Positions 1 to 64,000 of a stretch of DNA of 64,000 bases are shown one piece after another. The position numbers and the translations under genes were made by a program. How positions within the stretch are numbered: position 1 is the first letter of the stretch; every line of letters begins with the position of its first letter. The DNA is from an uncultured Gemmatimonadales bacterium (lineage in GTDB: Bacteria > Gemmatimonadota > Gemmatimonadetes > Gemmatimonadales > GWC2-71-9): contig CAVYSW010000003.1 in the NCBI GenBank assembly GCA_963771275.1, positions 448,001-512,000 on the forward strand. The letters run 5' to 3'. Under the pieces are notes generated by a model. That model saw nothing but the letters and a program-made list of their open reading frames with translations, did no database searches and was not told the origin of the DNA.

Positions 1-382
1 GCATCCCGACGAGACTGCCGCGCAGCCAGGCCAGGATGTGCGCGCCGAGCGCGGCGATCCCGCCGCTCAGCAGCGGCAGGGTATGCGGCCGCGCGCCGAG
101 CAGCAGGGCGCCGCCCAGCTGCACGGTCAGGAAGGTCAAGAGGAACAGCAGGATGTGGAGCCACCACCGCTCCCGCTGCGCCGGGGCGAGCGACCGAACC
201 AGTACCAGGCGTCCGGCGTCGGCACCGGTGGCCCAGTAGTAGGTGCCCGGCCACTCGCTCAGCGCGCGGACGAGCGCGGGCGATGGGCGGCGGTGCTCCT
301 CGCGCACGACGGCCTCCACGACTTCGCGGTCCCGGACGGTCGCCGTCCGCCAGTATGCCAGATACGGGGCGAGTGAATTCAC
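1..382 (-). CDS. Probable site-2 protease (M50 family) membrane protein, N-terminal part; continues off the window's left edge
   Basis: My own translation from GTG at 382: MNSLAPYLAYWR...RERWWLHILLFLLTFLTVQLGG...; the WLHxLLFLLT hydrophobic segment is typical of M50 proteins. HExxH is not within the window. Confidence 0.55.
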   Translation of the reverse strand, partial: MNSLAPYLAYWRTATVRDREVVEAVVREEHRRPSPALVRALSEWPGTYYWATGADAGRLVLVRSLAPAQRERWWLHILLFLLTFLTVQLGGALLLGARPHTLPLLSGGIAALGAHILAWLRGSLVGM

Positions 383-390
383 GCGGCCTC

Positions 391-419
391 TTGACGGTGC
401 CACGCAAACGCCCTAGAAT
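391..419 (+). promoter_or_regulatory. Sigma70-type promoter for rho
   Basis: TTGACG (391-396), 17-bp spacer, TAGAAT (414-419). Confidence 0.75.
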
Positions 420-530
420 ACGGCGCTTTCACGACTTAGATCCCCTACAGCCATTCCGCAGTTTCGAGCTCCCTTCGGGGACCGCCCGTTTCCCGTGGAC
501 AAGACCTGGCACAACGGATCCGCAATCTCT

Positions 531-1793
531 ATGGAGTCCCACGTGGACATCGCTGAACTGAAGAGGAAGTCCATCGCCGAGCTGCACGCGATGGCGGAAG
601 AACTCAACATCACCAACTACTCGGGCATGCGCAAGCAGGATCTCATCTTCCGGATCGAGCAGTCGCTGCTCGATTCGGACACCGTGCTGCGCGGCGAGGG
701 GGTGCTCGAGATCCTGCCGGAAGGCTACGGGTTCCTGCGCAGCCCCGACTGGAACTACCTGTACGGGCCCGACGACATCTACGTCAGCCCGAGCCAGATC
801 AAGCGGTTCGATCTGCGCACGGGCGACACGATCCTCGGCCAGGTGCGCCCGCCCAAGGAAGGCGAGCGCTATCTGGCGCTGCTCAAGGTCGAGAAGGTCA
901 ACTTCGACGATCCCGACAAGGCCAAGCACCGGATCGGGTTCGACAACCTGCGCCCGCGCTACCCCGACGGCCGGATCCGCCTCGAGCGCAAGGATGCCGA
1001 CATCTCGATGCGCGTGATGGACATTCTCTGTCCGATCGGGAAGGGCCAGCGCGGGCTGATCGTCTCGCCGCCCAAGGCGGGCAAGACGATCCTGTTGCAG
1101 AAGCTCGCCAACTCCATCACCGAGAACCACCCCGAGTGCGCGCTCATCGTGCTGCTGATCGACGAGCGGCCCGAGGAGGTGACGGACATGGAGGAGAACG
1201 TCAACGCCGAGGTGATCTCCTCCACGTTCGACGAGCCGGCGGACCGCCACGTGCAGGTCGCCGACATGGTGATCGAGAAGGCCAAGCGGCTGGTGGAGCA
1301 CGGACGGGACGTGGTGATCCTGCTCGACTCGATCACCCGGCTCGCGCGGGCGCACAACACCGTGGTGCCGCATTCCGGCAAGATCCTCTCGGGCGGCGTG
1401 GACGCGAACGCCCTCCAGAAGCCCAAGCGGTTCTTCGGCGCGGCCCGCAATATCGAGGGGGGCGGCTCGCTCACGATCATCGCCACCGCCCTGATCGAGA
1501 CGGGCAGCCGAATGGACGAGGTGATCTTCGAGGAGTTCAAGGGCACGGGCAACATGGAGGTCGTGCTCGACCGCCGCATCGCGGACCGCCGCGTCTACCC
1601 CGCGATCGACGTGCAGCGCAGCTCGACGCGCAAGGAAGAGCTGCTGCTCGACAAGGACGAGCTCATGAAGGTGTACCTGCTGCGCAACTTCCTCGCCGAC
1701 ATGCCGACCGTCGAGGCGGTCGAGTTCCTGCTGGAGCGGATGAAGCGCACGAAGAACAACAAGGAGTTCTTCGCGACGATGCAGCAGGGATGA
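531..1793 (+). CDS. rho: Transcription termination factor Rho
   Basis: GYGFLR and [12 protein letters not shown]-binding motifs, PPKAGKT P-loop, [20 protein letters not shown] 531 chosen (alternative GTG 543). Confidence 0.97.
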
Positions 1794-2203
1794 ACCCGGG
1801 GCCAGGGCGGCTGCTGGCGATCGATTGGGGTACGAAGCGCATCGGTCTCGCCGTCTCGGACCCGACCGGCACGATCGCGCAGCCGCTCGCCACGCTCCGG
1901 CGCCGGGCGGGTCGCCGGTTTCCCATGCAGCAGCTCGGGACCTACCTGGCGGAGTACCACCCCGTGCGCATCGTCGTCGGCCTGCCGCTCGAGCCCGGCG
2001 GCGGGGAGGGCCCCAGTGCCCGCGCCGCCCGCGAGACCGCGGCGCTGATCGCCGCCAAGACCGGTCTCCCGGTCGTCCTCGTCGATGAGCGCATGACGAC
2101 GGCGCGGGCGCGCGAGGCCGACGCGGTGGGAGGGCGGGTGGATATCGACCAGCGGGCGGCGACGGTGCTGCTGCAGGCCTACCTCGACGGCGGAGCCCGG
2201 TGA
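1790..2203 (+). CDS. ruvX: YqgF/RuvX family nuclease
   Basis: [37 protein letters not shown] overlap with rho. Confidence 0.93.
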
Positions 2204-3168
2204 GGCGCGCCGCGGCGCTCGTGCTGTGCGGGCTGTGCGCCTGCCGCGCGGCGCCGCCCACCGGCGAGCCCGTGCGGGTGACGATCCCGCGCGGGGCCAC
2301 GCTCGCCGCAGTGGCCGACACGCTCCACGCCCGTGGCGTCATCACGTCGCCGCGCTGGTTCCGCGTGTGGGCCACGGTGACCGGCCGCGAACGCGCGATT
2401 CAGGCGGGCGTCTACGACCTCTATCAGCACCGCCCCGCGCCCGAGGTGCTGCGCCTGCTGGTGTCCGGGGCGACCGCGTACCAACGGCTGGTGGTGCCGG
2501 AAGGTCTCATGCTCGGGGAGGTGGCGGACGAGGTCCACCGGCAGCTGGGCCTCCCGGCGGAGAGCGTGCGCGCGGCCGCGCGGGACCGCGCGCTCCTGGC
2601 GCTGGTGGATTCGGATGCGCCGAGCCTCGAGGGGTATCTCTACCCGAGCACGTACTTCGTGCCGGTCGCGGCCACGGCGCGTGATGTCGTGGCGCAGATG
2701 GTGGCGGAGTTCCTCGCGCGCTGGACGCCGGCATGGAGCGCCCGCCTCGACACGCTCGGGCTCACGCGGCGGCAGGTGGTCACGCTGGCGTCGATCATCG
2801 AGGGTGAGGTGCGGAACGGCGGCGACCGGCCGTTCGTCTCCTCGGTCTACCACAATCGCCTGCGCGCGGGGTGGCGGCTGCAGGCAGACCCGACCGTGAT
2901 CTTCGCGCTCGGGCGCCGGCGCCGGCTGTTCGAGAAGGACTACGAATACCGGTCGCCCTACAACACGTACCTGATCGACGGCCTCCCGCCCGGTCCGATC
3001 GGCCAGCCGTCCGCGGCGAGCCTCGCGGCGGCCCTGTATCCGGCGGCAACGGACTTCTTCTTCCTCGTGGCGCGGCCCGACGGCCAGCACGTGTTCTCGC
3101 GCACGCTGCGGGAGCATCTCGCGGCCGTCGCCGCGCTGCGCCGCGCGCGCGACGGCGGCGCCCGCTAG
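2200..3168 (+). CDS. mltG: Endolytic transglycosylase MltG
   Basis: LEGYLYPSTY, LASIIEGE, LQADPT, SPYNTY, GLPPGPI. Confidence 0.95.
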   Translation: MRRAAALVLCGLCACRAAPPTGEPVRVTIPRGATLAAVADTLHARGVITSPRWFRVWATVTGRERAIQAGVYDLYQHRPAPEVLRLLVSGATAYQRLVVPEGLMLGEVADEVHRQLGLPAESVRAAARDRALLALVDSDAPSLEGYLYPSTYFVPVAATARDVVAQMVAEFLARWTPAWSARLDTLGLTRRQVVTLASIIEGEVRNGGDRPFVSSVYHNRLRAGWRLQADPTVIFALGRRRRLFEKDYEYRSPYNTYLIDGLPPGPIGQPSAASLAAALYPAATDFFFLVARPDGQHVFSRTLREHLAAVAALRRARDGGAR

Positions 3169-3812
3169 CGCCCGGGCCGGCTCGCGTCCACGGCGTGGCG
3201 CAGCGCCCGCGCGGCCCGCTCGATGTCCGGCGCCCCGAAGATCGCCCCGATCACCGCCACGCCGGCTGCGCCGGCGGCACACAGCACCGCCACCCGTGCC
3301 GCCGTGATCCCACCGATCGCGACGCAGGCGACGCCCGCGGGCGCGCGGGCGGCCAAGGCCGCGAAGCCCGTCGGGCCGATCGGGGCACCGGCGTCGGCCT
3401 TGCTCGGCGTCGCGTAGATCGCGCCGATGCTCCAGTAGTCCGCGCCCGCCCGGCGCGCCTCATCCGCTTCCGCGATCGTGCCAACCGAGACGCCGATCCG
3501 GAGGGGACGGGGTGCGTGCCCGCGCACCAGATCGGCCGGGAGATCGTCCGCTCCGAGGTGCACGCCGGCCGCACCGGCCAGCCAGGCGATGTCCGCCCGG
3601 TCGTTGACGTACACCGGAATGCCGAGGGCCGCCATCAGCCGCCCGGTCCAGCGCAGCGTCTCGCCGGCGGGGCTATCCTTCATGCGCACTTGGAGGATCG
3701 TCGCGCCGCCGGCCTCCGCCGCCCGGGCGGCGTCGAGCGCCCGCGCTCCCACGGCGGCGGGATCGAAGATGGCGATCAGGCGAACGTCGGGCGGTGCGTT
3801 GCGCGATTCCAT
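3165..3812 (-). CDS. thiE: Thiamine-phosphate synthase family protein
   Basis: QVRMK, VNDRADIA, GVHLGADD, YATPSK, AIGGI. Confidence 0.88.
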   Translation of the reverse strand: MESRNAPPDVRLIAIFDPAAVGARALDAARAAEAGGATILQVRMKDSPAGETLRWTGRLMAALGIPVYVNDRADIAWLAGAAGVHLGADDLPADLVRGHAPRPLRIGVSVGTIAEADEARRAGADYWSIGAIYATPSKADAGAPIGPTGFAALAARAPAGVACVAIGGITAARVAVLCAAGAAGVAVIGAIFGAPDIERAARALRHAVDASRPGR

Positions 3813-4986
3813 GAACGGGAAAGGTAGCCCGCCGACGGTGGTGGTCGAGCCGCGCGGCGCACGGCGCTGGCGACAGGGCCACCCCTGGATCTACCGGTCC
3901 GACGTCGTCGCCGGCGACGTCACGCCCGGGGTCGTCCACGTGACGAATCGGGCCGGCCGATTCCTCGGCCAGGCCCTGTGGAGCCCGGCATCGGAGATCC
4001 GGCTGCGCTTCCTCACGAGCGAGGCGGAGCCGGTCGGCCCCGACTGGTGGGCGCGCCGGCTCGGTGCCGCCCAGGCCCGCCGCGCAGCGCTGGATCCACC
4101 GGCTACCGCGTACCGCGTCGTCCACGCGGAGGGCGACGGTCTTCCCTCGCTCATCGTGGATCGCTACGGGCCCTACGTGGTGGCCCAGCTGCTGTCGGCC
4201 GGACTCGAAGCGGTACGCGCCGACGTCCTCGGGGCGATCGACGCGGTGCTCGCGCCCGACGCCGTGCTGTTGCGGAACGACGCGTCCGTGCGGCGCCACG
4301 AGGGCCTGCCACTCGCCGTCGAGCCGGTGCGGGGCACGGTCCCCGACCCGATCGAGGTCGAGGAGGGCGGCGTCCGCTACCTCGCGGCCCCCCGCACGGG
4401 GCAGAAGACCGGCGCATTCCTCGATCAACGCGAGCATCACGCGCTCATGGGGCGGCTGGCGCGCGGACGCGCGCTGGACCTGTTCTGCTACCACGGGCTG
4501 TTCGCGCTCCACATGGCCGGGCGCGCCGAGCGGGTGCTGGGCGTCGACTCCAGCACCGCCGCCCTCGCCGTTGCCGAGCGCAACCGCCAGCTCAACGGCC
4601 GGCGCAACGTGGCGTGGCAGGAGGGGAACGCGTTCGACGTGCTGCGGGAGCTGGAGCGCGCGGGCGAGCGCTTCGAAACGATCGTGCTCGACCCGCCGGC
4701 CTTCGCGAAGGATCGGGCGGCCGTGTCGGGGGCGCTGCGCGGCTACAAGGAGATCAACCTGCGTGCGATCCGGCTGCTCGCGCCGGGCGGCGTGCTGTTC
4801 ACGGCCTCGTGCTCGTTCCATGTGCACCGGGCGCAGTTCTTCGCGATGCTGGCCGACGCCGCGGCCGACAGCGGGCGCCGCGTGGTCCTGCGTCACACGC
4901 TCGGCCAGCCCGCCGACCACCCGGAGATCGTCACCGTTCCCGAGACCGGCTATCTGAAAGGCGCACTGCTGCACGTGACGGAGTGA
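3811..4986 (+). CDS. rlmI: RlmI-like class I SAM-dependent rRNA methyltransferase (PUA + MTase)
   Basis: GHPWIYRSD, EGDGLPSLIVDRY, GQKTGAFLDQR, LDPPAFAK, ETGYLK. Start ATG 3811 or GTG 3838. Confidence 0.88.
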   Translation: MNGKGSPPTVVVEPRGARRWRQGHPWIYRSDVVAGDVTPGVVHVTNRAGRFLGQALWSPASEIRLRFLTSEAEPVGPDWWARRLGAAQARRAALDPPATAYRVVHAEGDGLPSLIVDRYGPYVVAQLLSAGLEAVRADVLGAIDAVLAPDAVLLRNDASVRRHEGLPLAVEPVRGTVPDPIEVEEGGVRYLAAPRTGQKTGAFLDQREHHALMGRLARGRALDLFCYHGLFALHMAGRAERVLGVDSSTAALAVAERNRQLNGRRNVAWQEGNAFDVLRELERAGERFETIVLDPPAFAKDRAAVSGALRGYKEINLRAIRLLAPGGVLFTASCSFHVHRAQFFAMLADAAADSGRRVVLRHTLGQPADHPEIVTVPETGYLKGALLHVTE

Positions 4987-5079
4987 CCAGCCACACACCG
5001 GGCGTTTTCGTCGTTTGTTCGCGTGTTGACAGCGCCCTGAGCCCCCACGACCTTGCAGCATGGCTTCCGCCCGCCGGCC

Positions 5080-5883
5080 GTGCTGACCGAGCCCCTCCCC
5101 CAGCGACGCCGTCGGCGACCGCTTTCGCTGCGACAGGAGTACGAGGAGTTCATCCTCCAGCGCATCGAGGACTACAAGAACCAGCTGAGCCGCGAGCAGA
5201 TCCTCTCCCTGGGCGACGAGGCCGTACGCGAGCTCGAGGTCGGTCCCGCGGGACAGCTGCTGCTCACCGAGGTCCTCATGCTCGAGCATGTGGACCGGCT
5301 GATCACGCGCCGGCTGCGCCTGCCGACCTTCCGGCGCTGGCGTGACCGGCACACGCGGATGCGCAAGGCGCAACGCGAGCTGACGCACTGGGGGCTCGCC
5401 GCCGATCTACCCCTGGCCGCCCTGGCCCAGCGCCTCGAGGAGGACGAGCCGGTCGTGGTGATCGGGGCCGCGGCGGCCGGCACGGCGTTCTACCTCGCGG
5501 CGCACGACGTTGTGGCCCTGGTGATTGCCGAGTCGCTGCCGGCCGTGGAGGCGATCGAGACCCAGGCGGCCCAGGAAGCCCTGGCGGGGCGCGTGCAGGC
5601 GCTGGTGGTGGCGCTGGGCGACTGGTTCCCGGACGTCGAGCCCGCGCTCGCGGTCGTGGACCCCGCCGTGTTCGCGACGCTCGACGCCTCCGCGCGCGTA
5701 CGCGCCATGGACGTGCTGCGCGAGCGGACGGTGCACCGCGGCGTCCACCTGATTCTCCCCGTCGAGCAGCGCAGCGACGTGCGCTCGCTCGCGCCGGAGG
5801 CGCTGCTGGCGCATTACGCGGGCTGGCAGGTCGAGCGCAGTCCCCGTGCCCGCGGTCGCTGGTTTCTCGCGATCAAGCCCTGA
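5080..5883 (+). CDS. Hypothetical protein: helical N-terminal domain plus degenerate Rossmann/methyltransferase-like C-terminal domain
   Basis: Clean ORF (track start TTG 5053) with host-like codon usage; TTGACA at 5026-5031 upstream; GTG 5080 preferred. Confidence 0.7.
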   Translation: MLTEPLPQRRRRRPLSLRQEYEEFILQRIEDYKNQLSREQILSLGDEAVRELEVGPAGQLLLTEVLMLEHVDRLITRRLRLPTFRRWRDRHTRMRKAQRELTHWGLAADLPLAALAQRLEEDEPVVVIGAAAAGTAFYLAAHDVVALVIAESLPAVEAIETQAAQEALAGRVQALVVALGDWFPDVEPALAVVDPAVFATLDASARVRAMDVLRERTVHRGVHLILPVEQRSDVRSLAPEALLAHYAGWQVERSPRARGRWFLAIKP

Positions 5884-5937
5884 GGGCCTCCGCGGCGGCA
5901 TTGCGCCGCCGGCCGGCGCGAAGCCACCTTTCGGTGC

Positions 5938-8886
5938 ATGCCCAGCCTGCAGATCGACGGGTCACGCATCGACGCCCCCGAAGGGGCGACCATTCTCGCG
6001 GCCGCGCGCGCCGCCGGCATGGCCATCCCGACCCTGTGCTGGTATCCCAAGCTCCCGGTCGTCGGCAACTGCCGCATTTGCGTGGTCGCGGTCGCCGGAG
6101 AGGCGAAGCTGCTTCCCGCCTGCGCCACGGTCGTGGCGGAGGGCATGCGGGTGCAGACGGAGACCCCGGAGGTCGTCGCGGCGCGCCGCGGCGTGCTGCG
6201 ATTCCTGCTGGAGCGCTACCCTGCCGACCACCTGCTGACCGGCGGCCGGACCACCCCGCGCAATGAGTTCGAGGAGTACGTGGTCCGCTACGGCGTGACG
6301 CCGCGGCCGGCGGCGCAGCATGCCCTGCCGCTGCGCGCCGGCGACGAGCGGCCCGGCGACCCGATGATCGCCCACGACATGAGCCTGTGCATCCTGTGCA
6401 CGCGCTGCGTGCGGGCGTGCGAGGACATCCAGGTGGTGGGCGTGCTCGACGTGGCGCATCGCGGCGACCGTGCCCAGATCATCGTGGGCGCCGACGGCGA
6501 CCCCGACAAGGCGCACTGCACGTGGTGCGGGGAGTGCGTCCGCGTCTGCCCGACGGGGGCGATCTTCGAGGTGATTCCCCGGGAGCGGTTCGGGACGGCG
6601 CGGGTGACGCCCGACCGGGTCGTCCGCTCGGTGTGCCCGTACTGCGGCGTCGGCTGTCAGGTGGACCTGCACGTCAAGGACAATGCAGTGGTGCGCGTCA
6701 CGTCGCCGTCCTTCGAGGAGGTGACCCCCAACGACGGCTCCACGTGCGTCAAGGGTCGGTTCGGCTACGACTTCACGCAGCACCGCGATCGCCTGACCAG
6801 GCCGCTGATCCGCAAGGGCTGGGAGCGGCGCGACGGCGGCTGGGCGTGGACCGGCCCGACCGACGCGCGGCGCCGCGCCGGCCCGTGGCACAGCATGACC
6901 GAGGAGGGGGCCCAGTCCAAGCCGCCTGCCCCACCCCGGGCGGTCGGCAAGCGGATCCGCGACCTGCCGCTGCTCGAGCGCGTGACCCAGGACATCCGCG
7001 ACCGGGCCACCACGCCGGCTGCGTGGTACGAGCCGTTCCGCGAGGCGACGTGGGACGAGGCGCTCTCGCTCGTGAGCCAGGAGCTGGTGCGGGTGCACCG
7101 CGCGCACGGCGCCGAGGCGATGGCGGTATTCCAGAGCGCCAAGTGCACGAACGAGGAGAACTACCTGCAGCAGCGGCTGTTCCGCGCCGCGTTCGGCACC
7201 AACAACATCGACCACTGCACGCGACTGTGTCACTCCACCAGCGTGTCGGCGATGCAGGACGCGCTCAGCACGGCCGCGGCGTCGGGATCGATGCGCGAGG
7301 TGGAGGAGGCCTGCGACGTGATCCTGATCGCCGGCGCCAACACGACCGAGACGCACCCCGTGTTCGGGGCGGCGATCAAGCGCGCGCAACGGCGGGGCGC
7401 GTTCCTGATCGTGGCGGACCCGCGGCGGATCGAGCTTGCCGCGCGGGCGGACCTCCACCTGCAGATGCAGCCCGGCACCGACGTCGCGCTGTTCAACGCG
7501 ATGCTGCACCACATCCTGGCGGCGGGTCTCGAGGACCGCGGGTTCATCGCGTCGCGCACCAACGGCTTCGACGCGGTGCGGGCCGCCGTGGCGCCCTACA
7601 CGCCCGAGCGGGCCGCGGCGATCACCGGCGTGCCGGCCGGGCTGATCCGTGCGGCCGCCGAGCGCTACGCGCGCGGGCCCAACACCACGACGATCTGGGC
7701 CATGGGCCTGACGCAGCACCTCACCGGCCACGACATGGTGACGGCGCTCCTCAACCTGATCCTCGCCACGGGGATGATCGGCCGGTGGGGCAGCGCCATG
7801 CTGCCGGTCCGCGGACAGAACAACGTGCAAGGCGCTTCCGACATGGGCGCCATCCCGTTCGTGTACCCGGACTACCAGCCGGTAGCCGATCCGGCCATTC
7901 GCGCCAAGTTCGCCGCGGCGTGGGGCGTGGACCCGGAAACGATGTCGCTCACGCCCGGGCTCAAGGTGACGGAAATGGCGCGGGAGGGCTCACCGATCCG
8001 CGCGCTGTACATCATGGGCGAGAACCCGATCATCTCCGACCCCGACATCGCGCATGCCGAGGCGTGGTTCCGCACGGTCGAGTTCCTCACGGTGCAGGAC
8101 CTGTTCCTCACCGAGACGGCGCGCTACGCGGACGTGGTGCTGCCGGGCGGCTCGTTTGCCGAAAAGACCGGCACGTTCGCCAACACGGAGCGGCGGATCC
8201 AAGTCGCCGACAAGGCGGTCGAGCCGCCTGGCGAAGCACGCGCGGATTGGGAGATCCTCGTGGATCTGTCGCGGCGCGTTGGCCTCGCCACGCCGTTCGC
8301 GTCGCCCGAGCAGGTGATGGAGGAAATCAGCCAGCTCGCGCCGGCGTGGGCCGGCATCACCTACCAGCGGCTGCGGGCCGGCGGGCTCCAGTATCCGGTC
8401 CCCACCGCCGACCACCCCGGCACGGCGTTCCTGTTCGGCGAGCGGTTCCCCACCACCGATGGCCGGGCGACGTTCCACGCCGTCGAGTACGCGGACCCCG
8501 GCGAGCTGCCCGACGCGGAGTATCCGTTCGTGATGTGCACCGGCCGGCAGCTGTATCACTGGCACACCGGGACCATGACGCGGCGCTCGCGTGGCCTCGA
8601 CGCCCGCGAGCCGATCGCCACGGTCGAGGTGAATCCCGCAGACGCCGCCGACCTGGGGGTGAGCGACGGCGATCCGGTGCGGATCACGAGCCGACGCAAC
8701 TCGATGCTGATCGCGGTGCGCGTGTCGGACCGGGTAGCGCGGTGGCAGGTGTTCGTCCCGTTCCACTTCCGCGAGGCGGCGGCCAACTTGCTCACCAACC
8801 CGGTGCTCGAGCCGCACGCGAAAATGGCCGCGCTCAAGGTCTGCGCCGTGCGGCTCGAGGCGGTGGGCGCGCCGTCGCCGGCTTGA
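5938..8886 (+). CDS. fdhF: Formate dehydrogenase alpha subunit (FdhF/FdsA-like, Mo/W-bis-MGD, Cys ligand)
   Basis: 2Fe-2S (PTLC..GNCRIC..C), 2x4Fe-4S (CILCTRCVRAC, CTWCGECVRVCP), CPYCGVGC, NNIDHCTRLCH, RGQNNVQG, C-terminal molybdopterin-binding domain. Confidence 0.9.
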   Translation: MPSLQIDGSRIDAPEGATILAAARAAGMAIPTLCWYPKLPVVGNCRICVVAVAGEAKLLPACATVVAEGMRVQTETPEVVAARRGVLRFLLERYPADHLLTGGRTTPRNEFEEYVVRYGVTPRPAAQHALPLRAGDERPGDPMIAHDMSLCILCTRCVRACEDIQVVGVLDVAHRGDRAQIIVGADGDPDKAHCTWCGECVRVCPTGAIFEVIPRERFGTARVTPDRVVRSVCPYCGVGCQVDLHVKDNAVVRVTSPSFEEVTPNDGSTCVKGRFGYDFTQHRDRLTRPLIRKGWERRDGGWAWTGPTDARRRAGPWHSMTEEGAQSKPPAPPRAVGKRIRDLPLLERVTQDIRDRATTPAAWYEPFREATWDEALSLVSQELVRVHRAHGAEAMAVFQSAKCTNEENYLQQRLFRAAFGTNNIDHCTRLCHSTSVSAMQDALSTAAASGSMREVEEACDVILIAGANTTETHPVFGAAIKRAQRRGAFLIVADPRRIELAARADLHLQMQPGTDVALFNAMLHHILAAGLEDRGFIASRTNGFDAVRAAVAPYTPERAAAITGVPAGLIRAAAERYARGPNTTTIWAMGLTQHLTGHDMVTALLNLILATGMIGRWGSAMLPVRGQNNVQGASDMGAIPFVYPDYQPVADPAIRAKFAAAWGVDPETMSLTPGLKVTEMAREGSPIRALYIMGENPIISDPDIAHAEAWFRTVEFLTVQDLFLTETARYADVVLPGGSFAEKTGTFANTERRIQVADKAVEPPGEARADWEILVDLSRRVGLATPFASPEQVMEEISQLAPAWAGITYQRLRAGGLQYPVPTADHPGTAFLFGERFPTTDGRATFHAVEYADPGELPDAEYPFVMCTGRQLYHWHTGTMTRRSRGLDAREPIATVEVNPADAADLGVSDGDPVRITSRRNSMLIAVRVSDRVARWQVFVPFHFREAAANLLTNPVLEPHAKMAALKVCAVRLEAVGAPSPA

Positions 8887-8901
8887 GGAGGGGCGAGGCT
8901 C

Positions 8902-9693
8902 ATGGATCTCGGAATCGCGGGGCGTGTGGCGCTGGTGTGCGGCTCGTCGAGCGGGCTGGGCCGTGCCATCGCCGCAGCCTTCGTGGAAGCCGGCTGCCGG
9001 GTGGCAATCAATGCCCGCACCCCGGCCACGCTGGCGCAGGCGGCCGACGCGCTGCGCCGGCACGCCACCGCGGACGTCGCGGCGTTTCCGGCGGACGTGA
9101 GCGTGCCCGCGGAGGCCACCGGGCTCGTGGAGCGCGTGCAGCACGAGCTGGGAGGCGTCGACATCCTGATCTGCAACGCCGGCGGCCCGCCGGCGGCACC
9201 GTTCGCCGACGTTCCGGCCGAGCAGTGGCAGGCCGCCCTCGCGCTGAACCTCCTGTCCACCGTGCATCTCTGCCGGACGGCCGTGCCGATCATGCGACGG
9301 CGCGGCTGGGGGCGCGTGGTCTGTCTCACCAGCGTCGCCGCCAAGCAGCCGCTGCCCGGCCTGATCCTGTCGTCCACCGCGCGCGCGGGGGTGCTCGGGT
9401 TCGCCAAGAGCCTCGCCGACGAGGTGGCGACCGCGGGCATCACGGTCAACGTGGTCTGCCCCGGATACATGCGCACGGGACGCGTCGAGGATCTCGCGGC
9501 CGCGCGGGCGGCGCAGAGCGGCCGTCGCATCGAGGACGTGCTGGCGGGGACGATCGGCAACATCCCGCTCGGCAGGATGGGCGAGCCGGAGGAGCTCGCC
9601 GCCGCGGTCGCGTTTCTGGCGTCCGAGCCCGCGCGCTATATTACCGGCGCCGTCCTCCAGGTGGACGGGGGGTTCACGCGGAGCGTGGTGTAG
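8902..9693 (+). CDS. SDR family oxidoreductase
   Basis: CGSSSGLG, NAGGPP, ITVNVVCPG, YITGAVLQVDGG; LSSTAR in place of YxxxK (atypical SDR subgroup). Confidence 0.9.
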   Translation: MDLGIAGRVALVCGSSSGLGRAIAAAFVEAGCRVAINARTPATLAQAADALRRHATADVAAFPADVSVPAEATGLVERVQHELGGVDILICNAGGPPAAPFADVPAEQWQAALALNLLSTVHLCRTAVPIMRRRGWGRVVCLTSVAAKQPLPGLILSSTARAGVLGFAKSLADEVATAGITVNVVCPGYMRTGRVEDLAAARAAQSGRRIEDVLAGTIGNIPLGRMGEPEELAAAVAFLASEPARYITGAVLQVDGGFTRSVV

Positions 9694-9768
9694 GGCGGCA
9701 CGGCGGCATGGCGCCAGCCCGGCCCGCGACCCGCACCGCCGTTCGACCATCCGTTCTACTGAGGTTTC

Positions 9769-10803
9769 ATGCGCGCCATTCGCAAGTCCCGCCCGGGCGC
9801 CGGTCTCGAAGTCTGTGACGTTCCCAAACCCTCGTACGGGCCCGCCGACGTGCTGATCCAGGTTCACCATGCCGGCGTGTGCGGCACCGACCTGCACATC
9901 GCCCAATGGGACGAGTGGGCCCAGGGCCGGATCAAGCCGCCCGTCGTGCTGGGGCACGAGTTCGCGGGCGAAGTCGTCGCCGTCGGCAAGGACGTGGACG
10001 AGTTCGCGCCCGGCGAGCTGGTCACCGCGGAAGGGCACATCGTGTGCGGGCACTGCCGGCAGTGCCGCACCGGCAACGGCCACATCTGCCAGCGCACGTC
10101 GATCATCGGAGTGGACCGGGACGGCGCGTTCACCGAGCAGATCGCCATGCCCGCGACCAACGTCATGGCGTTGGGCGGGATCCCCACCACCATCGGCGCC
10201 ATCATGGACCCGATCGGCAACGCGTTCCACACCGTGCTCACCGGCACCGAGGTGCCGGGGTCGTCGGTCCTGGTGCTGGGGTGCGGCCCGATCGGCTGCT
10301 TTGCCGTCGGCATCGCCCGCGCCGCCGGCGCGGTTTCGGTGATCGCAACGGACGTGAACCCCACCCGGCTGGAGCTGGCGCGCCGGATGGGCGCGCAGGT
10401 GCTGATCAACGCGCAGACGGACGACGTGGTGAGCCGCGTGCGCGACGCGACGGGCGGCGAGGGCGCAGACATCGTGTGCGAGATGTCCGGCCACCCCGGG
10501 GCGCTCGCGCAGGCGTTCAAGTCCGTCCGCCTCGGAGGGCGCGTCAATCTGCTGGGCCTGCCCAAGGGCGAAGTGACCCTCAACCTCTCGACCGACATGA
10601 TCTTCAAGGGCGTAACGGCCTACGGCGTCATCGGCAGGCGGATGTACGAGACGTGGCACCAGATGCGCACGTTTCTCGGGTCGGGCCACCTGGATCCCAT
10701 GCCGGTGGTCACTCACCGCTTCCCGCTGGAGCGGATCGACGACGCGCTCGAGGCGATCGCGTCGGGCGCCGCGGGGAAGGTGATCCTCGAGATCGCCGGG
10801 TGA
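9769..10803 (+). CDS. tdh: L-threonine 3-dehydrogenase
   Basis: CGTDLHI, GHEFAG, AEGHIVCGHCRQC..GHIC, DPIGNAFHT, GRRMYETW. Confidence 0.93.
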   Translation: MRAIRKSRPGAGLEVCDVPKPSYGPADVLIQVHHAGVCGTDLHIAQWDEWAQGRIKPPVVLGHEFAGEVVAVGKDVDEFAPGELVTAEGHIVCGHCRQCRTGNGHICQRTSIIGVDRDGAFTEQIAMPATNVMALGGIPTTIGAIMDPIGNAFHTVLTGTEVPGSSVLVLGCGPIGCFAVGIARAAGAVSVIATDVNPTRLELARRMGAQVLINAQTDDVVSRVRDATGGEGADIVCEMSGHPGALAQAFKSVRLGGRVNLLGLPKGEVTLNLSTDMIFKGVTAYGVIGRRMYETWHQMRTFLGSGHLDPMPVVTHRFPLERIDDALEAIASGAAGKVILEIAG

Positions 10804-11174
10804 TCATCGGGATCGGCACGGACGTGGCGGACATCGGCCGCTTCACCGCGGAGACGGGCCGCCACGGCGCCGACCTCCTCGCCGCGTTCCTCACGCCGAC
10901 GGAGCTGGCGGCATGCCGCGTCCACCCGCGCGGCCCCGCGGCCTCGGCGGCGCGGTTCGCCGCCAAGGAAGCCTGCGCCAAGGCGCTCGGCACCGGGGTG
11001 CTCGGCCGGCTGTCCTGGCAGGACATGGAGCTCCGCGAGACCGGCGCGGGCGCGACGCTCCACCTGACCGGCCGCGCACAGCAGCTTGCCGCAGCGCGCG
11101 GCGTCCGCGCCATTCACGTGAGCCTCACCCGGACCGCGCACCTCGCGGCCGCCGTCGTGGTCCTGGAAGGCTGA
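10800..11174 (+). CDS. acpS: Holo-ACP synthase (AcpS-type phosphopantetheinyl transferase)
   Basis: IIGIGTD, ARFAAKEACAKALGTG, IHVSLT; GTGA overlap with tdh. Confidence 0.9.
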   Translation: MIIGIGTDVADIGRFTAETGRHGADLLAAFLTPTELAACRVHPRGPAASAARFAAKEACAKALGTGVLGRLSWQDMELRETGAGATLHLTGRAQQLAAARGVRAIHVSLTRTAHLAAAVVVLEG

Positions 11175-11215
11175 CGCCCACTTTGCTGGAGGCCTCGAGC
11201 CAGAGGGCATCGATC

Positions 11216-11458
11216 ATGGAAGACGCGATTCTGGAGTACATCCGCGGCGAGTACCTCGAAGACGATGACGACGTGGAGCTGACCGCGAGCACGCCGCTGA
11301 TCTCGAGCGGCATCGTGGACAGCTTCAGCATGGTGAGCCTCAAGCGGTTCCTCGAGAAGAAATATCAGATCTCCATTCCCGACGACGACGCTTCCGCCGA
11401 GGCGTTCGACACCGTCGCGAGCATCGCGCGAGTCGTGCGAAAGCAACAGGGAGCGTGA
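11216..11458 (+). CDS. Stand-alone acyl/aminoacyl carrier protein (80 aa)
   Basis: Acidic protein with TPLISSGIVDSFSMV (Ppant Ser in DSF) and AFDTVASIA. Confidence 0.9.
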   Translation: MEDAILEYIRGEYLEDDDDVELTASTPLISSGIVDSFSMVSLKRFLEKKYQISIPDDDASAEAFDTVASIARVVRKQQGA

Positions 11459-11459
11459 T

Positions 11460-12707
<1,248 letters not shown>

Positions 12708-12727
12708 GGCGCGACCGGCTGGACGAC

Positions 12728-15013
12728 ATGGACGAGCATCGCGACCGCTGGTGGACGTCTCCCACCGCTGAGCTCGGGAAGGTCGTGCAGCTCGACCTTC
12801 CCGAGCCGTTTCCCACCGTCTACGGCGGAGCCCTGCCGGCCATCCAGGTGAGCTACGAGGCCTGGGGCGAGCTCAACTCCGCCCGCGACAATGCCGTGCT
12901 GGTGATCCACCCAATGACCGCGGATTGCCACGTGACCGGCGAGTACACCGGGCAACCGCCGGGATGGTGGGAGCCGCTCGTCGGCCCGGGGCGCGCGCTG
13001 GATACGGACCGGTTCTTCGTCGTCTGCCCCAACTTGCTGGGCGGGTGCTACGGCACCACCGGGCCGCGGTTTCCGGCGCCCGACGGAGAGCCCTATCTCG
13101 AGCGGTTCCCGTTGCTCACGCCGCGCGACATGATGCGGGTGCAGCGGCGGTTTCTCGCCGCACTGGGCATCGAGCGCGTCGCGCTGGTCATCGGCCCGAG
13201 CATGGGCGGCATGATCGCGTGGGAGTGGGCAATCGAGGCCCCGGAGGCCGCCGCCCGCATCGCGGTGGTCGCGGCGCCGCTGCGGACGTCGCCGCACCAG
13301 ATCGGCCTCAACTGGCTGCAGCGGCGCGGCATCGAGCTGGACATCACGGGCGACGAGGTCGTGGCCACCCTGGGCCAGATGGTGGCGCGCGGCGTCGGGA
13401 TGCTGAGCTACCGCTCGCCCGTGGGTCTCGAGGAGAAGTTCGGCCGCGAGTGGTTCACGCCGCCCGGCTCCATCCTCAAGGAGCGCGGGATGTTCAACGT
13501 CGAGTCGTGGCTGCGCCACCAGGGACGGCGCATCACGCAGCGCTTCGACCCCTATACGTACCTGCTGTTCAGCCGCGCGATGGACCTGCACGACGTGAGC
13601 CACGGGCGCGGCTACCTGGTGTCGGCGCTCTCCGGGGTGCGCGCCCGGGTCCTAGTGCTGGGCATCAGCTCCGACAACCTGTATCCACCGGCCGAGGTGA
13701 AGCATGGCGCGGACCTGCTCGATCACCTCGGCGCCGACGTGCGGTACGAGGAGATCCACTCCCCCAACGGCCACGACGCGTTCCTGCTCGATACCGACCA
13801 GCTCGACGAGATCCTGCGCGGCTTTCTGGCCGACCGGCGGGCCCGCGCGTCCCAGCCGAGCCTGCGGGAGGTCCGCCGCGTCCGCGTGGGCGTGCTCGGG
13901 GCCGGCCGGGTCGCGGCCTCGTTCATCCGGCTCGTCAGCGATCGCCAGGCGCACCTGGCACAGCACCACGGGCTGCAGATCGAGATCGGCGCCGTGGCGG
14001 AGATCGATCGAGAGAAGCCGCTCGATCCGGTGTTCGCGCAGCTCCCGCTCACGTACGAGCCCGAGACCCTGCCCGACCGCCAGGACCTGGACGTCCTGAT
14101 CGACCTCACCCGGGGCCTGCGCTCGTTGCCGCTCGTCGAGCGGACCCTGCGTCACCGCCGGTCGGTCGTGACGCCCAACAAGATCCTGGTGCGCACGCAC
14201 GGCGACGCGCTCGATCGTCTCGCGTTCGAGTACGGCGCGCGCCTAGCGTACCACGATTCCATCGCGGCGGGCTGGCCGCTGATTCTCACGCTCGAGCGCT
14301 CGCTGTCCCAGGCGCTGGTGGTCGGGCTCGAAGCGGTCCTCTCGAGCGCGTGCAACGTGATCCTCGAGCTGCTGGAACAGGGCATGCCGCTCGATCGCGC
14401 CGTCGCGGAGGCGGTAGGGCGTGACCTCACCGAGCCCGATCCCGAGCTCGATACGTCGGGCTGGGACAGCGCGCAGAAGCTCATGCTGCTCCTGAGCCGC
14501 GCCACGGGCCATCGCTACCTCGGCCACGAGGTCGCGCTCCACGGGCTCGAGACGGTGGATGCCGCGCTGGTGCGGCACGCGCCCGCGCACGACCTGCGCA
14601 TCAAGCTCGTGGCGATGGCGGCGGAGCAGCATGGCCAGCTGGCGGCGACGGTACGGCCGATGGCGGTCCGCCGGGAGAGCCACTTGGGACTGGTGCGCGG
14701 ACCGAACAACGTCGTCGTGACGTACGCGCCGGACGGCACGGAAATGGTCTACTCCGGCACGGGCGCCGGCCCCCTCCCGGTCGCGACCGCGGTGCTCAAC
14801 GACCTGATCGGGTTGTTCGATCCGCAGCATTCCTGGACCGGGAGGTTCCCGGCGGTCAGCGTGCGGATGCAGGCCCTGCAGTTCGCCGCATGGGTCCACA
14901 TCGAGAACGGCCGGCTCCGGACCGGCACGAGCGAGCGACCGGGCGCGGTGCCGCTCGTTCCGACGGTTCGCCGAGACGGCGCGCCAGCCCGAAGCACACT
15001 GTCACGGGCATGA
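12728..15013 (+). CDS. Fusion: homoserine O-acetyltransferase (MetX family) + homoserine dehydrogenase-like domain
   Basis: N-terminal GWWEPLVGPG, GPSMGG, SDNLYPP, GHDAFL triad; C-terminal GVLGAGRV, VVTPNK, EPDPELDTSGWDSAQK, GAGPLPVATAVLNDL. Confidence 0.88.
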   Translation: MDEHRDRWWTSPTAELGKVVQLDLPEPFPTVYGGALPAIQVSYEAWGELNSARDNAVLVIHPMTADCHVTGEYTGQPPGWWEPLVGPGRALDTDRFFVVCPNLLGGCYGTTGPRFPAPDGEPYLERFPLLTPRDMMRVQRRFLAALGIERVALVIGPSMGGMIAWEWAIEAPEAAARIAVVAAPLRTSPHQIGLNWLQRRGIELDITGDEVVATLGQMVARGVGMLSYRSPVGLEEKFGREWFTPPGSILKERGMFNVESWLRHQGRRITQRFDPYTYLLFSRAMDLHDVSHGRGYLVSALSGVRARVLVLGISSDNLYPPAEVKHGADLLDHLGADVRYEEIHSPNGHDAFLLDTDQLDEILRGFLADRRARASQPSLREVRRVRVGVLGAGRVAASFIRLVSDRQAHLAQHHGLQIEIGAVAEIDREKPLDPVFAQLPLTYEPETLPDRQDLDVLIDLTRGLRSLPLVERTLRHRRSVVTPNKILVRTHGDALDRLAFEYGARLAYHDSIAAGWPLILTLERSLSQALVVGLEAVLSSACNVILELLEQGMPLDRAVAEAVGRDLTEPDPELDTSGWDSAQKLMLLLSRATGHRYLGHEVALHGLETVDAALVRHAPAHDLRIKLVAMAAEQHGQLAATVRPMAVRRESHLGLVRGPNNVVVTYAPDGTEMVYSGTGAGPLPVATAVLNDLIGLFDPQHSWTGRFPAVSVRMQALQFAAWVHIENGRLRTGTSERPGAVPLVPTVRRDGAPARSTLSRA

Positions 15014-15054
15014 ATCGTGCGGCGGTCACGAATCCCCAGCATGGGAAGGTCGCG

Positions 15055-16800
15055 ATGAGCAACATCGGTTCCTACGACGCGCGTCGCCGAGGCTTCACCT
15101 GGGAGACGGCCAAGGCGGTGCTTGGCTGGCAGGAGGGCGAGATCCTCAACATCGGCGCCATGTGCGCCGACCGCCTCTGCGCGCGGGGCATGGGAGGCAC
15201 GACCGCGCTGATCTGGGAAGGGTTCGGCGACAAGAAGGCCACCTACACCTTCGACGATCTGCGCGTCTACTCCAACGCCTTCGCCCAGTTGCTCGCCGAT
15301 CGGGGGATCCGACCGGGCGAGCGCGTCTGCATCTTCATGGACCGCATTCCCAGCCTCTACATCTCCTTTCTCGGCATCCTCAAGCTCGGCGCCATTGCGC
15401 AGCCGCTGTTTTCGGCGTTCGGCGAGGACTCGCTCGAAGTGCGCCTGGCCAACGCGGAAACCACCGCCGTGCTCACGACGGCCAAGCACGTGAAGAAGGT
15501 CCGCAAGATCCGTGACAGGCTCCCCGCGCTACGCCACGTCATCGTGGTGGATGGGGATCCGGGCAAGACGCACGCCGACGAGGTGTTCTTCGACGTGCAG
15601 GCGGCACCGCGCGTCGAGCACTTCCCCGTCTTCCCCGCGACCCCCGAGACGCCCTCGGTGCTGCACTACACGTCGGGCACCACCGGCCAGCCCAAGGGCG
15701 CGTTGCACGTGCACAGCTCCGTCTGGGGCCAGGCGCTCACCACCCACTGGGTCCTCGACCTGCAGCCGAACGACGTCTACTGGTGCACGGCCGATCCCGG
15801 TTGGGTAACCGGGACCAGCTACGGGATCATCGGACCCTGGACCCTGGGCGTCACCCAATGCGTGTTCGACGCCGGATTCCTCGCCGCACGCTGGTACCAG
15901 TTCATTCAGGACCACCGCGTCACGGTCTGGTACTCGGCGCCGACGGCGATTCGCTCGCTGATGCGCGAGGGAGACGACGTACCGAAGCGCTACGACCTCT
16001 CGTCGTTGCGACACCTCGCGTCGGTCGGCGAGCCGCTCAACCCCGAAGCGGTCCTGTGGAGCGAGCAGGTGCTCGGGCTCCCGTTCCACGACAACTTCTG
16101 GCAGACGGAGACCGGGGCGATGATGATCGCCAACTACCCCGGGATGCCGATCAAGCCGGGCTCGATGGGCAAGCCGTTCCCCGGCATCGAGGCCGCCGTG
16201 CTCGACCTCAAGACGCACGAGCCGATCGCGCAGCCCGGCAAGATCGGCCTGATCGCGTTCCGGCCCGGCTGGCCCTCTATGTTCCGGACGTACTGGAAGA
16301 AGGAGGACGTCTACCGCAGCAAGTTCGTCGGCGCTCCCGAGGGCGCCACACCCGATGCCCTGCGGACCGCGCGCGACATCTGGTACGTCTCGGGTGATCG
16401 GGCAAGCATCGATCCGGATGGGTACTTCTGGTTCGTGGGGCGCGACGACGACGTGATCAACACCGGTGGACACCTGGTGGGGCCGTTCGAGGTGGAATCC
16501 GCCTTGATCGAGCACGAGGCCGTGGCCGAGGCCGCGGTGGTCGGCAAGCCGGACGAGATCAACATGGAGGTCGTCAAGGCGTTCGTGGCACTCAAGTCGG
16601 GCTACACGGCGTCGGCGGAGCTGGAGCTCGACATCATGAACTTCGTCCGCAAGAAACTCTCGCCCCTGGCGATGCCGCAGGAGATCGAGTTCCGCGACAA
16701 GCTCCCCAAGACGCGCTCGGGGAAGATCCTGCGGCGGTACCTGCGCGCCCTGGAGTGGGGTGACGAGCCGGGCGACTTGTCGACCCTGGAAGACGACTAG
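15055..16800 (+). CDS. acsA: Acetate--CoA ligase (AcsA-type adenylate-forming enzyme)
   Basis: YTSGTTGQPKG, WCTADPGWVTGTSYG, DNFWQTETG, PKTRSGKILRR; RBS GGAAGG before ATG 15055 (alternative 15010). Confidence 0.9.
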   Translation: MSNIGSYDARRRGFTWETAKAVLGWQEGEILNIGAMCADRLCARGMGGTTALIWEGFGDKKATYTFDDLRVYSNAFAQLLADRGIRPGERVCIFMDRIPSLYISFLGILKLGAIAQPLFSAFGEDSLEVRLANAETTAVLTTAKHVKKVRKIRDRLPALRHVIVVDGDPGKTHADEVFFDVQAAPRVEHFPVFPATPETPSVLHYTSGTTGQPKGALHVHSSVWGQALTTHWVLDLQPNDVYWCTADPGWVTGTSYGIIGPWTLGVTQCVFDAGFLAARWYQFIQDHRVTVWYSAPTAIRSLMREGDDVPKRYDLSSLRHLASVGEPLNPEAVLWSEQVLGLPFHDNFWQTETGAMMIANYPGMPIKPGSMGKPFPGIEAAVLDLKTHEPIAQPGKIGLIAFRPGWPSMFRTYWKKEDVYRSKFVGAPEGATPDALRTARDIWYVSGDRASIDPDGYFWFVGRDDDVINTGGHLVGPFEVESALIEHEAVAEAAVVGKPDEINMEVVKAFVALKSGYTASAELELDIMNFVRKKLSPLAMPQEIEFRDKLPKTRSGKILRRYLRALEWGDEPGDLSTLEDD

Positions 16801-16860
16801 GTGCCGGTCCAGCGCAGCAGACGTAAAGCAAAGCATAACATGGAGATAGCAAGCGTTGAC

Positions 16861-16890
16861 GGCCCCACCCGGGCGACCCCGGGTGGGGCC
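16861..16890 (+). terminator. Perfect 13-bp GC-rich hairpin downstream of acsA (terminator or stabiliser candidate; no U-tract)
   Basis: GGCCCCACCCGGG-cgac-CCCGGGTGGGGCC. Confidence 0.5.
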
Positions 16891-17244
16891 TCCGCATGAC
16901 GGGGCCGGCACGATGCCCCGCGGCAGGTCGGGAGGGAGGCGTGCGGCCTGTCACGGAATTCCTGGCCGCCGCACGTAGCTTTGTGGCGGTCGCGCGCTTC
17001 AAGTAGTTTCGCGACCTCGGCTCTTAACCTCCCTGTTCCCAATGTGGTAGAACGGGGTGTCCTTGGCCGCCGGGCTCGCGTTTTTCAGCGTCGGGCCCTA
17101 TTTTCGGGGGACTTGGCAGGCCGGGTCGCGGTTGGGGACCCGCTCACATCACGTTCTGGGGTTCAGGCGGTCCGCGGACCGCGCGGTGAGCCGGCGCCGC
17201 AGCCACGGTCGCTCGCGCCCACACTGGCTCGGAGGGAAGGACTG

Positions 17245-17928
17245 ATGCGCAGACTACCGGGAGTCGTGGTACTGGGCGCGCTGCTTGCGGCGGCGCCGCT
17301 GCACGCGCAGGGGACCGGCTGGCAGAACATGTGGTTCTGGGGCATTCACGGGGGCCTGAGCGCGTACAAGACGCCGACCACGGGAACCTCGACCCAGTTC
17401 GCCGTCGACGTTGGTGCGCACTGGCTGATCACCGGCAGGCGCATGGGCCTATATCTCGCCTACGACCAGCAGTTCTATCCCAATGGCCCATCGACCGCCC
17501 CGGGGAACCCCACGTCACAGATCACCGATCCCACCTCGGGGACCGGCGTGCGGGACGTGCAGTTCGATCGGGGCCGCTACATCCAGGGCGACCTGCTCGC
17601 CATCCCGCTGAACGGCCCGCTGCAGATCTATGTGGGCGCCGGGTTCACGATTCAGAACATCAGCGACGCCGTCCCCATGGGCAGCTTCGCGACGCCGGAC
17701 GACCAGGCCGCCTCACAGGCCCTCGTGAACGATGCCGCGAGCCGTGCGTTCCTGAACTTCATGGGCGGCTTCCAGCTGCTGCTACAGGGCAAGTTCGCCG
17801 TGTTCGGGCACTACGAGTTCATTCCGTCGGCGAAGAACTTCCTGCTCTCGTCCGAGCAGCATGTGCTCTCGGGCGGTGTGCGCATCGCCCTTTCGGGGCG
17901 GCGCGAGGACGTCGGCATCGAGCGGTAG
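17245..17928 (+). CDS. Secreted protein, probable small outer-membrane beta-barrel
   Basis: Strong RBS GGAGGGAAGG; signal peptide ending APLHAQ; amphipathic aromatic strands (WFWGIHGG, IYVGAGF, VLSGGVRIAL). Confidence 0.65.
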   Translation: MRRLPGVVVLGALLAAAPLHAQGTGWQNMWFWGIHGGLSAYKTPTTGTSTQFAVDVGAHWLITGRRMGLYLAYDQQFYPNGPSTAPGNPTSQITDPTSGTGVRDVQFDRGRYIQGDLLAIPLNGPLQIYVGAGFTIQNISDAVPMGSFATPDDQAASQALVNDAASRAFLNFMGGFQLLLQGKFAVFGHYEFIPSAKNFLLSSEQHVLSGGVRIALSGRREDVGIER

Positions 17929-17952
17929 CCGCGCTTCATCTGCGGTTCCCTG

Positions 17953-17988
17953 TCGCGCCCGGGATCAGCACGCTGGTCCCGGGCGCGA
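17953..17988. terminator. 16-bp-stem hairpin between convergent genes (bidirectional terminator candidate)
   Basis: TCGCGCCCGGGATCAG-cacg-CTGGTCCCGGGCGCGA, one G-U pair. Confidence 0.6.
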
Positions 17989-18560
17989 TGTCCAGGGGGA
18001 CCCCGCCTCGAGCAACCGCAATGGCCAGCTCGCGGCGCGCGTGACGCCGATGCGGGTGGTCACCAGGACCGGGCTGCGGCGCGCCCGAGCGGGCCGGAGA
18101 ATCCGCAGGCGCGGCCCGTCGAGCGGCAGCCCGTTCATGGAGCCGGTGATCCCCAGCGCCTGACACAAGCGGGACGGTCCGGAGCAGAGCCGGCGATCGT
18201 CCCGCGTGCCGCGCCGGCGGCGCATCGCCTCGAGTCCGGCCAGCGGCTCCAGCGCACGAATCAGCACGGCCGCGGGGTAGCCCTCCCGCTCGGTCACCGC
18301 GTTGCAGCACCAGTGCATGCCGTAGATGAAGTAGACGTACGCGGTGCCCGGCGGCCCGAACAGCCGGTCGTTCCGCGCCGTGCGGCGCCCGCAGTAGCCG
18401 TGGGCCGCCGGGTCGTGCGGTCCGACGTACCCTTCCACCTCGACAATCCGTCCTGAGGCGGACACACCCCGCACGTGGGTCTCGAGAATGCACCCCAAAA
18501 GGGCGCGCGCGACACGGACCGTGTCGCGCGCGTAGAACGAAGGCCTGAGCGGGACCGCTA
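17965..18560 (-). CDS. mpg: DNA-3-methyladenine glycosylase (AAG/MPG family); start uncertain
   Basis: FYARDTVRVARALLG, GRIVEVEGY, YVYFIYGMHWC, AVLIRALEP, SGPSRLCQALGI, TTRIGV; first canonical start is TTG 18498 but conserved sequence extends upstream. Confidence 0.88.
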
Positions 18561-18562
18561 CG

Positions 18563-20371
18563 TCAGCTCTCGTCGGCCCCGTCCTTCGGCTGCCCGAGCA
18601 TCGCCCGCTGCAGAGCGGCGCTCATGCGCTTGAACAGGCTGCCCGCCTCGGCCCCCGGCTGCTCGGGCTCCTCGACGGGAGGCGGTGGTGGGGGAGGAGC
18701 CGGTCGGGCCACCACCTCCTGGCTTCTCTCCGGCGCGCGCGACGGCTCCGGGCTGGTGCGGCTCTCTTCCGAACCCAACCCAGGGGCCGATCGGTCGGCC
18801 GGCTCAGCCGGACCGCCTGCGCCGCGCCGACCTCGCCGGCCGCGCACCCCGCGATTGTAGGTGACGGGACCCACGGCAGCCGGCTCCTCCTGGGGAGGCG
18901 GGGACGCCGTCGGCTCGAACCGGCGTTCGGTCGTCACCGCAGGGGCACCCCCACGGGACCCGTGACGGAACCGGGGATTGCGGGGCGATTCCTTGGCGGG
19001 TCGCCCTTCACTTGCCACCGGGGGAGCGGAGTCCCGCGACGGAGCTGGTTCCCGCGTCTCATGCTCCGCACCACCTTCCTCACGTCCTCGCCGCCGGCCC
19101 CGACCGCCGCGCGCACCACGGCCGCCCCGCTCACCGCGCTCACCGCGACGGCGACCCTGCTCTCCCTCGGGCTTCCCGGGCTCCTGCTCGGCCTGGCCCT
19201 CGTCGGCCGCCGTCTCCGGGACGGGTGCCGGCCGAAGTCGGAGCAGGTAGGCGCCACCATCCGCCTTGGCGAGATCCACCACACCCGCGTCATGGGCCTG
19301 GCGCAGGAACCGCTGGAAGCGGCGGCTTTCGAGTACGGGGTCTTCGGCCCGCCCGTGCAGCTCCGCCATGCGCTCGCGCGCCTGTTCGGCGTCGGTGGCT
19401 TCCTCGCCCGTGGCGCCAAGGTCCTCGAGCGCCTGGCGCAGCAGGCCCAGCGCTTCCGCCAGCGTCATCCCCTCGGGCGCCGTTCGGCCACGCGGCGTCC
19501 CACCGCGCGGACGCTCACCACGCTCACCACGCCGGGCGCGCGGCTCGACGGTCGCCGGGCGCGGCACTGGCGCGGCCGAGCCGGGCTCGAGCTCCATCGG
19601 GACGTTGGCGTTCGGCCCCAGGGCGATCTCGTACTGGCCGTTCTCCATCTTGTTGAGCCGGAGCAGGCCGCGCCGCGCCGATTCCTGGAGGAACTTGCTG
19701 TACTTGCTGAAGCCCGCGTCCTTCTCGTCGAAGTTGGGATCGAGGTCCTGCATCACCTGCTTCAGCCGGTCGGAACGCATCACGTCGTTGGCCTGCTGCA
19801 TCCGGGTGGCGGATTCGACCACCAGCTCCCACGGGTCGCGTCGCCGATGCTCGACTTCGCCCTCCTTGATCAGGCCGGTCAGCTCGTTGTAGCTGTAGTA
19901 CTCGTCGCAGTTCTGGATCAGCAGGTCGCTGGACGATTCGCGCATCCCGACGCCGATCACATACTTGCCATACTCCTTGAGCTTGAGGACCAGGCTCGAG
20001 AAGTCCGAGTCGCCGGACAGCAGGATGTAGGTGCCGATCTCGGGCCGGGTGAAGACCAGCTCGAGCGCGTCGATCGCGAGCCGGATGTCGGTCGCGTTCT
20101 TCTTGTTGGAGCCGAAGGCCGGGGCGAAGATCAGGTCGATCGACGCCTCCGCCAAGGGCACGATGTACTGCGGATAGCGCCGCCAGTCGGCGTAGGCCCG
20201 CTGCACCGAGATCTTGCCCTTGAAGACCTCGGAGCTCAGCAGCCGCTTCAGCTGGACCTGGAGATCCGAGCGGATCCCCATCGTCACGTTGTCGAAGTCG
20301 ATTAGGAGCGCGGCGTTGGGAGCATGCCGCAGGGGTTCGGGATACGCGGCGGCTGTTCCCCGCCGGGTCAT
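18563..20371 (-). CDS. NYN-domain (LabA/DUF88-like) ribonuclease with OST-HTH/LOTUS-like domains and a long low-complexity tail
   Basis: LLIDFDN, RAYADW, KNATDIRLAID, LLSGDSDF, CDEY; LDPNFDEKDAGFSKYSKFL. Confidence 0.85.
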   Translation of the reverse strand: MTRRGTAAAYPEPLRHAPNAALLIDFDNVTMGIRSDLQVQLKRLLSSEVFKGKISVQRAYADWRRYPQYIVPLAEASIDLIFAPAFGSNKKNATDIRLAIDALELVFTRPEIGTYILLSGDSDFSSLVLKLKEYGKYVIGVGMRESSSDLLIQNCDEYYSYNELTGLIKEGEVEHRRRDPWELVVESATRMQQANDVMRSDRLKQVMQDLDPNFDEKDAGFSKYSKFLQESARRGLLRLNKMENGQYEIALGPNANVPMELEPGSAAPVPRPATVEPRARRGERGERPRGGTPRGRTAPEGMTLAEALGLLRQALEDLGATGEEATDAEQARERMAELHGRAEDPVLESRRFQRFLRQAHDAGVVDLAKADGGAYLLRLRPAPVPETAADEGQAEQEPGKPEGEQGRRRGERGERGGRGARGGRGRRRGREEGGAEHETREPAPSRDSAPPVASEGRPAKESPRNPRFRHGSRGGAPAVTTERRFEPTASPPPQEEPAAVGPVTYNRGVRGRRGRRGAGGPAEPADRSAPGLGSEESRTSPEPSRAPERSQEVVARPAPPPPPPPVEEPEQPGAEAGSLFKRMSAALQRAMLGQPKDGADES

Positions 20372-20376
20372 TTCAA

Positions 20377-21951
20377 TCACGTTGCGCTCAATTCCAGGCC
20401 GACGACCTGCGCCAGCTCCCTTCGCTTCACCTTCCCGCTCCCGGTCAGGGGGAAGGCGTCGAAGAAGCGGACGAGGTCCGGCACCTTGTTGCCAGCCACA
20501 TGGTCGCGGGCGTACGCCTTGAGCTCGTCGCCCGTCACGATTGCACCCTCCACCGGCACGACGCAGGCGCAGACGAGCTCCCCGAGGATCTCGTGGGGCA
20601 CGCCCACCACGCACGCGTCGTCCACCGCCGGATGCGTCCGGAAGATGTCCTCCAGCTCCCGCGGGTAGATGCTGTACCCTCCGCGGATGATCGTCTCCTT
20701 GCGCCGGCCCACGATGGTCACGTAGCCGCGCTCGTCCACGATGGCGAGGTCGCCCGTGAGGAAGAACCCCTCCGCCGTGAACGAGCGGCGCGTCTCCGTG
20801 GGCATGCGATGATACCCGGCCATCACGTTCGGCCCCCTGACCGCCAATTCCCCGACGGCCTCCGGCCCGTGCAGCGCGCCATCCGTCACATCCACCACCC
20901 GCACTTCCACCCCCGGAAGCGGCCGCCCGACTGTCTGCGTCCGCGCTTCGGCGTCGTCGTCGAACCGCGTGATCGTGATCGTCGGGCCGGTCTCGGTGAG
21001 CCCGTAGGCGATCTGCACGTCATTCCACCGGCGGATCCGCTGCACCAGGTCGGCGGATACCGGGCTGCCGGCCACGATGCCGGTCCGCACGGTGGACAGG
21101 TCCCGGCTCCCGAACGACGCATCGCGCATCAAGAGCTGGAACATGGTGGGCACGCCATGGACGACGGTGGCGCGCTCCCGCTGGATCAGGTCCAGCGCGG
21201 TGGCGGGCTCGAACCGGTCCTGCAGCACCAGCGTGGCGCCCGAGAGCACCGTGGTGAGCACCACGTGGGTACCGAAGACCGTGAACAGCGGAACGGCGCT
21301 CCACACCCGATCATCGGGGCGCAGCGCCAGCCCGTCCGCCGTCAACAGCGCCGTCTGCACCAGATTGCGGTGCGTCAGCACGACGCCCTTGGGCTTGCCC
21401 ATCGTCCCCGACGTGTAGATCAGGGCAAGCGGCGTGGTCCCGGGATCGCGGACCACCAGCGGCGCCGGCGTCTGGCGCCGGCCCCGGGCCACGAGATCCG
21501 CGAACTGGAAGATCCGGTCGTCGTACCACATCTCGTCCGGACCGACCGTGACCAGGTAACGCAGGTCAGGCAGGTCGGCGAACAACTCCTCGAAGGTCTC
21601 GAGGTACTCGAACTCGCCCGCCGACTGCGCCGCCACGGTGATCACCGCCTCGGCATGCCGCAGCTCGTACTTGAGCTCGTGATATCCCACCGAGGGATTC
21701 ACCGGCACCACCACGGCGCCCAGCCGCGCGGCCGCGAGCAGCGTGACGACCCACTCGGGGCCCCCCGGGAGATCGATCGCGATGCGATGCCCCTCGCCGA
21801 TCCCCAGCTCGCTCAACGCCGCCGCCAGCGCCGTCGCCTCGGCATCCACCTGCGCGTAGGTCATGCGCCGCGTGGCCGAGACGAGGCACTCCCGGCCCCC
21901 CTCTCGGGCAACCTGTTGCGCAAACGACTCGGCGAGGTGGTACGTCGTCAA
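20377..21951 (-). CDS. Class I adenylate-forming enzyme (acyl-CoA ligase)
   Basis: [40 protein letters not shown] start after GGAGG and an upstream TAGAAT. Confidence 0.88.
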
Positions 21952-22039
21952 AAGCCCTCCCCCCATTCTACTGTGGGGAACCTTTGAAGCTACACGGACT
22001 TAGGGGTTTCCTCAATGGAGCGTCGGCGGGCTACCCCTG

Positions 22040-22459
22040 CTATTCACCCATCACCTTCACCACCAAGCGCTTGCGCCGCTTGCCGTCCCACTCCCCGTAG
22101 AACACCCGCTGCCAGGGACCGAGATCCAGCACCCCGTTGGTCACGGGGAGGATCACCTCGTGCCCGACGGTCAGGCTGCGCAGATGGGCCGCGGCATTGT
22201 CCTCCCCAGTCTCGTTGTGGCGATACCGGGTTGGGTCCCACGGCGCGATCGTCCCCTCGAGCCACGCGAGGATATCCTGCCACAGCCCGGACTCGTGGTC
22301 GTTCACGAAGACCGACGCGGTGATGTGCATGGCGGAGACGAGTACCATGCCCTCGCGTATTGCCGCGACCCGGACCTGCTCGGCGACCTCGTCCGTGATG
22401 TCGATGATCTCCTGGCGACGCCTGGTAGTGAACCAGAGATAGTGGGTGTGGGTCTTCAT
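22040..22459 (-). CDS. yjbQ: YjbQ family protein
   Basis: HITASVFVND, YRHNETGEDNAAAHL, LDLGPWQRVFYGEWDG. Confidence 0.9.
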   Translation of the reverse strand: MKTHTHYLWFTTRRRQEIIDITDEVAEQVRVAAIREGMVLVSAMHITASVFVNDHESGLWQDILAWLEGTIAPWDPTRYRHNETGEDNAAAHLRSLTVGHEVILPVTNGVLDLGPWQRVFYGEWDGKRRKRLVVKVMGE

Positions 22460-22465
22460 GGGGTG

Positions 22466-22583
22466 GATGGCCGATAGCCGATGGCCGATAGCTGATGGCC
22501 GTTGAGGGTAGTCGCGGTCACGAGCCCCGGTCAACCAGCCACCCACGAACCACGTTCGGCAATCGGCAATCGGCTATCGGCTA
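22466..22583. repeat. Two inverted heptamer tandem arrays flanking a 55-bp spacer
   Basis: (GATRGCY)x5 at 22466-22500 and (TCGGCWA)x4 at 22556-22583, approximately reverse complements of each other. Confidence 0.85.
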
Positions 22584-22586
22584 CCG

Positions 22587-23144
22587 CTACAGGGCCCGCA
22601 GGGTTGCGAGCGTCTCCTCGCCGTAGAACAGCCGAATGTACTTCGCCTGCACGGGCGTGAGCCGGCGCACGGCCCAGGTCAGGTGGACGAAGTGCGGCTC
22701 GGTGGGAGGCCGCACGGGGTACATGCCGCACTCGTCCGGCAGGTGATTGCCTTTGCGCGTGTTGCAGGTGGAGCAGGCCGTGACCACGTTGGTCCAGTCG
22801 TTGCTGCCGCCCCGCGAGATCGGCACGAGGTGATCGCGGGTGAGGCACTCGCGATGCCGGAAGTCCATCGCGTTCCGGCTGCAGAACTGGCAGCGGTACT
22901 CGTCACGCGCGAACAGGAAGGTGTTCGTGACCTGGCGGCGGAACCGGCGCGGGACGTGGACGAACCGGACCAGTCGGATCACGACCGGGCGCGGCACGGC
23001 CATCGTGGAGCTCCGCACCACGCGCCCCGGATCCGACTCGACGATCTCCGCCTTGCCGTCGATCACCAAGCGAAGCGCGCGCCGCACCGGAACCATGGTG
23101 AGCGGCTCGAACGACGCGTTGAGAGCAAGACAGCGCACGTGCAT
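22587..23144 (-). CDS. HNH endonuclease (widespread McrA-like family)
   Basis: LALNASFEPL, RDEYRCQFC, TRDHLVPISRGG, WTNVVTACSTCNTRKGN. Confidence 0.9.
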   Translation of the reverse strand: MHVRCLALNASFEPLTMVPVRRALRLVIDGKAEIVESDPGRVVRSSTMAVPRPVVIRLVRFVHVPRRFRRQVTNTFLFARDEYRCQFCSRNAMDFRHRECLTRDHLVPISRGGSNDWTNVVTACSTCNTRKGNHLPDECGMYPVRPPTEPHFVHLTWAVRRLTPVQAKYIRLFYGEETLATLRAL

Positions 23145-23270
23145 AGCGAAAAGTCGCGATCGAAACCCGACGGGCTCCACTGCCAGACGGGACCTCCGTG
23201 AAGCATGCAGTTTAGCGGGCGGTACAACCGGGGTGCAAGCGGCGTGGGGTCGTCGGGCGGGAACCGCGGC

Positions 23271-24703
23271 TCATTCCGGGGCGTTCGGGGGCCGGCCGAA
23301 GAGCTGGTGGAGCTCACGGAGTTGGCGGCGCACGGCCTCCCGGGATGACCCGCCCGTGGTCGCGCGGCGCTCCACCGACGCCTCCCAGTCCCCCAGGGAG
23401 GCCAGCAGATCGGGGAACGCCGGGTGAATCGCCGCCGCTCGCGCCCCCGGCACGAGGCTCACGGGCGAACCGAGCGCCTCGGCCTCTTTCACCAGGCACC
23501 CCACCAGCCCGTGCGCTTCCCGGAACGGTACGCCGCGCAGCACCAGCCCGTCGGCCAGATCGGTGGCGAGCAGGCTGGGATCGAGGGCGGCACGCATCCG
23601 CTCGGGCACAGGCTGCAGCGTGTCCACCGCCCCTCGCACGGCGGGCAGCACGACCGCCATCGTGTCCACGGCATCGAACAGGTACGCCTTGTCTTCCTGG
23701 AGATCCTTGCTGTATCCGGCCGGCAGGCCCTTGAGAGTCCCCAGCAAGCCGACCAAGTCGGCGAGCGTGCGCGCGGCCTTGGCCCGCGCCAGCTCGAGCA
23801 CGTCGGGGTTCCGCTTCTGCGGCAGGAGGCTCGAGCCCGTGCAGAACTCGTCGGCCAGCCGGACGAACCCGAACTCGGCTGATGCGTAGGTCACGAGCTC
23901 GCCGGCGAGCCGCGAGACGTGGGTGGCGAGCAACGTCAGGCCGAACAGGCACTCCGCCACGAAGTCGCGGTCACCGGTCGCGTCGAGCGCGTTTGCGGCG
24001 ACGCGCGCGAACCCGAGCGTTCGCGCGAGGCGGTCCCGGTCCACCGGGATGCCGGATCCCGCCACGGCCCCGGACCCGAGCGGCAGCTCGGACAGCCGGT
24101 CGGCGGCCTGGGCCAGTCGCGCCCGGTCACGCGTGAGCGGCCAGGCGTGGGCGAGCAGCACGTATCCCCACCGCACCGGCTGGGCAGGCTGGCCGTGGGT
24201 GTACGCCGGCACCAGGAGGTCGACCCCCTCGGCGGCCCGCGCGCACAGGGCCTGCCCGAGCGCCGCGATCCCGGCGTCGACCTCCGCCAGGGTCTCGCGA
24301 GCCCACAGCCGAAGGTCGGTGGCGACCTGATCGTTGCGCGAGCGACCCGTATTGAGCTTGCCGGCGACGGGGCCCACCGCTTCGTACAGCAGGCGCTCCA
24401 CCAGGGTGTGGACGTCCTCGTCAGGGGCGTCCCGCGCGGCGCCCGCCGCGAGTCGCTCGGTGACGCGATCGAGCCCGTCGGCGAGCAGCTTGACCTCCGG
24501 CGCGTCGAGCACGCCCGCGAGGCCGAGGGCCCCGACCCACGCGCGGGCGGCTCTGACGTCCTGCGGCCAGAGCCGCTGATCCACCGGGAGGCTGCGGTTG
24601 AGCTGATCGAGCGCCGCTGCGGGGCCGGCGGCGAACCGGCCTCCCCACATCTGATGTGCCTGGCCGGGGGGGCCGGTCGTCGACGAGGCAGGCCGGTCCG
24701 GCA

Positions 24704-24704
<1 letters not shown>
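23271..24704 (-). CDS. argH: Argininosuccinate lyase
   Basis: MWGGRF, EDVH, TGRSRNDQVATD, GSSLLPQKRNPD, YSKDLQEDK. Confidence 0.95.
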
Positions 24705-25927
<1,223 letters not shown>

Positions 25928-25933
25928 CGCCGC

Positions 25934-25971
25934 TCCGTATGATTATGCAGTGAGGTGCATAAGCATACATT
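25934..25971. promoter_or_regulatory. Tandem ARG boxes (ArgR operator) upstream of argG
   Basis: Cores CGTATGATTATGCA (25936-25949) and TGCATAAGCATACA (25956-25969) fit TGNAT-N4-ATNCA; the 18-bp boxes are 2 bp apart. Confidence 0.82.
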
Positions 25972-25986
25972 CGCGGAGGTGGCCGT

Positions 25987-26439
25987 TCAAGGGCCGGTGG
26001 CGAGCGCCGCGAGGCGGGCGGCGACCCGCCGGCGGGCGGCGGGGCTGCGTGTCACCAGCAGCAGGGTGTCGTCCCCGGCGATCGTGCCCACGACGCCGGG
26101 CCACGCCGCCCGATCGAGCGCGATGCCGAGCGCATTGGCGCTCCCCGCCGGCGTCCGCACGACGAGCAGCGGCCCCACCCCGTCGACCGACAGCGCGAGT
26201 GCCGCCACGAGCTGGTCGAGCGACGGGTGGACCGGATCGGCCGCCGGTGGCGCCGCATAGTGCGCCCCGCCGGCGGGATCGGCGACCTTCGCAAGCCCGA
26301 GGTCGCGGATGTCGCGGGACAGCGTGGCCTGCGTGACCTCGAACCCCTCGGCCCGCAGCAACTCCCGCAGGCGCTGCTGGCTTGCGATCCGGTGCCGCCG
26401 GACGAGGGCGAGGATGGCGGTGTGTCGCTGCGATTTCAT
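25987..26439 (-). CDS. argR: Arginine repressor
   Basis: VTQATLSRDI, GTIAGDDTLL. Confidence 0.95.
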   Translation of the reverse strand: MKSQRHTAILALVRRHRIASQQRLRELLRAEGFEVTQATLSRDIRDLGLAKVADPAGGAHYAAPPAADPVHPSLDQLVAALALSVDGVGPLLVVRTPAGSANALGIALDRAAWPGVVGTIAGDDTLLLVTRSPAARRRVAARLAALATGP

Positions 26440-26480
26440 GATCGTTGACGGATGCGAGAATTGAGCGTAATTCTCTCCCC

Positions 26481-27443
26481 ATGACGTGCCGACGGGTGGT
26501 GGCGGCAGCCGGCCTCGTACCGATCCTGGCCTTCGGCGGGTGCCGCGACGGCACGGCCCCCCCACCGGAGGTGCCGGTCCGCACCATTCTGTTCCACCGT
26601 CAAGATACCGGCGAGAACCTGTTGCTCAACACCGACGGGTCCAGCGCGGGCGCCTTCACGCCGGCGGCCCCGGGGATGATCCCGATTGGCGCGAGCTCCG
26701 TGGGGCGCATTGCCGTGCTGCTCAACGGGGGTGCGGTCGTGCTGGCGACCCTCGACCATTCCGAGCGGCTCGACACGATCATCAACCCGGCCCCGGCCGT
26801 GCTCTCGCTGGCCTCGTTCTCCCGCGACGAGGCGCTCGTCGCGCTGGTCTCGTACCTGGATCGCGCGATCCTCGTGTACGATCGCGCGAACCACCGCGTG
26901 GATACCCTGCCGTACGGCGCAATCGAGCCCGCCCTCCCCCCGTTGCTCGGTCCGGACCGCGACCGCGTCGTCGTGTTCAGCGTCACTCCCCTTTCGCTGT
27001 TCATCACGCAGCTCTCCCGCTCCGACCCGAACCGGCTGCGGACCGCCGCAGTGGGTGTCGCCCGGGTGATTACCCGCCCGATCTTCGGGTGGCCGCTCTG
27101 GACCGACGACGGCATCGTGATGGCGTTCGTGCGCGTGGCGACGGTCGGCCCGGACACGCTGGTCGTCGGCCGGATCGACCCGGACGCGCCGGACGCGCCG
27201 CTGGTGGAGCTCTACCAGGCGCTGATGGCGCCGGGCAGCGACGGGCATGTGGAGCTGGGGATCGGCGAGTTCTCGACCTACGCGCTCGCCGCGGACGGCA
27301 ACACGCTCGTGCTCGGCGCCCAGACGTTGGCCGGGGCGAACCGTCAGGCGCTCTACCTCGTCTCCCCCATGGCGGCCCGGGTGCAGCCGCTGCTCGACGT
27401 CACGGGGCAGAACCCGATCTATCCGCTGTTCTTCCGCGAGTAG
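26481..27443 (+). CDS. Hypothetical lipoprotein, possibly beta-propeller-like
   Basis: Signal peptide ending LAFGG-C; beta-rich segments (FSRDE, LGPDRD, LAADGNTL). Confidence 0.6.
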   Translation: MTCRRVVAAAGLVPILAFGGCRDGTAPPPEVPVRTILFHRQDTGENLLLNTDGSSAGAFTPAAPGMIPIGASSVGRIAVLLNGGAVVLATLDHSERLDTIINPAPAVLSLASFSRDEALVALVSYLDRAILVYDRANHRVDTLPYGAIEPALPPLLGPDRDRVVVFSVTPLSLFITQLSRSDPNRLRTAAVGVARVITRPIFGWPLWTDDGIVMAFVRVATVGPDTLVVGRIDPDAPDAPLVELYQALMAPGSDGHVELGIGEFSTYALAADGNTLVLGAQTLAGANRQALYLVSPMAARVQPLLDVTGQNPIYPLFFRE

Positions 27444-27463
27444 CGCTCCCGGGCGGCCCGCGC

Positions 27464-29635
27464 TCAGCGCCCGTCCGCCGAGCGGCCAGCGCCGATGCGG
27501 AGGCTGATCCCCGCCCGGAACGGCGAGTGGATCGGGCAGAACTCCGTCGGCTCGGTCCCGGGCAGGAACCACTCGAAGTCCCGCGCCTGCGGCGGGCAGA
27601 AATCGGTGAACCGGTAGCCGGTCGTGTTGTCGATCGCGCGGTTGATCAGGCCGTCGGGCCGCGGCCAGTCGGCCGGGGCGGGACGCCGCTCGTAGACGTC
27701 GGTCATGTAGGTCGTCCACGCGGGGGCGGCCAGCACGCCGCCCGCGGCCCGTGCCTTGATCTTCTGCGGCTGGTCGAGGCCGATCCAGACCCCGGTCACC
27801 AGCTCCGGCGTGAACCCGATGAACCACACATCGGTGCCGTCGTTGGTGGTGCCCGTCTTCCCTCCCGCCGGCAGCCGGAACCCGCCCTGCACCCGCACGG
27901 CCGAGTACGCGGTCCCGTGGTCCACGACGTCCTTCAGCACGCTGGTCAGCAGCCAGGCGGGCGGCGTGTCCATCACCCGGTCGCGCCGGACCTGGGGCTC
28001 CCACACGATGTCGCCCTTGCCGTCTTCCACGCGCAGGATGCCGAGCGGCGCCGCCCGCGTGCCCAGCGTCGCAAATGCCGTGAAGGCAGACACCATCTCG
28101 AGCGGGATCACGTCGGCCGAGCCGATGAACATCGAGGGGTAGGTGGGGACGGGTGTCGAGATTCCGAACCGCTGGGCTTCGCCGCGCACCGCCGGCACGC
28201 CGAGCTCCAGCCCGAGGCGGATCGCCACCAGGTTGCGCGACAGCATGAGCCCGCGCCTGAGGGTCATCGGGCCGCGGAAGTCGCCCTCGTAGTTCTGCGG
28301 CTCCCAGGGCATCGAATCGCCCGGCTCGAGGCGGCTGATGGGGGCGTCGTCGATGATGTGGGACAGCGGGATGCCGGCCCGGATCGCCGCCGCGTACACG
28401 AATGGCTTGAACGTAGACCCGGCCTGGCGCCGTGCCTGGGTCGCGCGGTTGAACTTCGAATCCTCGAAATCCCGGCCGCCCACCATCGCCCGGACGTACC
28501 CCGTGGTCGCATCGAGCGTGATCAGCGCGCCCTGCAGGTACGGCGTGTTGACGTGATCGCCCGGCGCCGCCCCGCGCTCGAGGTAGTCCGCGTATGGCAG
28601 GTGCCGGTACAAGCCGAACGCCCCACCCTCGATCGCCCGCAGCTGGTCCTCGAGCGCGCGCTCGGCGGCGAGCTGCATGTCGAGGTCGAGGGTGGTATAC
28701 ACGCGATAGCCGCGCTCGAACGTGGCGGTGCCGAGCCGGGCGTACACCTGCTGCCGCACCCACTCGACGAAGTACGGCGCCACCTCGCCGAAGTCCTGGC
28801 GCGAGCTCAGGGCGATGGGATAGGCCTTCCACCGCTCCGCCTCGGCGCGGGTCAGGTAGCCCTGGTCGCGCAGCAGATTGAGCACGAGGTTGCGGCGTTG
28901 CAGGGCGCGGTCGGGATGGCGCCGGGGCTCGTAGTAGTTCGGATATCTCGCGATCCCCGCCAGCAGCGCCGCCTCCGCCACATTCACCCTGGCCGCGGGC
29001 TTGCCGAAATACGTCTGTGCAGCGGCTTCCACGCCATAGGCGCTGCCGCCCAGGAGGATCTGGTTGAGATACAGCTCGAGGATCTTCCGTTTGGGAAACG
29101 TCCGCTCCAGCTCGAGCGCGACGCGGACCTCGCGCAGCTTCCGCGTCAGCGACTTGGTGCTCGGCAGCTTCTCGCTGAACACGTTGCGCGCGAGCTGCAT
29201 GGTCAGGGTGGAGAACCCCTCGGCGAAGCGCCGCTGGATGATGTTGGTCGCGAGGGCCCCGAAGAACCGCCGGTAGTCGATGCCGTGGTGCTCGAAGAAG
29301 CGCTTGTCCTCGATCGCGATGAACGCGGCGGGCAGGGCCGGCGGCAGCTCGTCGAGCCGCACGACGGTGCGTCGCTCCAGGCCGAGGCTGGTGATCAGGC
29401 GGCCGTCGGCCGCGTAGATCTTGAGCGCTTCGGTGGGGCGGTAGGCATCGAGCGCGCCGATCGACGGGCAGTTCCCGCCGGCGCACGCCCGCGTCCACGA
29501 GCCCCAGGCGACGCCGCCCACGAGCCCGCAGACGGCGAGCGCGCCCACCAGGGCACGCTGCTGGGCGTGCGGGGATTGCAGGAACCAGGTCCACCAGCGG
29601 CGGGCCACCCGCCCCAGCGACTGCACGAAGGTCAT
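27464..29635 (-). CDS. Class A penicillin-binding protein (PBP1A family)
   Basis: EDKRFFEHHG, GFSTLTMQL, RKLRE, STFK (SxxK), SRN, KTGT. Confidence 0.95.
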   Translation of the reverse strand: MTFVQSLGRVARRWWTWFLQSPHAQQRALVGALAVCGLVGGVAWGSWTRACAGGNCPSIGALDAYRPTEALKIYAADGRLITSLGLERRTVVRLDELPPALPAAFIAIEDKRFFEHHGIDYRRFFGALATNIIQRRFAEGFSTLTMQLARNVFSEKLPSTKSLTRKLREVRVALELERTFPKRKILELYLNQILLGGSAYGVEAAAQTYFGKPAARVNVAEAALLAGIARYPNYYEPRRHPDRALQRRNLVLNLLRDQGYLTRAEAERWKAYPIALSSRQDFGEVAPYFVEWVRQQVYARLGTATFERGYRVYTTLDLDMQLAAERALEDQLRAIEGGAFGLYRHLPYADYLERGAAPGDHVNTPYLQGALITLDATTGYVRAMVGGRDFEDSKFNRATQARRQAGSTFKPFVYAAAIRAGIPLSHIIDDAPISRLEPGDSMPWEPQNYEGDFRGPMTLRRGLMLSRNLVAIRLGLELGVPAVRGEAQRFGISTPVPTYPSMFIGSADVIPLEMVSAFTAFATLGTRAAPLGILRVEDGKGDIVWEPQVRRDRVMDTPPAWLLTSVLKDVVDHGTAYSAVRVQGGFRLPAGGKTGTTNDGTDVWFIGFTPELVTGVWIGLDQPQKIKARAAGGVLAAPAWTTYMTDVYERRPAPADWPRPDGLINRAIDNTTGYRFTDFCPPQARDFEWFLPGTEPTEFCPIHSPFRAGISLRIGAGRSADGR

Positions 29636-29742
29636 TGCGCGAAACCTAGCGGCGGCCCGGACGCCGTGCCAGCGACGCGGGCCGCTGGACGCGCGCCCGC
29701 CGCGCGGCTAGGGTTCCTGTCACTCGACCCACGGCCTCCCAG

Positions 29743-30999
29743 ATGACGACGCTGCTCGACGAGCTCACGTGGCGCGGTCTCGTGCACGACCAGACCCCCG
29801 GCATCGCGGGGCGGCTGGCGCAGGGGCCGATCACCGGGTATGTCGGGTTCGACCCCACGGCCCCCAGCCTGCAGGTCGGCAACCTCGTGCCGCTGATGCT
29901 GCTCGCGCGGCTGCAGCGGGCCGGCGGCACGCCGGTCGTCGTGCTGGGTGGCGGAACAGGCTTGATCGGGGACCCGAGCGGCAAGCGCGCCGAGCGGCCC
30001 CTGCTCACCGCGGAGCAGGTCGCCGCGAACACCGCGCGGCAGCGGCGCCAGTTCGAGCGCTTCCTCGACTTCGACGGCGCGCGCGGGGCGCGCATGGTGG
30101 ACAACGCCGACTGGCTGACGGGCCTCCACCTGGTGGACTTCCTGCGGGACATCGGCAAGCACTTCACCCTTGGCTACATGCTGCAGAAGGAATCGGTCCG
30201 CGGCCGCCTCGAGGCCGGGATATCCTACACCGAATTCAGCTACATGCTCCTCCAGGCGTACGACTTCCTGGAGCTGTACCGCCGCCATGGCTGCGAGCTG
30301 CAGCTGGGCGGCAGCGACCAGTGGGGCAACATCACGGCGGGCATCGAGCTGATCCGACGGGTCGTGGGTGGCGAGGCGCACGGGCTGTCCGCACCGCTGA
30401 TCACGACGGTGGCGGGCACCAAGTTCGGCAAGAGCGAGGGCCAGAGCGTGTGGCTCGATCCCGCCCTGACGTCGCCCTACCAGTTCTACCAGTTCTGGAT
30501 CAACGTCGACGACCGCGACGTCGAGCGCTACCTCAAGACGTTCACCTACCGGGATCGCGCCGAGATCGCGCAGCTCATGGCGGAGCAGGTGCGTGAGCCC
30601 GGGGCACGCACCGCGCACCGCGCGTTGGCCGCCGACGTGACGGCCCTGGTGCACGGGGCGGCCGCGGCCGCGGGCGCCGCCGAAGCGAGCCGCGTGCTGT
30701 TCGGCGAGCTGGATCCCGACCGGGCGGCACCCCCAACGTGGGCCATGCTCGCGGCGGAGCTGCCGCATGCGGTCCTGCCGGGTGACGTCACGCCGGAGGC
30801 GCCCGCGCTGGATTTGGTGGCGCGCACCAGCCTGGTCACGTCGCGGAGCGACGCGCGCCGGCAGATCGCGCAGGGCGGGATCGCGCTGAACGGCAGGCGG
30901 GTGACCGACGGGGGGGTGACGGGCACGCCGCTGGCCGGCGGGTACTACTGGGTGCAGCGCGGCAAGAAGCACAGCTTCGTGTTCACGCCCGGTCCCTGA
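29743..30999 (+). CDS. tyrS: Tyrosine--tRNA ligase
   Basis: YVGFDPTA, EFSYMLLQAYDF, QLGGSDQWGNI, KFGKS, C-terminal S4-like domain. Confidence 0.96.
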   Translation: MTTLLDELTWRGLVHDQTPGIAGRLAQGPITGYVGFDPTAPSLQVGNLVPLMLLARLQRAGGTPVVVLGGGTGLIGDPSGKRAERPLLTAEQVAANTARQRRQFERFLDFDGARGARMVDNADWLTGLHLVDFLRDIGKHFTLGYMLQKESVRGRLEAGISYTEFSYMLLQAYDFLELYRRHGCELQLGGSDQWGNITAGIELIRRVVGGEAHGLSAPLITTVAGTKFGKSEGQSVWLDPALTSPYQFYQFWINVDDRDVERYLKTFTYRDRAEIAQLMAEQVREPGARTAHRALAADVTALVHGAAAAAGAAEASRVLFGELDPDRAAPPTWAMLAAELPHAVLPGDVTPEAPALDLVARTSLVTSRSDARRQIAQGGIALNGRRVTDGGVTGTPLAGGYYWVQRGKKHSFVFTPGP

Positions 31000-31405
31000 T
31001 CCGGGCCGCCATCGCTTCGAGCGCCGACCGGTCGGCTTCCCGCGGATAGTCCTTCGGGAACCGCAGGCCGAACGCATCCGCCCGGAAGCGGGGCAGGACA
31101 TGCAGGTGCAGATGGAACACCGTCTGCCCGGCCGCACGCCCGTTGGCCGTCCACACGTTGAACCCATCCGCCCCCGCCGCCGCCACGACGGCGGGCGCCA
31201 GCCGGCCGGACACCGCGAACAGCCGGCCCGCAAGGTCCCCCGGGCAGGCGACGAGATCCTCGATGTGCGTCTTCGGGACCACGATGGTGTGGCCGGCGTG
31301 CACGGGGTAGAGGTCGAGGAACGCGGCGATCTGGTCGTCTTCGTAGACGAAGGCGGCCGGCGCGTCACGCCGCAGAATCCGGCAGAACACGCAGGCGCCG
31401 CTCAT
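30983..31405 (-). CDS. HIT family nucleotide hydrolase
   Basis: CVFC, GHTIVVPK, AGQTVFHLHLHVLPR. Confidence 0.93.
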   Translation of the reverse strand: MSGACVFCRILRRDAPAAFVYEDDQIAAFLDLYPVHAGHTIVVPKTHIEDLVACPGDLAGRLFAVSGRLAPAVVAAAGADGFNVWTANGRAAGQTVFHLHLHVLPRFRADAFGLRFPKDYPREADRSALEAMAARIRDRA

Positions 31406-32556
31406 CGCGCCGCGAGCAGGGTCGCGACCCGCTCGACCTCGTCGATCGTGTTGTAGAAGTGCGGCGAGAGCCGGATGTTGCCTTCGCGGAGCGAGCACTT
31501 CACCCCCGCCTCGCGCAGGCGAGCGAAGGCCGCCGTCACGTCCCGCGTGCGCACGCACCAGATGGCGGAGTCGTGCTCCGCGTCGAGCGGCGAGACGATG
31601 GCGAACGCGCCGCGCGCCGCCCGCTCGGCGAGCGGCGCGCGCAGGCTCCGCAGGTAGCCCGCGATGCGGTCGGCACCGGCCTCGCGCAGCAGCTCGAGGC
31701 TCGCCGTCATCCCCGCGATGTCCTGATAGGGGAGGCTGGCCAGCTCGAACCGCCGCGCGTCGGCATGGAACGTGACGTCGTAGTCCGTGAGTCGCGAGAA
31801 ATCGTCCGTCCCCCGGAACGACAGCCAGCCGGTGAACCGCGGCACGAGCTCGGCAATCAGCTCGCGGCGCACGTACAGGAACCCCGATCCCCAGGGCGCC
31901 AGCAGCCACTTCTGGCCGCCGCAGGCGAGCAGGTCCACTGGCGTTTCGCGCACGTCGAACGGCAGCTGCCCGAGCCCCTGAATCGCGTCGATCGCGAGGT
32001 AGACATCCCGGGCGCGGCACGCCGCGCTCAGCCGCCGGACGTCGATCCGGTACCCGCTGGAGAATTGGACCAACGAAACCGCCACGGCCCGCACGCGCCG
32101 GTCGTCCAGCGCCGCCAGCAAGCGCTCCTCGTCCGGCCAGCCGGCCGCCGTCCGCGGGATCAGCTCGACGGCGACGCCGTGCCGTCGCAGCAGCAGCCAC
32201 GGGTAGACGTTGGCGGGGAACTCCCCGTCGGGGACGAGCACGCGATCGCCCGCGCGGAGCGGCAGCAGCTGCGCCGCCATGTTGATGCCGTAGCTCGTGT
32301 TCGCCGCGAGCGCAATCTCCATCCGCTCGGCCCCCACGAGGCGCGCGACCGCCTCACGCGCTGCGCCCAGCATCTCGGGAAAGTCGCGCTCCTCGAACAG
32401 ATACGGCTCGCGGCGCTTGGCGGCGACCCGGGCGATCGCCTGCTGGGTGCGCTCCGGCAGCGGCCCGACGGACGCGTTGTTGAAGTAGACGTGGTCCGCG
32501 GTCCACGGGAACTCGCGGGCGCGGATCTGCCCGAAGGCGGCGGCAGCAGCGTTCAT
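31402..32556 (-). CDS. Class V PLP-dependent aminotransferase (cysteine desulfurase/lyase-like)
   Basis: YFNNASVGP, EFPANVYPW, DAIQGLG, GQKWLLAP, RLSPHFYN. Confidence 0.88.
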   Translation of the reverse strand: MNAAAAAFGQIRAREFPWTADHVYFNNASVGPLPERTQQAIARVAAKRREPYLFEERDFPEMLGAAREAVARLVGAERMEIALAANTSYGINMAAQLLPLRAGDRVLVPDGEFPANVYPWLLLRRHGVAVELIPRTAAGWPDEERLLAALDDRRVRAVAVSLVQFSSGYRIDVRRLSAACRARDVYLAIDAIQGLGQLPFDVRETPVDLLACGGQKWLLAPWGSGFLYVRRELIAELVPRFTGWLSFRGTDDFSRLTDYDVTFHADARRFELASLPYQDIAGMTASLELLREAGADRIAGYLRSLRAPLAERAARGAFAIVSPLDAEHDSAIWCVRTRDVTAAFARLREAGVKCSLREGNIRLSPHFYNTIDEVERVATLLAAR

Positions 32557-32635
32557 GGGGCTGAAACCTATCACGCTGGCGGCCGGCGCGACGTCGGCTA
32601 CGTTATCCGGCGACCGGTTCGTTCAGGAGGCGGCG

Positions 32636-33685
32636 GTGGCGACGCGACGGTTCACACTGGTGCTCGGCGGGGGGGGGATGCGGGGGCTCGCCCACGTGGG
32701 CGTGTTCCATGCGCTGGAGGACCACCATCTGGCGCCGGCGGAGATCGTGGGCTCGAGCGTCGGCTCCCTGGTGGCGGCGGGATGGTGCGCCGGGATGTCC
32801 GTGGCGGACATGCAGGACGTCGCGCTGCAGCTGAGGCGGCGCGACCTGTTCCAGGTGGCCCACGGCGATATGGCGCTGATGCGGCTGCGGGCGCCGGGTG
32901 TCTACCGCAGTGAACCGCTCGGCGACTTCGTGCGTGGCATGCTCGGGAACATCACCTTCGACGAGCTGGAACACCCGCTGGTAGTGAACACCGTCGACAT
33001 CAACTCCGGCACCCAGGTCTTCTGGGGCCGCCCCGGACTGCGCCACGTCTCCGTCGCCGACGCCGTGATCGCGTCCTGCACCATGCCCGGATTCCTGCCG
33101 CCCCACGAGATCGCCGGCCGGTACTTCGTGGACGGCGCGGCCGCGGCCAATCTGCCGGTCCACCCGGCGGCGAGCGAGGATCGCGATCTCGCGATCGCGG
33201 TGGATGTGAGCGGCCGCGGCCGCGAGGGCGTGGCGGTGCACCACGCCGGATTCGCGGCGGTGTACGCCCGAGCCACCGAGATCGGCGTCCAGCGCATGGA
33301 CGAGACTGCGCTCCGCGCCTGGCGGCGACCACCACTGCTCTACATCCGGCCGCGGGTCTGGCACGTGGACCTGCTGTCGTTCAGCCACAACGCGGAGCTG
33401 ATCGAGGCCGGCTACCGCGCGGCGCACGACGTGCTCGACGCACCCAACGCCCTGCCGCCGGTCGACGCCACGGGGGTGTACCCCCGGCGCCGTGTGCGGG
33501 TGCGGATCGACCGCGACCTCTGCGTGGGCTGCGGCGCCTGCGTGATTCAGGGACCGGCCGGCCAGTTCCGGCTGGACGACAGCGGCACGGCGTTCGTCAC
33601 GGACGCGACGCCGATCTGGTCACCGGTGGACGGCTTGTGCGTGACGCAGTGCCCGACGGGGGCGATCCTCGTGGAGCGGCCCTAG
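32636..33685 (+). CDS. Patatin-like phospholipase fused to a C-terminal ferredoxin domain
   Basis: GGGGMRG, GSSVG, FVDGA; C-terminal IDRDLCVGCGAC...CPTGAI; RBS AGGAGG before GTG 32636. Confidence 0.85.
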   Translation: MATRRFTLVLGGGGMRGLAHVGVFHALEDHHLAPAEIVGSSVGSLVAAGWCAGMSVADMQDVALQLRRRDLFQVAHGDMALMRLRAPGVYRSEPLGDFVRGMLGNITFDELEHPLVVNTVDINSGTQVFWGRPGLRHVSVADAVIASCTMPGFLPPHEIAGRYFVDGAAAANLPVHPAASEDRDLAIAVDVSGRGREGVAVHHAGFAAVYARATEIGVQRMDETALRAWRRPPLLYIRPRVWHVDLLSFSHNAELIEAGYRAAHDVLDAPNALPPVDATGVYPRRRVRVRIDRDLCVGCGACVIQGPAGQFRLDDSGTAFVTDATPIWSPVDGLCVTQCPTGAILVERP

Positions 33686-33693
33686 GGAGGCTG

Positions 33694-35487
33694 CTACAGG
33701 CTCTGCAGCTCGTGCAGCCGTCCGTAGAGGCCGCCTGCCGTCACCAGGGCTTCATGCGGGCCCGTTTCCACCACGGTGCCCCCCTCGAGCACCACGATGC
33801 GGTCGGCGCCGCGAATCGTGGCGAGCCGGTGCGCGATCATCAGCACCGTGCGGCCCGCCATCAGGCGCGCCACGGCCTGCTGGACCTCGCGCTCCGCCTC
33901 CGCGTCGAGCGCCGCCGTGGCCTCGTCGAGGATCAGCACCGGCGGATCACGCAGCAGGGCGCGCGCGATGGCGATGCGCTGTCGCTCGCCGCCGGACAGC
34001 CGCTCGCCCCGCTCCCCCAGCACCGTGTCGTATCCCGCGGGCAGCCGCACGATGAACCCATGCGCGTTGGCGGCCCGGGCCGCCGCCTCGACTGCCGCGT
34101 CGCTCGCGTCGGCCCGGTCGCCGTACGCGATGTTGGCCCGCACGGTGTCGTTGAACAGCACGGTGTCCTGCCCGACGATGCCGAGGGCCGCGCGCAGCGA
34201 CCGGCGGCTGAAGCGCCACAGCGGGACGCCGTCGGCCACGACCGCGCCCCGCGTCGGCTCGACGAAGCGCGGCAGGAGGTCGACTAGCGTGGACTTGCCC
34301 GCGCCCGACGGCCCCACGATCGCCACCACTTCGCCAGGGGCGATCTGCAGCGTGACGTCGCGCAGCGCCCACTCCCCGGGCTCGTAGGCGACCCAGACGC
34401 CCTGAAACGCCAGGGCGTCGCGGAACCCGTCAAACGTCAGGGCGTCCACCGGGTCCGCGTCTTCGGGCGGGCGGTCGAGCACCGCGAACACGCGATCCGC
34501 CGCGGCGAGGGCCTCGGCCATGAGCGCGGGGAATTGCGCCAGCGCCTTCATCGGTGACAGCAGCCGCAGGGTCACCGCGACGAACGTGACGAACAGCTCG
34601 GGGCGGAGCCCGGCCCCGCCCCCCGGACCGCTCAGCACGAGGAGCAGAACGAGGACGCCGGCCCCGAGGGTCTCGCTCAGCGGGCTTGCCAGCAGCGCCA
34701 CGCGCTGAGCGCGCAGCGTGCCGCGCATCGTCGCGGTGGCGGCTGCCAGGAACCGCTGGTGTTCCTGACGCTCCCCGGCGGAGGCCTTGACGAGCCGGGC
34801 GTTGGCCGCCGTTTCCACCGCGACCGCCGCGACCTCACCGCGCTGCTCCAGCGCCTCCGCGGCCCGTCGTCGCACCGCGCGCAGCATGGGGCGCATTACC
34901 AGGGCCAGGGCGGGCGCGAGCACCAGCGCCACGAGGGCGAGCCGCCACGACAAGGCGAAGAGAATCGCGAGGTAGACGGCGACGAGCGCCGCGCTGCGCA
35001 GCGCCTGCGCCATTCCCTGCACCGCGCCGCGCGTCTGTTCCGCGTCGCTCAGCACCCGGGCCGCGAGCTGCCCCCCCTTGATCCCGCCGAAGAACGGCAG
35101 CCCCAGCCGCTGGACGTGCGCGTAGAGCGCGACCCTGAGGTCCCGGATCACGCCTTCCTGGACGCGGACGCCGCCGTAGCCGGCGGCGTAGAGGCACGCG
35201 TTCTTGAGCAGGATGCTCGCGGCGATGAGCAGCATCACCGCGGCGAACGCCGCGGCGGCATCCCCGCTGCCGAGCCAGGGCCCGGCCACCGTCGCGAGGA
35301 CCCGCTCGAGCGGGCTCGGCGCCTGCGCCAGCGCCGGACCCGCCTGGAACAGCAGGCGCAGGAAGGGAATCAGCAGCGAGAAGGTGAACCCGTCGAACAC
35401 GGAGGCGCACGCGCCGAGCAGGAGGCTCGCCGTGAACGCCCCGCGGTGCGACCGCACAAACCGCAGCAGGCGCCGCGCGCCGTGCAC
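33694..35487 (-). CDS. MsbA-like ABC exporter (permease + ATPase)
   Basis: Transmembrane domain; GPSGAGKS, LSGGERQR, ILDEAT, IAHRL. Confidence 0.92.
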   Translation of the reverse strand: MHGARRLLRFVRSHRGAFTASLLLGACASVFDGFTFSLLIPFLRLLFQAGPALAQAPSPLERVLATVAGPWLGSGDAAAAFAAVMLLIAASILLKNACLYAAGYGGVRVQEGVIRDLRVALYAHVQRLGLPFFGGIKGGQLAARVLSDAEQTRGAVQGMAQALRSAALVAVYLAILFALSWRLALVALVLAPALALVMRPMLRAVRRRAAEALEQRGEVAAVAVETAANARLVKASAGERQEHQRFLAAATATMRGTLRAQRVALLASPLSETLGAGVLVLLLVLSGPGGGAGLRPELFVTFVAVTLRLLSPMKALAQFPALMAEALAAADRVFAVLDRPPEDADPVDALTFDGFRDALAFQGVWVAYEPGEWALRDVTLQIAPGEVVAIVGPSGAGKSTLVDLLPRFVEPTRGAVVADGVPLWRFSRRSLRAALGIVGQDTVLFNDTVRANIAYGDRADASDAAVEAAARAANAHGFIVRLPAGYDTVLGERGERLSGGERQRIAIARALLRDPPVLILDEATAALDAEAEREVQQAVARLMAGRTVLMIAHRLATIRGADRIVVLEGGTVVETGPHEALVTAGGLYGRLHELQSL

Positions 35488-37056
35488 TCAGCGCGCTCCG
35501 CGGGGTGTCAGCAGCGCCACCGGCAGAATGACTTCCTCGGGACTGACTCCGCCGTGGAGAAACGAGCCCCGGTACCGGGCCTGGTACTCCCGCAGCTTGG
35601 TGGGATACACGAAGAACCGGTCGCCGGTCGCCATGAGCAGGCGCACGCCCAGCCGCATCCGCGGGAGCCCCCACGCGGGCAGGTCCTGCACCATGACCGC
35701 CGCTTCCCGGTCTTCCGGCCGGAGATCCTCACCGAACTTGTATCGCAGGTTCTGCGTCGTGTCCCGCTTCGCGAAGACGGTCGCCGACGTGTGGCAGTGG
35801 ATCGAGCCGTGGTCCGTCGTCACGAGCACCGGCACCGATCGCCGCTCGGCCTCGCGCAACGCGCGCATGAACGCCGAGTCCTCGAACCAGGTCCGCGTGA
35901 GGCTGCGCAGCGCCGCGGCGTCACGGGCCACTTCGTACAGGATGGCGTTCTCGGATCGGCCGTGCGTCAGCTGGTCGATGAAGTTGAAGACGAGCGCCGT
36001 CACGCCGCGCTGCGCGAGGTACCCCGGCAGCTGCCGCAGCAGCTCCTCCCCCTCCATGGTGCTCGACACCTTGGCGTAGCGCACCGGTGTCGGGACGCCG
36101 AGCAGGTCGGCGAGTTGCTCGGTGAGCAGCTCGGCCTCGTGGGCATTGAGACTCTCGTCGTCGCGATCCCCCCACCATTGGGGGTGCCGACGCGCGATCT
36201 CGCTGGGAAACAGCCCGCTGAAAATGGCGTTCCGCGAATACGGAGTCGCCGTGGGGACGATGCTGTAGTAATACGACACTTCCACGTCGAACCGGTCGGT
36301 GACGAGGCTCTTGAGGACCTCCCACTGGTCCAGTCGCAGGCAGTCGACCACCACGAACATCGCCGAGCCGTGCTGGCGGATCAGCGGGGCCAGGAACTCG
36401 CTCACCACGTCCACGGAGAGCGGCGGCCGGTCGCCCTCGGGGTTCGCGAGCCAGCGTGGGTACGCGGTGGTCAGGAACTTCGCGAAATCCTGGTGCAGGC
36501 TGCGCTGCAGGGCCTCATGCGCCTCGCGCAGTCCACCCTGGTCGCCCCCCGAGAGTCGCACCTCCCACTGCGCGAGCTCGCCGACCAGGTCGATCCACTC
36601 GCGCCAGCCGAGCGACTGACCGCGCCGTTCCTCGAGCTCGCGGAACCGGGTGACGAAGTCGCGCGCCAGGCGCTGCTCGCGGATGCGGGGGCCCTCGACC
36701 AGTCGGGTCACGACGCTCAGGACCTGGCGCGGGTTGACCGGCTTGACCAGGTAGTCCTCCAGGTCGATCCCGATCGCCTCGCGCATGGTGACCGCTTCCT
36801 CGCTCTTCGTCACCATCACGATCGGCACGCCGGGGTCGATCGCCCGGATCTCGCCGACCAGGGTCAGTCCGGGCCGCCCCGGCATCTGCTCGTCGAGCAG
36901 CACGACGCCATAGGTCTGGCCGCGCAGCAGCGCGAGCGCGTCCTCGCCGTTCGCGGCCTGCTCCACTTCGAAGCCGCGCTCGCGCAGGAACAGCACGTGC
37001 GCCTCGAGCGACTCGATTTCGTCGTCCACCCAGAGAATCGTGTGTTGTCGGGGCAT
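35488..37056 (-). CDS. PorX-like response regulator (receiver + PglZ/alkaline phosphatase domain)
   Basis: ILWVDDE, LLDEQMPG, YLVKP; VVDCLRLDQW, PTATPYSRNAIFSG, TTDHG, HGGVSPEE. Confidence 0.88.
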   Translation of the reverse strand: MPRQHTILWVDDEIESLEAHVLFLRERGFEVEQAANGEDALALLRGQTYGVVLLDEQMPGRPGLTLVGEIRAIDPGVPIVMVTKSEEAVTMREAIGIDLEDYLVKPVNPRQVLSVVTRLVEGPRIREQRLARDFVTRFRELEERRGQSLGWREWIDLVGELAQWEVRLSGGDQGGLREAHEALQRSLHQDFAKFLTTAYPRWLANPEGDRPPLSVDVVSEFLAPLIRQHGSAMFVVVDCLRLDQWEVLKSLVTDRFDVEVSYYYSIVPTATPYSRNAIFSGLFPSEIARRHPQWWGDRDDESLNAHEAELLTEQLADLLGVPTPVRYAKVSSTMEGEELLRQLPGYLAQRGVTALVFNFIDQLTHGRSENAILYEVARDAAALRSLTRTWFEDSAFMRALREAERRSVPVLVTTDHGSIHCHTSATVFAKRDTTQNLRYKFGEDLRPEDREAAVMVQDLPAWGLPRMRLGVRLLMATGDRFFVYPTKLREYQARYRGSFLHGGVSPEEVILPVALLTPRGAR

Positions 37057-37135
37057 GCGCGTAAGCTACCGATGCGCGGCGTCGCCCGGCAGACGTGCTG
37101 GCTCGCCTGCGCTCCGTCGTCTACATTCGCCGGCC

Positions 37136-38107
37136 GTGCCTGCTCCCACGATTCTGCTCGTCCGGTTCGGCGCCTTGGGCGACGTCGTGCTCGCGACGCC
37201 GCTGGCGCGCGCGCTGCGGCGCGCGCACCCGGACGCGGCGATCACGTTCGTCACGAAGTCGCGCTACGCGCCGATCCTGGCGCACAACCCGCACCTCACC
37301 GGGCTCGCGACGCTCGGACCCGGCGACGCCCTGCGGGATCTGGCCGCCGCCCTGCGCCGCACGCGCTGGGACCATCGGCTCGACCTCCACGGGAGCCTCC
37401 GGGCCCGGGCGCTGCGGGCGCTGGTCGGAGGACGGTGGCGCACGCCTCCGCGACAGCGCATTCGGCGGGCGCTGCTGACCCGCTGGGGTATCGACACCAT
37501 CGGCCCACCCGTCCCCGCCGCGGAGCGCTATTTCGGGGCGGCGCGCGACCTCGCGGTGGTGCCCGACGGCGGACCGGCCGAGGTCTTCACGACGCCGGAG
37601 GACGAGCACCGCGCCGCCGCGATCGCACCGGCGGGCACCTACGTCGCCCTGGCGCCCGGCGCCGCCCACGCCACCAAACGCTGGCCGGCCGCGCACTGGC
37701 GTGCCCTCGCGCGCCAGCTCCTGCTCGAGCGCTGCGGGACCGTTGCGGTGGGCAGCGCCAGCGAGCGCGGCCTGCTGGACGTGCCAGGCGTGGTCGACGC
37801 GTTCGGCCTCCCGCTCGGCCCGACCGCCGCGCTGTTGCGCCGGGCCCGCCTGGTGGTGGCGAACGATTCCGGCCTGATGCACCTCGCTACCGCCGTCGGC
37901 ACGCCCGTCGTCGCGCTGTTCGGTCCGACCACCCGTCAGCTGGGCTACTTCCCGTATCGCGCCCGCGCCCTGGTGCTGGAACGGGACCTGGCGTGCCGTC
38001 CCTGCTCCCCGTACGGCGGCGCCTACTGCCCGCGGGGCGATCATCGATGCATGATTGGGATCACCCCCGAGGAGGTCGCGGCAGTGGTCGCGACCGGAGT
38101 CCGATGA
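37136..38107 (+). CDS. Glycosyltransferase family 9 (LPS heptosyltransferase-like)
   Basis: ILLVRFGALGDVVLATP, PGAAHATKRWP, NDSGLMHLA, ALFGPT. Confidence 0.92.
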   Translation: MPAPTILLVRFGALGDVVLATPLARALRRAHPDAAITFVTKSRYAPILAHNPHLTGLATLGPGDALRDLAAALRRTRWDHRLDLHGSLRARALRALVGGRWRTPPRQRIRRALLTRWGIDTIGPPVPAAERYFGAARDLAVVPDGGPAEVFTTPEDEHRAAAIAPAGTYVALAPGAAHATKRWPAAHWRALARQLLLERCGTVAVGSASERGLLDVPGVVDAFGLPLGPTAALLRRARLVVANDSGLMHLATAVGTPVVALFGPTTRQLGYFPYRARALVLERDLACRPCSPYGGAYCPRGDHRCMIGITPEEVAAVVATGVR

Positions 38108-38484
38108 CTGAAGCCGAACGGCGCCTGGTCGGCGCCCTCGCCCAGCAGGAGCGCGGCCCCGGCCGCAACGGGATCTTCGCTCTCTGGCTGTTCACCCGGG
38201 TGGCCGAAGCGGTGCTCCCGCCCGACCTGGTGACGGCACGTGCCCATCGCCGGCGCGTGGAGCTGCTGCAGCGACGGTTGAGCAGCGTGTCGATGCCGCC
38301 GCCGCTGCGGCGTGCGCTGGCGGGGGCCCTCCGCCTGGTGGCCGAGGGCACCCCCCGCGGCTCGGCGCAGGCCCTGCAGCAACTCGTGGCGCCCGCCGGG
38401 GAGACAGTCGGCGCGCACGTCGCCGCAGCCCTCGGGCTCGCCGCTGGGCGGGCCGGGCGCACGACGAACGAGGAGGCGCGATGA
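38104..38484 (+). CDS. Hypothetical helical protein (126 aa)
   Basis: ATGA overlaps with both the GT9 gene and the DnaB-like gene. Confidence 0.65.
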   Translation: MTEAERRLVGALAQQERGPGRNGIFALWLFTRVAEAVLPPDLVTARAHRRRVELLQRRLSSVSMPPPLRRALAGALRLVAEGTPRGSAQALQQLVAPAGETVGAHVAAALGLAAGRAGRTTNEEAR

Positions 38485-39344
38485 CTGATCCGCGCGACGG
38501 CCAGCGCCCGTCGGTCGACGGCTTGCTCCGGCGTGTGGACGGCCACCCCCGGGGCGTACCCTCGCCGGACAGCGTGGCGACGGGCTTCCCTTCCCTGGAC
38601 CGGCTGCTAGGTGGCGGCCTCCGCCGCAGGGATCTCGTGGTGCTCGGCGGGGACATCGGCGCGGGCAAGTCGGCGCTGGCCCTGGCCATCGCGCTGCGCG
38701 CCGCCGCCGCGGGGAACACGGTCGAGCTGTTTTCGGGCGAGATGGACGCGGACCGCCTGCTCGAGCGCGCCCTGGCGATCGAAGGACGCACCACGATCGA
38801 CGAGTTGCGCTCGGCGGACCTGTCCGAGGAACGCCGGGCCGCGGTCGGCGCGGCGGCGGTGCGCCTGCGGGACCTGCCGCTGTCGCTCCATCCCCTGACC
38901 GCTCGCGGATTCGATGCGGTGCTCGAGCCCGCGTGGGAACGTGACCCGGCCCTGATCATCGTGGACTACCTGCAGCTGCTCCCCGCCCCCAGCGCGCGAC
39001 TCACCCGCGACGAGGACGCGGCCGAAGCCCTCGGCGCGCTCAAGGCGACCGCGCTGGCGCGCCGGGTCGCGTGCCTGGCGGTGGCACAGCTGCCGGGTCA
39101 CCGCGCGCAGCGCGAGGACCCCCGGCCGACGCTCGACGACTACGGCGCGCTCGGCGCCGTGAAGCAACACGCCGACGTCGTCCTGAGCATCTACCGCGAG
39201 GAGATGTACCACCCGGGCGGCGGCGTGGAGGGAGCCACCGAGCTGATCGTCAACAAGAACCGCAACGGTCCGACCGGGTTCGTCGACCTGTACTTCTACC
39301 GGACCTGGATGCGGTTCGAGGACATGCTCGACCCCGATCGATAG
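38481..39344 (+). CDS. DnaB-like helicase, C-terminal ATPase domain only
   Basis: TGFPSLDRLLGG, GDIGAGKS, FSGEM, VDYLQL, ADVVLSIYR, KNRNGPTG; no N-terminal domain. Confidence 0.85.
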   Translation: MTDPRDGQRPSVDGLLRRVDGHPRGVPSPDSVATGFPSLDRLLGGGLRRRDLVVLGGDIGAGKSALALAIALRAAAAGNTVELFSGEMDADRLLERALAIEGRTTIDELRSADLSEERRAAVGAAAVRLRDLPLSLHPLTARGFDAVLEPAWERDPALIIVDYLQLLPAPSARLTRDEDAAEALGALKATALARRVACLAVAQLPGHRAQREDPRPTLDDYGALGAVKQHADVVLSIYREEMYHPGGGVEGATELIVNKNRNGPTGFVDLYFYRTWMRFEDMLDPDR

Positions 39345-39377
39345 AGCGCGTGACGGCACGCGGCCGCGTGCGGACCG

Positions 39378-40322
39378 TCACCCGTCCCCGACCGCCACCC
39401 GCCCGCCGCGCTTCACCCATACGACCGCCCCCAGGACGACGCCCATCGCGAGCACCGTGCGTGGAACGATCGGCTCGTGCAGGATGAGCCAGCCCAGCAG
39501 GACCGCCACGACCGTGTTGACGTAGCTGTAGGTTCCGACGATCGTCGGCGCCATGTGGCGCAGCACGTACACGTAGCTGCTGTAGCCCACGAGCGAGCCG
39601 AAGACGATGAGGTAGGCGAGCGCGCCGACCCCGCCCGGCGTGAGTCGCACCAGTCCCCACTCGCCGCGCAGCGTGCCGACGAGCGTCAGCGCGAGACCGC
39701 CCGCGAGCATCTGCAGGGCGGAGTTGGCGTACGGGCTCCCTTGCGTGGGGTAACGGGTCGAGTAGACCGAGCCGAGCGCCCAACTCATCGACGCGACCGT
39801 AAGCCCGAGGGGGCCGCGCCAGTCGGCCTGCCGCAGGGCGCCCAGATCGTCACCCATCAGGAGAACGGTCCCGAGAAACCCGAGCAGCAGTCCTCCGCCC
39901 TGGGCGAGGGTCGGGCGGGATCGGCTGCCCGGCAGGACGGCGTCGAACAGGGCCATCCAGAGGGTGACCGTGACGACGAAGATGGCGGTGATTCCCGAGG
40001 GCGTGAACTGCTCCGCCCAGACCACGAGGCCGTTCCCGCCCAGCAGGAGCAGCACGCCGACGATGCCGTTGGTGCGCCAGTCGGCGGCGCGGCGCGGCAG
40101 CCCGCGCCCGAGGGCGAGCACCGCGCCCAGCAGGAGCGCCGCAGCGATCAGGAATCGCGTGCCCGCAAACAGCGCGGGTGGGAACTCCCGCACACCGATA
40201 CGGATCGCGAGGTACGTGGAGCCCCACACGATGCAGAGCACGAGGTAGGCCGCGAGCACGCGGCCGCCGGTCGTGGAGGAGGGGGAGGTGTCCGGCGGGC
40301 CGGACCGGTGCGCGGCCGTCAG
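39378..40322 (-). CDS. EamA/DMT family transporter
   Basis: IVWGSTY, RFLIA, YLIVFGSLVGY, YVNTVVAVLLG; start CTG 40322 or GTG 40259. Confidence 0.88.
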   Translation of the reverse strand: MTAAHRSGPPDTSPSSTTGGRVLAAYLVLCIVWGSTYLAIRIGVREFPPALFAGTRFLIAAALLLGAVLALGRGLPRRAADWRTNGIVGVLLLLGGNGLVVWAEQFTPSGITAIFVVTVTLWMALFDAVLPGSRSRPTLAQGGGLLLGFLGTVLLMGDDLGALRQADWRGPLGLTVASMSWALGSVYSTRYPTQGSPYANSALQMLAGGLALTLVGTLRGEWGLVRLTPGGVGALAYLIVFGSLVGYSSYVYVLRHMAPTIVGTYSYVNTVVAVLLGWLILHEPIVPRTVLAMGVVLGAVVWVKRGGRVAVGDG

Positions 40323-40750
40323 CGGCGCGGCGTGCTGTCCGCAGCCGGCCTGGTGCCGACCACCGACAGGATCGTACCCCGGCCGGCCGAGTCCCGCGCG
40401 ATCATGAGCCAGACCGACCGGTGGTCGGCGGAGCGTGCGAGGATCGTGACGCTCCCGTCCGCCGCGCGCGCATCGTTCGCGATGTTCCAGCCGCCGCGCA
40501 GTAATCCCACCCGGTAGAAGTCCGCCACCGAATCGGGTGCGGCGTTGATCAGGAGCTTCGTCTCGGCGATGTCGCCGGTGTGCGACGTTCCGATGAACCT
40601 CGCACCGAACATGAACGGGATGCCGCGGAAGGCCAGCAACGCGGTGGAATCCGGCGCGGTGCTGTTGGCGGACGCGTTGGACGAGCCCGGGGGCTCGCGG
40701 CCACAGGCGGAGAGCGCGACCAGCACGAGCAGGGCAGGCAGGCGGGGCAT
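40319..40750 (-). CDS. Hypothetical lipoprotein
   Basis: MPRLPALLVLVALSA-C lipobox. Confidence 0.7.
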   Translation of the reverse strand: MPRLPALLVLVALSACGREPPGSSNASANSTAPDSTALLAFRGIPFMFGARFIGTSHTGDIAETKLLINAAPDSVADFYRVGLLRGGWNIANDARAADGSVTILARSADHRSVWLMIARDSAGRGTILSVVGTRPAADSTPRR

Positions 40751-40871
40751 GGCGCGAGAACGCTACATTCGGGGGACCAGCCCGGGCAAGGCACGGCCCT
40801 CGCTGGGCCGTCGGTGCGGTTCTATATTGTTGAATATTCTGCAGTTGACCCTCAGTAGATGGGGAAGTCGC

Positions 40872-41621
40872 ATGGCCGGCCATAGCAAGTGGAAACAGAT
40901 CAAGCGCAAGAAGGCCGTCGCCGACGCCAAACGGGGGGCCGCCTTCACCAAGCTCATCAAGGAAATCACCATCGCGGCCCGCCAGGGCGGCGGCGATCCG
41001 GCCGGCAACGCCCGCCTGCGCGCGGCGATCGACGCGGCGAAGGCCGGCAACATGCCGGCGGACAACATCGACCGGGCCGTCAAGAAGGGGACCGGTGAGC
41101 TCGACGGCGTGGTCTATGAGGAGGCGACCTACGAGGGCTACGGACCGGGCGGAGCGGCCATCCTGCTCCAGGTCACGACCGACAACCTCAACCGCACCGT
41201 CGCTGAGATCCGTCACCTGTTCGGGCGCCACGGCGGCAACGTCGGGAGTCCCGGCTCGGTCGCCTGGATGTTCGACAAGCGCGGCCAGCTGTGGCTCGAC
41301 GCCTCCCGGTCCGACGAGGATGCCGCGCTCGAAGCGGCTCTCGAAACGGGCGCGGAGGATCTCAAGCGGGACGGCGATCAGTTCGTGATCACGACGGAGC
41401 CGGCGGCGCTGCACGCGGTGGCGGAGGCGCTCCGGGCCCGGGGGCTGGACCCGCGCGACCCTGAGATCGCGATGATCCCCAAGCGCACCGTGCGGGTGGA
41501 AGGCGCCGACGCCGAGAAGCTGCTGCGCCTGATGGAGGCGATCGAGGAGCACGACGACGTGTCCAAGGTGTTCAGCAACTTCGACATCGACGCGGAGACG
41601 CTCGCGGCGGTCAGCGGGTGA
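40872..41621 (+). CDS. yebC: YebC/PmpR family protein
   Basis: MAGHSKW, YEGYGPGG, DNLNRT, DDVSKVFSN. Confidence 0.96.
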   Translation: MAGHSKWKQIKRKKAVADAKRGAAFTKLIKEITIAARQGGGDPAGNARLRAAIDAAKAGNMPADNIDRAVKKGTGELDGVVYEEATYEGYGPGGAAILLQVTTDNLNRTVAEIRHLFGRHGGNVGSPGSVAWMFDKRGQLWLDASRSDEDAALEAALETGAEDLKRDGDQFVITTEPAALHAVAEALRARGLDPRDPEIAMIPKRTVRVEGADAEKLLRLMEAIEEHDDVSKVFSNFDIDAETLAAVSG

Positions 41622-42106
41622 CGCGCCGCGTCCTGGGCATTGATCCGGGAACGGCGGCCACCGGCTACGGGGTGCTCGAGCCGGTCCCGCGGCGACTCGG
41701 CCGGCTCGTGGAGTGCGGCGTCGTGCGGACGGCGGCCCGCGCCCCGCTGCCGGACCGGCTGCGGACGATCTACGACGGCGTGACGGAGCTGATCGCGCAG
41801 CACCAGCCCGACGTGATGGTGGTGGAGAGCGTCTTCTCCGGGAAGAACGTGCGGAGCAGCCTCACCCTCAGTCACGCACGCGGCGTGATCCTGCTGGCCG
41901 CCGCTCAGGCGGGCATCCGAGTCGCGGAGTACTCCCCGGCGACGGTGAAGCAGGCGGTGGCGGGTCGGGGAAGGGCCGCCAAGACGCAGATCGGCTACAT
42001 GGTGCAGCAGCTGCTCCGGCTGCAGCGACCGCCAACGCCGGCCGACGCCGCCGACGGGGTCGCGGTGGCGCTCGCCTATCTGTTGCTCGCCGGCCGGCGC
42101 CGATGA
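41618..42106 (+). CDS. ruvC: Holliday junction resolvase RuvC
   Basis: LGIDPG, VESVF, ARGV, DAADGVAVA. Confidence 0.94.
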   Translation: MTRRVLGIDPGTAATGYGVLEPVPRRLGRLVECGVVRTAARAPLPDRLRTIYDGVTELIAQHQPDVMVVESVFSGKNVRSSLTLSHARGVILLAAAQAGIRVAEYSPATVKQAVAGRGRAAKTQIGYMVQQLLRLQRPPTPADAADGVAVALAYLLLAGRRR

Positions 42107-42696
42107 TCACGGGCGTTCGCGGCAGACTCACCGCCAGGACCGGCGATCGCGTGGTCGTACTGACCGCGGGCGGCGTGAGCTACGAGCTCGCGGTGCCGCT
42201 CGGCGTGCTGGAGCGGATGCCGCCCGAAGGCGAGGAGATCGATCTCCGGACCGTGCTAGTGGTCCGGGACGACGGCTGGCTCCTGTTCGGGTTCGACCGG
42301 GAGCACGAGCGGCAGGTGTTCCAGCGGCTGCTCGGGGCGACCGGGGTCGGCCCCCGCATCGCGCTGGCCCTGCTCTCCACCCTGGGCGGGGGCCGGGTCG
42401 TCGCGGCACTCCGCGGCGGCGATCTGGCGGCGCTGTGCACCGTGCCGGGGATCGGCCGGAAGACCGCCGAACGCATGGTACTCGAGCTCAAGGACAAGCT
42501 GGGCGACCTTACGGCGCCGGGCGAGGCGCCCGCGCGGGCCCCGGCGGCGGACCAGGCCGTGCAGGCGCTGGTGAACCTCGGCTACGGCGCGCTGGATGCC
42601 GACCGCGCGGTGCGCGCGGCCCTGGCGGAAGCGGGCGCGGCAGCCCCAACCGAACTCATCCGTCGCGCCCTCCGGGCGCTCGCGAAGGGATCATGA
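42103..42696 (+). CDS. ruvA: Holliday junction branch migration protein RuvA
   Basis: [34 protein letters not shown]. Confidence 0.94.
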
Positions 42697-42857
42697 CCAC
42701 CGCCGAATGGAAGTGCACCCGCTGCGGGGCGACGAACCGCAAGCTCGTCTCCCCCGACACGTCCGAGGCGGTCGACCGCTGCGTGACGTGCCGCACGCCG
42801 CACGTCATCCACCCGGGTCTGCGACCCGCCTTCTGGCAGGCCGCGGCGAAGCCGTGA
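42693..42857 (+). CDS. 54-aa zinc-ribbon microprotein
   Basis: WKCTRCG...CVTC; ATGA overlap with ruvA and GTGA overlap with ruvB. Confidence 0.75.
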
Positions 42858-43879
42858 CGCACCGGGAGATCACCACGCCCGACGCCCTGCCGGACGAGAC
42901 GCCCGCGGAGACGTCGCTCAGGCCGTCGCGCCTCGACGAGTTCATCGGCCAGGAGCAGGTGAAGGAAGGTCTGCAGATCGCGATCGACGCGGCGCGGCAG
43001 CGCGGCGAGCCGCTCGATCACACGCTGTTCTTCGGCCCGCCGGGGCTCGGCAAGACGACCCTCGCGATGCTGATCGCGCGCGAGATGGGCGTCAACATCC
43101 GGACGACGAGCGGACCGGTGCTCGAGCGGCCGGGCGATCTGGTCGGGATGCTGACGACCCTGCAGCGCGGTGATATCCTGTTCGTCGATGAGATCCACCG
43201 CCTCCGGCCGCAGCTCGAGGAGTTCCTCTACCCGGCCATGGAGGACTACCGGGTGGACGTCCGGATCGCCGAGGGTGCCAACGCGCAGACGATCCCGATG
43301 GAGCTGGAGCCGTTCACCCTGATCGGTGCGTCCACGCGCTATGGCATGCTGACGCCGCCGATGCGGGCGCGGTTCGGTGTGGTCGAGCGGCTGGGCTACT
43401 ACCCCGCGGCGGATCTCGTGCGCATCGTCGTGCGGTCGGCCGGCATTCTCGGCGTTGCCATCGAGCCCGTGGGCGCCGACGAGATCGCGCGACGCAGCCG
43501 CGGAACTCCGCGCGTGGCGAACCGGCTGCTGCGACGCGTGCGGGACTACGCCCAGGTGAAGGCGGACGGCACCATCACCAAGGCCGTGGCCGATGCGGCG
43601 CTCGCCCGGCTCAACGTCGACGAGTACGGGCTCGACGATATGGACGCCCGCATTCTCACCCTGATCATCGAGAAGTTCGGCGGCGGCCCGGTGGGGCTCA
43701 ACACGATCGCGGTCGCCGTCGGCGAAGACGCCGGGACGATCGAGGAGGTCTACGAGCCGTTTCTGATCCAGCAGGGCTTCCTCCACCGCACGCCGCGCGG
43801 GCGGCAGGCCACGCCGACGGCGTACCGGCACTTCGGGTTCGTCCCTCCGACCGGCGGCCAAGGCAGTGTGTTCGACTGA
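42854..43879 (+). CDS. ruvB: Holliday junction branch migration ATPase RuvB
   Basis: [38 protein letters not shown]. Confidence 0.96.
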
Positions 43880-43900
43880 CTGAGACACCCGGGCCACCGC

Positions 43901-43940
43901 GGACCCGGTTGGCGGGCCCGGGGTAGCTGCATAAAGGCTT
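43901..43940 (+). promoter_or_regulatory. Conserved upstream motif, copy 1 (ECF-sigma-like promoter candidate)
   Basis: GGACCC-N15-GGTAGCT...GGCTT; matches the copy at 46204. Confidence 0.45.
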
Positions 43941-43963
43941 CACCACGACGTGCCGGATCCCTC

Positions 43964-46114
43964 ATGCGTCTCCTCGTCGTCCCCGCCTGTCTCGCCATCT
44001 TCGCGTCGGTCACGTCAGCCCAGACGGTGGCGGACGCCGAGCGCCTGGTGACGCGCGGCGATACGACCGGCGCCATCTCGGCGTTCGAGGCGGTGATCGC
44101 CGGGCACCAGCGGAACGCGGAAGCGCACTACCGAGCAGGCGTGCTCCGGCTGGCGCGCGCCAAGCGCGACGGCGCGATCAGCGAAGACCGCCGCAAGGCC
44201 GAGGAGCACCTGCGGTACGCCACCCGGTTCGCGCCGGACAGCGCGCGGTACTGGCTGGCCCTCGCCGACCTCTTCCGCTCCCAGAACCTCGTCACGTTGC
44301 GCGCGCAGGTGGCGCGGCTCGTCGGGCGCGCGCAGGAGGCGGCCGAACGGGCCGGGAATCCGGAGGAGATCGCGGCAGCCTCGTACCGCGCCGCCCATGT
44401 CGCCTGGGATCGGTGGCAGCAGTACGGACGACGCTACCGAGGCGCCTCCGTGGGAGGACCGGTCGTGGTGCCGTCGGCCAACGCCGAGTGGAAGGACTGG
44501 GAACAGTTCATCACGCAGTCGGTTCTGCCCGGCCCGCGCGATGTGGGGCAGCAGTATCTGGCGGAGGCGGAGCGCTCGCTGCGGCGCGGCCTGGACGCGC
44601 GTCCCCTCGACACGCGCCTGCTCGGACTCCTGACCGTCGTGTTCGGCGAGACCGATCGCTGGGCCGAAGCGGCCGCGCTGATGCGCAAGGTCACGAAGCT
44701 CGCACCCGACAGCGGGCGGGCGTGGGCCCTCTACGCCCTCGCGCTGGCCCGCGTCAACCGCTGGCACGACGCTCAGGAGGCCTTTCACGCGGCGCGCGCG
44801 CGCATGACCCCCGACGAGCGCGCGCCGTACCGCGAAATCGGGCAGATCATGCGCAAGGCCGACCGGATCCGATGGGAGCAGACGCCGGACGCCGGGCGTC
44901 AGTCGTTCGACTCGCTGTACTGGCGGGTGGCCCAGCCCCTCGTATTCACCGAAACGAACGAGCTGCAGGTGGAGTTCTACGCCCGGCTGACGTACGTGGA
45001 CCACCGCTGGAGCGATCCGTGGCGCGGCGTTCGCGGCTGGGAAAGCGACATGGGCGCGGTGTACGTGCGGTACGGGCCGCCGGACTTCTGGTCGCAGAGC
45101 GTCTGGGTCTATCTCGTCCCACGGTTCCGGTTCGTGTTCGCGCAGATGCCGGGGTTCGCGCGCGCGTACTTCGCCGGCGACAGCCGCGAGGCGTTTCGGG
45201 CGGATCAGACGCTGAGCCCCGCGCGGTTTGACAACGTCCCCGTATACCGGGCGATGGACACGATTCCAATCCAGGCCGCGCAGTTCCGCGGACACGACGA
45301 TTCCACGGCAATCGCCGTGTTCGGTGCGCTGCCGGTGCGCCGCATGACGGAGTCCCTCCCCCTGTCGACGGTGCCGCTCGTGTCCGGCGCCCTGCTGCAG
45401 GACCGGCAGGGCGTCGAGCTGCTCCGGGACCGGCGCACCGAGACGCTCCACCTTGGTGCCGAGACTCCCGCGGTGCAGCACCGCAGCTGGCGCCTCACGA
45501 TCGGGCCGGGCGAGTACGTGCTGCGCGTCGAGGCGCACGTCCCGGCCCTCGATCGGGCCGCGCGCGGCGTGCGGCCGTTCGCGGTGCGGAGCTTCTGGGG
45601 CTCGTGGCTCATGCTGTCCGACCTGCTGGTCGCCGGGCGGGTCGCGCCGCGCGATTCCACCGCCGCCCGGTGGAGTGACTACCTGATCGAGCCGAACGGC
45701 GGCTGGTTCACGCCGGGGCAGTCCGTGGGCCTGCTGTGGGAGGTCTACAACCTCACGCCCAACGACGCCGGCCAGGTGACCTACACGGTGGACCTCCGGT
45801 TCACGATCGAGTCGATCACGCGCCGCTCAGTGTTCGCGCAGATCGTGGGCGGGATCGGCGACGCCCTGGGAGTCTCGGCCCAGGGGGACGACCGGATCGC
45901 GCTGCACTACACCCACACGGCGGACGCGACGCCCAGCCGCGTGAACGTCGAGTACCTCACGGTGGACCTGAAGGACGCACCGGAAGGGACCTACACGATC
46001 GAGGTGGAGGTGACGGATCTGCGCACCGGCGGGTCGGTCGTCCGGCGCCAGGTGATCCACGTCGACCGGGCACCGCCGGTACGCTGCAACCCGTGCCCGG
46101 ATCAGGTCCCGTAG
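43964..46114 (+). CDS. Secreted TPR + GWxTD-domain protein, copy 1
   Basis: Signal peptide, TPR-like repeats, EFYARLTYVDHRW, GWESDMGAVYVRYGPPD, Ig-like C-terminus. Confidence 0.8.
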   Translation: MRLLVVPACLAIFASVTSAQTVADAERLVTRGDTTGAISAFEAVIAGHQRNAEAHYRAGVLRLARAKRDGAISEDRRKAEEHLRYATRFAPDSARYWLALADLFRSQNLVTLRAQVARLVGRAQEAAERAGNPEEIAAASYRAAHVAWDRWQQYGRRYRGASVGGPVVVPSANAEWKDWEQFITQSVLPGPRDVGQQYLAEAERSLRRGLDARPLDTRLLGLLTVVFGETDRWAEAAALMRKVTKLAPDSGRAWALYALALARVNRWHDAQEAFHAARARMTPDERAPYREIGQIMRKADRIRWEQTPDAGRQSFDSLYWRVAQPLVFTETNELQVEFYARLTYVDHRWSDPWRGVRGWESDMGAVYVRYGPPDFWSQSVWVYLVPRFRFVFAQMPGFARAYFAGDSREAFRADQTLSPARFDNVPVYRAMDTIPIQAAQFRGHDDSTAIAVFGALPVRRMTESLPLSTVPLVSGALLQDRQGVELLRDRRTETLHLGAETPAVQHRSWRLTIGPGEYVLRVEAHVPALDRAARGVRPFAVRSFWGSWLMLSDLLVAGRVAPRDSTAARWSDYLIEPNGGWFTPGQSVGLLWEVYNLTPNDAGQVTYTVDLRFTIESITRRSVFAQIVGGIGDALGVSAQGDDRIALHYTHTADATPSRVNVEYLTVDLKDAPEGTYTIEVEVTDLRTGGSVVRRQVIHVDRAPPVRCNPCPDQVP

Positions 46115-46203
46115 CGTCGCGCCCCCGCCTGCCGGGCTGCGACCCCCACGGCGGCCACCGCGCTGGACGTCGTGACCTCTGGGAGTATCACGGTCGGGAT
46201 TCT

Positions 46204-46242
46204 GGATCTGGCAAGGCGTCTGGGGGTAGCTCATGGTGGCTT
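46204..46242 (+). promoter_or_regulatory. Conserved upstream motif, copy 2
   Basis: GGATCT-N15-GGTAGCT...GGCTT. Confidence 0.45.
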
Positions 46243-46274
46243 GGTTGGCTCGCCCCCTCTGTCCTGGTGTGCCG

Positions 46275-48521
46275 GTGCGCGCGCTCTTCGTCCTGTCCTC
46301 CCTCCTGATCGTGACGTCCGCCGCCTCCGCGCAGACGCTGGAGGACGCCGCACAGCGGGTGGCCCAGGGCGACACCACCGCGGCTATCGCGCTGCTCGAG
46401 TCCATGATCGCCCGCCAGGAGCGGAACGCGGAGGCGCATTACCGTCTGGGACTGCTGTATCTGGCGCGCGTCGACCCGGCCGACGCGGTGAGCGCGGACC
46501 GCCGCACGGCCGAGGAGCACCTGCGCTACGCCACCCGGTTCGCGCCGGACAGTGCCCGCTACTGGCTGACGCTCGCCGACTACTTCCGGTCACAGAATCT
46601 CATCACGCTGCTGGTGCAGGTGCCGCGAACCGTGGGGCGCGCGCGGGAGGCGGCTGAGCGCAGCGGGAACCCCGTCGAGATCGCGGGGGCGGCGTACCGC
46701 ACGGCGCGCCTTGCCGTCGATCGCTGGGAGCAGTACGGGCGGCGCTACACCAGCGCGTCCCCCGGGACGTCCCAGGTCGTACCGCTGGTGGAGGACGAGT
46801 GGAAGTACTGGGACGAGTACGTCATCCGGTCGCTCCGGCCTGCGGCCCCCGGTATGGGGACGGGGTACCTCGCCGCCGCGGAGGATGCCCTGCAACACGG
46901 GCTGGCCGCTCAGCCCGCTGATTGCCAGCTGCTCGGTCTCCTGGTCGTGGTGTTCGGGGAGATGGACCGCTGGCAGGAGGCCGCCGCATTGATGCGCAGG
47001 GCCACGCGGCTCGCGCCGGACAGTGGACGGGCCTGGGCGCTCTTTGGGCTCGCGCTCGCGCGGATCAACCGCTGGCACGACGCGCAGGTGGCCTTCCGGA
47101 CCGCGCTCGAGCGGATGGCGGCCGGGGAGCGCGCCCCCTACCTGAACATCGGGCAGATCCTGCGAAAGGCCGACCGCCTCCGCTGGGAACAGATGCCCGC
47201 CACCGACCGGGGGCCGTACGACTCGCTGTATTGGCACGGCGCCCAACCACTCGTGCTCACGGAGACGAACGAGCTGCAGGTCGAGTTCTACGCCCGGCTG
47301 ACCTACGTCGACCACCGCTGGACGGACATGCCGCGCCGCCGCCGCGGCTACGAGACCGACATGGGGGCCGTCTACGTGCGCTACGGCCCACCGGACGTGT
47401 GGATCGCGCAAACGCCGGACGCCCGGAAAGTGCCGCCTGGCGCGGACCCCACTGGCGGACAGGACACTCTGGTCATGGAACGCGTGCTCGACGCCTCGCA
47501 GACCGTGATCTGGCTGTATCGGGTGCCGCAGTTCCGCTTCGTGTTCGAGCAGACGTCGGGGTTTGCGCATCCGTATTTCGCGAGCAACAGCGACGAGGCG
47601 TTCCGTGTGGATCAAACGCTGAGTCCCGCGCGGTTCGACAACGTCCCGATAATCCGGGCGCTGGACACCATCGCGGTGCAGACGTCGGAGTTTCGCGGCC
47701 CCGGTGACTCCACCGCGGTCGTGGTGTTCGGCGCCCTGCCGCTACGCCGCATGACGGAGTCCCTCCCGCTCGCGACCCTGCCGCTCGTGTCGGGCGCGCT
47801 GCTGCAGAATGAAGCCGGGGCCGAGCTGCTGCGGGATCGCCGCGCCGAGACGGTGCGCGTGGGTCCCGAGACCCCCGCGGCGCAGCATCGCAGCTGGCGG
47901 CTCACGATGGGCCCCGGCGCGTACGTGCTACGTGTGGAAGCGCACCTGCCGGCGTACGTGCGCGCGGCCCGCAGCGTACGGCCGCTCGCGGTGCGGAGCT
48001 TTCTGGGCTCGGAGCTCATGCTCTCCGACCTCCTTGTCGCCGGGAGCGTGGCGCCGCGGGACTCCGCCGCCGCGCGCTGGAGCGACTATCTAATCGAGCC
48101 CAACGGCGGCTGGTTCACGCCCGGACACACGGTGGGCCTGCTCTGGGAGGTCTACAATCTGGCCCCGGATTCCGGCGGCAAGGTTTCGTACGGCATCGAC
48201 CTCCGCTTCACGATCGCGACGCTCACCCGCCGCTCGACCATCGCCCAGATCATCGGGGGGCTGGGCGACGCCATGGGGCTCTCGGCCAAGGGCGACGACC
48301 GGATCGCCCTGCACTACACCCGCACGGTAGACGCGACGCGCGAGCGCGTGAACGTCGAGTACCTCACGGTGGAGCTGAAGGACGCGCCCGAGGGGAGCTA
48401 CACGGTCGAGGTGGAGGTCACCGATCTGCGGACCGGCCGATCCGTAGCCGGCCAGAAGGTGATCCTCATCGACCGGGCGCCCCCGACGCGCTGCGACCCC
48501 TGTCCCGCGCGGTTGCCCTAG
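46275..48521 (+). CDS. Secreted TPR + GWxTD-domain protein, copy 2
   Basis: Signal peptide after GTG 46275; GYETDMGAVYVRYGPPD; closely similar to copy 1. Confidence 0.8.
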   Translation: MRALFVLSSLLIVTSAASAQTLEDAAQRVAQGDTTAAIALLESMIARQERNAEAHYRLGLLYLARVDPADAVSADRRTAEEHLRYATRFAPDSARYWLTLADYFRSQNLITLLVQVPRTVGRAREAAERSGNPVEIAGAAYRTARLAVDRWEQYGRRYTSASPGTSQVVPLVEDEWKYWDEYVIRSLRPAAPGMGTGYLAAAEDALQHGLAAQPADCQLLGLLVVVFGEMDRWQEAAALMRRATRLAPDSGRAWALFGLALARINRWHDAQVAFRTALERMAAGERAPYLNIGQILRKADRLRWEQMPATDRGPYDSLYWHGAQPLVLTETNELQVEFYARLTYVDHRWTDMPRRRRGYETDMGAVYVRYGPPDVWIAQTPDARKVPPGADPTGGQDTLVMERVLDASQTVIWLYRVPQFRFVFEQTSGFAHPYFASNSDEAFRVDQTLSPARFDNVPIIRALDTIAVQTSEFRGPGDSTAVVVFGALPLRRMTESLPLATLPLVSGALLQNEAGAELLRDRRAETVRVGPETPAAQHRSWRLTMGPGAYVLRVEAHLPAYVRAARSVRPLAVRSFLGSELMLSDLLVAGSVAPRDSAAARWSDYLIEPNGGWFTPGHTVGLLWEVYNLAPDSGGKVSYGIDLRFTIATLTRRSTIAQIIGGLGDAMGLSAKGDDRIALHYTRTVDATRERVNVEYLTVELKDAPEGSYTVEVEVTDLRTGRSVAGQKVILIDRAPPTRCDPCPARLP

Positions 48522-48532
48522 ATTCCCTGGCC

Positions 48533-50701
48533 ATGCGTCACACGCTGATTCCCATCGCCCTCGCGGCGCTGGCCGCGCTGGCCTCCCCGCCGCTCGCCGC
48601 TCAGGCGGCGTGCGGCGACTCCCTGGGCACCCGCGGTGACACGGCGGGCGCGATCGCCGCCTGCGAGGCGGCGGTCGAGCGCGACAAGCAGGACGCCGAG
48701 TCCCATTACCGTGCCGGTCAGCTGCTCCAGGGCAGCGACAAGGGCCGGGCCGAGGAGCACTTCCGGACCGCGATTCGCATCCAACCCGACAGCGGCAAGT
48801 ACTGGCTCGCCCTGGCCGATCTGCTGCGCACCGAGGACAACGTGTTCGCCCGATCGCGCGTGGCGGGGCTCGTGGAGAACGCGCGGGCGGCGGCGCGCGA
48901 GTTCGGCAGCGAGAAGCTGGCCGAGATCGAGTACCGCAGCGCGCGGATCGCGTGGGAGCGCTACGAGCAGCGCGCGCACCGCTACCTGTTCATCGAGGAC
49001 GCGACGACGGTCGACGCCGGCGTCATGATGGGCGAGTGGAAGGGCGTCGAGGATTTCTTCCGGCGCCAGGTCAAGCCCGACCCCGGCGACCCGGGCGGCG
49101 ACGACCGGAACGAGGCGGAGCAGTACCTCCGCGCCGCGTTGGCGGCCGATCCGCGGAGCGTGCACGCGGCCGGCCTGCTCGCGGTGTTGCTGGGAGAGGG
49201 GCAGCGCTGGGACGAGGCCGTGGAGCTCGGCCGGCAGCTGGTCCGCGCCGTGCCCGACAGCGGCAATGCGTGGGCGCTGCTCGGCATGGCGCTGGCCCGC
49301 ACGCGGCGCTGGGCGGACGCCCAGGCCGCGTGCGACACGGCGCTGCGACGCATGACACCGGCCGAGCGGGTGCCGTACGGCAACCTCGGCCTGCTGCTGA
49401 AATCGGTCGACCAGGCCCGCTTCGCCGGGATGGCCCCGGCGCAGCAGACGCAGCTCGATTCGCTCTATTGGGCGGTGTCGCAACCGCTGCTCCTCGCGCC
49501 CGTGAACGAGGCGCAGATCGAGTTCTACGCGCGGCTCACCTACGTGATGCACCGCTGGGCCGATCCGTTCCGCGGCGTGCAGGGCTACGAGACGGACCGT
49601 GGCGCGGTGTACCTGCGCTACGGACCGCCGGACATCTGGGCCGCGTTCGGGCGCGGCCGGCAGAGCCAGCGGGACGCGCTCGAGAGCCTCGAGAGCGAGC
49701 GCAACACGATCGTCTGGGTGTACCAGCCCGTGCAGCTGCGCTTCATGTTCTCGATGACACCGGGCTTCGCCCGCACGACCTTCTCCGGCGACTTCCGCAC
49801 GCTGTACAACGAGCAGCGCGACCTCTTCCCGGTGCGATTCGACAACGTCCCGGCGGTCGCCGACATGGACACGATCCTGGTGCAGCTCGCGCAGTTCCGG
49901 GGCGACGGGGCCGCCACGACGGAGCTTGGCGTCTTCTCCGTCATGCCGATCGGCCACATGGCACGGGGGGCCGGCGTGGAGCAACTCCCGCTCACCACCG
50001 CCGCCATCATCCGGGACGGGCGCATGCGCGACGTGCGACGCGACCAGCGCCGGGAGACCATTCAGGCGGGCGACCCGCTGCAGGTGGAGCGGCGCAGCTT
50101 CCGGTTCGAGCTCGCTCCGGCGGAGTACCTGCTGCGCGTAGAAGCCGAGCTGGGAGGGGTGGACCGCGCCGCCCGCAGCACGTCCCTCCTTGCGTTGCGG
50201 CGCTACGGTCCCGACTCCCTGATGCTGTCGGACGTCGTGGTGGCCAACCGCCTCGCGCCGCACGATTCCACATACAGCCGCTGGACGGATTTCTTCGTGG
50301 AGCCCAGCGTGGGCCGGTTCGCTCCCGACGCGCCGGTCGCCTTGCTCTGGGAGATCTACAACCTCGCGCCGGACTCCACCGGCCGGGCCCGCTATGCGGT
50401 CGAGCTGCGCATCACGGTGCGGGACATCGAGCGCAAAGGGTTCGCCGCGCGCATACTGGGCGGCATTGGCGACGCGGTAGGGCTGTCGGCCAAGGGGGAC
50501 GACGAGGTGAGCCTGGTCTACGACCGCGAGGTCACGACCGCGCCGGGAGGACGTCAGGTCGAATACCTCACCGTGGACCTGGAGAACGCCCCGGTCGCGA
50601 CCTACGTCATCACGCTCCGCGTGACCGACAAGCTGACGCAGCAGGTGGCCGAGGCGCGGCGCCAGATCGCGGTGACGGCCGCCCAGCTGCCCGCGCGCTA
50701 G
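48533..50701 (+). CDS. Secreted TPR + GWxTD-domain protein, copy 3
   Basis: Signal peptide; GYETDRGAVYLRYGPPD; more divergent paralogue. Confidence 0.8.
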   Translation: MRHTLIPIALAALAALASPPLAAQAACGDSLGTRGDTAGAIAACEAAVERDKQDAESHYRAGQLLQGSDKGRAEEHFRTAIRIQPDSGKYWLALADLLRTEDNVFARSRVAGLVENARAAAREFGSEKLAEIEYRSARIAWERYEQRAHRYLFIEDATTVDAGVMMGEWKGVEDFFRRQVKPDPGDPGGDDRNEAEQYLRAALAADPRSVHAAGLLAVLLGEGQRWDEAVELGRQLVRAVPDSGNAWALLGMALARTRRWADAQAACDTALRRMTPAERVPYGNLGLLLKSVDQARFAGMAPAQQTQLDSLYWAVSQPLLLAPVNEAQIEFYARLTYVMHRWADPFRGVQGYETDRGAVYLRYGPPDIWAAFGRGRQSQRDALESLESERNTIVWVYQPVQLRFMFSMTPGFARTTFSGDFRTLYNEQRDLFPVRFDNVPAVADMDTILVQLAQFRGDGAATTELGVFSVMPIGHMARGAGVEQLPLTTAAIIRDGRMRDVRRDQRRETIQAGDPLQVERRSFRFELAPAEYLLRVEAELGGVDRAARSTSLLALRRYGPDSLMLSDVVVANRLAPHDSTYSRWTDFFVEPSVGRFAPDAPVALLWEIYNLAPDSTGRARYAVELRITVRDIERKGFAARILGGIGDAVGLSAKGDDEVSLVYDREVTTAPGGRQVEYLTVDLENAPVATYVITLRVTDKLTQQVAEARRQIAVTAAQLPAR

Positions 50702-50715
50702 CCGCGTCCGCACCG

Positions 50716-53279
<2,564 letters not shown>

Positions 53280-53283
<4 letters not shown>

Positions 53284-53816
53284 GTGTCCGGACGCTCCAC
53301 CTGCTCGGCTCTCCGGCGCTCCGCGAGCGGGCGGCGGAGGTCCGCGTCGTGGGGCCCGAGGTCCCGACATTGGTGCAGGACCTGTTCGACACGATGCGCG
53401 CGGCCGAAGGGGTCGGCCTCGCCGCCAATCAGGTCGGCGTGCTCCAGCGGGTCGCGGTGGTCGATACCGGTGACGGCGAGCCGCTCGTGCTGATCGATCC
53501 GATCATCGTGGAGCGCTACGGAGAGGAGCGCGGTGAGGAAGGCTGTCTGTCGATCCCCGACATCTACGGCGAGGTGGATCGAGCGACCCGCGTGGTAGTC
53601 GAGACGACGAGCCTCGACGGGAGCCGCGTACAGGTCGCGGCGGTCGATCTCAAGGCGCGGGCGACCCTGCATGAGATGGACCATCTCGACGGCATCCTGT
53701 TCCTCGACCGCCTGAGCCCGCTCAAGCGACGCCTGCTGCTGCGCAAGTGGCAGCGGAGCCGCAAGGGCGCGACCGGGTTCCTCAAGGAGCTTCCGCCGGC
53801 CGCGATCCGGGACTGA
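53280..53816 (+). CDS. def: Peptide deformylase
   Basis: GVGLAANQ, EGCLS, HEMDHLDG. Confidence 0.95.
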
Positions 53817-53817
53817 C

Positions 53818-54750
53818 ATGCGGCTCGTCTTCTTCGGCACGCCCGACTTCGCGACGCCGTCGCTCCGGGCCCTGCTCGAAGAGGGCTTCGAGGTGGCCGC
53901 GGTGGTCACCCAGCCCGACCGGCCGCACGGCCGTTCCCGCTCGGTGCTGCACCCGCCGCCCGTCAAGCAGGAGGCGCTGGCCGAGGGCCTTCCAATCCTG
54001 CAGCCCGAGCAGCCCAACGCGCCGGAGTTCCTCGATGCGCTGCGCCCCCTGGCGCCCGATCTCGGCGTCGTCGTCGCGTACGGGCACATTCTGAAGCCGG
54101 CCCTGTTGGCCCTCCCCCCGCGCGGCATGATCAACGTGCACGCATCGCTGCTGCCCGCGTTGCGCGGCGCCGCCCCGATCCAGCATGCCGTGATGCAGGG
54201 GCTCGAGGAGACGGGTATCACGATCATGCAAATGGAGGCCGGGATGGACACGGGGCCCGTGCTGCATCGGGTCCCGACGCCGATCGCGACCGACGAGACC
54301 GGGGGTGAGCTCGAGGTGCGGCTCGCGGAGCTCGGCGCGCTCGCCCTGATCGAGGCGCTCACGCTGCTCGACGCGGCGGCCATCGTCCGGCAGCCGCAGG
54401 ACCCGCGCCTGGCGAGCTACGCCCCCAAGATCACACCGGAGACCGCACGGATCCGCTGGGAGGCGCCCGCCCCGGTGTTGGCGCGCCTGGTCCGGGCGCT
54501 CGACCCACGCCCCGGCGCGTGGACCGCGCTCGGCGATCGGCGGATCAAGCTGTTCGGGCCGCGTGGCGCGGGGTGTCCGCCCGAGGGGACCGCGGCGGGC
54601 ACGATTCTCGAGATCGACCCGGCACTCGTGGTCGCCACCGGTGACGGGGCGCTGCAGTTTCTCGACGTCCAGCCCGAGGGGAAGGCACGGCTCGCCGCGG
54701 CGGACTGGCTCCGCGGCCGCGGGGCCCGCGTCGGCGACCGGTTTTCGTGA
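53818..54750 (+). CDS. fmt: Methionyl-tRNA formyltransferase
   Basis: GTPDFA, NVHASLLP, GMDTGP. Confidence 0.95.
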   Translation: MRLVFFGTPDFATPSLRALLEEGFEVAAVVTQPDRPHGRSRSVLHPPPVKQEALAEGLPILQPEQPNAPEFLDALRPLAPDLGVVVAYGHILKPALLALPPRGMINVHASLLPALRGAAPIQHAVMQGLEETGITIMQMEAGMDTGPVLHRVPTPIATDETGGELEVRLAELGALALIEALTLLDAAAIVRQPQDPRLASYAPKITPETARIRWEAPAPVLARLVRALDPRPGAWTALGDRRIKLFGPRGAGCPPEGTAAGTILEIDPALVVATGDGALQFLDVQPEGKARLAAADWLRGRGARVGDRFS

Positions 54751-55361
54751 GCCGGATTCCGCCGCTCCACGCGGTAACCGACGACCGCGTGCTGCGGCTG
54801 CCCGATTTCCTCGAGCGCGCACGCGCCGTGTCGCTGGGACCGGAGGTCGGGCTGCATCTTCGGGGCACCCTGCCCGCCCGTACCCTGCTTCGCCTCGCCG
54901 GGGCCCTCCGGCCGATCACGGCGGCTACCGGCACCCGGTTGATCATCCACGACCGCGTCGATCTCGCGCGGCTGTGTGACGCCGACGGCGTGCACCTGCC
55001 GGGGCACGGCCTCCCAGTGCCCGCTGTCCGGCGACTCCTCGGGGCCGACGCCCTGCTGGGGTGTTCGACCCACACCGGCGATGCGGCCAGATCGGCGGTC
55101 GCCGCCGGCGCGGACTACGCGTTTCTCGGAGCGATCTGGCCGACGGCGTCACACCCCGACCGCGTGCCGTTGGGCACCGCCGCCCTGCGCGGCGCGCTGC
55201 CCGCCCCGGTCATCGCCATCGGGGGCGTCACCGCGGCGCGCGCGGCGGCGGCCCGGGCGGCCGGCGCCTGCGGCGTCGCCGCGATCAGGGCCCTGTGGGA
55301 CGCCGCCGATCCGGCTGCGGCCGCGCGCGCGCTGCTGCTATCTTTCGAGCATGTCTCCTGA
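54747..55361 (+). CDS. ThiE/TenI-family protein (probable thiazole tautomerase TenI)
   Basis: HLR, HDRVDLA, GVHLP, CSTH, PTASHP, AIGGV; adjacent to thiS-thiG. Confidence 0.8.
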   Translation: MSRIPPLHAVTDDRVLRLPDFLERARAVSLGPEVGLHLRGTLPARTLLRLAGALRPITAATGTRLIIHDRVDLARLCDADGVHLPGHGLPVPAVRRLLGADALLGCSTHTGDAARSAVAAGADYAFLGAIWPTASHPDRVPLGTAALRGALPAPVIAIGGVTAARAAAARAAGACGVAAIRALWDAADPAAAARALLLSFEHVS

Positions 55362-55566
55362 GGTGATCCGCCTCATCGTCAACGGCGAGTCGCGCGAGGT
55401 GCCGAGCGACGCTTCGCTGCTCCAGCTGCTCGAGCGGTTCGACCTCGATCCCCGCCTGGTCGTGGTCGAGCTGAATCGCCAGATCGTGCGGCGTCCGGCC
55501 CTGGCCGGCACACGGGTCCGTGACGGCGACCAGGTCGAGCTCGTGCACTTCGTGGGGGGAGGATGA
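55351..55566 (+). CDS. thiS: Sulfur carrier protein ThiS
   Basis: VNGE, VVELN, C-terminal FVGGG. Confidence 0.93.
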   Translation: MSPEVIRLIVNGESREVPSDASLLQLLERFDLDPRLVVVELNRQIVRRPALAGTRVRDGDQVELVHFVGGG

Positions 55567-55567
55567 G

Positions 55568-56359
55568 GTGAGCGACGCCGCCTGGCAGGATACCGCTCTC
55601 GCGATCGGCGGCCGGACGTTCCGGTCCCGTCTCATCGTCGGCACCGGGAAGTACAAGGACCACGCCACCATGGTCAGCGCCCATGCGGCATCGGGCGCGG
55701 AGATCGTGACGGTGGCCGTGCGCCGGGTGGATCTGGACCGCACCAAGGAAGAGGGTATCCTCTACCATCTCGATCCCCAGCGGTACTTCCTGCTCGCCAA
55801 CACCGCCGGCTGCTACACGGCGGGCGACGCCGTGCGCTACGCGCGTCTCGCGCGCGAGGCGGGCTTCAACGAGTTCATCAAGCTCGAGGTGATCGGCGAT
55901 CAGCAGACGCTCCTGCCGGAGGTGGAAGAGCTGCTCAAGGCCACCCGCACGCTCGTCGCCGACGGCTTTCGGGTGATGGCCTATACGAACGAGGACCTCG
56001 TCACCGCTCTCAAGCTCCAGGACGCCGGCGCGGCGGCCGTGATGCCGCTCGCCTCGCCGATCGGGAGCGGGCTGGGGCTGCTCAACCCCTACGCGATCCG
56101 GACGATCAAGAGCCGGCTCACCGTGCCGGTGATCGTGGACGCCGGCGTCGGCACGGCGTCCGATGCCTGCGTGACCATGGAGCAGGGCGTCGACGGCATC
56201 CTGATGAACACGGCGGTCGCCGAAGCGCGCGACCCCGTGGCGATGGCCCACGCCATGCGCCTGGCCGTCGCGGCCGGGCGCGCGGCCTACGTGGCCGGGC
56301 GGATGCCGCGCCGCGAAGTGGCGGTCCCGTCGAGCCCCGCCAAGGGAATGCTGGGCTGA
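55568..56359 (+). CDS. thiG: Thiazole synthase
   Basis: [35 protein letters not shown]. Confidence 0.96.
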
Positions 56360-57648
56360 GCGTTCGTGGCGCCGCGACCCGCGCCGCCGCGCTCGAGGTG
56401 CTGCGCGCCGTGCGAGGTGGCGTTACGTTCGACGCCGCGCTGGCGTCTGCCCTGGGCGACCTCGCGGAGCCGGATCGACGGTTGGCGCACGAGCTCGCCG
56501 CGGGCGTGCTGCGCGCGCGCACCGCGCTGGATCTGACGATCGCGCGCCACGTCTCGTCCGATTGGCGGCGGGTGGACGATGACGTCCGCGACGTGCTGCG
56601 GCTGGGAGCGTACCAGCTCCTCGAACTCGACCGTGTGCCCGCCCACGCGGCCGTCGCGACGGCGGTGGACCTCGCGAAGCGGGCGCACGGCACGCGGTCG
56701 GCCGGGTTCGTGAACGCGGTCCTGCGGCGGATCGCGCGCGGGCGGGATGCCGGTGCGGAACCGCGGAACGGCGGCGCGCCCGCGCTCGAGGCTGGACGGA
56801 CGGCGTCGGAGCTGGCCCGGCACTACTCCCACCCGGAGTGGTTGGTCGCCCGCTGGATCGACGCGTTCGGCACGGAGCGCGCCGCGTCCCTGCTCGCGTG
56901 CAACAACCGGCGGCCCGTGACGCACCTCCAGCCGGCCCGTTGGGACCTCGACCGGCTCGCGCGCGAGCTCGCGACGGCGGGCATCACGAGCGAGTCGGCC
57001 CCCGGCGGCGCGGGCCTCGCGGTTCGCGGCATTCGCGTCGAGCAGCTGCCCGGCTACCGGGAGGGGGGGTTCGTCGTGCAGGATGCGGCGCAGGCGCTCG
57101 GTCTCGCCCATGCCGCGATCCCCGACGGCGCCCTGGTCTGGGACGCGTGCGCGGCGCCGGGCGGCAAGACCGCGACGCTGGCACGCCAATGCCGGGTGGT
57201 CGCTTCCGACGTGCGGCGCGAGCGGCTGGCCCGGTTGCTGGAGACGGTTCGGCGGGCGGCGCCCGCTGTCCGCGTCCTGTGCGCCGATGCGACTCGGCCG
57301 CCGTTCGGGGCGGACCGGTTCGACGCGGTGCTGCTCGACGCCCCCTGCACCGCCACCGGCACGCTGGCCAGGCACCCAGACGCGCGGTGGCGCGCCTCGC
57401 CCGTCCGGCTGCGACGCCTGCAGGCGCTGCAGGGAGCGCTGCTCGATGGCGTGGCCGGCACGGTGCGGCCTGGCGGGGTGCTGGTGTACATGACCTGTTC
57501 ACTCGAGCCGGAGGAAAACGCCGTCCAGATGGAGCGCTTCCTGACCCGCCATCCGGCGTTCCGCCGCGAGCAGGAGGACCTGCTGGTCTTCCCGCCCGAT
57601 CGCGGCACCGACGGCGGCTACACGGCCCGCCTGGTCCGGATCGCATGA
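56356..57648 (+). CDS. rsmB: 16S rRNA m5C967 methyltransferase
   Basis: NusB-like N-terminus, SHPEWL, VQDAA, DACAAPGGK, DAPC, YMTCS; start CTG 56356 inferred (GTG 56398 alternative). Confidence 0.9.
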   Translation: MSVRGAATRAAALEVLRAVRGGVTFDAALASALGDLAEPDRRLAHELAAGVLRARTALDLTIARHVSSDWRRVDDDVRDVLRLGAYQLLELDRVPAHAAVATAVDLAKRAHGTRSAGFVNAVLRRIARGRDAGAEPRNGGAPALEAGRTASELARHYSHPEWLVARWIDAFGTERAASLLACNNRRPVTHLQPARWDLDRLARELATAGITSESAPGGAGLAVRGIRVEQLPGYREGGFVVQDAAQALGLAHAAIPDGALVWDACAAPGGKTATLARQCRVVASDVRRERLARLLETVRRAAPAVRVLCADATRPPFGADRFDAVLLDAPCTATGTLARHPDARWRASPVRLRRLQALQGALLDGVAGTVRPGGVLVYMTCSLEPEENAVQMERFLTRHPAFRREQEDLLVFPPDRGTDGGYTARLVRIA

Positions 57649-58568
57649 GGGTGCGTCGCACGTTCGCCGAGCGCGGGCCGCTTGCGCGGTGGATGGAGCG
57701 GTTGCGCGCGCGGCTTCACATCGGGCGCACACCGCCGAGCGATCGGCCGCGGGCCGAGGCGCCGCCGCCGTGGCCCCACGAGCCTGCGACGACGACGCTG
57801 ACGTCGGAGCTGGGGGAGGGCACCGGGGCAACGCCGCGCGTCTGGTGGCGCGAGCGGCGCGTTGCGCTCATGGCCACCGGGGTGTTCGGCGGCACGCTGC
57901 TGCTCGGGTATCTGCTGGCGGCGCTCGTGTTCTTCCCCGCCCCGATCTTCGCCAGCAGCAAGAACGTGCCCCGCCTGATCGGCATGCAGGAAGGCACCGC
58001 GCGCGAGGCGCTGGCGAGGAGCGGGCTCGGCGTCGCCACCGTCGAGCGAGCTGCGCACCCGTCGGCCGCGCCGGGGGTGGTTATCTGGCAGGATCCCCCG
58101 CCGGAGGTGGTGGCCCGCGAGGGCACCGACGTCGCGCTGACGGTGAGCACCGGCCCGCAACGCATCCCGGTGCCAGATGTCGCCGGATACGAGGCGCAGG
58201 ATGCCCGGCTCCTGCTGGAGTCGGCGGGCCTCAAGGTCGGGTCGATCGAGTCCACGCAGGCGCCCACGCCCAAGAACATCGCCGTCAACACGCGCCCGCC
58301 CGCCGGCAGCACCCTGCTCCCTGGCACGGCCGTCACGCTCGTCGTGAGCGTCGGGGCCGCCACGATCCGGGTCCCCGCCCTGACCGGCCTTACCGTCGAG
58401 GAGGCGCGCTTGGCCCTCGAGACCGCGGGACTCACCCTCGGCACGAGCTTCGCCCAGACGACGCAGGCCGCGGCACCCGGGGAGATCTTCTACCAGGAAC
58501 CGGCGGCCGGAACGTTGAGCGCGCCCGGGACGCCGGTCAACGTGCGCATCGCCCGGAGCGGCCAATGA
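57645..58568 (+). CDS. Single-pass membrane protein with three PASTA domains (no kinase domain)
   Basis: TM segment, then VPRLIG / VPDVAG / VPALTG repeats with QDPP, TRPPAG, QEPAAG. Confidence 0.88.
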   Translation: MRVRRTFAERGPLARWMERLRARLHIGRTPPSDRPRAEAPPPWPHEPATTTLTSELGEGTGATPRVWWRERRVALMATGVFGGTLLLGYLLAALVFFPAPIFASSKNVPRLIGMQEGTAREALARSGLGVATVERAAHPSAAPGVVIWQDPPPEVVAREGTDVALTVSTGPQRIPVPDVAGYEAQDARLLLESAGLKVGSIESTQAPTPKNIAVNTRPPAGSTLLPGTAVTLVVSVGAATIRVPALTGLTVEEARLALETAGLTLGTSFAQTTQAAAPGEIFYQEPAAGTLSAPGTPVNVRIARSGQ

Positions 58569-59233
58569 GCCCAGTGCGGATCGCCCCCAGCATCCTCAGC
58601 GCGGACCCGGGACGGCTCGCGGAGGACATCGCGCGGGCCGCCGAGGGCGGCGCGGACCTGATCCACATCGACGTCATGGATGGCCGGTTCGTGCCCAATC
58701 TGACGTTCGGCGCGGCGGTGATCGCCGCCGCCCGTCGCGCCACGAGCCTGCCGCTCGACGTGCATCTGATGGTGGTGGAGCCCGAGCGCTACCTCACCCC
58801 ATTCGCCGAGGCGGGGGCCGCGATCTTCACGTTCCATCCGGAAGCCACCCGCCATCCGCAACGCCATCTCGTGGTCGCGCACGAGCTCGGGATGCGCGCG
58901 GGCCTGGCCCTCAATCCCGGCACACCGCTCGCGCTGGTCGAGGACATGCTCGACGACGTGGATCTGCTGCTCGTCATGACGGTGAACCCTGGCTACGGCG
59001 GGCAGAGTTACATTCCAGCGTCGACCACGAAGATCCGCCGGGCACGTGCCCTGATCGCCGCGCACGGCAACCGCACGTGGCTCGAAGTGGACGGCGGGAT
59101 CACGGTGGACACGATCGCGACCGCCTACGTGGCGGGCGCGGATACTTTCGTGGCCGGGTCGGCCGTGTTCGGCGCGGATGACCCCGGCGCGGCGGTCCGC
59201 GAACTTCGGCGACGCTGCGCGGTACACGTCTAG
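58565..59233 (+). CDS. rpe: Ribulose-phosphate 3-epimerase
   Basis: IAPSILSAD, HIDVMDG, DVHLM, MTVNPGYGGQ, EVDGG. Confidence 0.96.
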   Translation: MSPVRIAPSILSADPGRLAEDIARAAEGGADLIHIDVMDGRFVPNLTFGAAVIAAARRATSLPLDVHLMVVEPERYLTPFAEAGAAIFTFHPEATRHPQRHLVVAHELGMRAGLALNPGTPLALVEDMLDDVDLLLVMTVNPGYGGQSYIPASTTKIRRARALIAAHGNRTWLEVDGGITVDTIATAYVAGADTFVAGSAVFGADDPGAAVRELRRRCAVHV

Positions 59234-59254
59234 GGAAGCGTGGAAGGTCGAGAC

Positions 59255-59791
59255 ATGAGGAACCGCAGTCAGTGGATCGCCGTCGCCGTGGTGCTGGGCG
59301 TGCTCGGGTTCGGGTTGGGGGCGGCCCTGGTGCTCAGCCCCGAGATCAAGCGGATCGAGCCCGGGGTGCGGGCGCCCGACGCCAGGGTCGTGGACGTCGC
59401 GACCGGCGATACGGTGGGCATCCGCGATTTCCGTGGTGAGGTGGTCCTGCTCAACGTCTGGGCCACCTGGTGCGCGCCGTGTCTCGAAGAGATGCCGTCG
59501 ATGGAGCGCCTCTACCAGGAGCTCGGCCCCGAAGGGCTCAGGATCGTCGCCGTCAGCATCGACCAGCTCGACCCCGCGGCCGTGCGGCGCTGGACGGAAG
59601 AGCGCGCCTTGACGTTCACCATTCTTCAGGACCGCTCCGGCAAGATCGAGCAGACTTTCCAGACGACCGGCACGCCCGAGAGCTTCGTGCTCGACAAGGA
59701 CGGCGTGATCGTCAAGAAGGTCATCGGGGCGGTCCCGTGGGATCACCCCGCCCAGAAAGCGCTGTTCCGGAGGCTGCTTGCGGCCGACTAG
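59255..59791 (+). CDS. TlpA/ResA-family thiol-disulfide oxidoreductase
   Basis: N-terminal TM, NVWATWCAPC, TPESF. Confidence 0.9.
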   Translation: MRNRSQWIAVAVVLGVLGFGLGAALVLSPEIKRIEPGVRAPDARVVDVATGDTVGIRDFRGEVVLLNVWATWCAPCLEEMPSMERLYQELGPEGLRIVAVSIDQLDPAAVRRWTEERALTFTILQDRSGKIEQTFQTTGTPESFVLDKDGVIVKKVIGAVPWDHPAQKALFRRLLAAD

Positions 59792-60719
59792 GTCGTGGAC
59801 GATCGCGCTGCGCTCGGCGATCGTCACGAACTGGCCGGTCAAGGTCACGGCGCTGGTGCTGTCCGGCGTCTTGTGGGCGGCGGTGGCCGCGGAAGAGCCC
59901 ACGACCCAACTCATTCCGGTCCACCTTGTCGTCCAGCCCCCTGCGGGGCGCATGCTCCGGGGCTCGGTGCCCACGGTCCAGGCGGTCTACATCGGGAGCA
60001 CCCGCGAGCTCATCAAGCTGTATTCGTCGCCGCCCACGGTCCGCAAAGTCATCCCGGACACGCTCACCGGTAACCGGTTCGAGCTGGAGCTGGCCCCCCA
60101 GGACCTCGTGACGGGGAAACAGATCAACGTGCGCGCCGAGGACATTCAGCCGCGCAGCCTGCTCATTCAGCTCGACGAGGTGGCCCGCCGAACGGTCCGG
60201 GTCATGCCGCGCGTCACGGTGGTCCCGGAATCCGGCTACGCGGTGCTCGACGGCTTGACGGTGGCGCCAAGCTCGGTGCTCGTGGTCGGGCCGGACACGG
60301 CCCTCCGCCAGCTCCACGAGGTGCCGACCTTGCCGGTCGCCTTGAGCGGGCTCACGGCTCCGGTTCGGCGCAGGGTCAGGCTCGATACCGCCGGACTGGG
60401 ACCGATCCGGGTCACCCCCGACGAAGTCGACGTGTCGGTCGATGTCGCGTTCATGGCGGAGCGCGTCTTGATGGGCGTGCCGGTCGCCATCCAGGGGGAG
60501 CGGAGTCCCACGACCGCCGCGACCCCGCCGGCCGTCATCGTGACGGTGCGCGGGCCGAGCGGCCGGCTGGTCCACCTCACACGGGATTCCGTGACGGTCG
60601 TCGCCACCCGGACCGATACCGACCGGGCGGAGACCGTGCGGCTGCAGGTGGTGCCGCCCGAGGGCCTCACCGCCGTCGCGACACCCGATTCCGTCTTGCT
60701 CCAACGCCGCCGTGGCTGA
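59778..60719 (+). CDS. CdaR/YbbR-like membrane-anchored protein
   Basis: NWPVKVTALVLSGVLW; repeated PxxVxVxGP modules. Confidence 0.78.
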   Translation: MRPTRSWTIALRSAIVTNWPVKVTALVLSGVLWAAVAAEEPTTQLIPVHLVVQPPAGRMLRGSVPTVQAVYIGSTRELIKLYSSPPTVRKVIPDTLTGNRFELELAPQDLVTGKQINVRAEDIQPRSLLIQLDEVARRTVRVMPRVTVVPESGYAVLDGLTVAPSSVLVVGPDTALRQLHEVPTLPVALSGLTAPVRRRVRLDTAGLGPIRVTPDEVDVSVDVAFMAERVLMGVPVAIQGERSPTTAATPPAVIVTVRGPSGRLVHLTRDSVTVVATRTDTDRAETVRLQVVPPEGLTAVATPDSVLLQRRRG

Positions 60720-61749
60720 CGTCGTCCTCGGGATCGAGTCCTCGTGCGACGAGACCTCGGCCGCCATCCTGGTGTGTGACGGCGACCGGGCGGAGCTCGC
60801 GAGCCTGGTGATCCTCTCCCAGGATGTCCATCAGGTGTTCGGGGGCGTCGTTCCCGAGCTGGCAAGTCGGGCGCACCTCAGGGCACTCGACCCGGTCGTC
60901 GGCCGCGCGCTCGCTGAAGCCGGCCTGCCGCTCAGCGCGGTCGACGCCGTCGCGGTCACGGCGGGCCCGGGTCTGATCGGCGCCTTGCTGGTGGGCGTGA
61001 GCTATGCAAAGGCGCTCGCGGCCGGGTGCGGGCTGCGCCTGATCGGTGTGCACCACCTGGAAGGGCATCTGTTCGCACCCACCCTCGAGGACCCCGACCT
61101 TGCGCCGCCGTTCGTGGCACTGATCGTGTCGGGCGGCCACACCCTGCTGCTCGACGTGCCCGAGTGGGGCCGCTATCGGGTGCTCGGTGAGACGCGCGAT
61201 GACGCCGCCGGTGAGGCGTTCGACAAAGTCGCCACGCTGCTGGGCCTCGGGTACCCGGGCGGGCCCGCCATCGAGCGACTCGCTGAGCGGGGCACGGACC
61301 GCTTCCGCCTGCCGCGCCCCATGCTCGGCGCGGGATTCGACTTCTCGTTCAGCGGCCTCAAGACCGCCGTGCTCCACGCCGTGCGCGCCTCGACGAGTCT
61401 CGACGCCGATCGTGCGGACCTCGCCCGCTCGTTCCAGGACGCGGTGATCGACGTCCTCGCGGCGAAGGCAACGGCCGCCCTCGAGGACACCGGACACCGC
61501 GCGCTCGTGGTCGGCGGCGGCGTCGCGTGCAATCGGGCGCTCGCCGAGCGACTGGCGCGCGCGCTGTCCGGGCGCGCCCGCGTCGTGGTAGCACAGCCCC
61601 GGCTCAACCTCGACAACGCCGCGATGATCGCCCGCGCCGGGTGGTTTCACCTCCGGCGCGGCGAGCAGAGCGATCACTTTCTGGACGCCGATCCGTCGCT
61701 CCCCTGGCCGGGGCTGGAGCGTGGGCCGGTCGCCGCCCCCGCGCCATGA
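60712..61749 (+). CDS. tsaD: tRNA N6-adenosine threonylcarbamoyltransferase
   Basis: GIESSCDET, GGVVPELASRAH, HHLEGH, VSGGHT, DDAAGEAFDK. Confidence 0.96.
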   Translation: MADVVLGIESSCDETSAAILVCDGDRAELASLVILSQDVHQVFGGVVPELASRAHLRALDPVVGRALAEAGLPLSAVDAVAVTAGPGLIGALLVGVSYAKALAAGCGLRLIGVHHLEGHLFAPTLEDPDLAPPFVALIVSGGHTLLLDVPEWGRYRVLGETRDDAAGEAFDKVATLLGLGYPGGPAIERLAERGTDRFRLPRPMLGAGFDFSFSGLKTAVLHAVRASTSLDADRADLARSFQDAVIDVLAAKATAALEDTGHRALVVGGGVACNRALAERLARALSGRARVVVAQPRLNLDNAAMIARAGWFHLRRGEQSDHFLDADPSLPWPGLERGPVAAPAP

Positions 61750-62582
61750 CCGTCTATCCCCTCACGTTCAAGATTCTCGGCCTGCAGGTCACGGGCTTCG
61801 GCATCATGATGATGCTCAGCTTTCTCGCCGCGGGCTGGGTGATGCAACTGGAGCTGCGCCGCCGGAAGCTCAACGAGGAATACGCCGCAGACGTGGTCGT
61901 GGCGGCCGTCATCGGCGGCATCATCGGCGCGCGCCTGTGGTACGTGGCGCTGACCGGCGATCCCCACGCGCTGTTCTCGCGCAGCGGCCTCGTGTGGTAC
62001 GGCGGCTTCATCGGCGGACTGGTGGCGGTGCTCGGCTGGGGCTGGTGGAAGCGGGTCCCGGCCCGGTTCACCTTCGAGCTGACCGCACCCGCGCTTGCAC
62101 TCGGACACGGTCTGGGCCGCGTCGGGTGCTTTCTCGTGCAGGACGACTACGGCATGCCGACCACGCTTCCGTGGGGGATGCGGTTTCCGCACGGCCTGCC
62201 GCCGACCACCGCCGCCGACCTCAGTCGCTGGGGTGTAGCAGTCCCCGCCGGGACACCACCCGGCGAAGTGCTCGCGGTGCACCCGACGCAACTCTACGAG
62301 GTCGTAGCGCTGCTGTTCATGTTCTGGCTGCTGTGGCGGCTCCGCCGGCACCACCACGCGCTGGGCTGGCTGTTCGGCGTCTACCTCGTCGCCGTCGGGA
62401 TCGAACGCTTCCTGGTCGAGTTCCTGCGCGCGAAGGACGACCGCATGCTCGGTCCCTTCACGCTCGCCCAGGCCGCGAGCGTCGCCGCCGCACTGTGCGG
62501 CGCGCTGTTGCTGTGGCGCTGGCGCCGGGACGACGGACGCCGCGTCGCCGCCGACGGGGCCCTCAAGCCCCCCGGGACCTAG
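61746..62582 (+). CDS. lgt: Prolipoprotein diacylglyceryl transferase
   Basis: GARL, GLVWYGG, GRVGCF, HPTQLYE, RFLVEFLR. Confidence 0.92.
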   Translation: MTVYPLTFKILGLQVTGFGIMMMLSFLAAGWVMQLELRRRKLNEEYAADVVVAAVIGGIIGARLWYVALTGDPHALFSRSGLVWYGGFIGGLVAVLGWGWWKRVPARFTFELTAPALALGHGLGRVGCFLVQDDYGMPTTLPWGMRFPHGLPPTTAADLSRWGVAVPAGTPPGEVLAVHPTQLYEVVALLFMFWLLWRLRRHHHALGWLFGVYLVAVGIERFLVEFLRAKDDRMLGPFTLAQAASVAAALCGALLLWRWRRDDGRRVAADGALKPPGT

Positions 62583-62635
62583 CCGGAACGTTCCCATGCG
62601 TGGGCGGGCTCGGTCGCCCGGGGACTGGACGGACC

Positions 62636-62675
62636 GAGATGAAGATATGTATATTGCTATAGATTAATTATCTCG
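62636..62675. promoter_or_regulatory. AT-rich promoter/operator candidate
   Basis: GAGATGAAGATATGTATATTGCTATAGATTAATTATCTC; dyad AGAT-TAATT-ATCT at 62661-62673. Confidence 0.45.
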
Positions 62676-62715
62676 ACCTGCCGAGCGCACCGGGACACAA
62701 CGCGGACCCGATCCA

Positions 62716-62931
62716 TTGCCCAGCTACGACTACCGCTGCCGCGATTGCGGCCAGGCGTTCTCGATCCGCCTCTCGATGGCCGCCTACTCCGAGGGGGGTG
62801 TACGCCCGCCCTGCGTCGCGTGCGGCTCGGCGAACGTGGAGCGGAGCTTCTCTGCCGTGAACGTGCTCACCGGGTCGCGCGGGGGCGGCTCCTCTGCCGC
62901 CGGGTGCGGATCATCGAGCGGGTTCACCTGA
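62716..62931 (+). CDS. FmdB-family zinc-ribbon protein
   Basis: MPSYDYRCRDCG...PCVACGS..VER..S; TTG start. Confidence 0.85.
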   Translation: MPSYDYRCRDCGQAFSIRLSMAAYSEGGVRPPCVACGSANVERSFSAVNVLTGSRGGGSSAAGCGSSSGFT

Positions 62932-62995
62932 GCCACCTGACGCTGCCGCCCGGTGCGGGCGGAGATCGCTGCTTCCCGTCGGGTTGAGCCCGGGG

Positions 62996-64000
62996 TCAGG
63001 AATCCGATCGGCGCAGCGCCGGTCGCGGACTCAGCCAGAAGATCCATCCCACTGCCGCCAGGAAGGCCCCCGCAACGACGAGCTGCGCCGCCAGTGTCTG
63101 GACGGTCGGGAACACGCCGAGCGCGGGCAGCGCCGGCAGGTTGAGGTGCGTGGCCGGCACCCAATCCGCCGCCTGCAGCTCCGCGACACCCTGGCCGGCG
63201 AAGCTCACGGCCATCACGGTGAGCAGCGTGCCGGTGGCGGCGAAGAACGGCTTCAGCGGGATACGCAGCCCGTAGCGCCGAATCGCGACGTAGACCAGCG
63301 CGAGTATGCCGGCCCCCGTCGCAAGTCCGGCCGCCACCGCAAGGTGGCCCGCCGCGCTGTCCGTGGTACCGAACAGCGCGCCGTAGAACAGCACCGTCTC
63401 CACCCCCTCACGGTACACCGCGAGGAACGCGACGCCGGCAAGCGCGAGGGTGCGGCCGCTGCGCAGGGCCCCCTGCATCTGCGCGCTCACGAACGCCATC
63501 CACCGCTCGGCCTCGATCTTGGCGACCAGCCAGGACGCGGCGGAGAACAGCACGACGGACGCCAGCAGCAGCGTGAGGCCCTCGAGGGCCTCCTGGCCGG
63601 CCGCCGAAACGCGAATCAGCGTCGCGAACAGGCCGGCCGTGACGAAACTCGCCACCACGGCCGCAGCCGCTCCGGCCCCGACCTGGGGGACCCGGGCGCG
63701 CGCACCCGCCTTGTGCAGCAACGCGATCAGGGCGCTGAGGATGAGGATCGCCTCGATACCCTCGCGGAGGATGATGAGGAGGGACTGGCCGAACGCGAGC
63801 GCCACAGAGCCGCCCCGGCTCACGGCAGTGGCCGCGACGTCGATCGCCGCCCGCGCCCGACCGACTGCCCGACCCACCGCCGCGTCTGATCGCGATGCCA
63901 CCGCCGCGCGCAGATCGGCAAACGCGATCTCGACTGCGTGCACCGACCGGCCGCTTCGGGCTCCGATGTCCGGCTCGACGCGCTCGAACGCGAAGTAGGC
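62996..64000 (-). CDS. FTR1/EfeU-family iron permease, C-terminal part; 5' end is beyond the window
   Basis: Two RExxE motifs (LREGIEA, YREGVET), multiple TM segments; frame open to the right edge. Confidence 0.9.
   Translation of the reverse strand, partial: AYFAFERVEPDIGARSGRSVHAVEIAFADLRAAVASRSDAAVGRAVGRARAAIDVAATAVSRGGSVALAFGQSLLIILREGIEAILILSALIALLHKAGARARVPQVGAGAAAAVVASFVTAGLFATLIRVSAAGQEALEGLTLLLASVVLFSAASWLVAKIEAERWMAFVSAQMQGALRSGRTLALAGVAFLAVYREGVETVLFYGALFGTTDSAAGHLAVAAGLATGAGILALVYVAIRRYGLRIPLKPFFAATGTLLTVMAVSFAGQGVAELQAADWVPATHLNLPALPALGVFPTVQTLAAQLVVAGAFLAAVGWIFWLSPRPALRRSDS

Follow-up and report, generated by a model that had tools for sequence, protein, structure and literature searches.

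The window, by which we mean the whole 64,000-nucleotide stretch of DNA that was analysed, contains six genes at positions 9769-16800, all on the + strand: tdh, acpS, a gene for a small acyl carrier protein (ACP), kbl, a fused metX-hom and an AcsA-type ligase gene (Table 1). Reading frames and junctions were checked, and neighbouring genes either overlap or are separated by no more than 41 nt. The GTG start of acpS overlaps the tdh stop codon (GTGA), the ACP starts 41 nt past the end of acpS and is preceded by GAGGG, and the gaps from the ACP stop codon to kbl and from kbl to metX-hom are 1 nt and 20 nt, respectively. The tabulated start of the ligase has GGAAGG six nt upstream and leaves a 41-nt gap after metX-hom, while its alternative overlaps the metX-hom stop codon (ATGA); an ATG at 14890 merely opens the longest open reading frame, and the two starts in Table 1 are likelier. 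A preliminary description of this DNA had reported the six co-oriented genes, the GTGA overlap and the 1-nt gap, all of which were confirmed, and the Pfam annotation agreed with its statement that no ketosynthase, NRPS or fatty-acid synthase domain is present in the cluster.

Table 1. Genes of the cassette, with positions in the window and the models or structures on which each assignment is based.
Feature	Positions	Strand	Basis
tdh, Zn-dependent L-threonine 3-dehydrogenase, 344 aa	9769..10803	+	NCBIfam NF003808; Pfam ADH_N + ADH_zinc_N
acpS, AcpS-type 4'-phosphopantetheinyl transferase, 124 aa	10800..11174	+	PF01648, TIGR00516
Dedicated carrier protein (ACP), DltC-like, 80 aa	11216..11458	+	PF00550
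kbl, glycine C-acetyltransferase-type alpha-oxoamine synthase, 415 aa	11460..12707	+	TIGR01822, PDB matches
Fused metX-hom, 761 aa	12728..15013	+	NF001209, NF004976, PF00742
AcsA-type AMP-forming ligase, module-specific clade	15055..16800 (alternative start ATG 15010)	+	PRK04319, PDB 9g79

For each of Tdh, Kbl, MetX and the ligase, at least one NCBIfam equivalog model of the standard CoA-dependent enzyme is matched above its cut-off. Tdh scored 433 bits against NF003808 (cut-off 380) and 413 against TIGR00692 (cut-off 458), Kbl scored 586 bits against TIGR01822 (cut-off 493) and 576 against NF005394 (cut-off 460), the MetX half scored 360 bits against NF001209 (cut-off 331) and 346 against TIGR01392 (cut-off 500), and the ligase scored 752 bits against PRK04319, an acetate--CoA ligase model (cut-off 729). 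Kbl matches the PDB chains 7bxp and 1fc4, both named 2-amino-3-ketobutyrate CoA ligase (E 1e-138 to 1e-142), and the best PDB match of the ligase is 9g79, named acetyl-CoA synthetase (E 4e-160). An identity as serine palmitoyltransferase was rejected for Kbl, which scored 307, 273 and 243 bits against the models NF047600, NF047599 and NF047603 (cut-offs 640, 500 and 670).

The cassette AcpS scored 86.5 bits against TIGR00516 (cut-off 59.8) and 54.6 against PF01648 (cut-off 25). The ACP is very acidic and scored 25.7 bits against PF00550 (cut-off 20.8); its best NCBIfam match is sub-threshold, and sub-threshold matches to the DltC, AsbD and AmcB models were obtained. It carries the motif GIVDSFSM, in which residue 36 is the presumed phosphopantetheine serine, and D35 and S36 are invariant in 41/41 aligned orthologues. 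Two AcpS-type genes are present in the host genome, the cassette copy and a second at G000:C3:513118-513414, along with exactly two PP-binding carriers, the other of which adjoins a match to a FabG-like SDR. The cassette acpS and ACP are therefore a dedicated pair, as had been proposed, and this acpS is not the single housekeeping copy of the genome. No NRPS or PKS was found in the host genome, so it holds no other candidate client for the cassette carrier.

The ACP family comprises 7326 proteins at E<=0.001 and is present in at least 518 species genomes of more than 15 phyla, with 61-80% identity across phyla; the best 160 loci listed are all from uncultured organisms. Unless another total is given, locus counts refer to 79 fetched loci from more than 15 phyla, and genome counts to 48 module genomes. 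Downstream of the ACP, a Kbl (at least 60% identity, same strand) begins within 800 nt in 76 of the 79 loci, and because this adjacency recurs in many phyla the gene arrangement is more than chance. In 62 loci (59 of the 74 with room for it) the ligase gene precedes the ACP in the same orientation, a module-type ligase was found somewhere in the genome in 46/48 cases, and tblastn detected AcpS in 32 loci, ORF clustering in 41. G003 and L054 have the ACP-Kbl pair and yielded no module-type ligase, which counts against the reading preferred below. No other gene family near the module was common to more than nine of these loci, and no conserved tailoring, export or regulatory gene was found beside it. 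Judged by this conserved neighbourhood, the core of the cassette is a copy of a widespread undescribed module consisting of AcpS, an AcsA-type ligase, ACP and Kbl, and no description of it was found in the literature searched. The preliminary description had asked whether ACP, PPTase, kbl, tdh and acs co-cluster across unrelated genomes; the four core genes are co-inherited in many phyla, and Tdh is recurrently recruited to them.

The Kbls linked to an ACP are longer at the C-terminus by about 13 residues, and this extension is conserved. In a quick tree, 46 ACP-adjacent Kbls and one stand-alone Kbl formed a single clade (SH-aLRT 99) to the exclusion of E. coli Kbl. The G174 Kbl belongs to the ACP-linked clade and no ACP was found in its genome at E<=1e-10, which counts against our preferred reading. 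A predicted complex of the Kbl dimer with the ACP scored 0.44 (best of three controls, 0.00), which is in the weak band: the score mark was reached by 116/157 solved complexes and 2/215 mismatched pairs, and the range from the mark up to 0.60 holds 18 of those 157 solved complexes together with both passing mismatches. Contact agreement between runs was at least 89% and partner pLDDT at least 82, and the complex is weakly predicted. Given the conserved neighbouring ACP, it is doubtful that coenzyme A is the acetyl acceptor of the cassette Kbl.

The ligase retains the pocket residues GWVTG, SVGEP and WQTETG, including the tryptophan before QTE pointed out previously, as well as the lysine motif PKTRSGK. 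The Val/Thr/Val/Trp positions, which we take to form the acetate pocket, are kept in 40/41 module ligases. Identity among module ligases is 57-81%, compared with 50-52% to other AcsA-type ligases of the same phylum, and 40/41 have F/Y-W (F-W in the cassette ligase) where other Acs have W-W. They also have a basic K-HV.KVRKI patch that is absent from non-module Acs. Basic residues are kept in the ligase at the positions aligned with R194 and R584 of S. enterica Acs, presumably contacts to the CoA phosphate, and hence there is no sign of lost CoA binding. A canonical long Acs was not found in four of the five Gemmatimonadota genomes with a module ligase; a canonical Acs is also kept in 20/48 module genomes, and a second, canonical-type Kbl lies next to the module in 14/79 loci.

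The cassette Tdh is the sole close copy in the host genome. A Zn-type Tdh adjoins the module in the host and in loci L011, L014, L019, L104 and L115, and an SDR-type Tdh, non-homologous to the Zn-type, adjoins it in seven other loci (matches to PDB TDH at E 1e-99 to 1e-122). The threonine dehydrogenases recruited by the module are of two unrelated kinds. Either type is present in 31/48 module genomes and neither was found in the other 17, which are MAGs of unstated completeness and count against the preferred reading.

metX-hom is one open frame with homoserine O-acetyltransferase at the N-terminus (NF001209 over residues 20-372) and homoserine dehydrogenase at the C-terminus (NF004976 and PF00742 over residues 383-701). 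The MetX translation contains GPSMGG, presumably the nucleophile elbow. This is the sole fusion among 81 sampled Gemmatimonadota genomes. The preliminary description had treated metX/hom as part of the cassette, which is partly upheld: the ACP is present in 27/31 fusion-bearing genomes, but MetX/Hom adjoins the ACP in just 3/79 loci, and the fusion is therefore a lineage-specific addition outside the core. Since it is the only homoserine dehydrogenase and the only O-acetyltransferase found in the host genome, it must serve ordinary methionine and threonine synthesis; a use of acetyl-ACP by the fusion is inferred less firmly. No further copy of the ligase, Kbl, Hom or MetX was found in the host genome, so the cassette enzymes may have to cover the usual CoA-dependent reactions.

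The preliminary description had asked whether genomes with this cluster lack thrB and thrC; the host genome has both, and the cassette is thus no replacement for them. ThrC was found above cut-off in 30/48 module genomes. Hom and ThrC are both missing in 14/48, of which 13 have Tdh, a pattern that might have favoured threonine formation by reverse Kbl/Tdh. HisA/HisF were found in none of these 14 genomes, which are therefore general auxotrophs and lend that route no special support. Acetate kinase is present in nine of the ten of them that were tested, and in the host genome.

The reading we prefer, and hold to be about equally likely right or wrong, is that the cluster is one cassette in which the ligase charges the ACP with acetate and Kbl works with acetyl-ACP, glycine and 2-amino-3-oxobutanoate. 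The cassette AcpS would convert the 80-aa carrier into its holo form. The ligase, the acetate pocket of which is intact, would adenylate acetate and place it on the phosphopantetheine arm of the carrier, giving acetyl-S-ACP. The Kbl-clade PLP enzyme would then transfer acetyl between this carrier and glycine/2-amino-3-oxobutanoate, and Tdh would link 2-amino-3-oxobutanoate and threonine. A small stock of acetyl groups would be kept on the carrier, separate from coenzyme A, in a cassette that in the host lineage also carries the fused MetX-Hom. We slightly prefer ligase loading followed by condensation as the direction, by analogy with all known systems of a ligase, a dedicated carrier and an oxoamine synthase. 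The support for this reading is genomic throughout, together with one weakly predicted Kbl-ACP complex.

Somewhat unlikely, in our view, is an ordinary acetyl-CoA node operon, in which Tdh-Kbl would cleave threonine to glycine and acetyl-CoA, AcsA would make acetyl-CoA from acetate and MetX-Hom would spend it, with the ACP and AcpS as a neighbour that has a separate job (a regulator, or a carrier of an unrelated acyl group). This would fit the equivalog cut-offs passed by all four enzymes, the matches (E 1e-138 or lower) to PDB chains that bear the names Kbl and AcsA, the basic residues kept in the ligase at the R194/R584-aligned positions, the sole copies of Acs, Kbl, Hom and MetX in the host genome and the ACP-less G174 Kbl, as well as the four Gemmatimonadota genomes without a canonical long Acs, where the module ligase seems to substitute for it. 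It leaves unexplained the ACP-Kbl adjacency in 76/79 loci of more than 15 phyla (1 nt here), the existence of a second, co-inherited AcpS, a host genome that offers the carrier no other client, and ACP-linked Kbls and ligases with clades and signatures of their own. A distinct module function is also argued for by the 20/48 genomes that keep a canonical Acs and the 14/79 loci with a canonical-type second Kbl. Unlikely, too, is the first route of the preliminary description, an ATP-driven reversal of Tdh/Kbl that would make threonine from glycine and acetate, the carrier keeping the acetyl donor fully charged. Marcus and Dekker reportedly found in 1993 that Tdh and Kbl, when coupled, are able to yield threonine in vitro. 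In favour of this route, an AMP-forming ligase with a dedicated carrier normally loads (PMC9386255), Tdhs of both types have been recruited to the module, and 13 of the 14 genomes without Hom and ThrC have a Tdh. Against it, the host has thrB, thrC and Hom, ThrC is above cut-off in most module genomes and a canonical second Kbl beside the module would create a futile cycle. The 14 genomes without Hom and ThrC, in which HisA/HisF are missing too, look like general amino-acid scavengers, in which threonine breakdown is equally plausible.

Such breakdown is central to a catabolic, energy-conserving alternative that we find quite unlikely, in which threonine cleavage would charge the carrier and the ligase would run in reverse (acetyl-ACP + AMP + PPi -> acetate + ATP), a private carrier allowing a high ratio of acetyl to free thiol. 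The usual ATP-yielding route exists through acetate kinase in nearly all of the tested genomes and in the host, which with its thrB, thrC and Hom falls outside the scavenger genomes behind this idea, and the sequences give no sign of reversal. In its favour, many module hosts belong to lineages of anaerobic fermenters, AMP-forming Acs is said to work in reverse in Syntrophus, and the 14 genomes without histidine synthesis fit amino-acid scavenging, all but one of them having Tdh. Very unlikely is a maker of a small aminoketone or signal without a tie to threonine, whether aminoacetone, a pyrazine-type compound or a product of another short acid (glycolate, propionate). The 17/48 genomes with neither Tdh type and the F/Y-W signature, as opposed to the W-W of acetate-specific Acs, point that way, as does the spontaneous decarboxylation of 2-amino-3-oxobutanoate to aminoacetone described in PMC9814548. 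Against it stand the lack of a conserved tailoring, export or regulatory gene by the module, a Kbl close to true Kbls, the retention of all four acetate-pocket positions and the recruitment of two Tdh types.

The core of the cassette recurs in hundreds of bacteria, most of them uncultured, and is therefore probably an undescribed way to handle the two-carbon acetyl group. A more specific version, which we put forward tentatively and consider rather unlikely, is a private acetyl-S-ACP pool insulated from CoA, charged by the ligase (acetate and ATP) or by Tdh/Kbl (threonine) and spent by reverse Kbl (threonine from glycine) and, in this lineage, by MetX-Hom (O-acetylhomoserine for methionine). 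If this version is true, it would amount to a carrier-protein branch of central amino-acid metabolism, in which a protein thiol replaces CoA for Kbl, an Acs and perhaps MetX. A carrier that does take the place of CoA would add a new case of a metabolically insulated C2 unit in primary metabolism, and models of threonine, glycine and acetate flux would then change for Acidobacteriota, Gemmatimonadota, Zixibacteria, Aminicenantes, Ignavibacteria and others. The unit is invisible in databases because Tdh, Kbl, MetX and AcsA pass curated cut-offs and receive housekeeping labels.

The kbl-tdh operon of the E. coli type (NC_000913.3) and the tdh-kbl operon of C. necator, as outlined in PMC9814548, contain the same two enzyme families as the cassette, and the expected substrates are likewise threonine, glycine and a two-carbon thioester. 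These known operons are without a carrier protein, PPTase or ligase and use CoA, and the ACP-linked Kbls differ from E. coli Kbl in their separate clade and conserved C-terminal extension. The cassette ligase resembles AcsA of the B. subtilis type (PRK04319; PDB 9g79) in passing the model and in keeping the acetate pocket and PKTRSGK, while module ligases differ in having their own clade, F/Y-W, a conserved basic patch and a constant association with the ACP. As in DltA-DltC and AsbC-AsbD, the cassette carrier is DltC-like and has an AMP-forming ligase encoded beside it. The ligases of those pairs load D-alanine or an aryl acid for cell-wall or siderophore synthesis, and to our knowledge none of the pairs feeds a Kbl.

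The closest parallel is AasR-AcpR-Spt of Caulobacter and other Rhodobacteria, in which, as summarised in PMC9386255, an ACS-like enzyme acylates nothing but its own ACP, while the serine palmitoyltransferase prefers acyl-AcpR. The shared logic would be an ACS-like ligase for its own ACP, a dedicated ACP and an alpha-oxoamine synthase that prefers acyl-ACP over acyl-CoA. Both a dedicated small ACP beside the synthase and a co-inherited ACS-like ligase, as expected of a system of this type, were found here. Unlike the cassette, AasR-AcpR-Spt joins a long-chain fatty acid and serine into a sphingolipid precursor, according to the same account (PMC9386255); in the cassette the synthase is a Kbl, the ligase pocket is acetate-sized and the PPTase is encoded within the unit.

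The six genes lie on the forward strand of a window with a G+C content of approximately 71%, so most long open reading frames (ORFs) there are spurious; gene frames were chosen by translation and the junctions were read directly. Six co-oriented genes were recovered in this way, as the preliminary description of this DNA had proposed. The ligase most likely starts at the ATG at 15055, with GGAAGG six nucleotides upstream; the alternative is the ATG at 15010, which overlaps the metX-hom stop codon as ATGA. A start at 14890 was rejected as it merely opens the longest ORF. Pfam and NCBIfam searches supported the names of all cassette genes, with Tdh, Kbl, MetX (NF001209), and the ligase (PRK04319) passing curated equivalog cut-offs. 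PF00550 was the sole passing match for the carrier, with DltC-like models below threshold. The same searches detected no ketosynthase, NRPS, or fatty-acid synthase domains in the cluster, again as first described. The observation itself is therefore confirmed, while its interpretation as a private acetyl carrier pathway is partly supported by the analyses reported here.

Coordinates of the cassette genes, neighbouring genes, and related genes elsewhere in the host genome (window positions unless a host contig, C3 or C10, is named)
Feature	Location	Strand	Remarks
FdsA/NuoG-like molybdopterin oxidoreductase	5884-8886		1000 aa; directly upstream, co-oriented, tightly packed
FabG-like SDR	8887-9693		co-oriented, directly upstream of cassette
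tdh	9769-10803	+	from frame and junction reading
acpS	10800-11174	+	overlaps tdh as GTGA
ACP	11216-11458	+	80-aa carrier; PF00550
kbl	11460-12707	+	begins 1 nt past ACP stop
metX-hom	12728-15013	+	single fused frame, 761 aa
AcsA-type ligase	15055 (or 15010)-16800	+
ORF with signal-peptide-like start	16981-17928
NYN-domain protein	18563-20614	-	683 aa
Second FadD-like AMP-binding ligase	20377-21999	-
HNH endonuclease	22587-23270	-
UPF0047 protein	within 18563-23270	-
Receiver-PglZ fusion	35488-37065	-	response-regulator receiver domain fused with PglZ domain
Second AcpS-type gene	C3:513118-513414		approximately 1.1 kb past the window's end
thrC and thrB	C3:607902-609733		side by side
Other PP-binding gene	C10:418120		directly after FabG-like SDR match C10:417349-418044

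With a cut-off of E<=0.001, a word-index search for the ACP retrieved 7326 relatives, and when one genome per species was scanned, the ACP was present in at least 518 species. The best 80 loci include members of Gemmatimonadota, Acidobacteriota, Myxococcota, Fibrobacterota, Fermentibacteria, Zixibacteria, KSB1, Calditrichota, WOR-3, Ignavibacteriota, Bacteroidota, Delongbacteria, Chloroflexota, Planctomycetota, and others, to which a second ACP scan added Latescibacterota and Chrysiogenales. No cultured host was found among the 160 loci listed from the two scans (80 each, from at least 518 species in all), which all derive from MAGs. At 76 of the 79 loci newly retrieved for comparison, a Kbl of at least 60% identity, encoded on the same strand, starts no more than 800 nt after the ACP, and the ligase lies directly upstream of the ACP at 62 of 79 (59/74 where the sequence suffices). 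Part of the co-clustering across unrelated genomes that the preliminary description had suggested looking for, that of ACP, Kbl, and ligase, extends over many phyla. AcpS was detected at 32/79 loci by tblastn and at 41/79 by ORF clustering, and 14/79 carry a second Kbl (50-59% identical). All-against-all clustering of flanking ORFs revealed no further families common to more than 9 of the 79 loci (the larger leftover clusters were opposite-strand shadows of core genes), indicating that the module is self-contained. Within Gemmatimonadota its distribution is patchy, with ACP orthologues (E<1e-30) in 6 of 201 sampled genomes; tallies of the ligase, Kbl, and fusion in this phylum include four genomes marked as unpublished (G056, G095, G155, and G180), from all of which the module is absent.

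The three exceptions to Kbl adjacency (L059, L061, and L074) are acidobacterial loci with no Kbl after the ACP. Upstream of the ligase they carry a divergently oriented TIGR01825-type oxoamine synthase; next to the ACP they encode an acetyl-CoA hydrolase/transferase-GNAT fusion. At a locus from a Myxococcales MAG, a threonine synthase gene (L054:7478-8968) is located directly upstream of ACP-Kbl; this genome has a canonical Acs only, and a module-type ligase was not found in it.

A quick IQ-TREE phylogeny of Kbl was built from 69 rows, leaving out the second-copy Kbl of L052, which contains a stop codon. It included 46 ACP-adjacent Kbls: 38 were drawn from the 76 of the second scan and three from the first, four came from other Gemmatimonadota, and one is that of the window. 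All 46 fall in one clade (SH-aLRT 99) together with the stand-alone Kbl of genome G174, and the sister group of this clade consists of five second-copy Kbls. Escherichia coli Kbl, the remaining second copies, and the usual Gemmatimonadota type (44-50%) lie outside. Phyla are mixed inside the ACP-linked clade, indicating horizontal transfer. A C-terminal tail, KYGILGL.K..I..YG, is conserved among the ACP-linked Kbls and extends past the end of the matched PDB Kbl chains. A complex of a Kbl dimer with the ACP, predicted from 41-row alignments, scored 0.44 (runs 0.27, 0.44, and 0.56), and the best of three controls scored 0.00. Of 157 solved complexes, 116 reach the mark for this score, as do 2 of 215 mismatched pairs, although scores of 0.60 or below among those passing it comprise only 18 of the 157 solved complexes and both passing mismatches. 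The runs share at least 89% of contacts, with a partner pLDDT of at least 82. These predictions lend weak support to a Kbl dimer-ACP complex.

We aligned 41 module ligases, retaining L064 and L119 despite an internal stop in their tblastn-derived translations. Every one of the 41 has GWVTG and SVGEP; 40 have the Trp of WQTETG, and the Trp preceding that residue is replaced by Phe or Tyr in 40/41. The module ligases also have in common a nearly invariant basic stretch, K-HV.KVRKI, which three non-module AcsA-type ligases and two canonical Acs of the same phylum lack. Loss of CoA-binding residues was considered and not seen: the window ligase keeps basic residues where R194 and R584 of Salmonella enterica align, which we take to be CoA contacts, so the alignment does not indicate that CoA binding has been lost. 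Displacement of canonical Acs by the module ligase fits four of five Gemmatimonadota but is not general, since 20 of 48 module-bearing genomes (G201-G248), in other lineages, keep a canonical Acs alongside it. A 16-residue insertion, GAPEGATPDALRTARDI, is located just before the WYVSGD motif of the window ligase (16321-16371; residues ~429-445, numbered from 15037). It is common to 11/41 module ligases and is found neither in the other 30 nor in non-module Acs.

The preliminary description had counted metX/hom as part of the operon. One fused 761-aa gene is indeed present here, but MetX occurs at only 3 of 79 ACP loci. Full-length relatives of the fusion (54-68% identical) were identified at 32 loci of Gemmatimonadota, Acidobacteriota, Eisenbacteria, and Planctomycetota, 17 of which adjoin an ACP and/or Kbl in varying gene orders (for instance tdh, metX-hom, acpS, ligase, ACP, kbl in Terriglobia). 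The ACP is found elsewhere in the genome for 10 of 14 fusion loci without an adjacent module (L028 was left out as it ends too early to judge), and in 27 of 31 fusion-bearing genomes overall. The closest relatives lie in three phyla other than the host's. Among 81 sampled Gemmatimonadota genomes only the window's host carries the fusion; the other 80 have separate MetX (39-43% identical) and Hom (33-36%) matches, or none at E<=1e-40. Within one sublineage, then, the fusion accompanies the module as an accessory gene, and in the host genome it is the sole Hom and MetX. Its association with the module would fit shared acetyl handling and plain co-transfer equally well.

The host genome (G000) comprises 3.86 Mb in 11 contigs, is 96.7% complete, and groups with Gemmatimonadota. 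It contains exactly two PP-binding genes, one being the cassette ACP, and two AcpS-type genes, one of them in the cassette. The second AcpS-type gene, flanked by an FTR1/cytochrome-like gene and a large ORF, is presumably the housekeeping copy. The reservation that the cassette acpS might simply be the genome's single housekeeping copy therefore does not apply. Four of seven module-bearing Gemmatimonadota have two ACPS genes (G000, G003, G018, and G067) and three have one (G012, G048, and G110), so a private AcpS is common in this group, not universal. Searching G000 by tblastn with the cassette proteins revealed no further copy of Hom, MetX, Acs-type ligase, Tdh, or Kbl, and the sole additional oxoamine synthase shows 34% identity. 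The genome also encodes acetate kinase and three Cys/Met-family PLP enzymes, none of the latter above the MetY cut-off.

Threonine dehydrogenases of two unrelated kinds adjoin the module. A Zn-type Tdh does so in the window and in L011, L014, L019, L104, and L115, and near-cut-off Zn-type matches adjoin the ligase in G247 and G248. Seven loci from other phyla have an epimerase-family protein beside the module, and this protein matches solved SDR-type threonine dehydrogenases (E 1e-99 to 1e-122). Genome-wide, 12 of the 48 module genomes have a Zn-type Tdh of at least 337 bits (10 above cut-off) and 19 have an SDR-type Tdh; the two sets do not overlap and together cover 31/48. That two non-homologous enzymes of one activity were recruited to this neighbourhood provides the strongest evidence for 2-amino-3-oxobutanoate being handled by the module. 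Neither type was found by genome-wide search in the other 17 genomes, all MAGs, which may reflect assembly gaps or a Tdh-independent role.

ThrC is above cut-off in 30/48 module genomes, and Hom in 21/48. Fourteen lack both, 13 of which have a Tdh, as might be expected if the module made threonine where the usual pathway is absent. However, HisA/HisF is found in none of these 14, so the absence of Hom and ThrC reflects general auxotrophy, and the argument from missing pathway genes was rejected. A sizeable share of module hosts accordingly look like amino-acid auxotrophs. The preliminary description had asked whether genomes with this cluster lack thrB and thrC; in the window's own genome both are present and adjacent, which rules out their replacement by the cassette there. 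The ligase might instead run in reverse because acetate kinase is missing, but 9 of 10 tested genomes of the 14, as well as G000, have acetate kinase, so a reversed ligase is not needed for ATP gain. The direction from ligase to ACP to Kbl is slightly favoured over the reverse by analogy with AasR-AcpR-Spt, the Caulobacter-type sphingolipid precursor system, as it appears in extracts of PMC9386255.

Four RNA runs labelled as the same species yielded 0-18 partial reads each, all on one conserved stretch of ~30 nt and unlike the window beyond it, so the presence of the organism in these runs is not established. A scan of 8600-18200 revealed no promoter-like or forward-strand terminator-like sites, counts not exceeding those in shuffles. 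Weakly similar molybdopterin genes occur near the module in Acidobacteriota (L024, L030, L053, L067, L073, L087, L093, and L097). The ORF downstream of the ligase has a signal-peptide-like start (MRRLPGVVVLGALLAAAPLHAQG) and finds no match among Pfam or NCBIfam families; its homologues (36-39% identity) adjoin the module on the opposite strand in other Gemmatimonadota (L004, L006, L009, L010, and L031).

A sphingolipid or aminolipid pathway was rejected, as SPT models fall short of their cut-offs by a wide margin and the ligase has a pocket sized for acetate. The match to the 'OlsHI ACP' model is also sub-threshold (61.6 bits vs 130), and OlsH needs no ACP according to extracts of PMC12493201. 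Literature searches recovered no description of an ACP-linked Kbl or acetate-ACP ligase. The closest described system is AasR-AcpR-Spt, which the present unit appears to resemble in its working, although the cassette Kbl does not qualify as an SPT. The cassette would represent an oxoamine synthase system that depends on a carrier and has been added to the Tdh-Kbl pathway.
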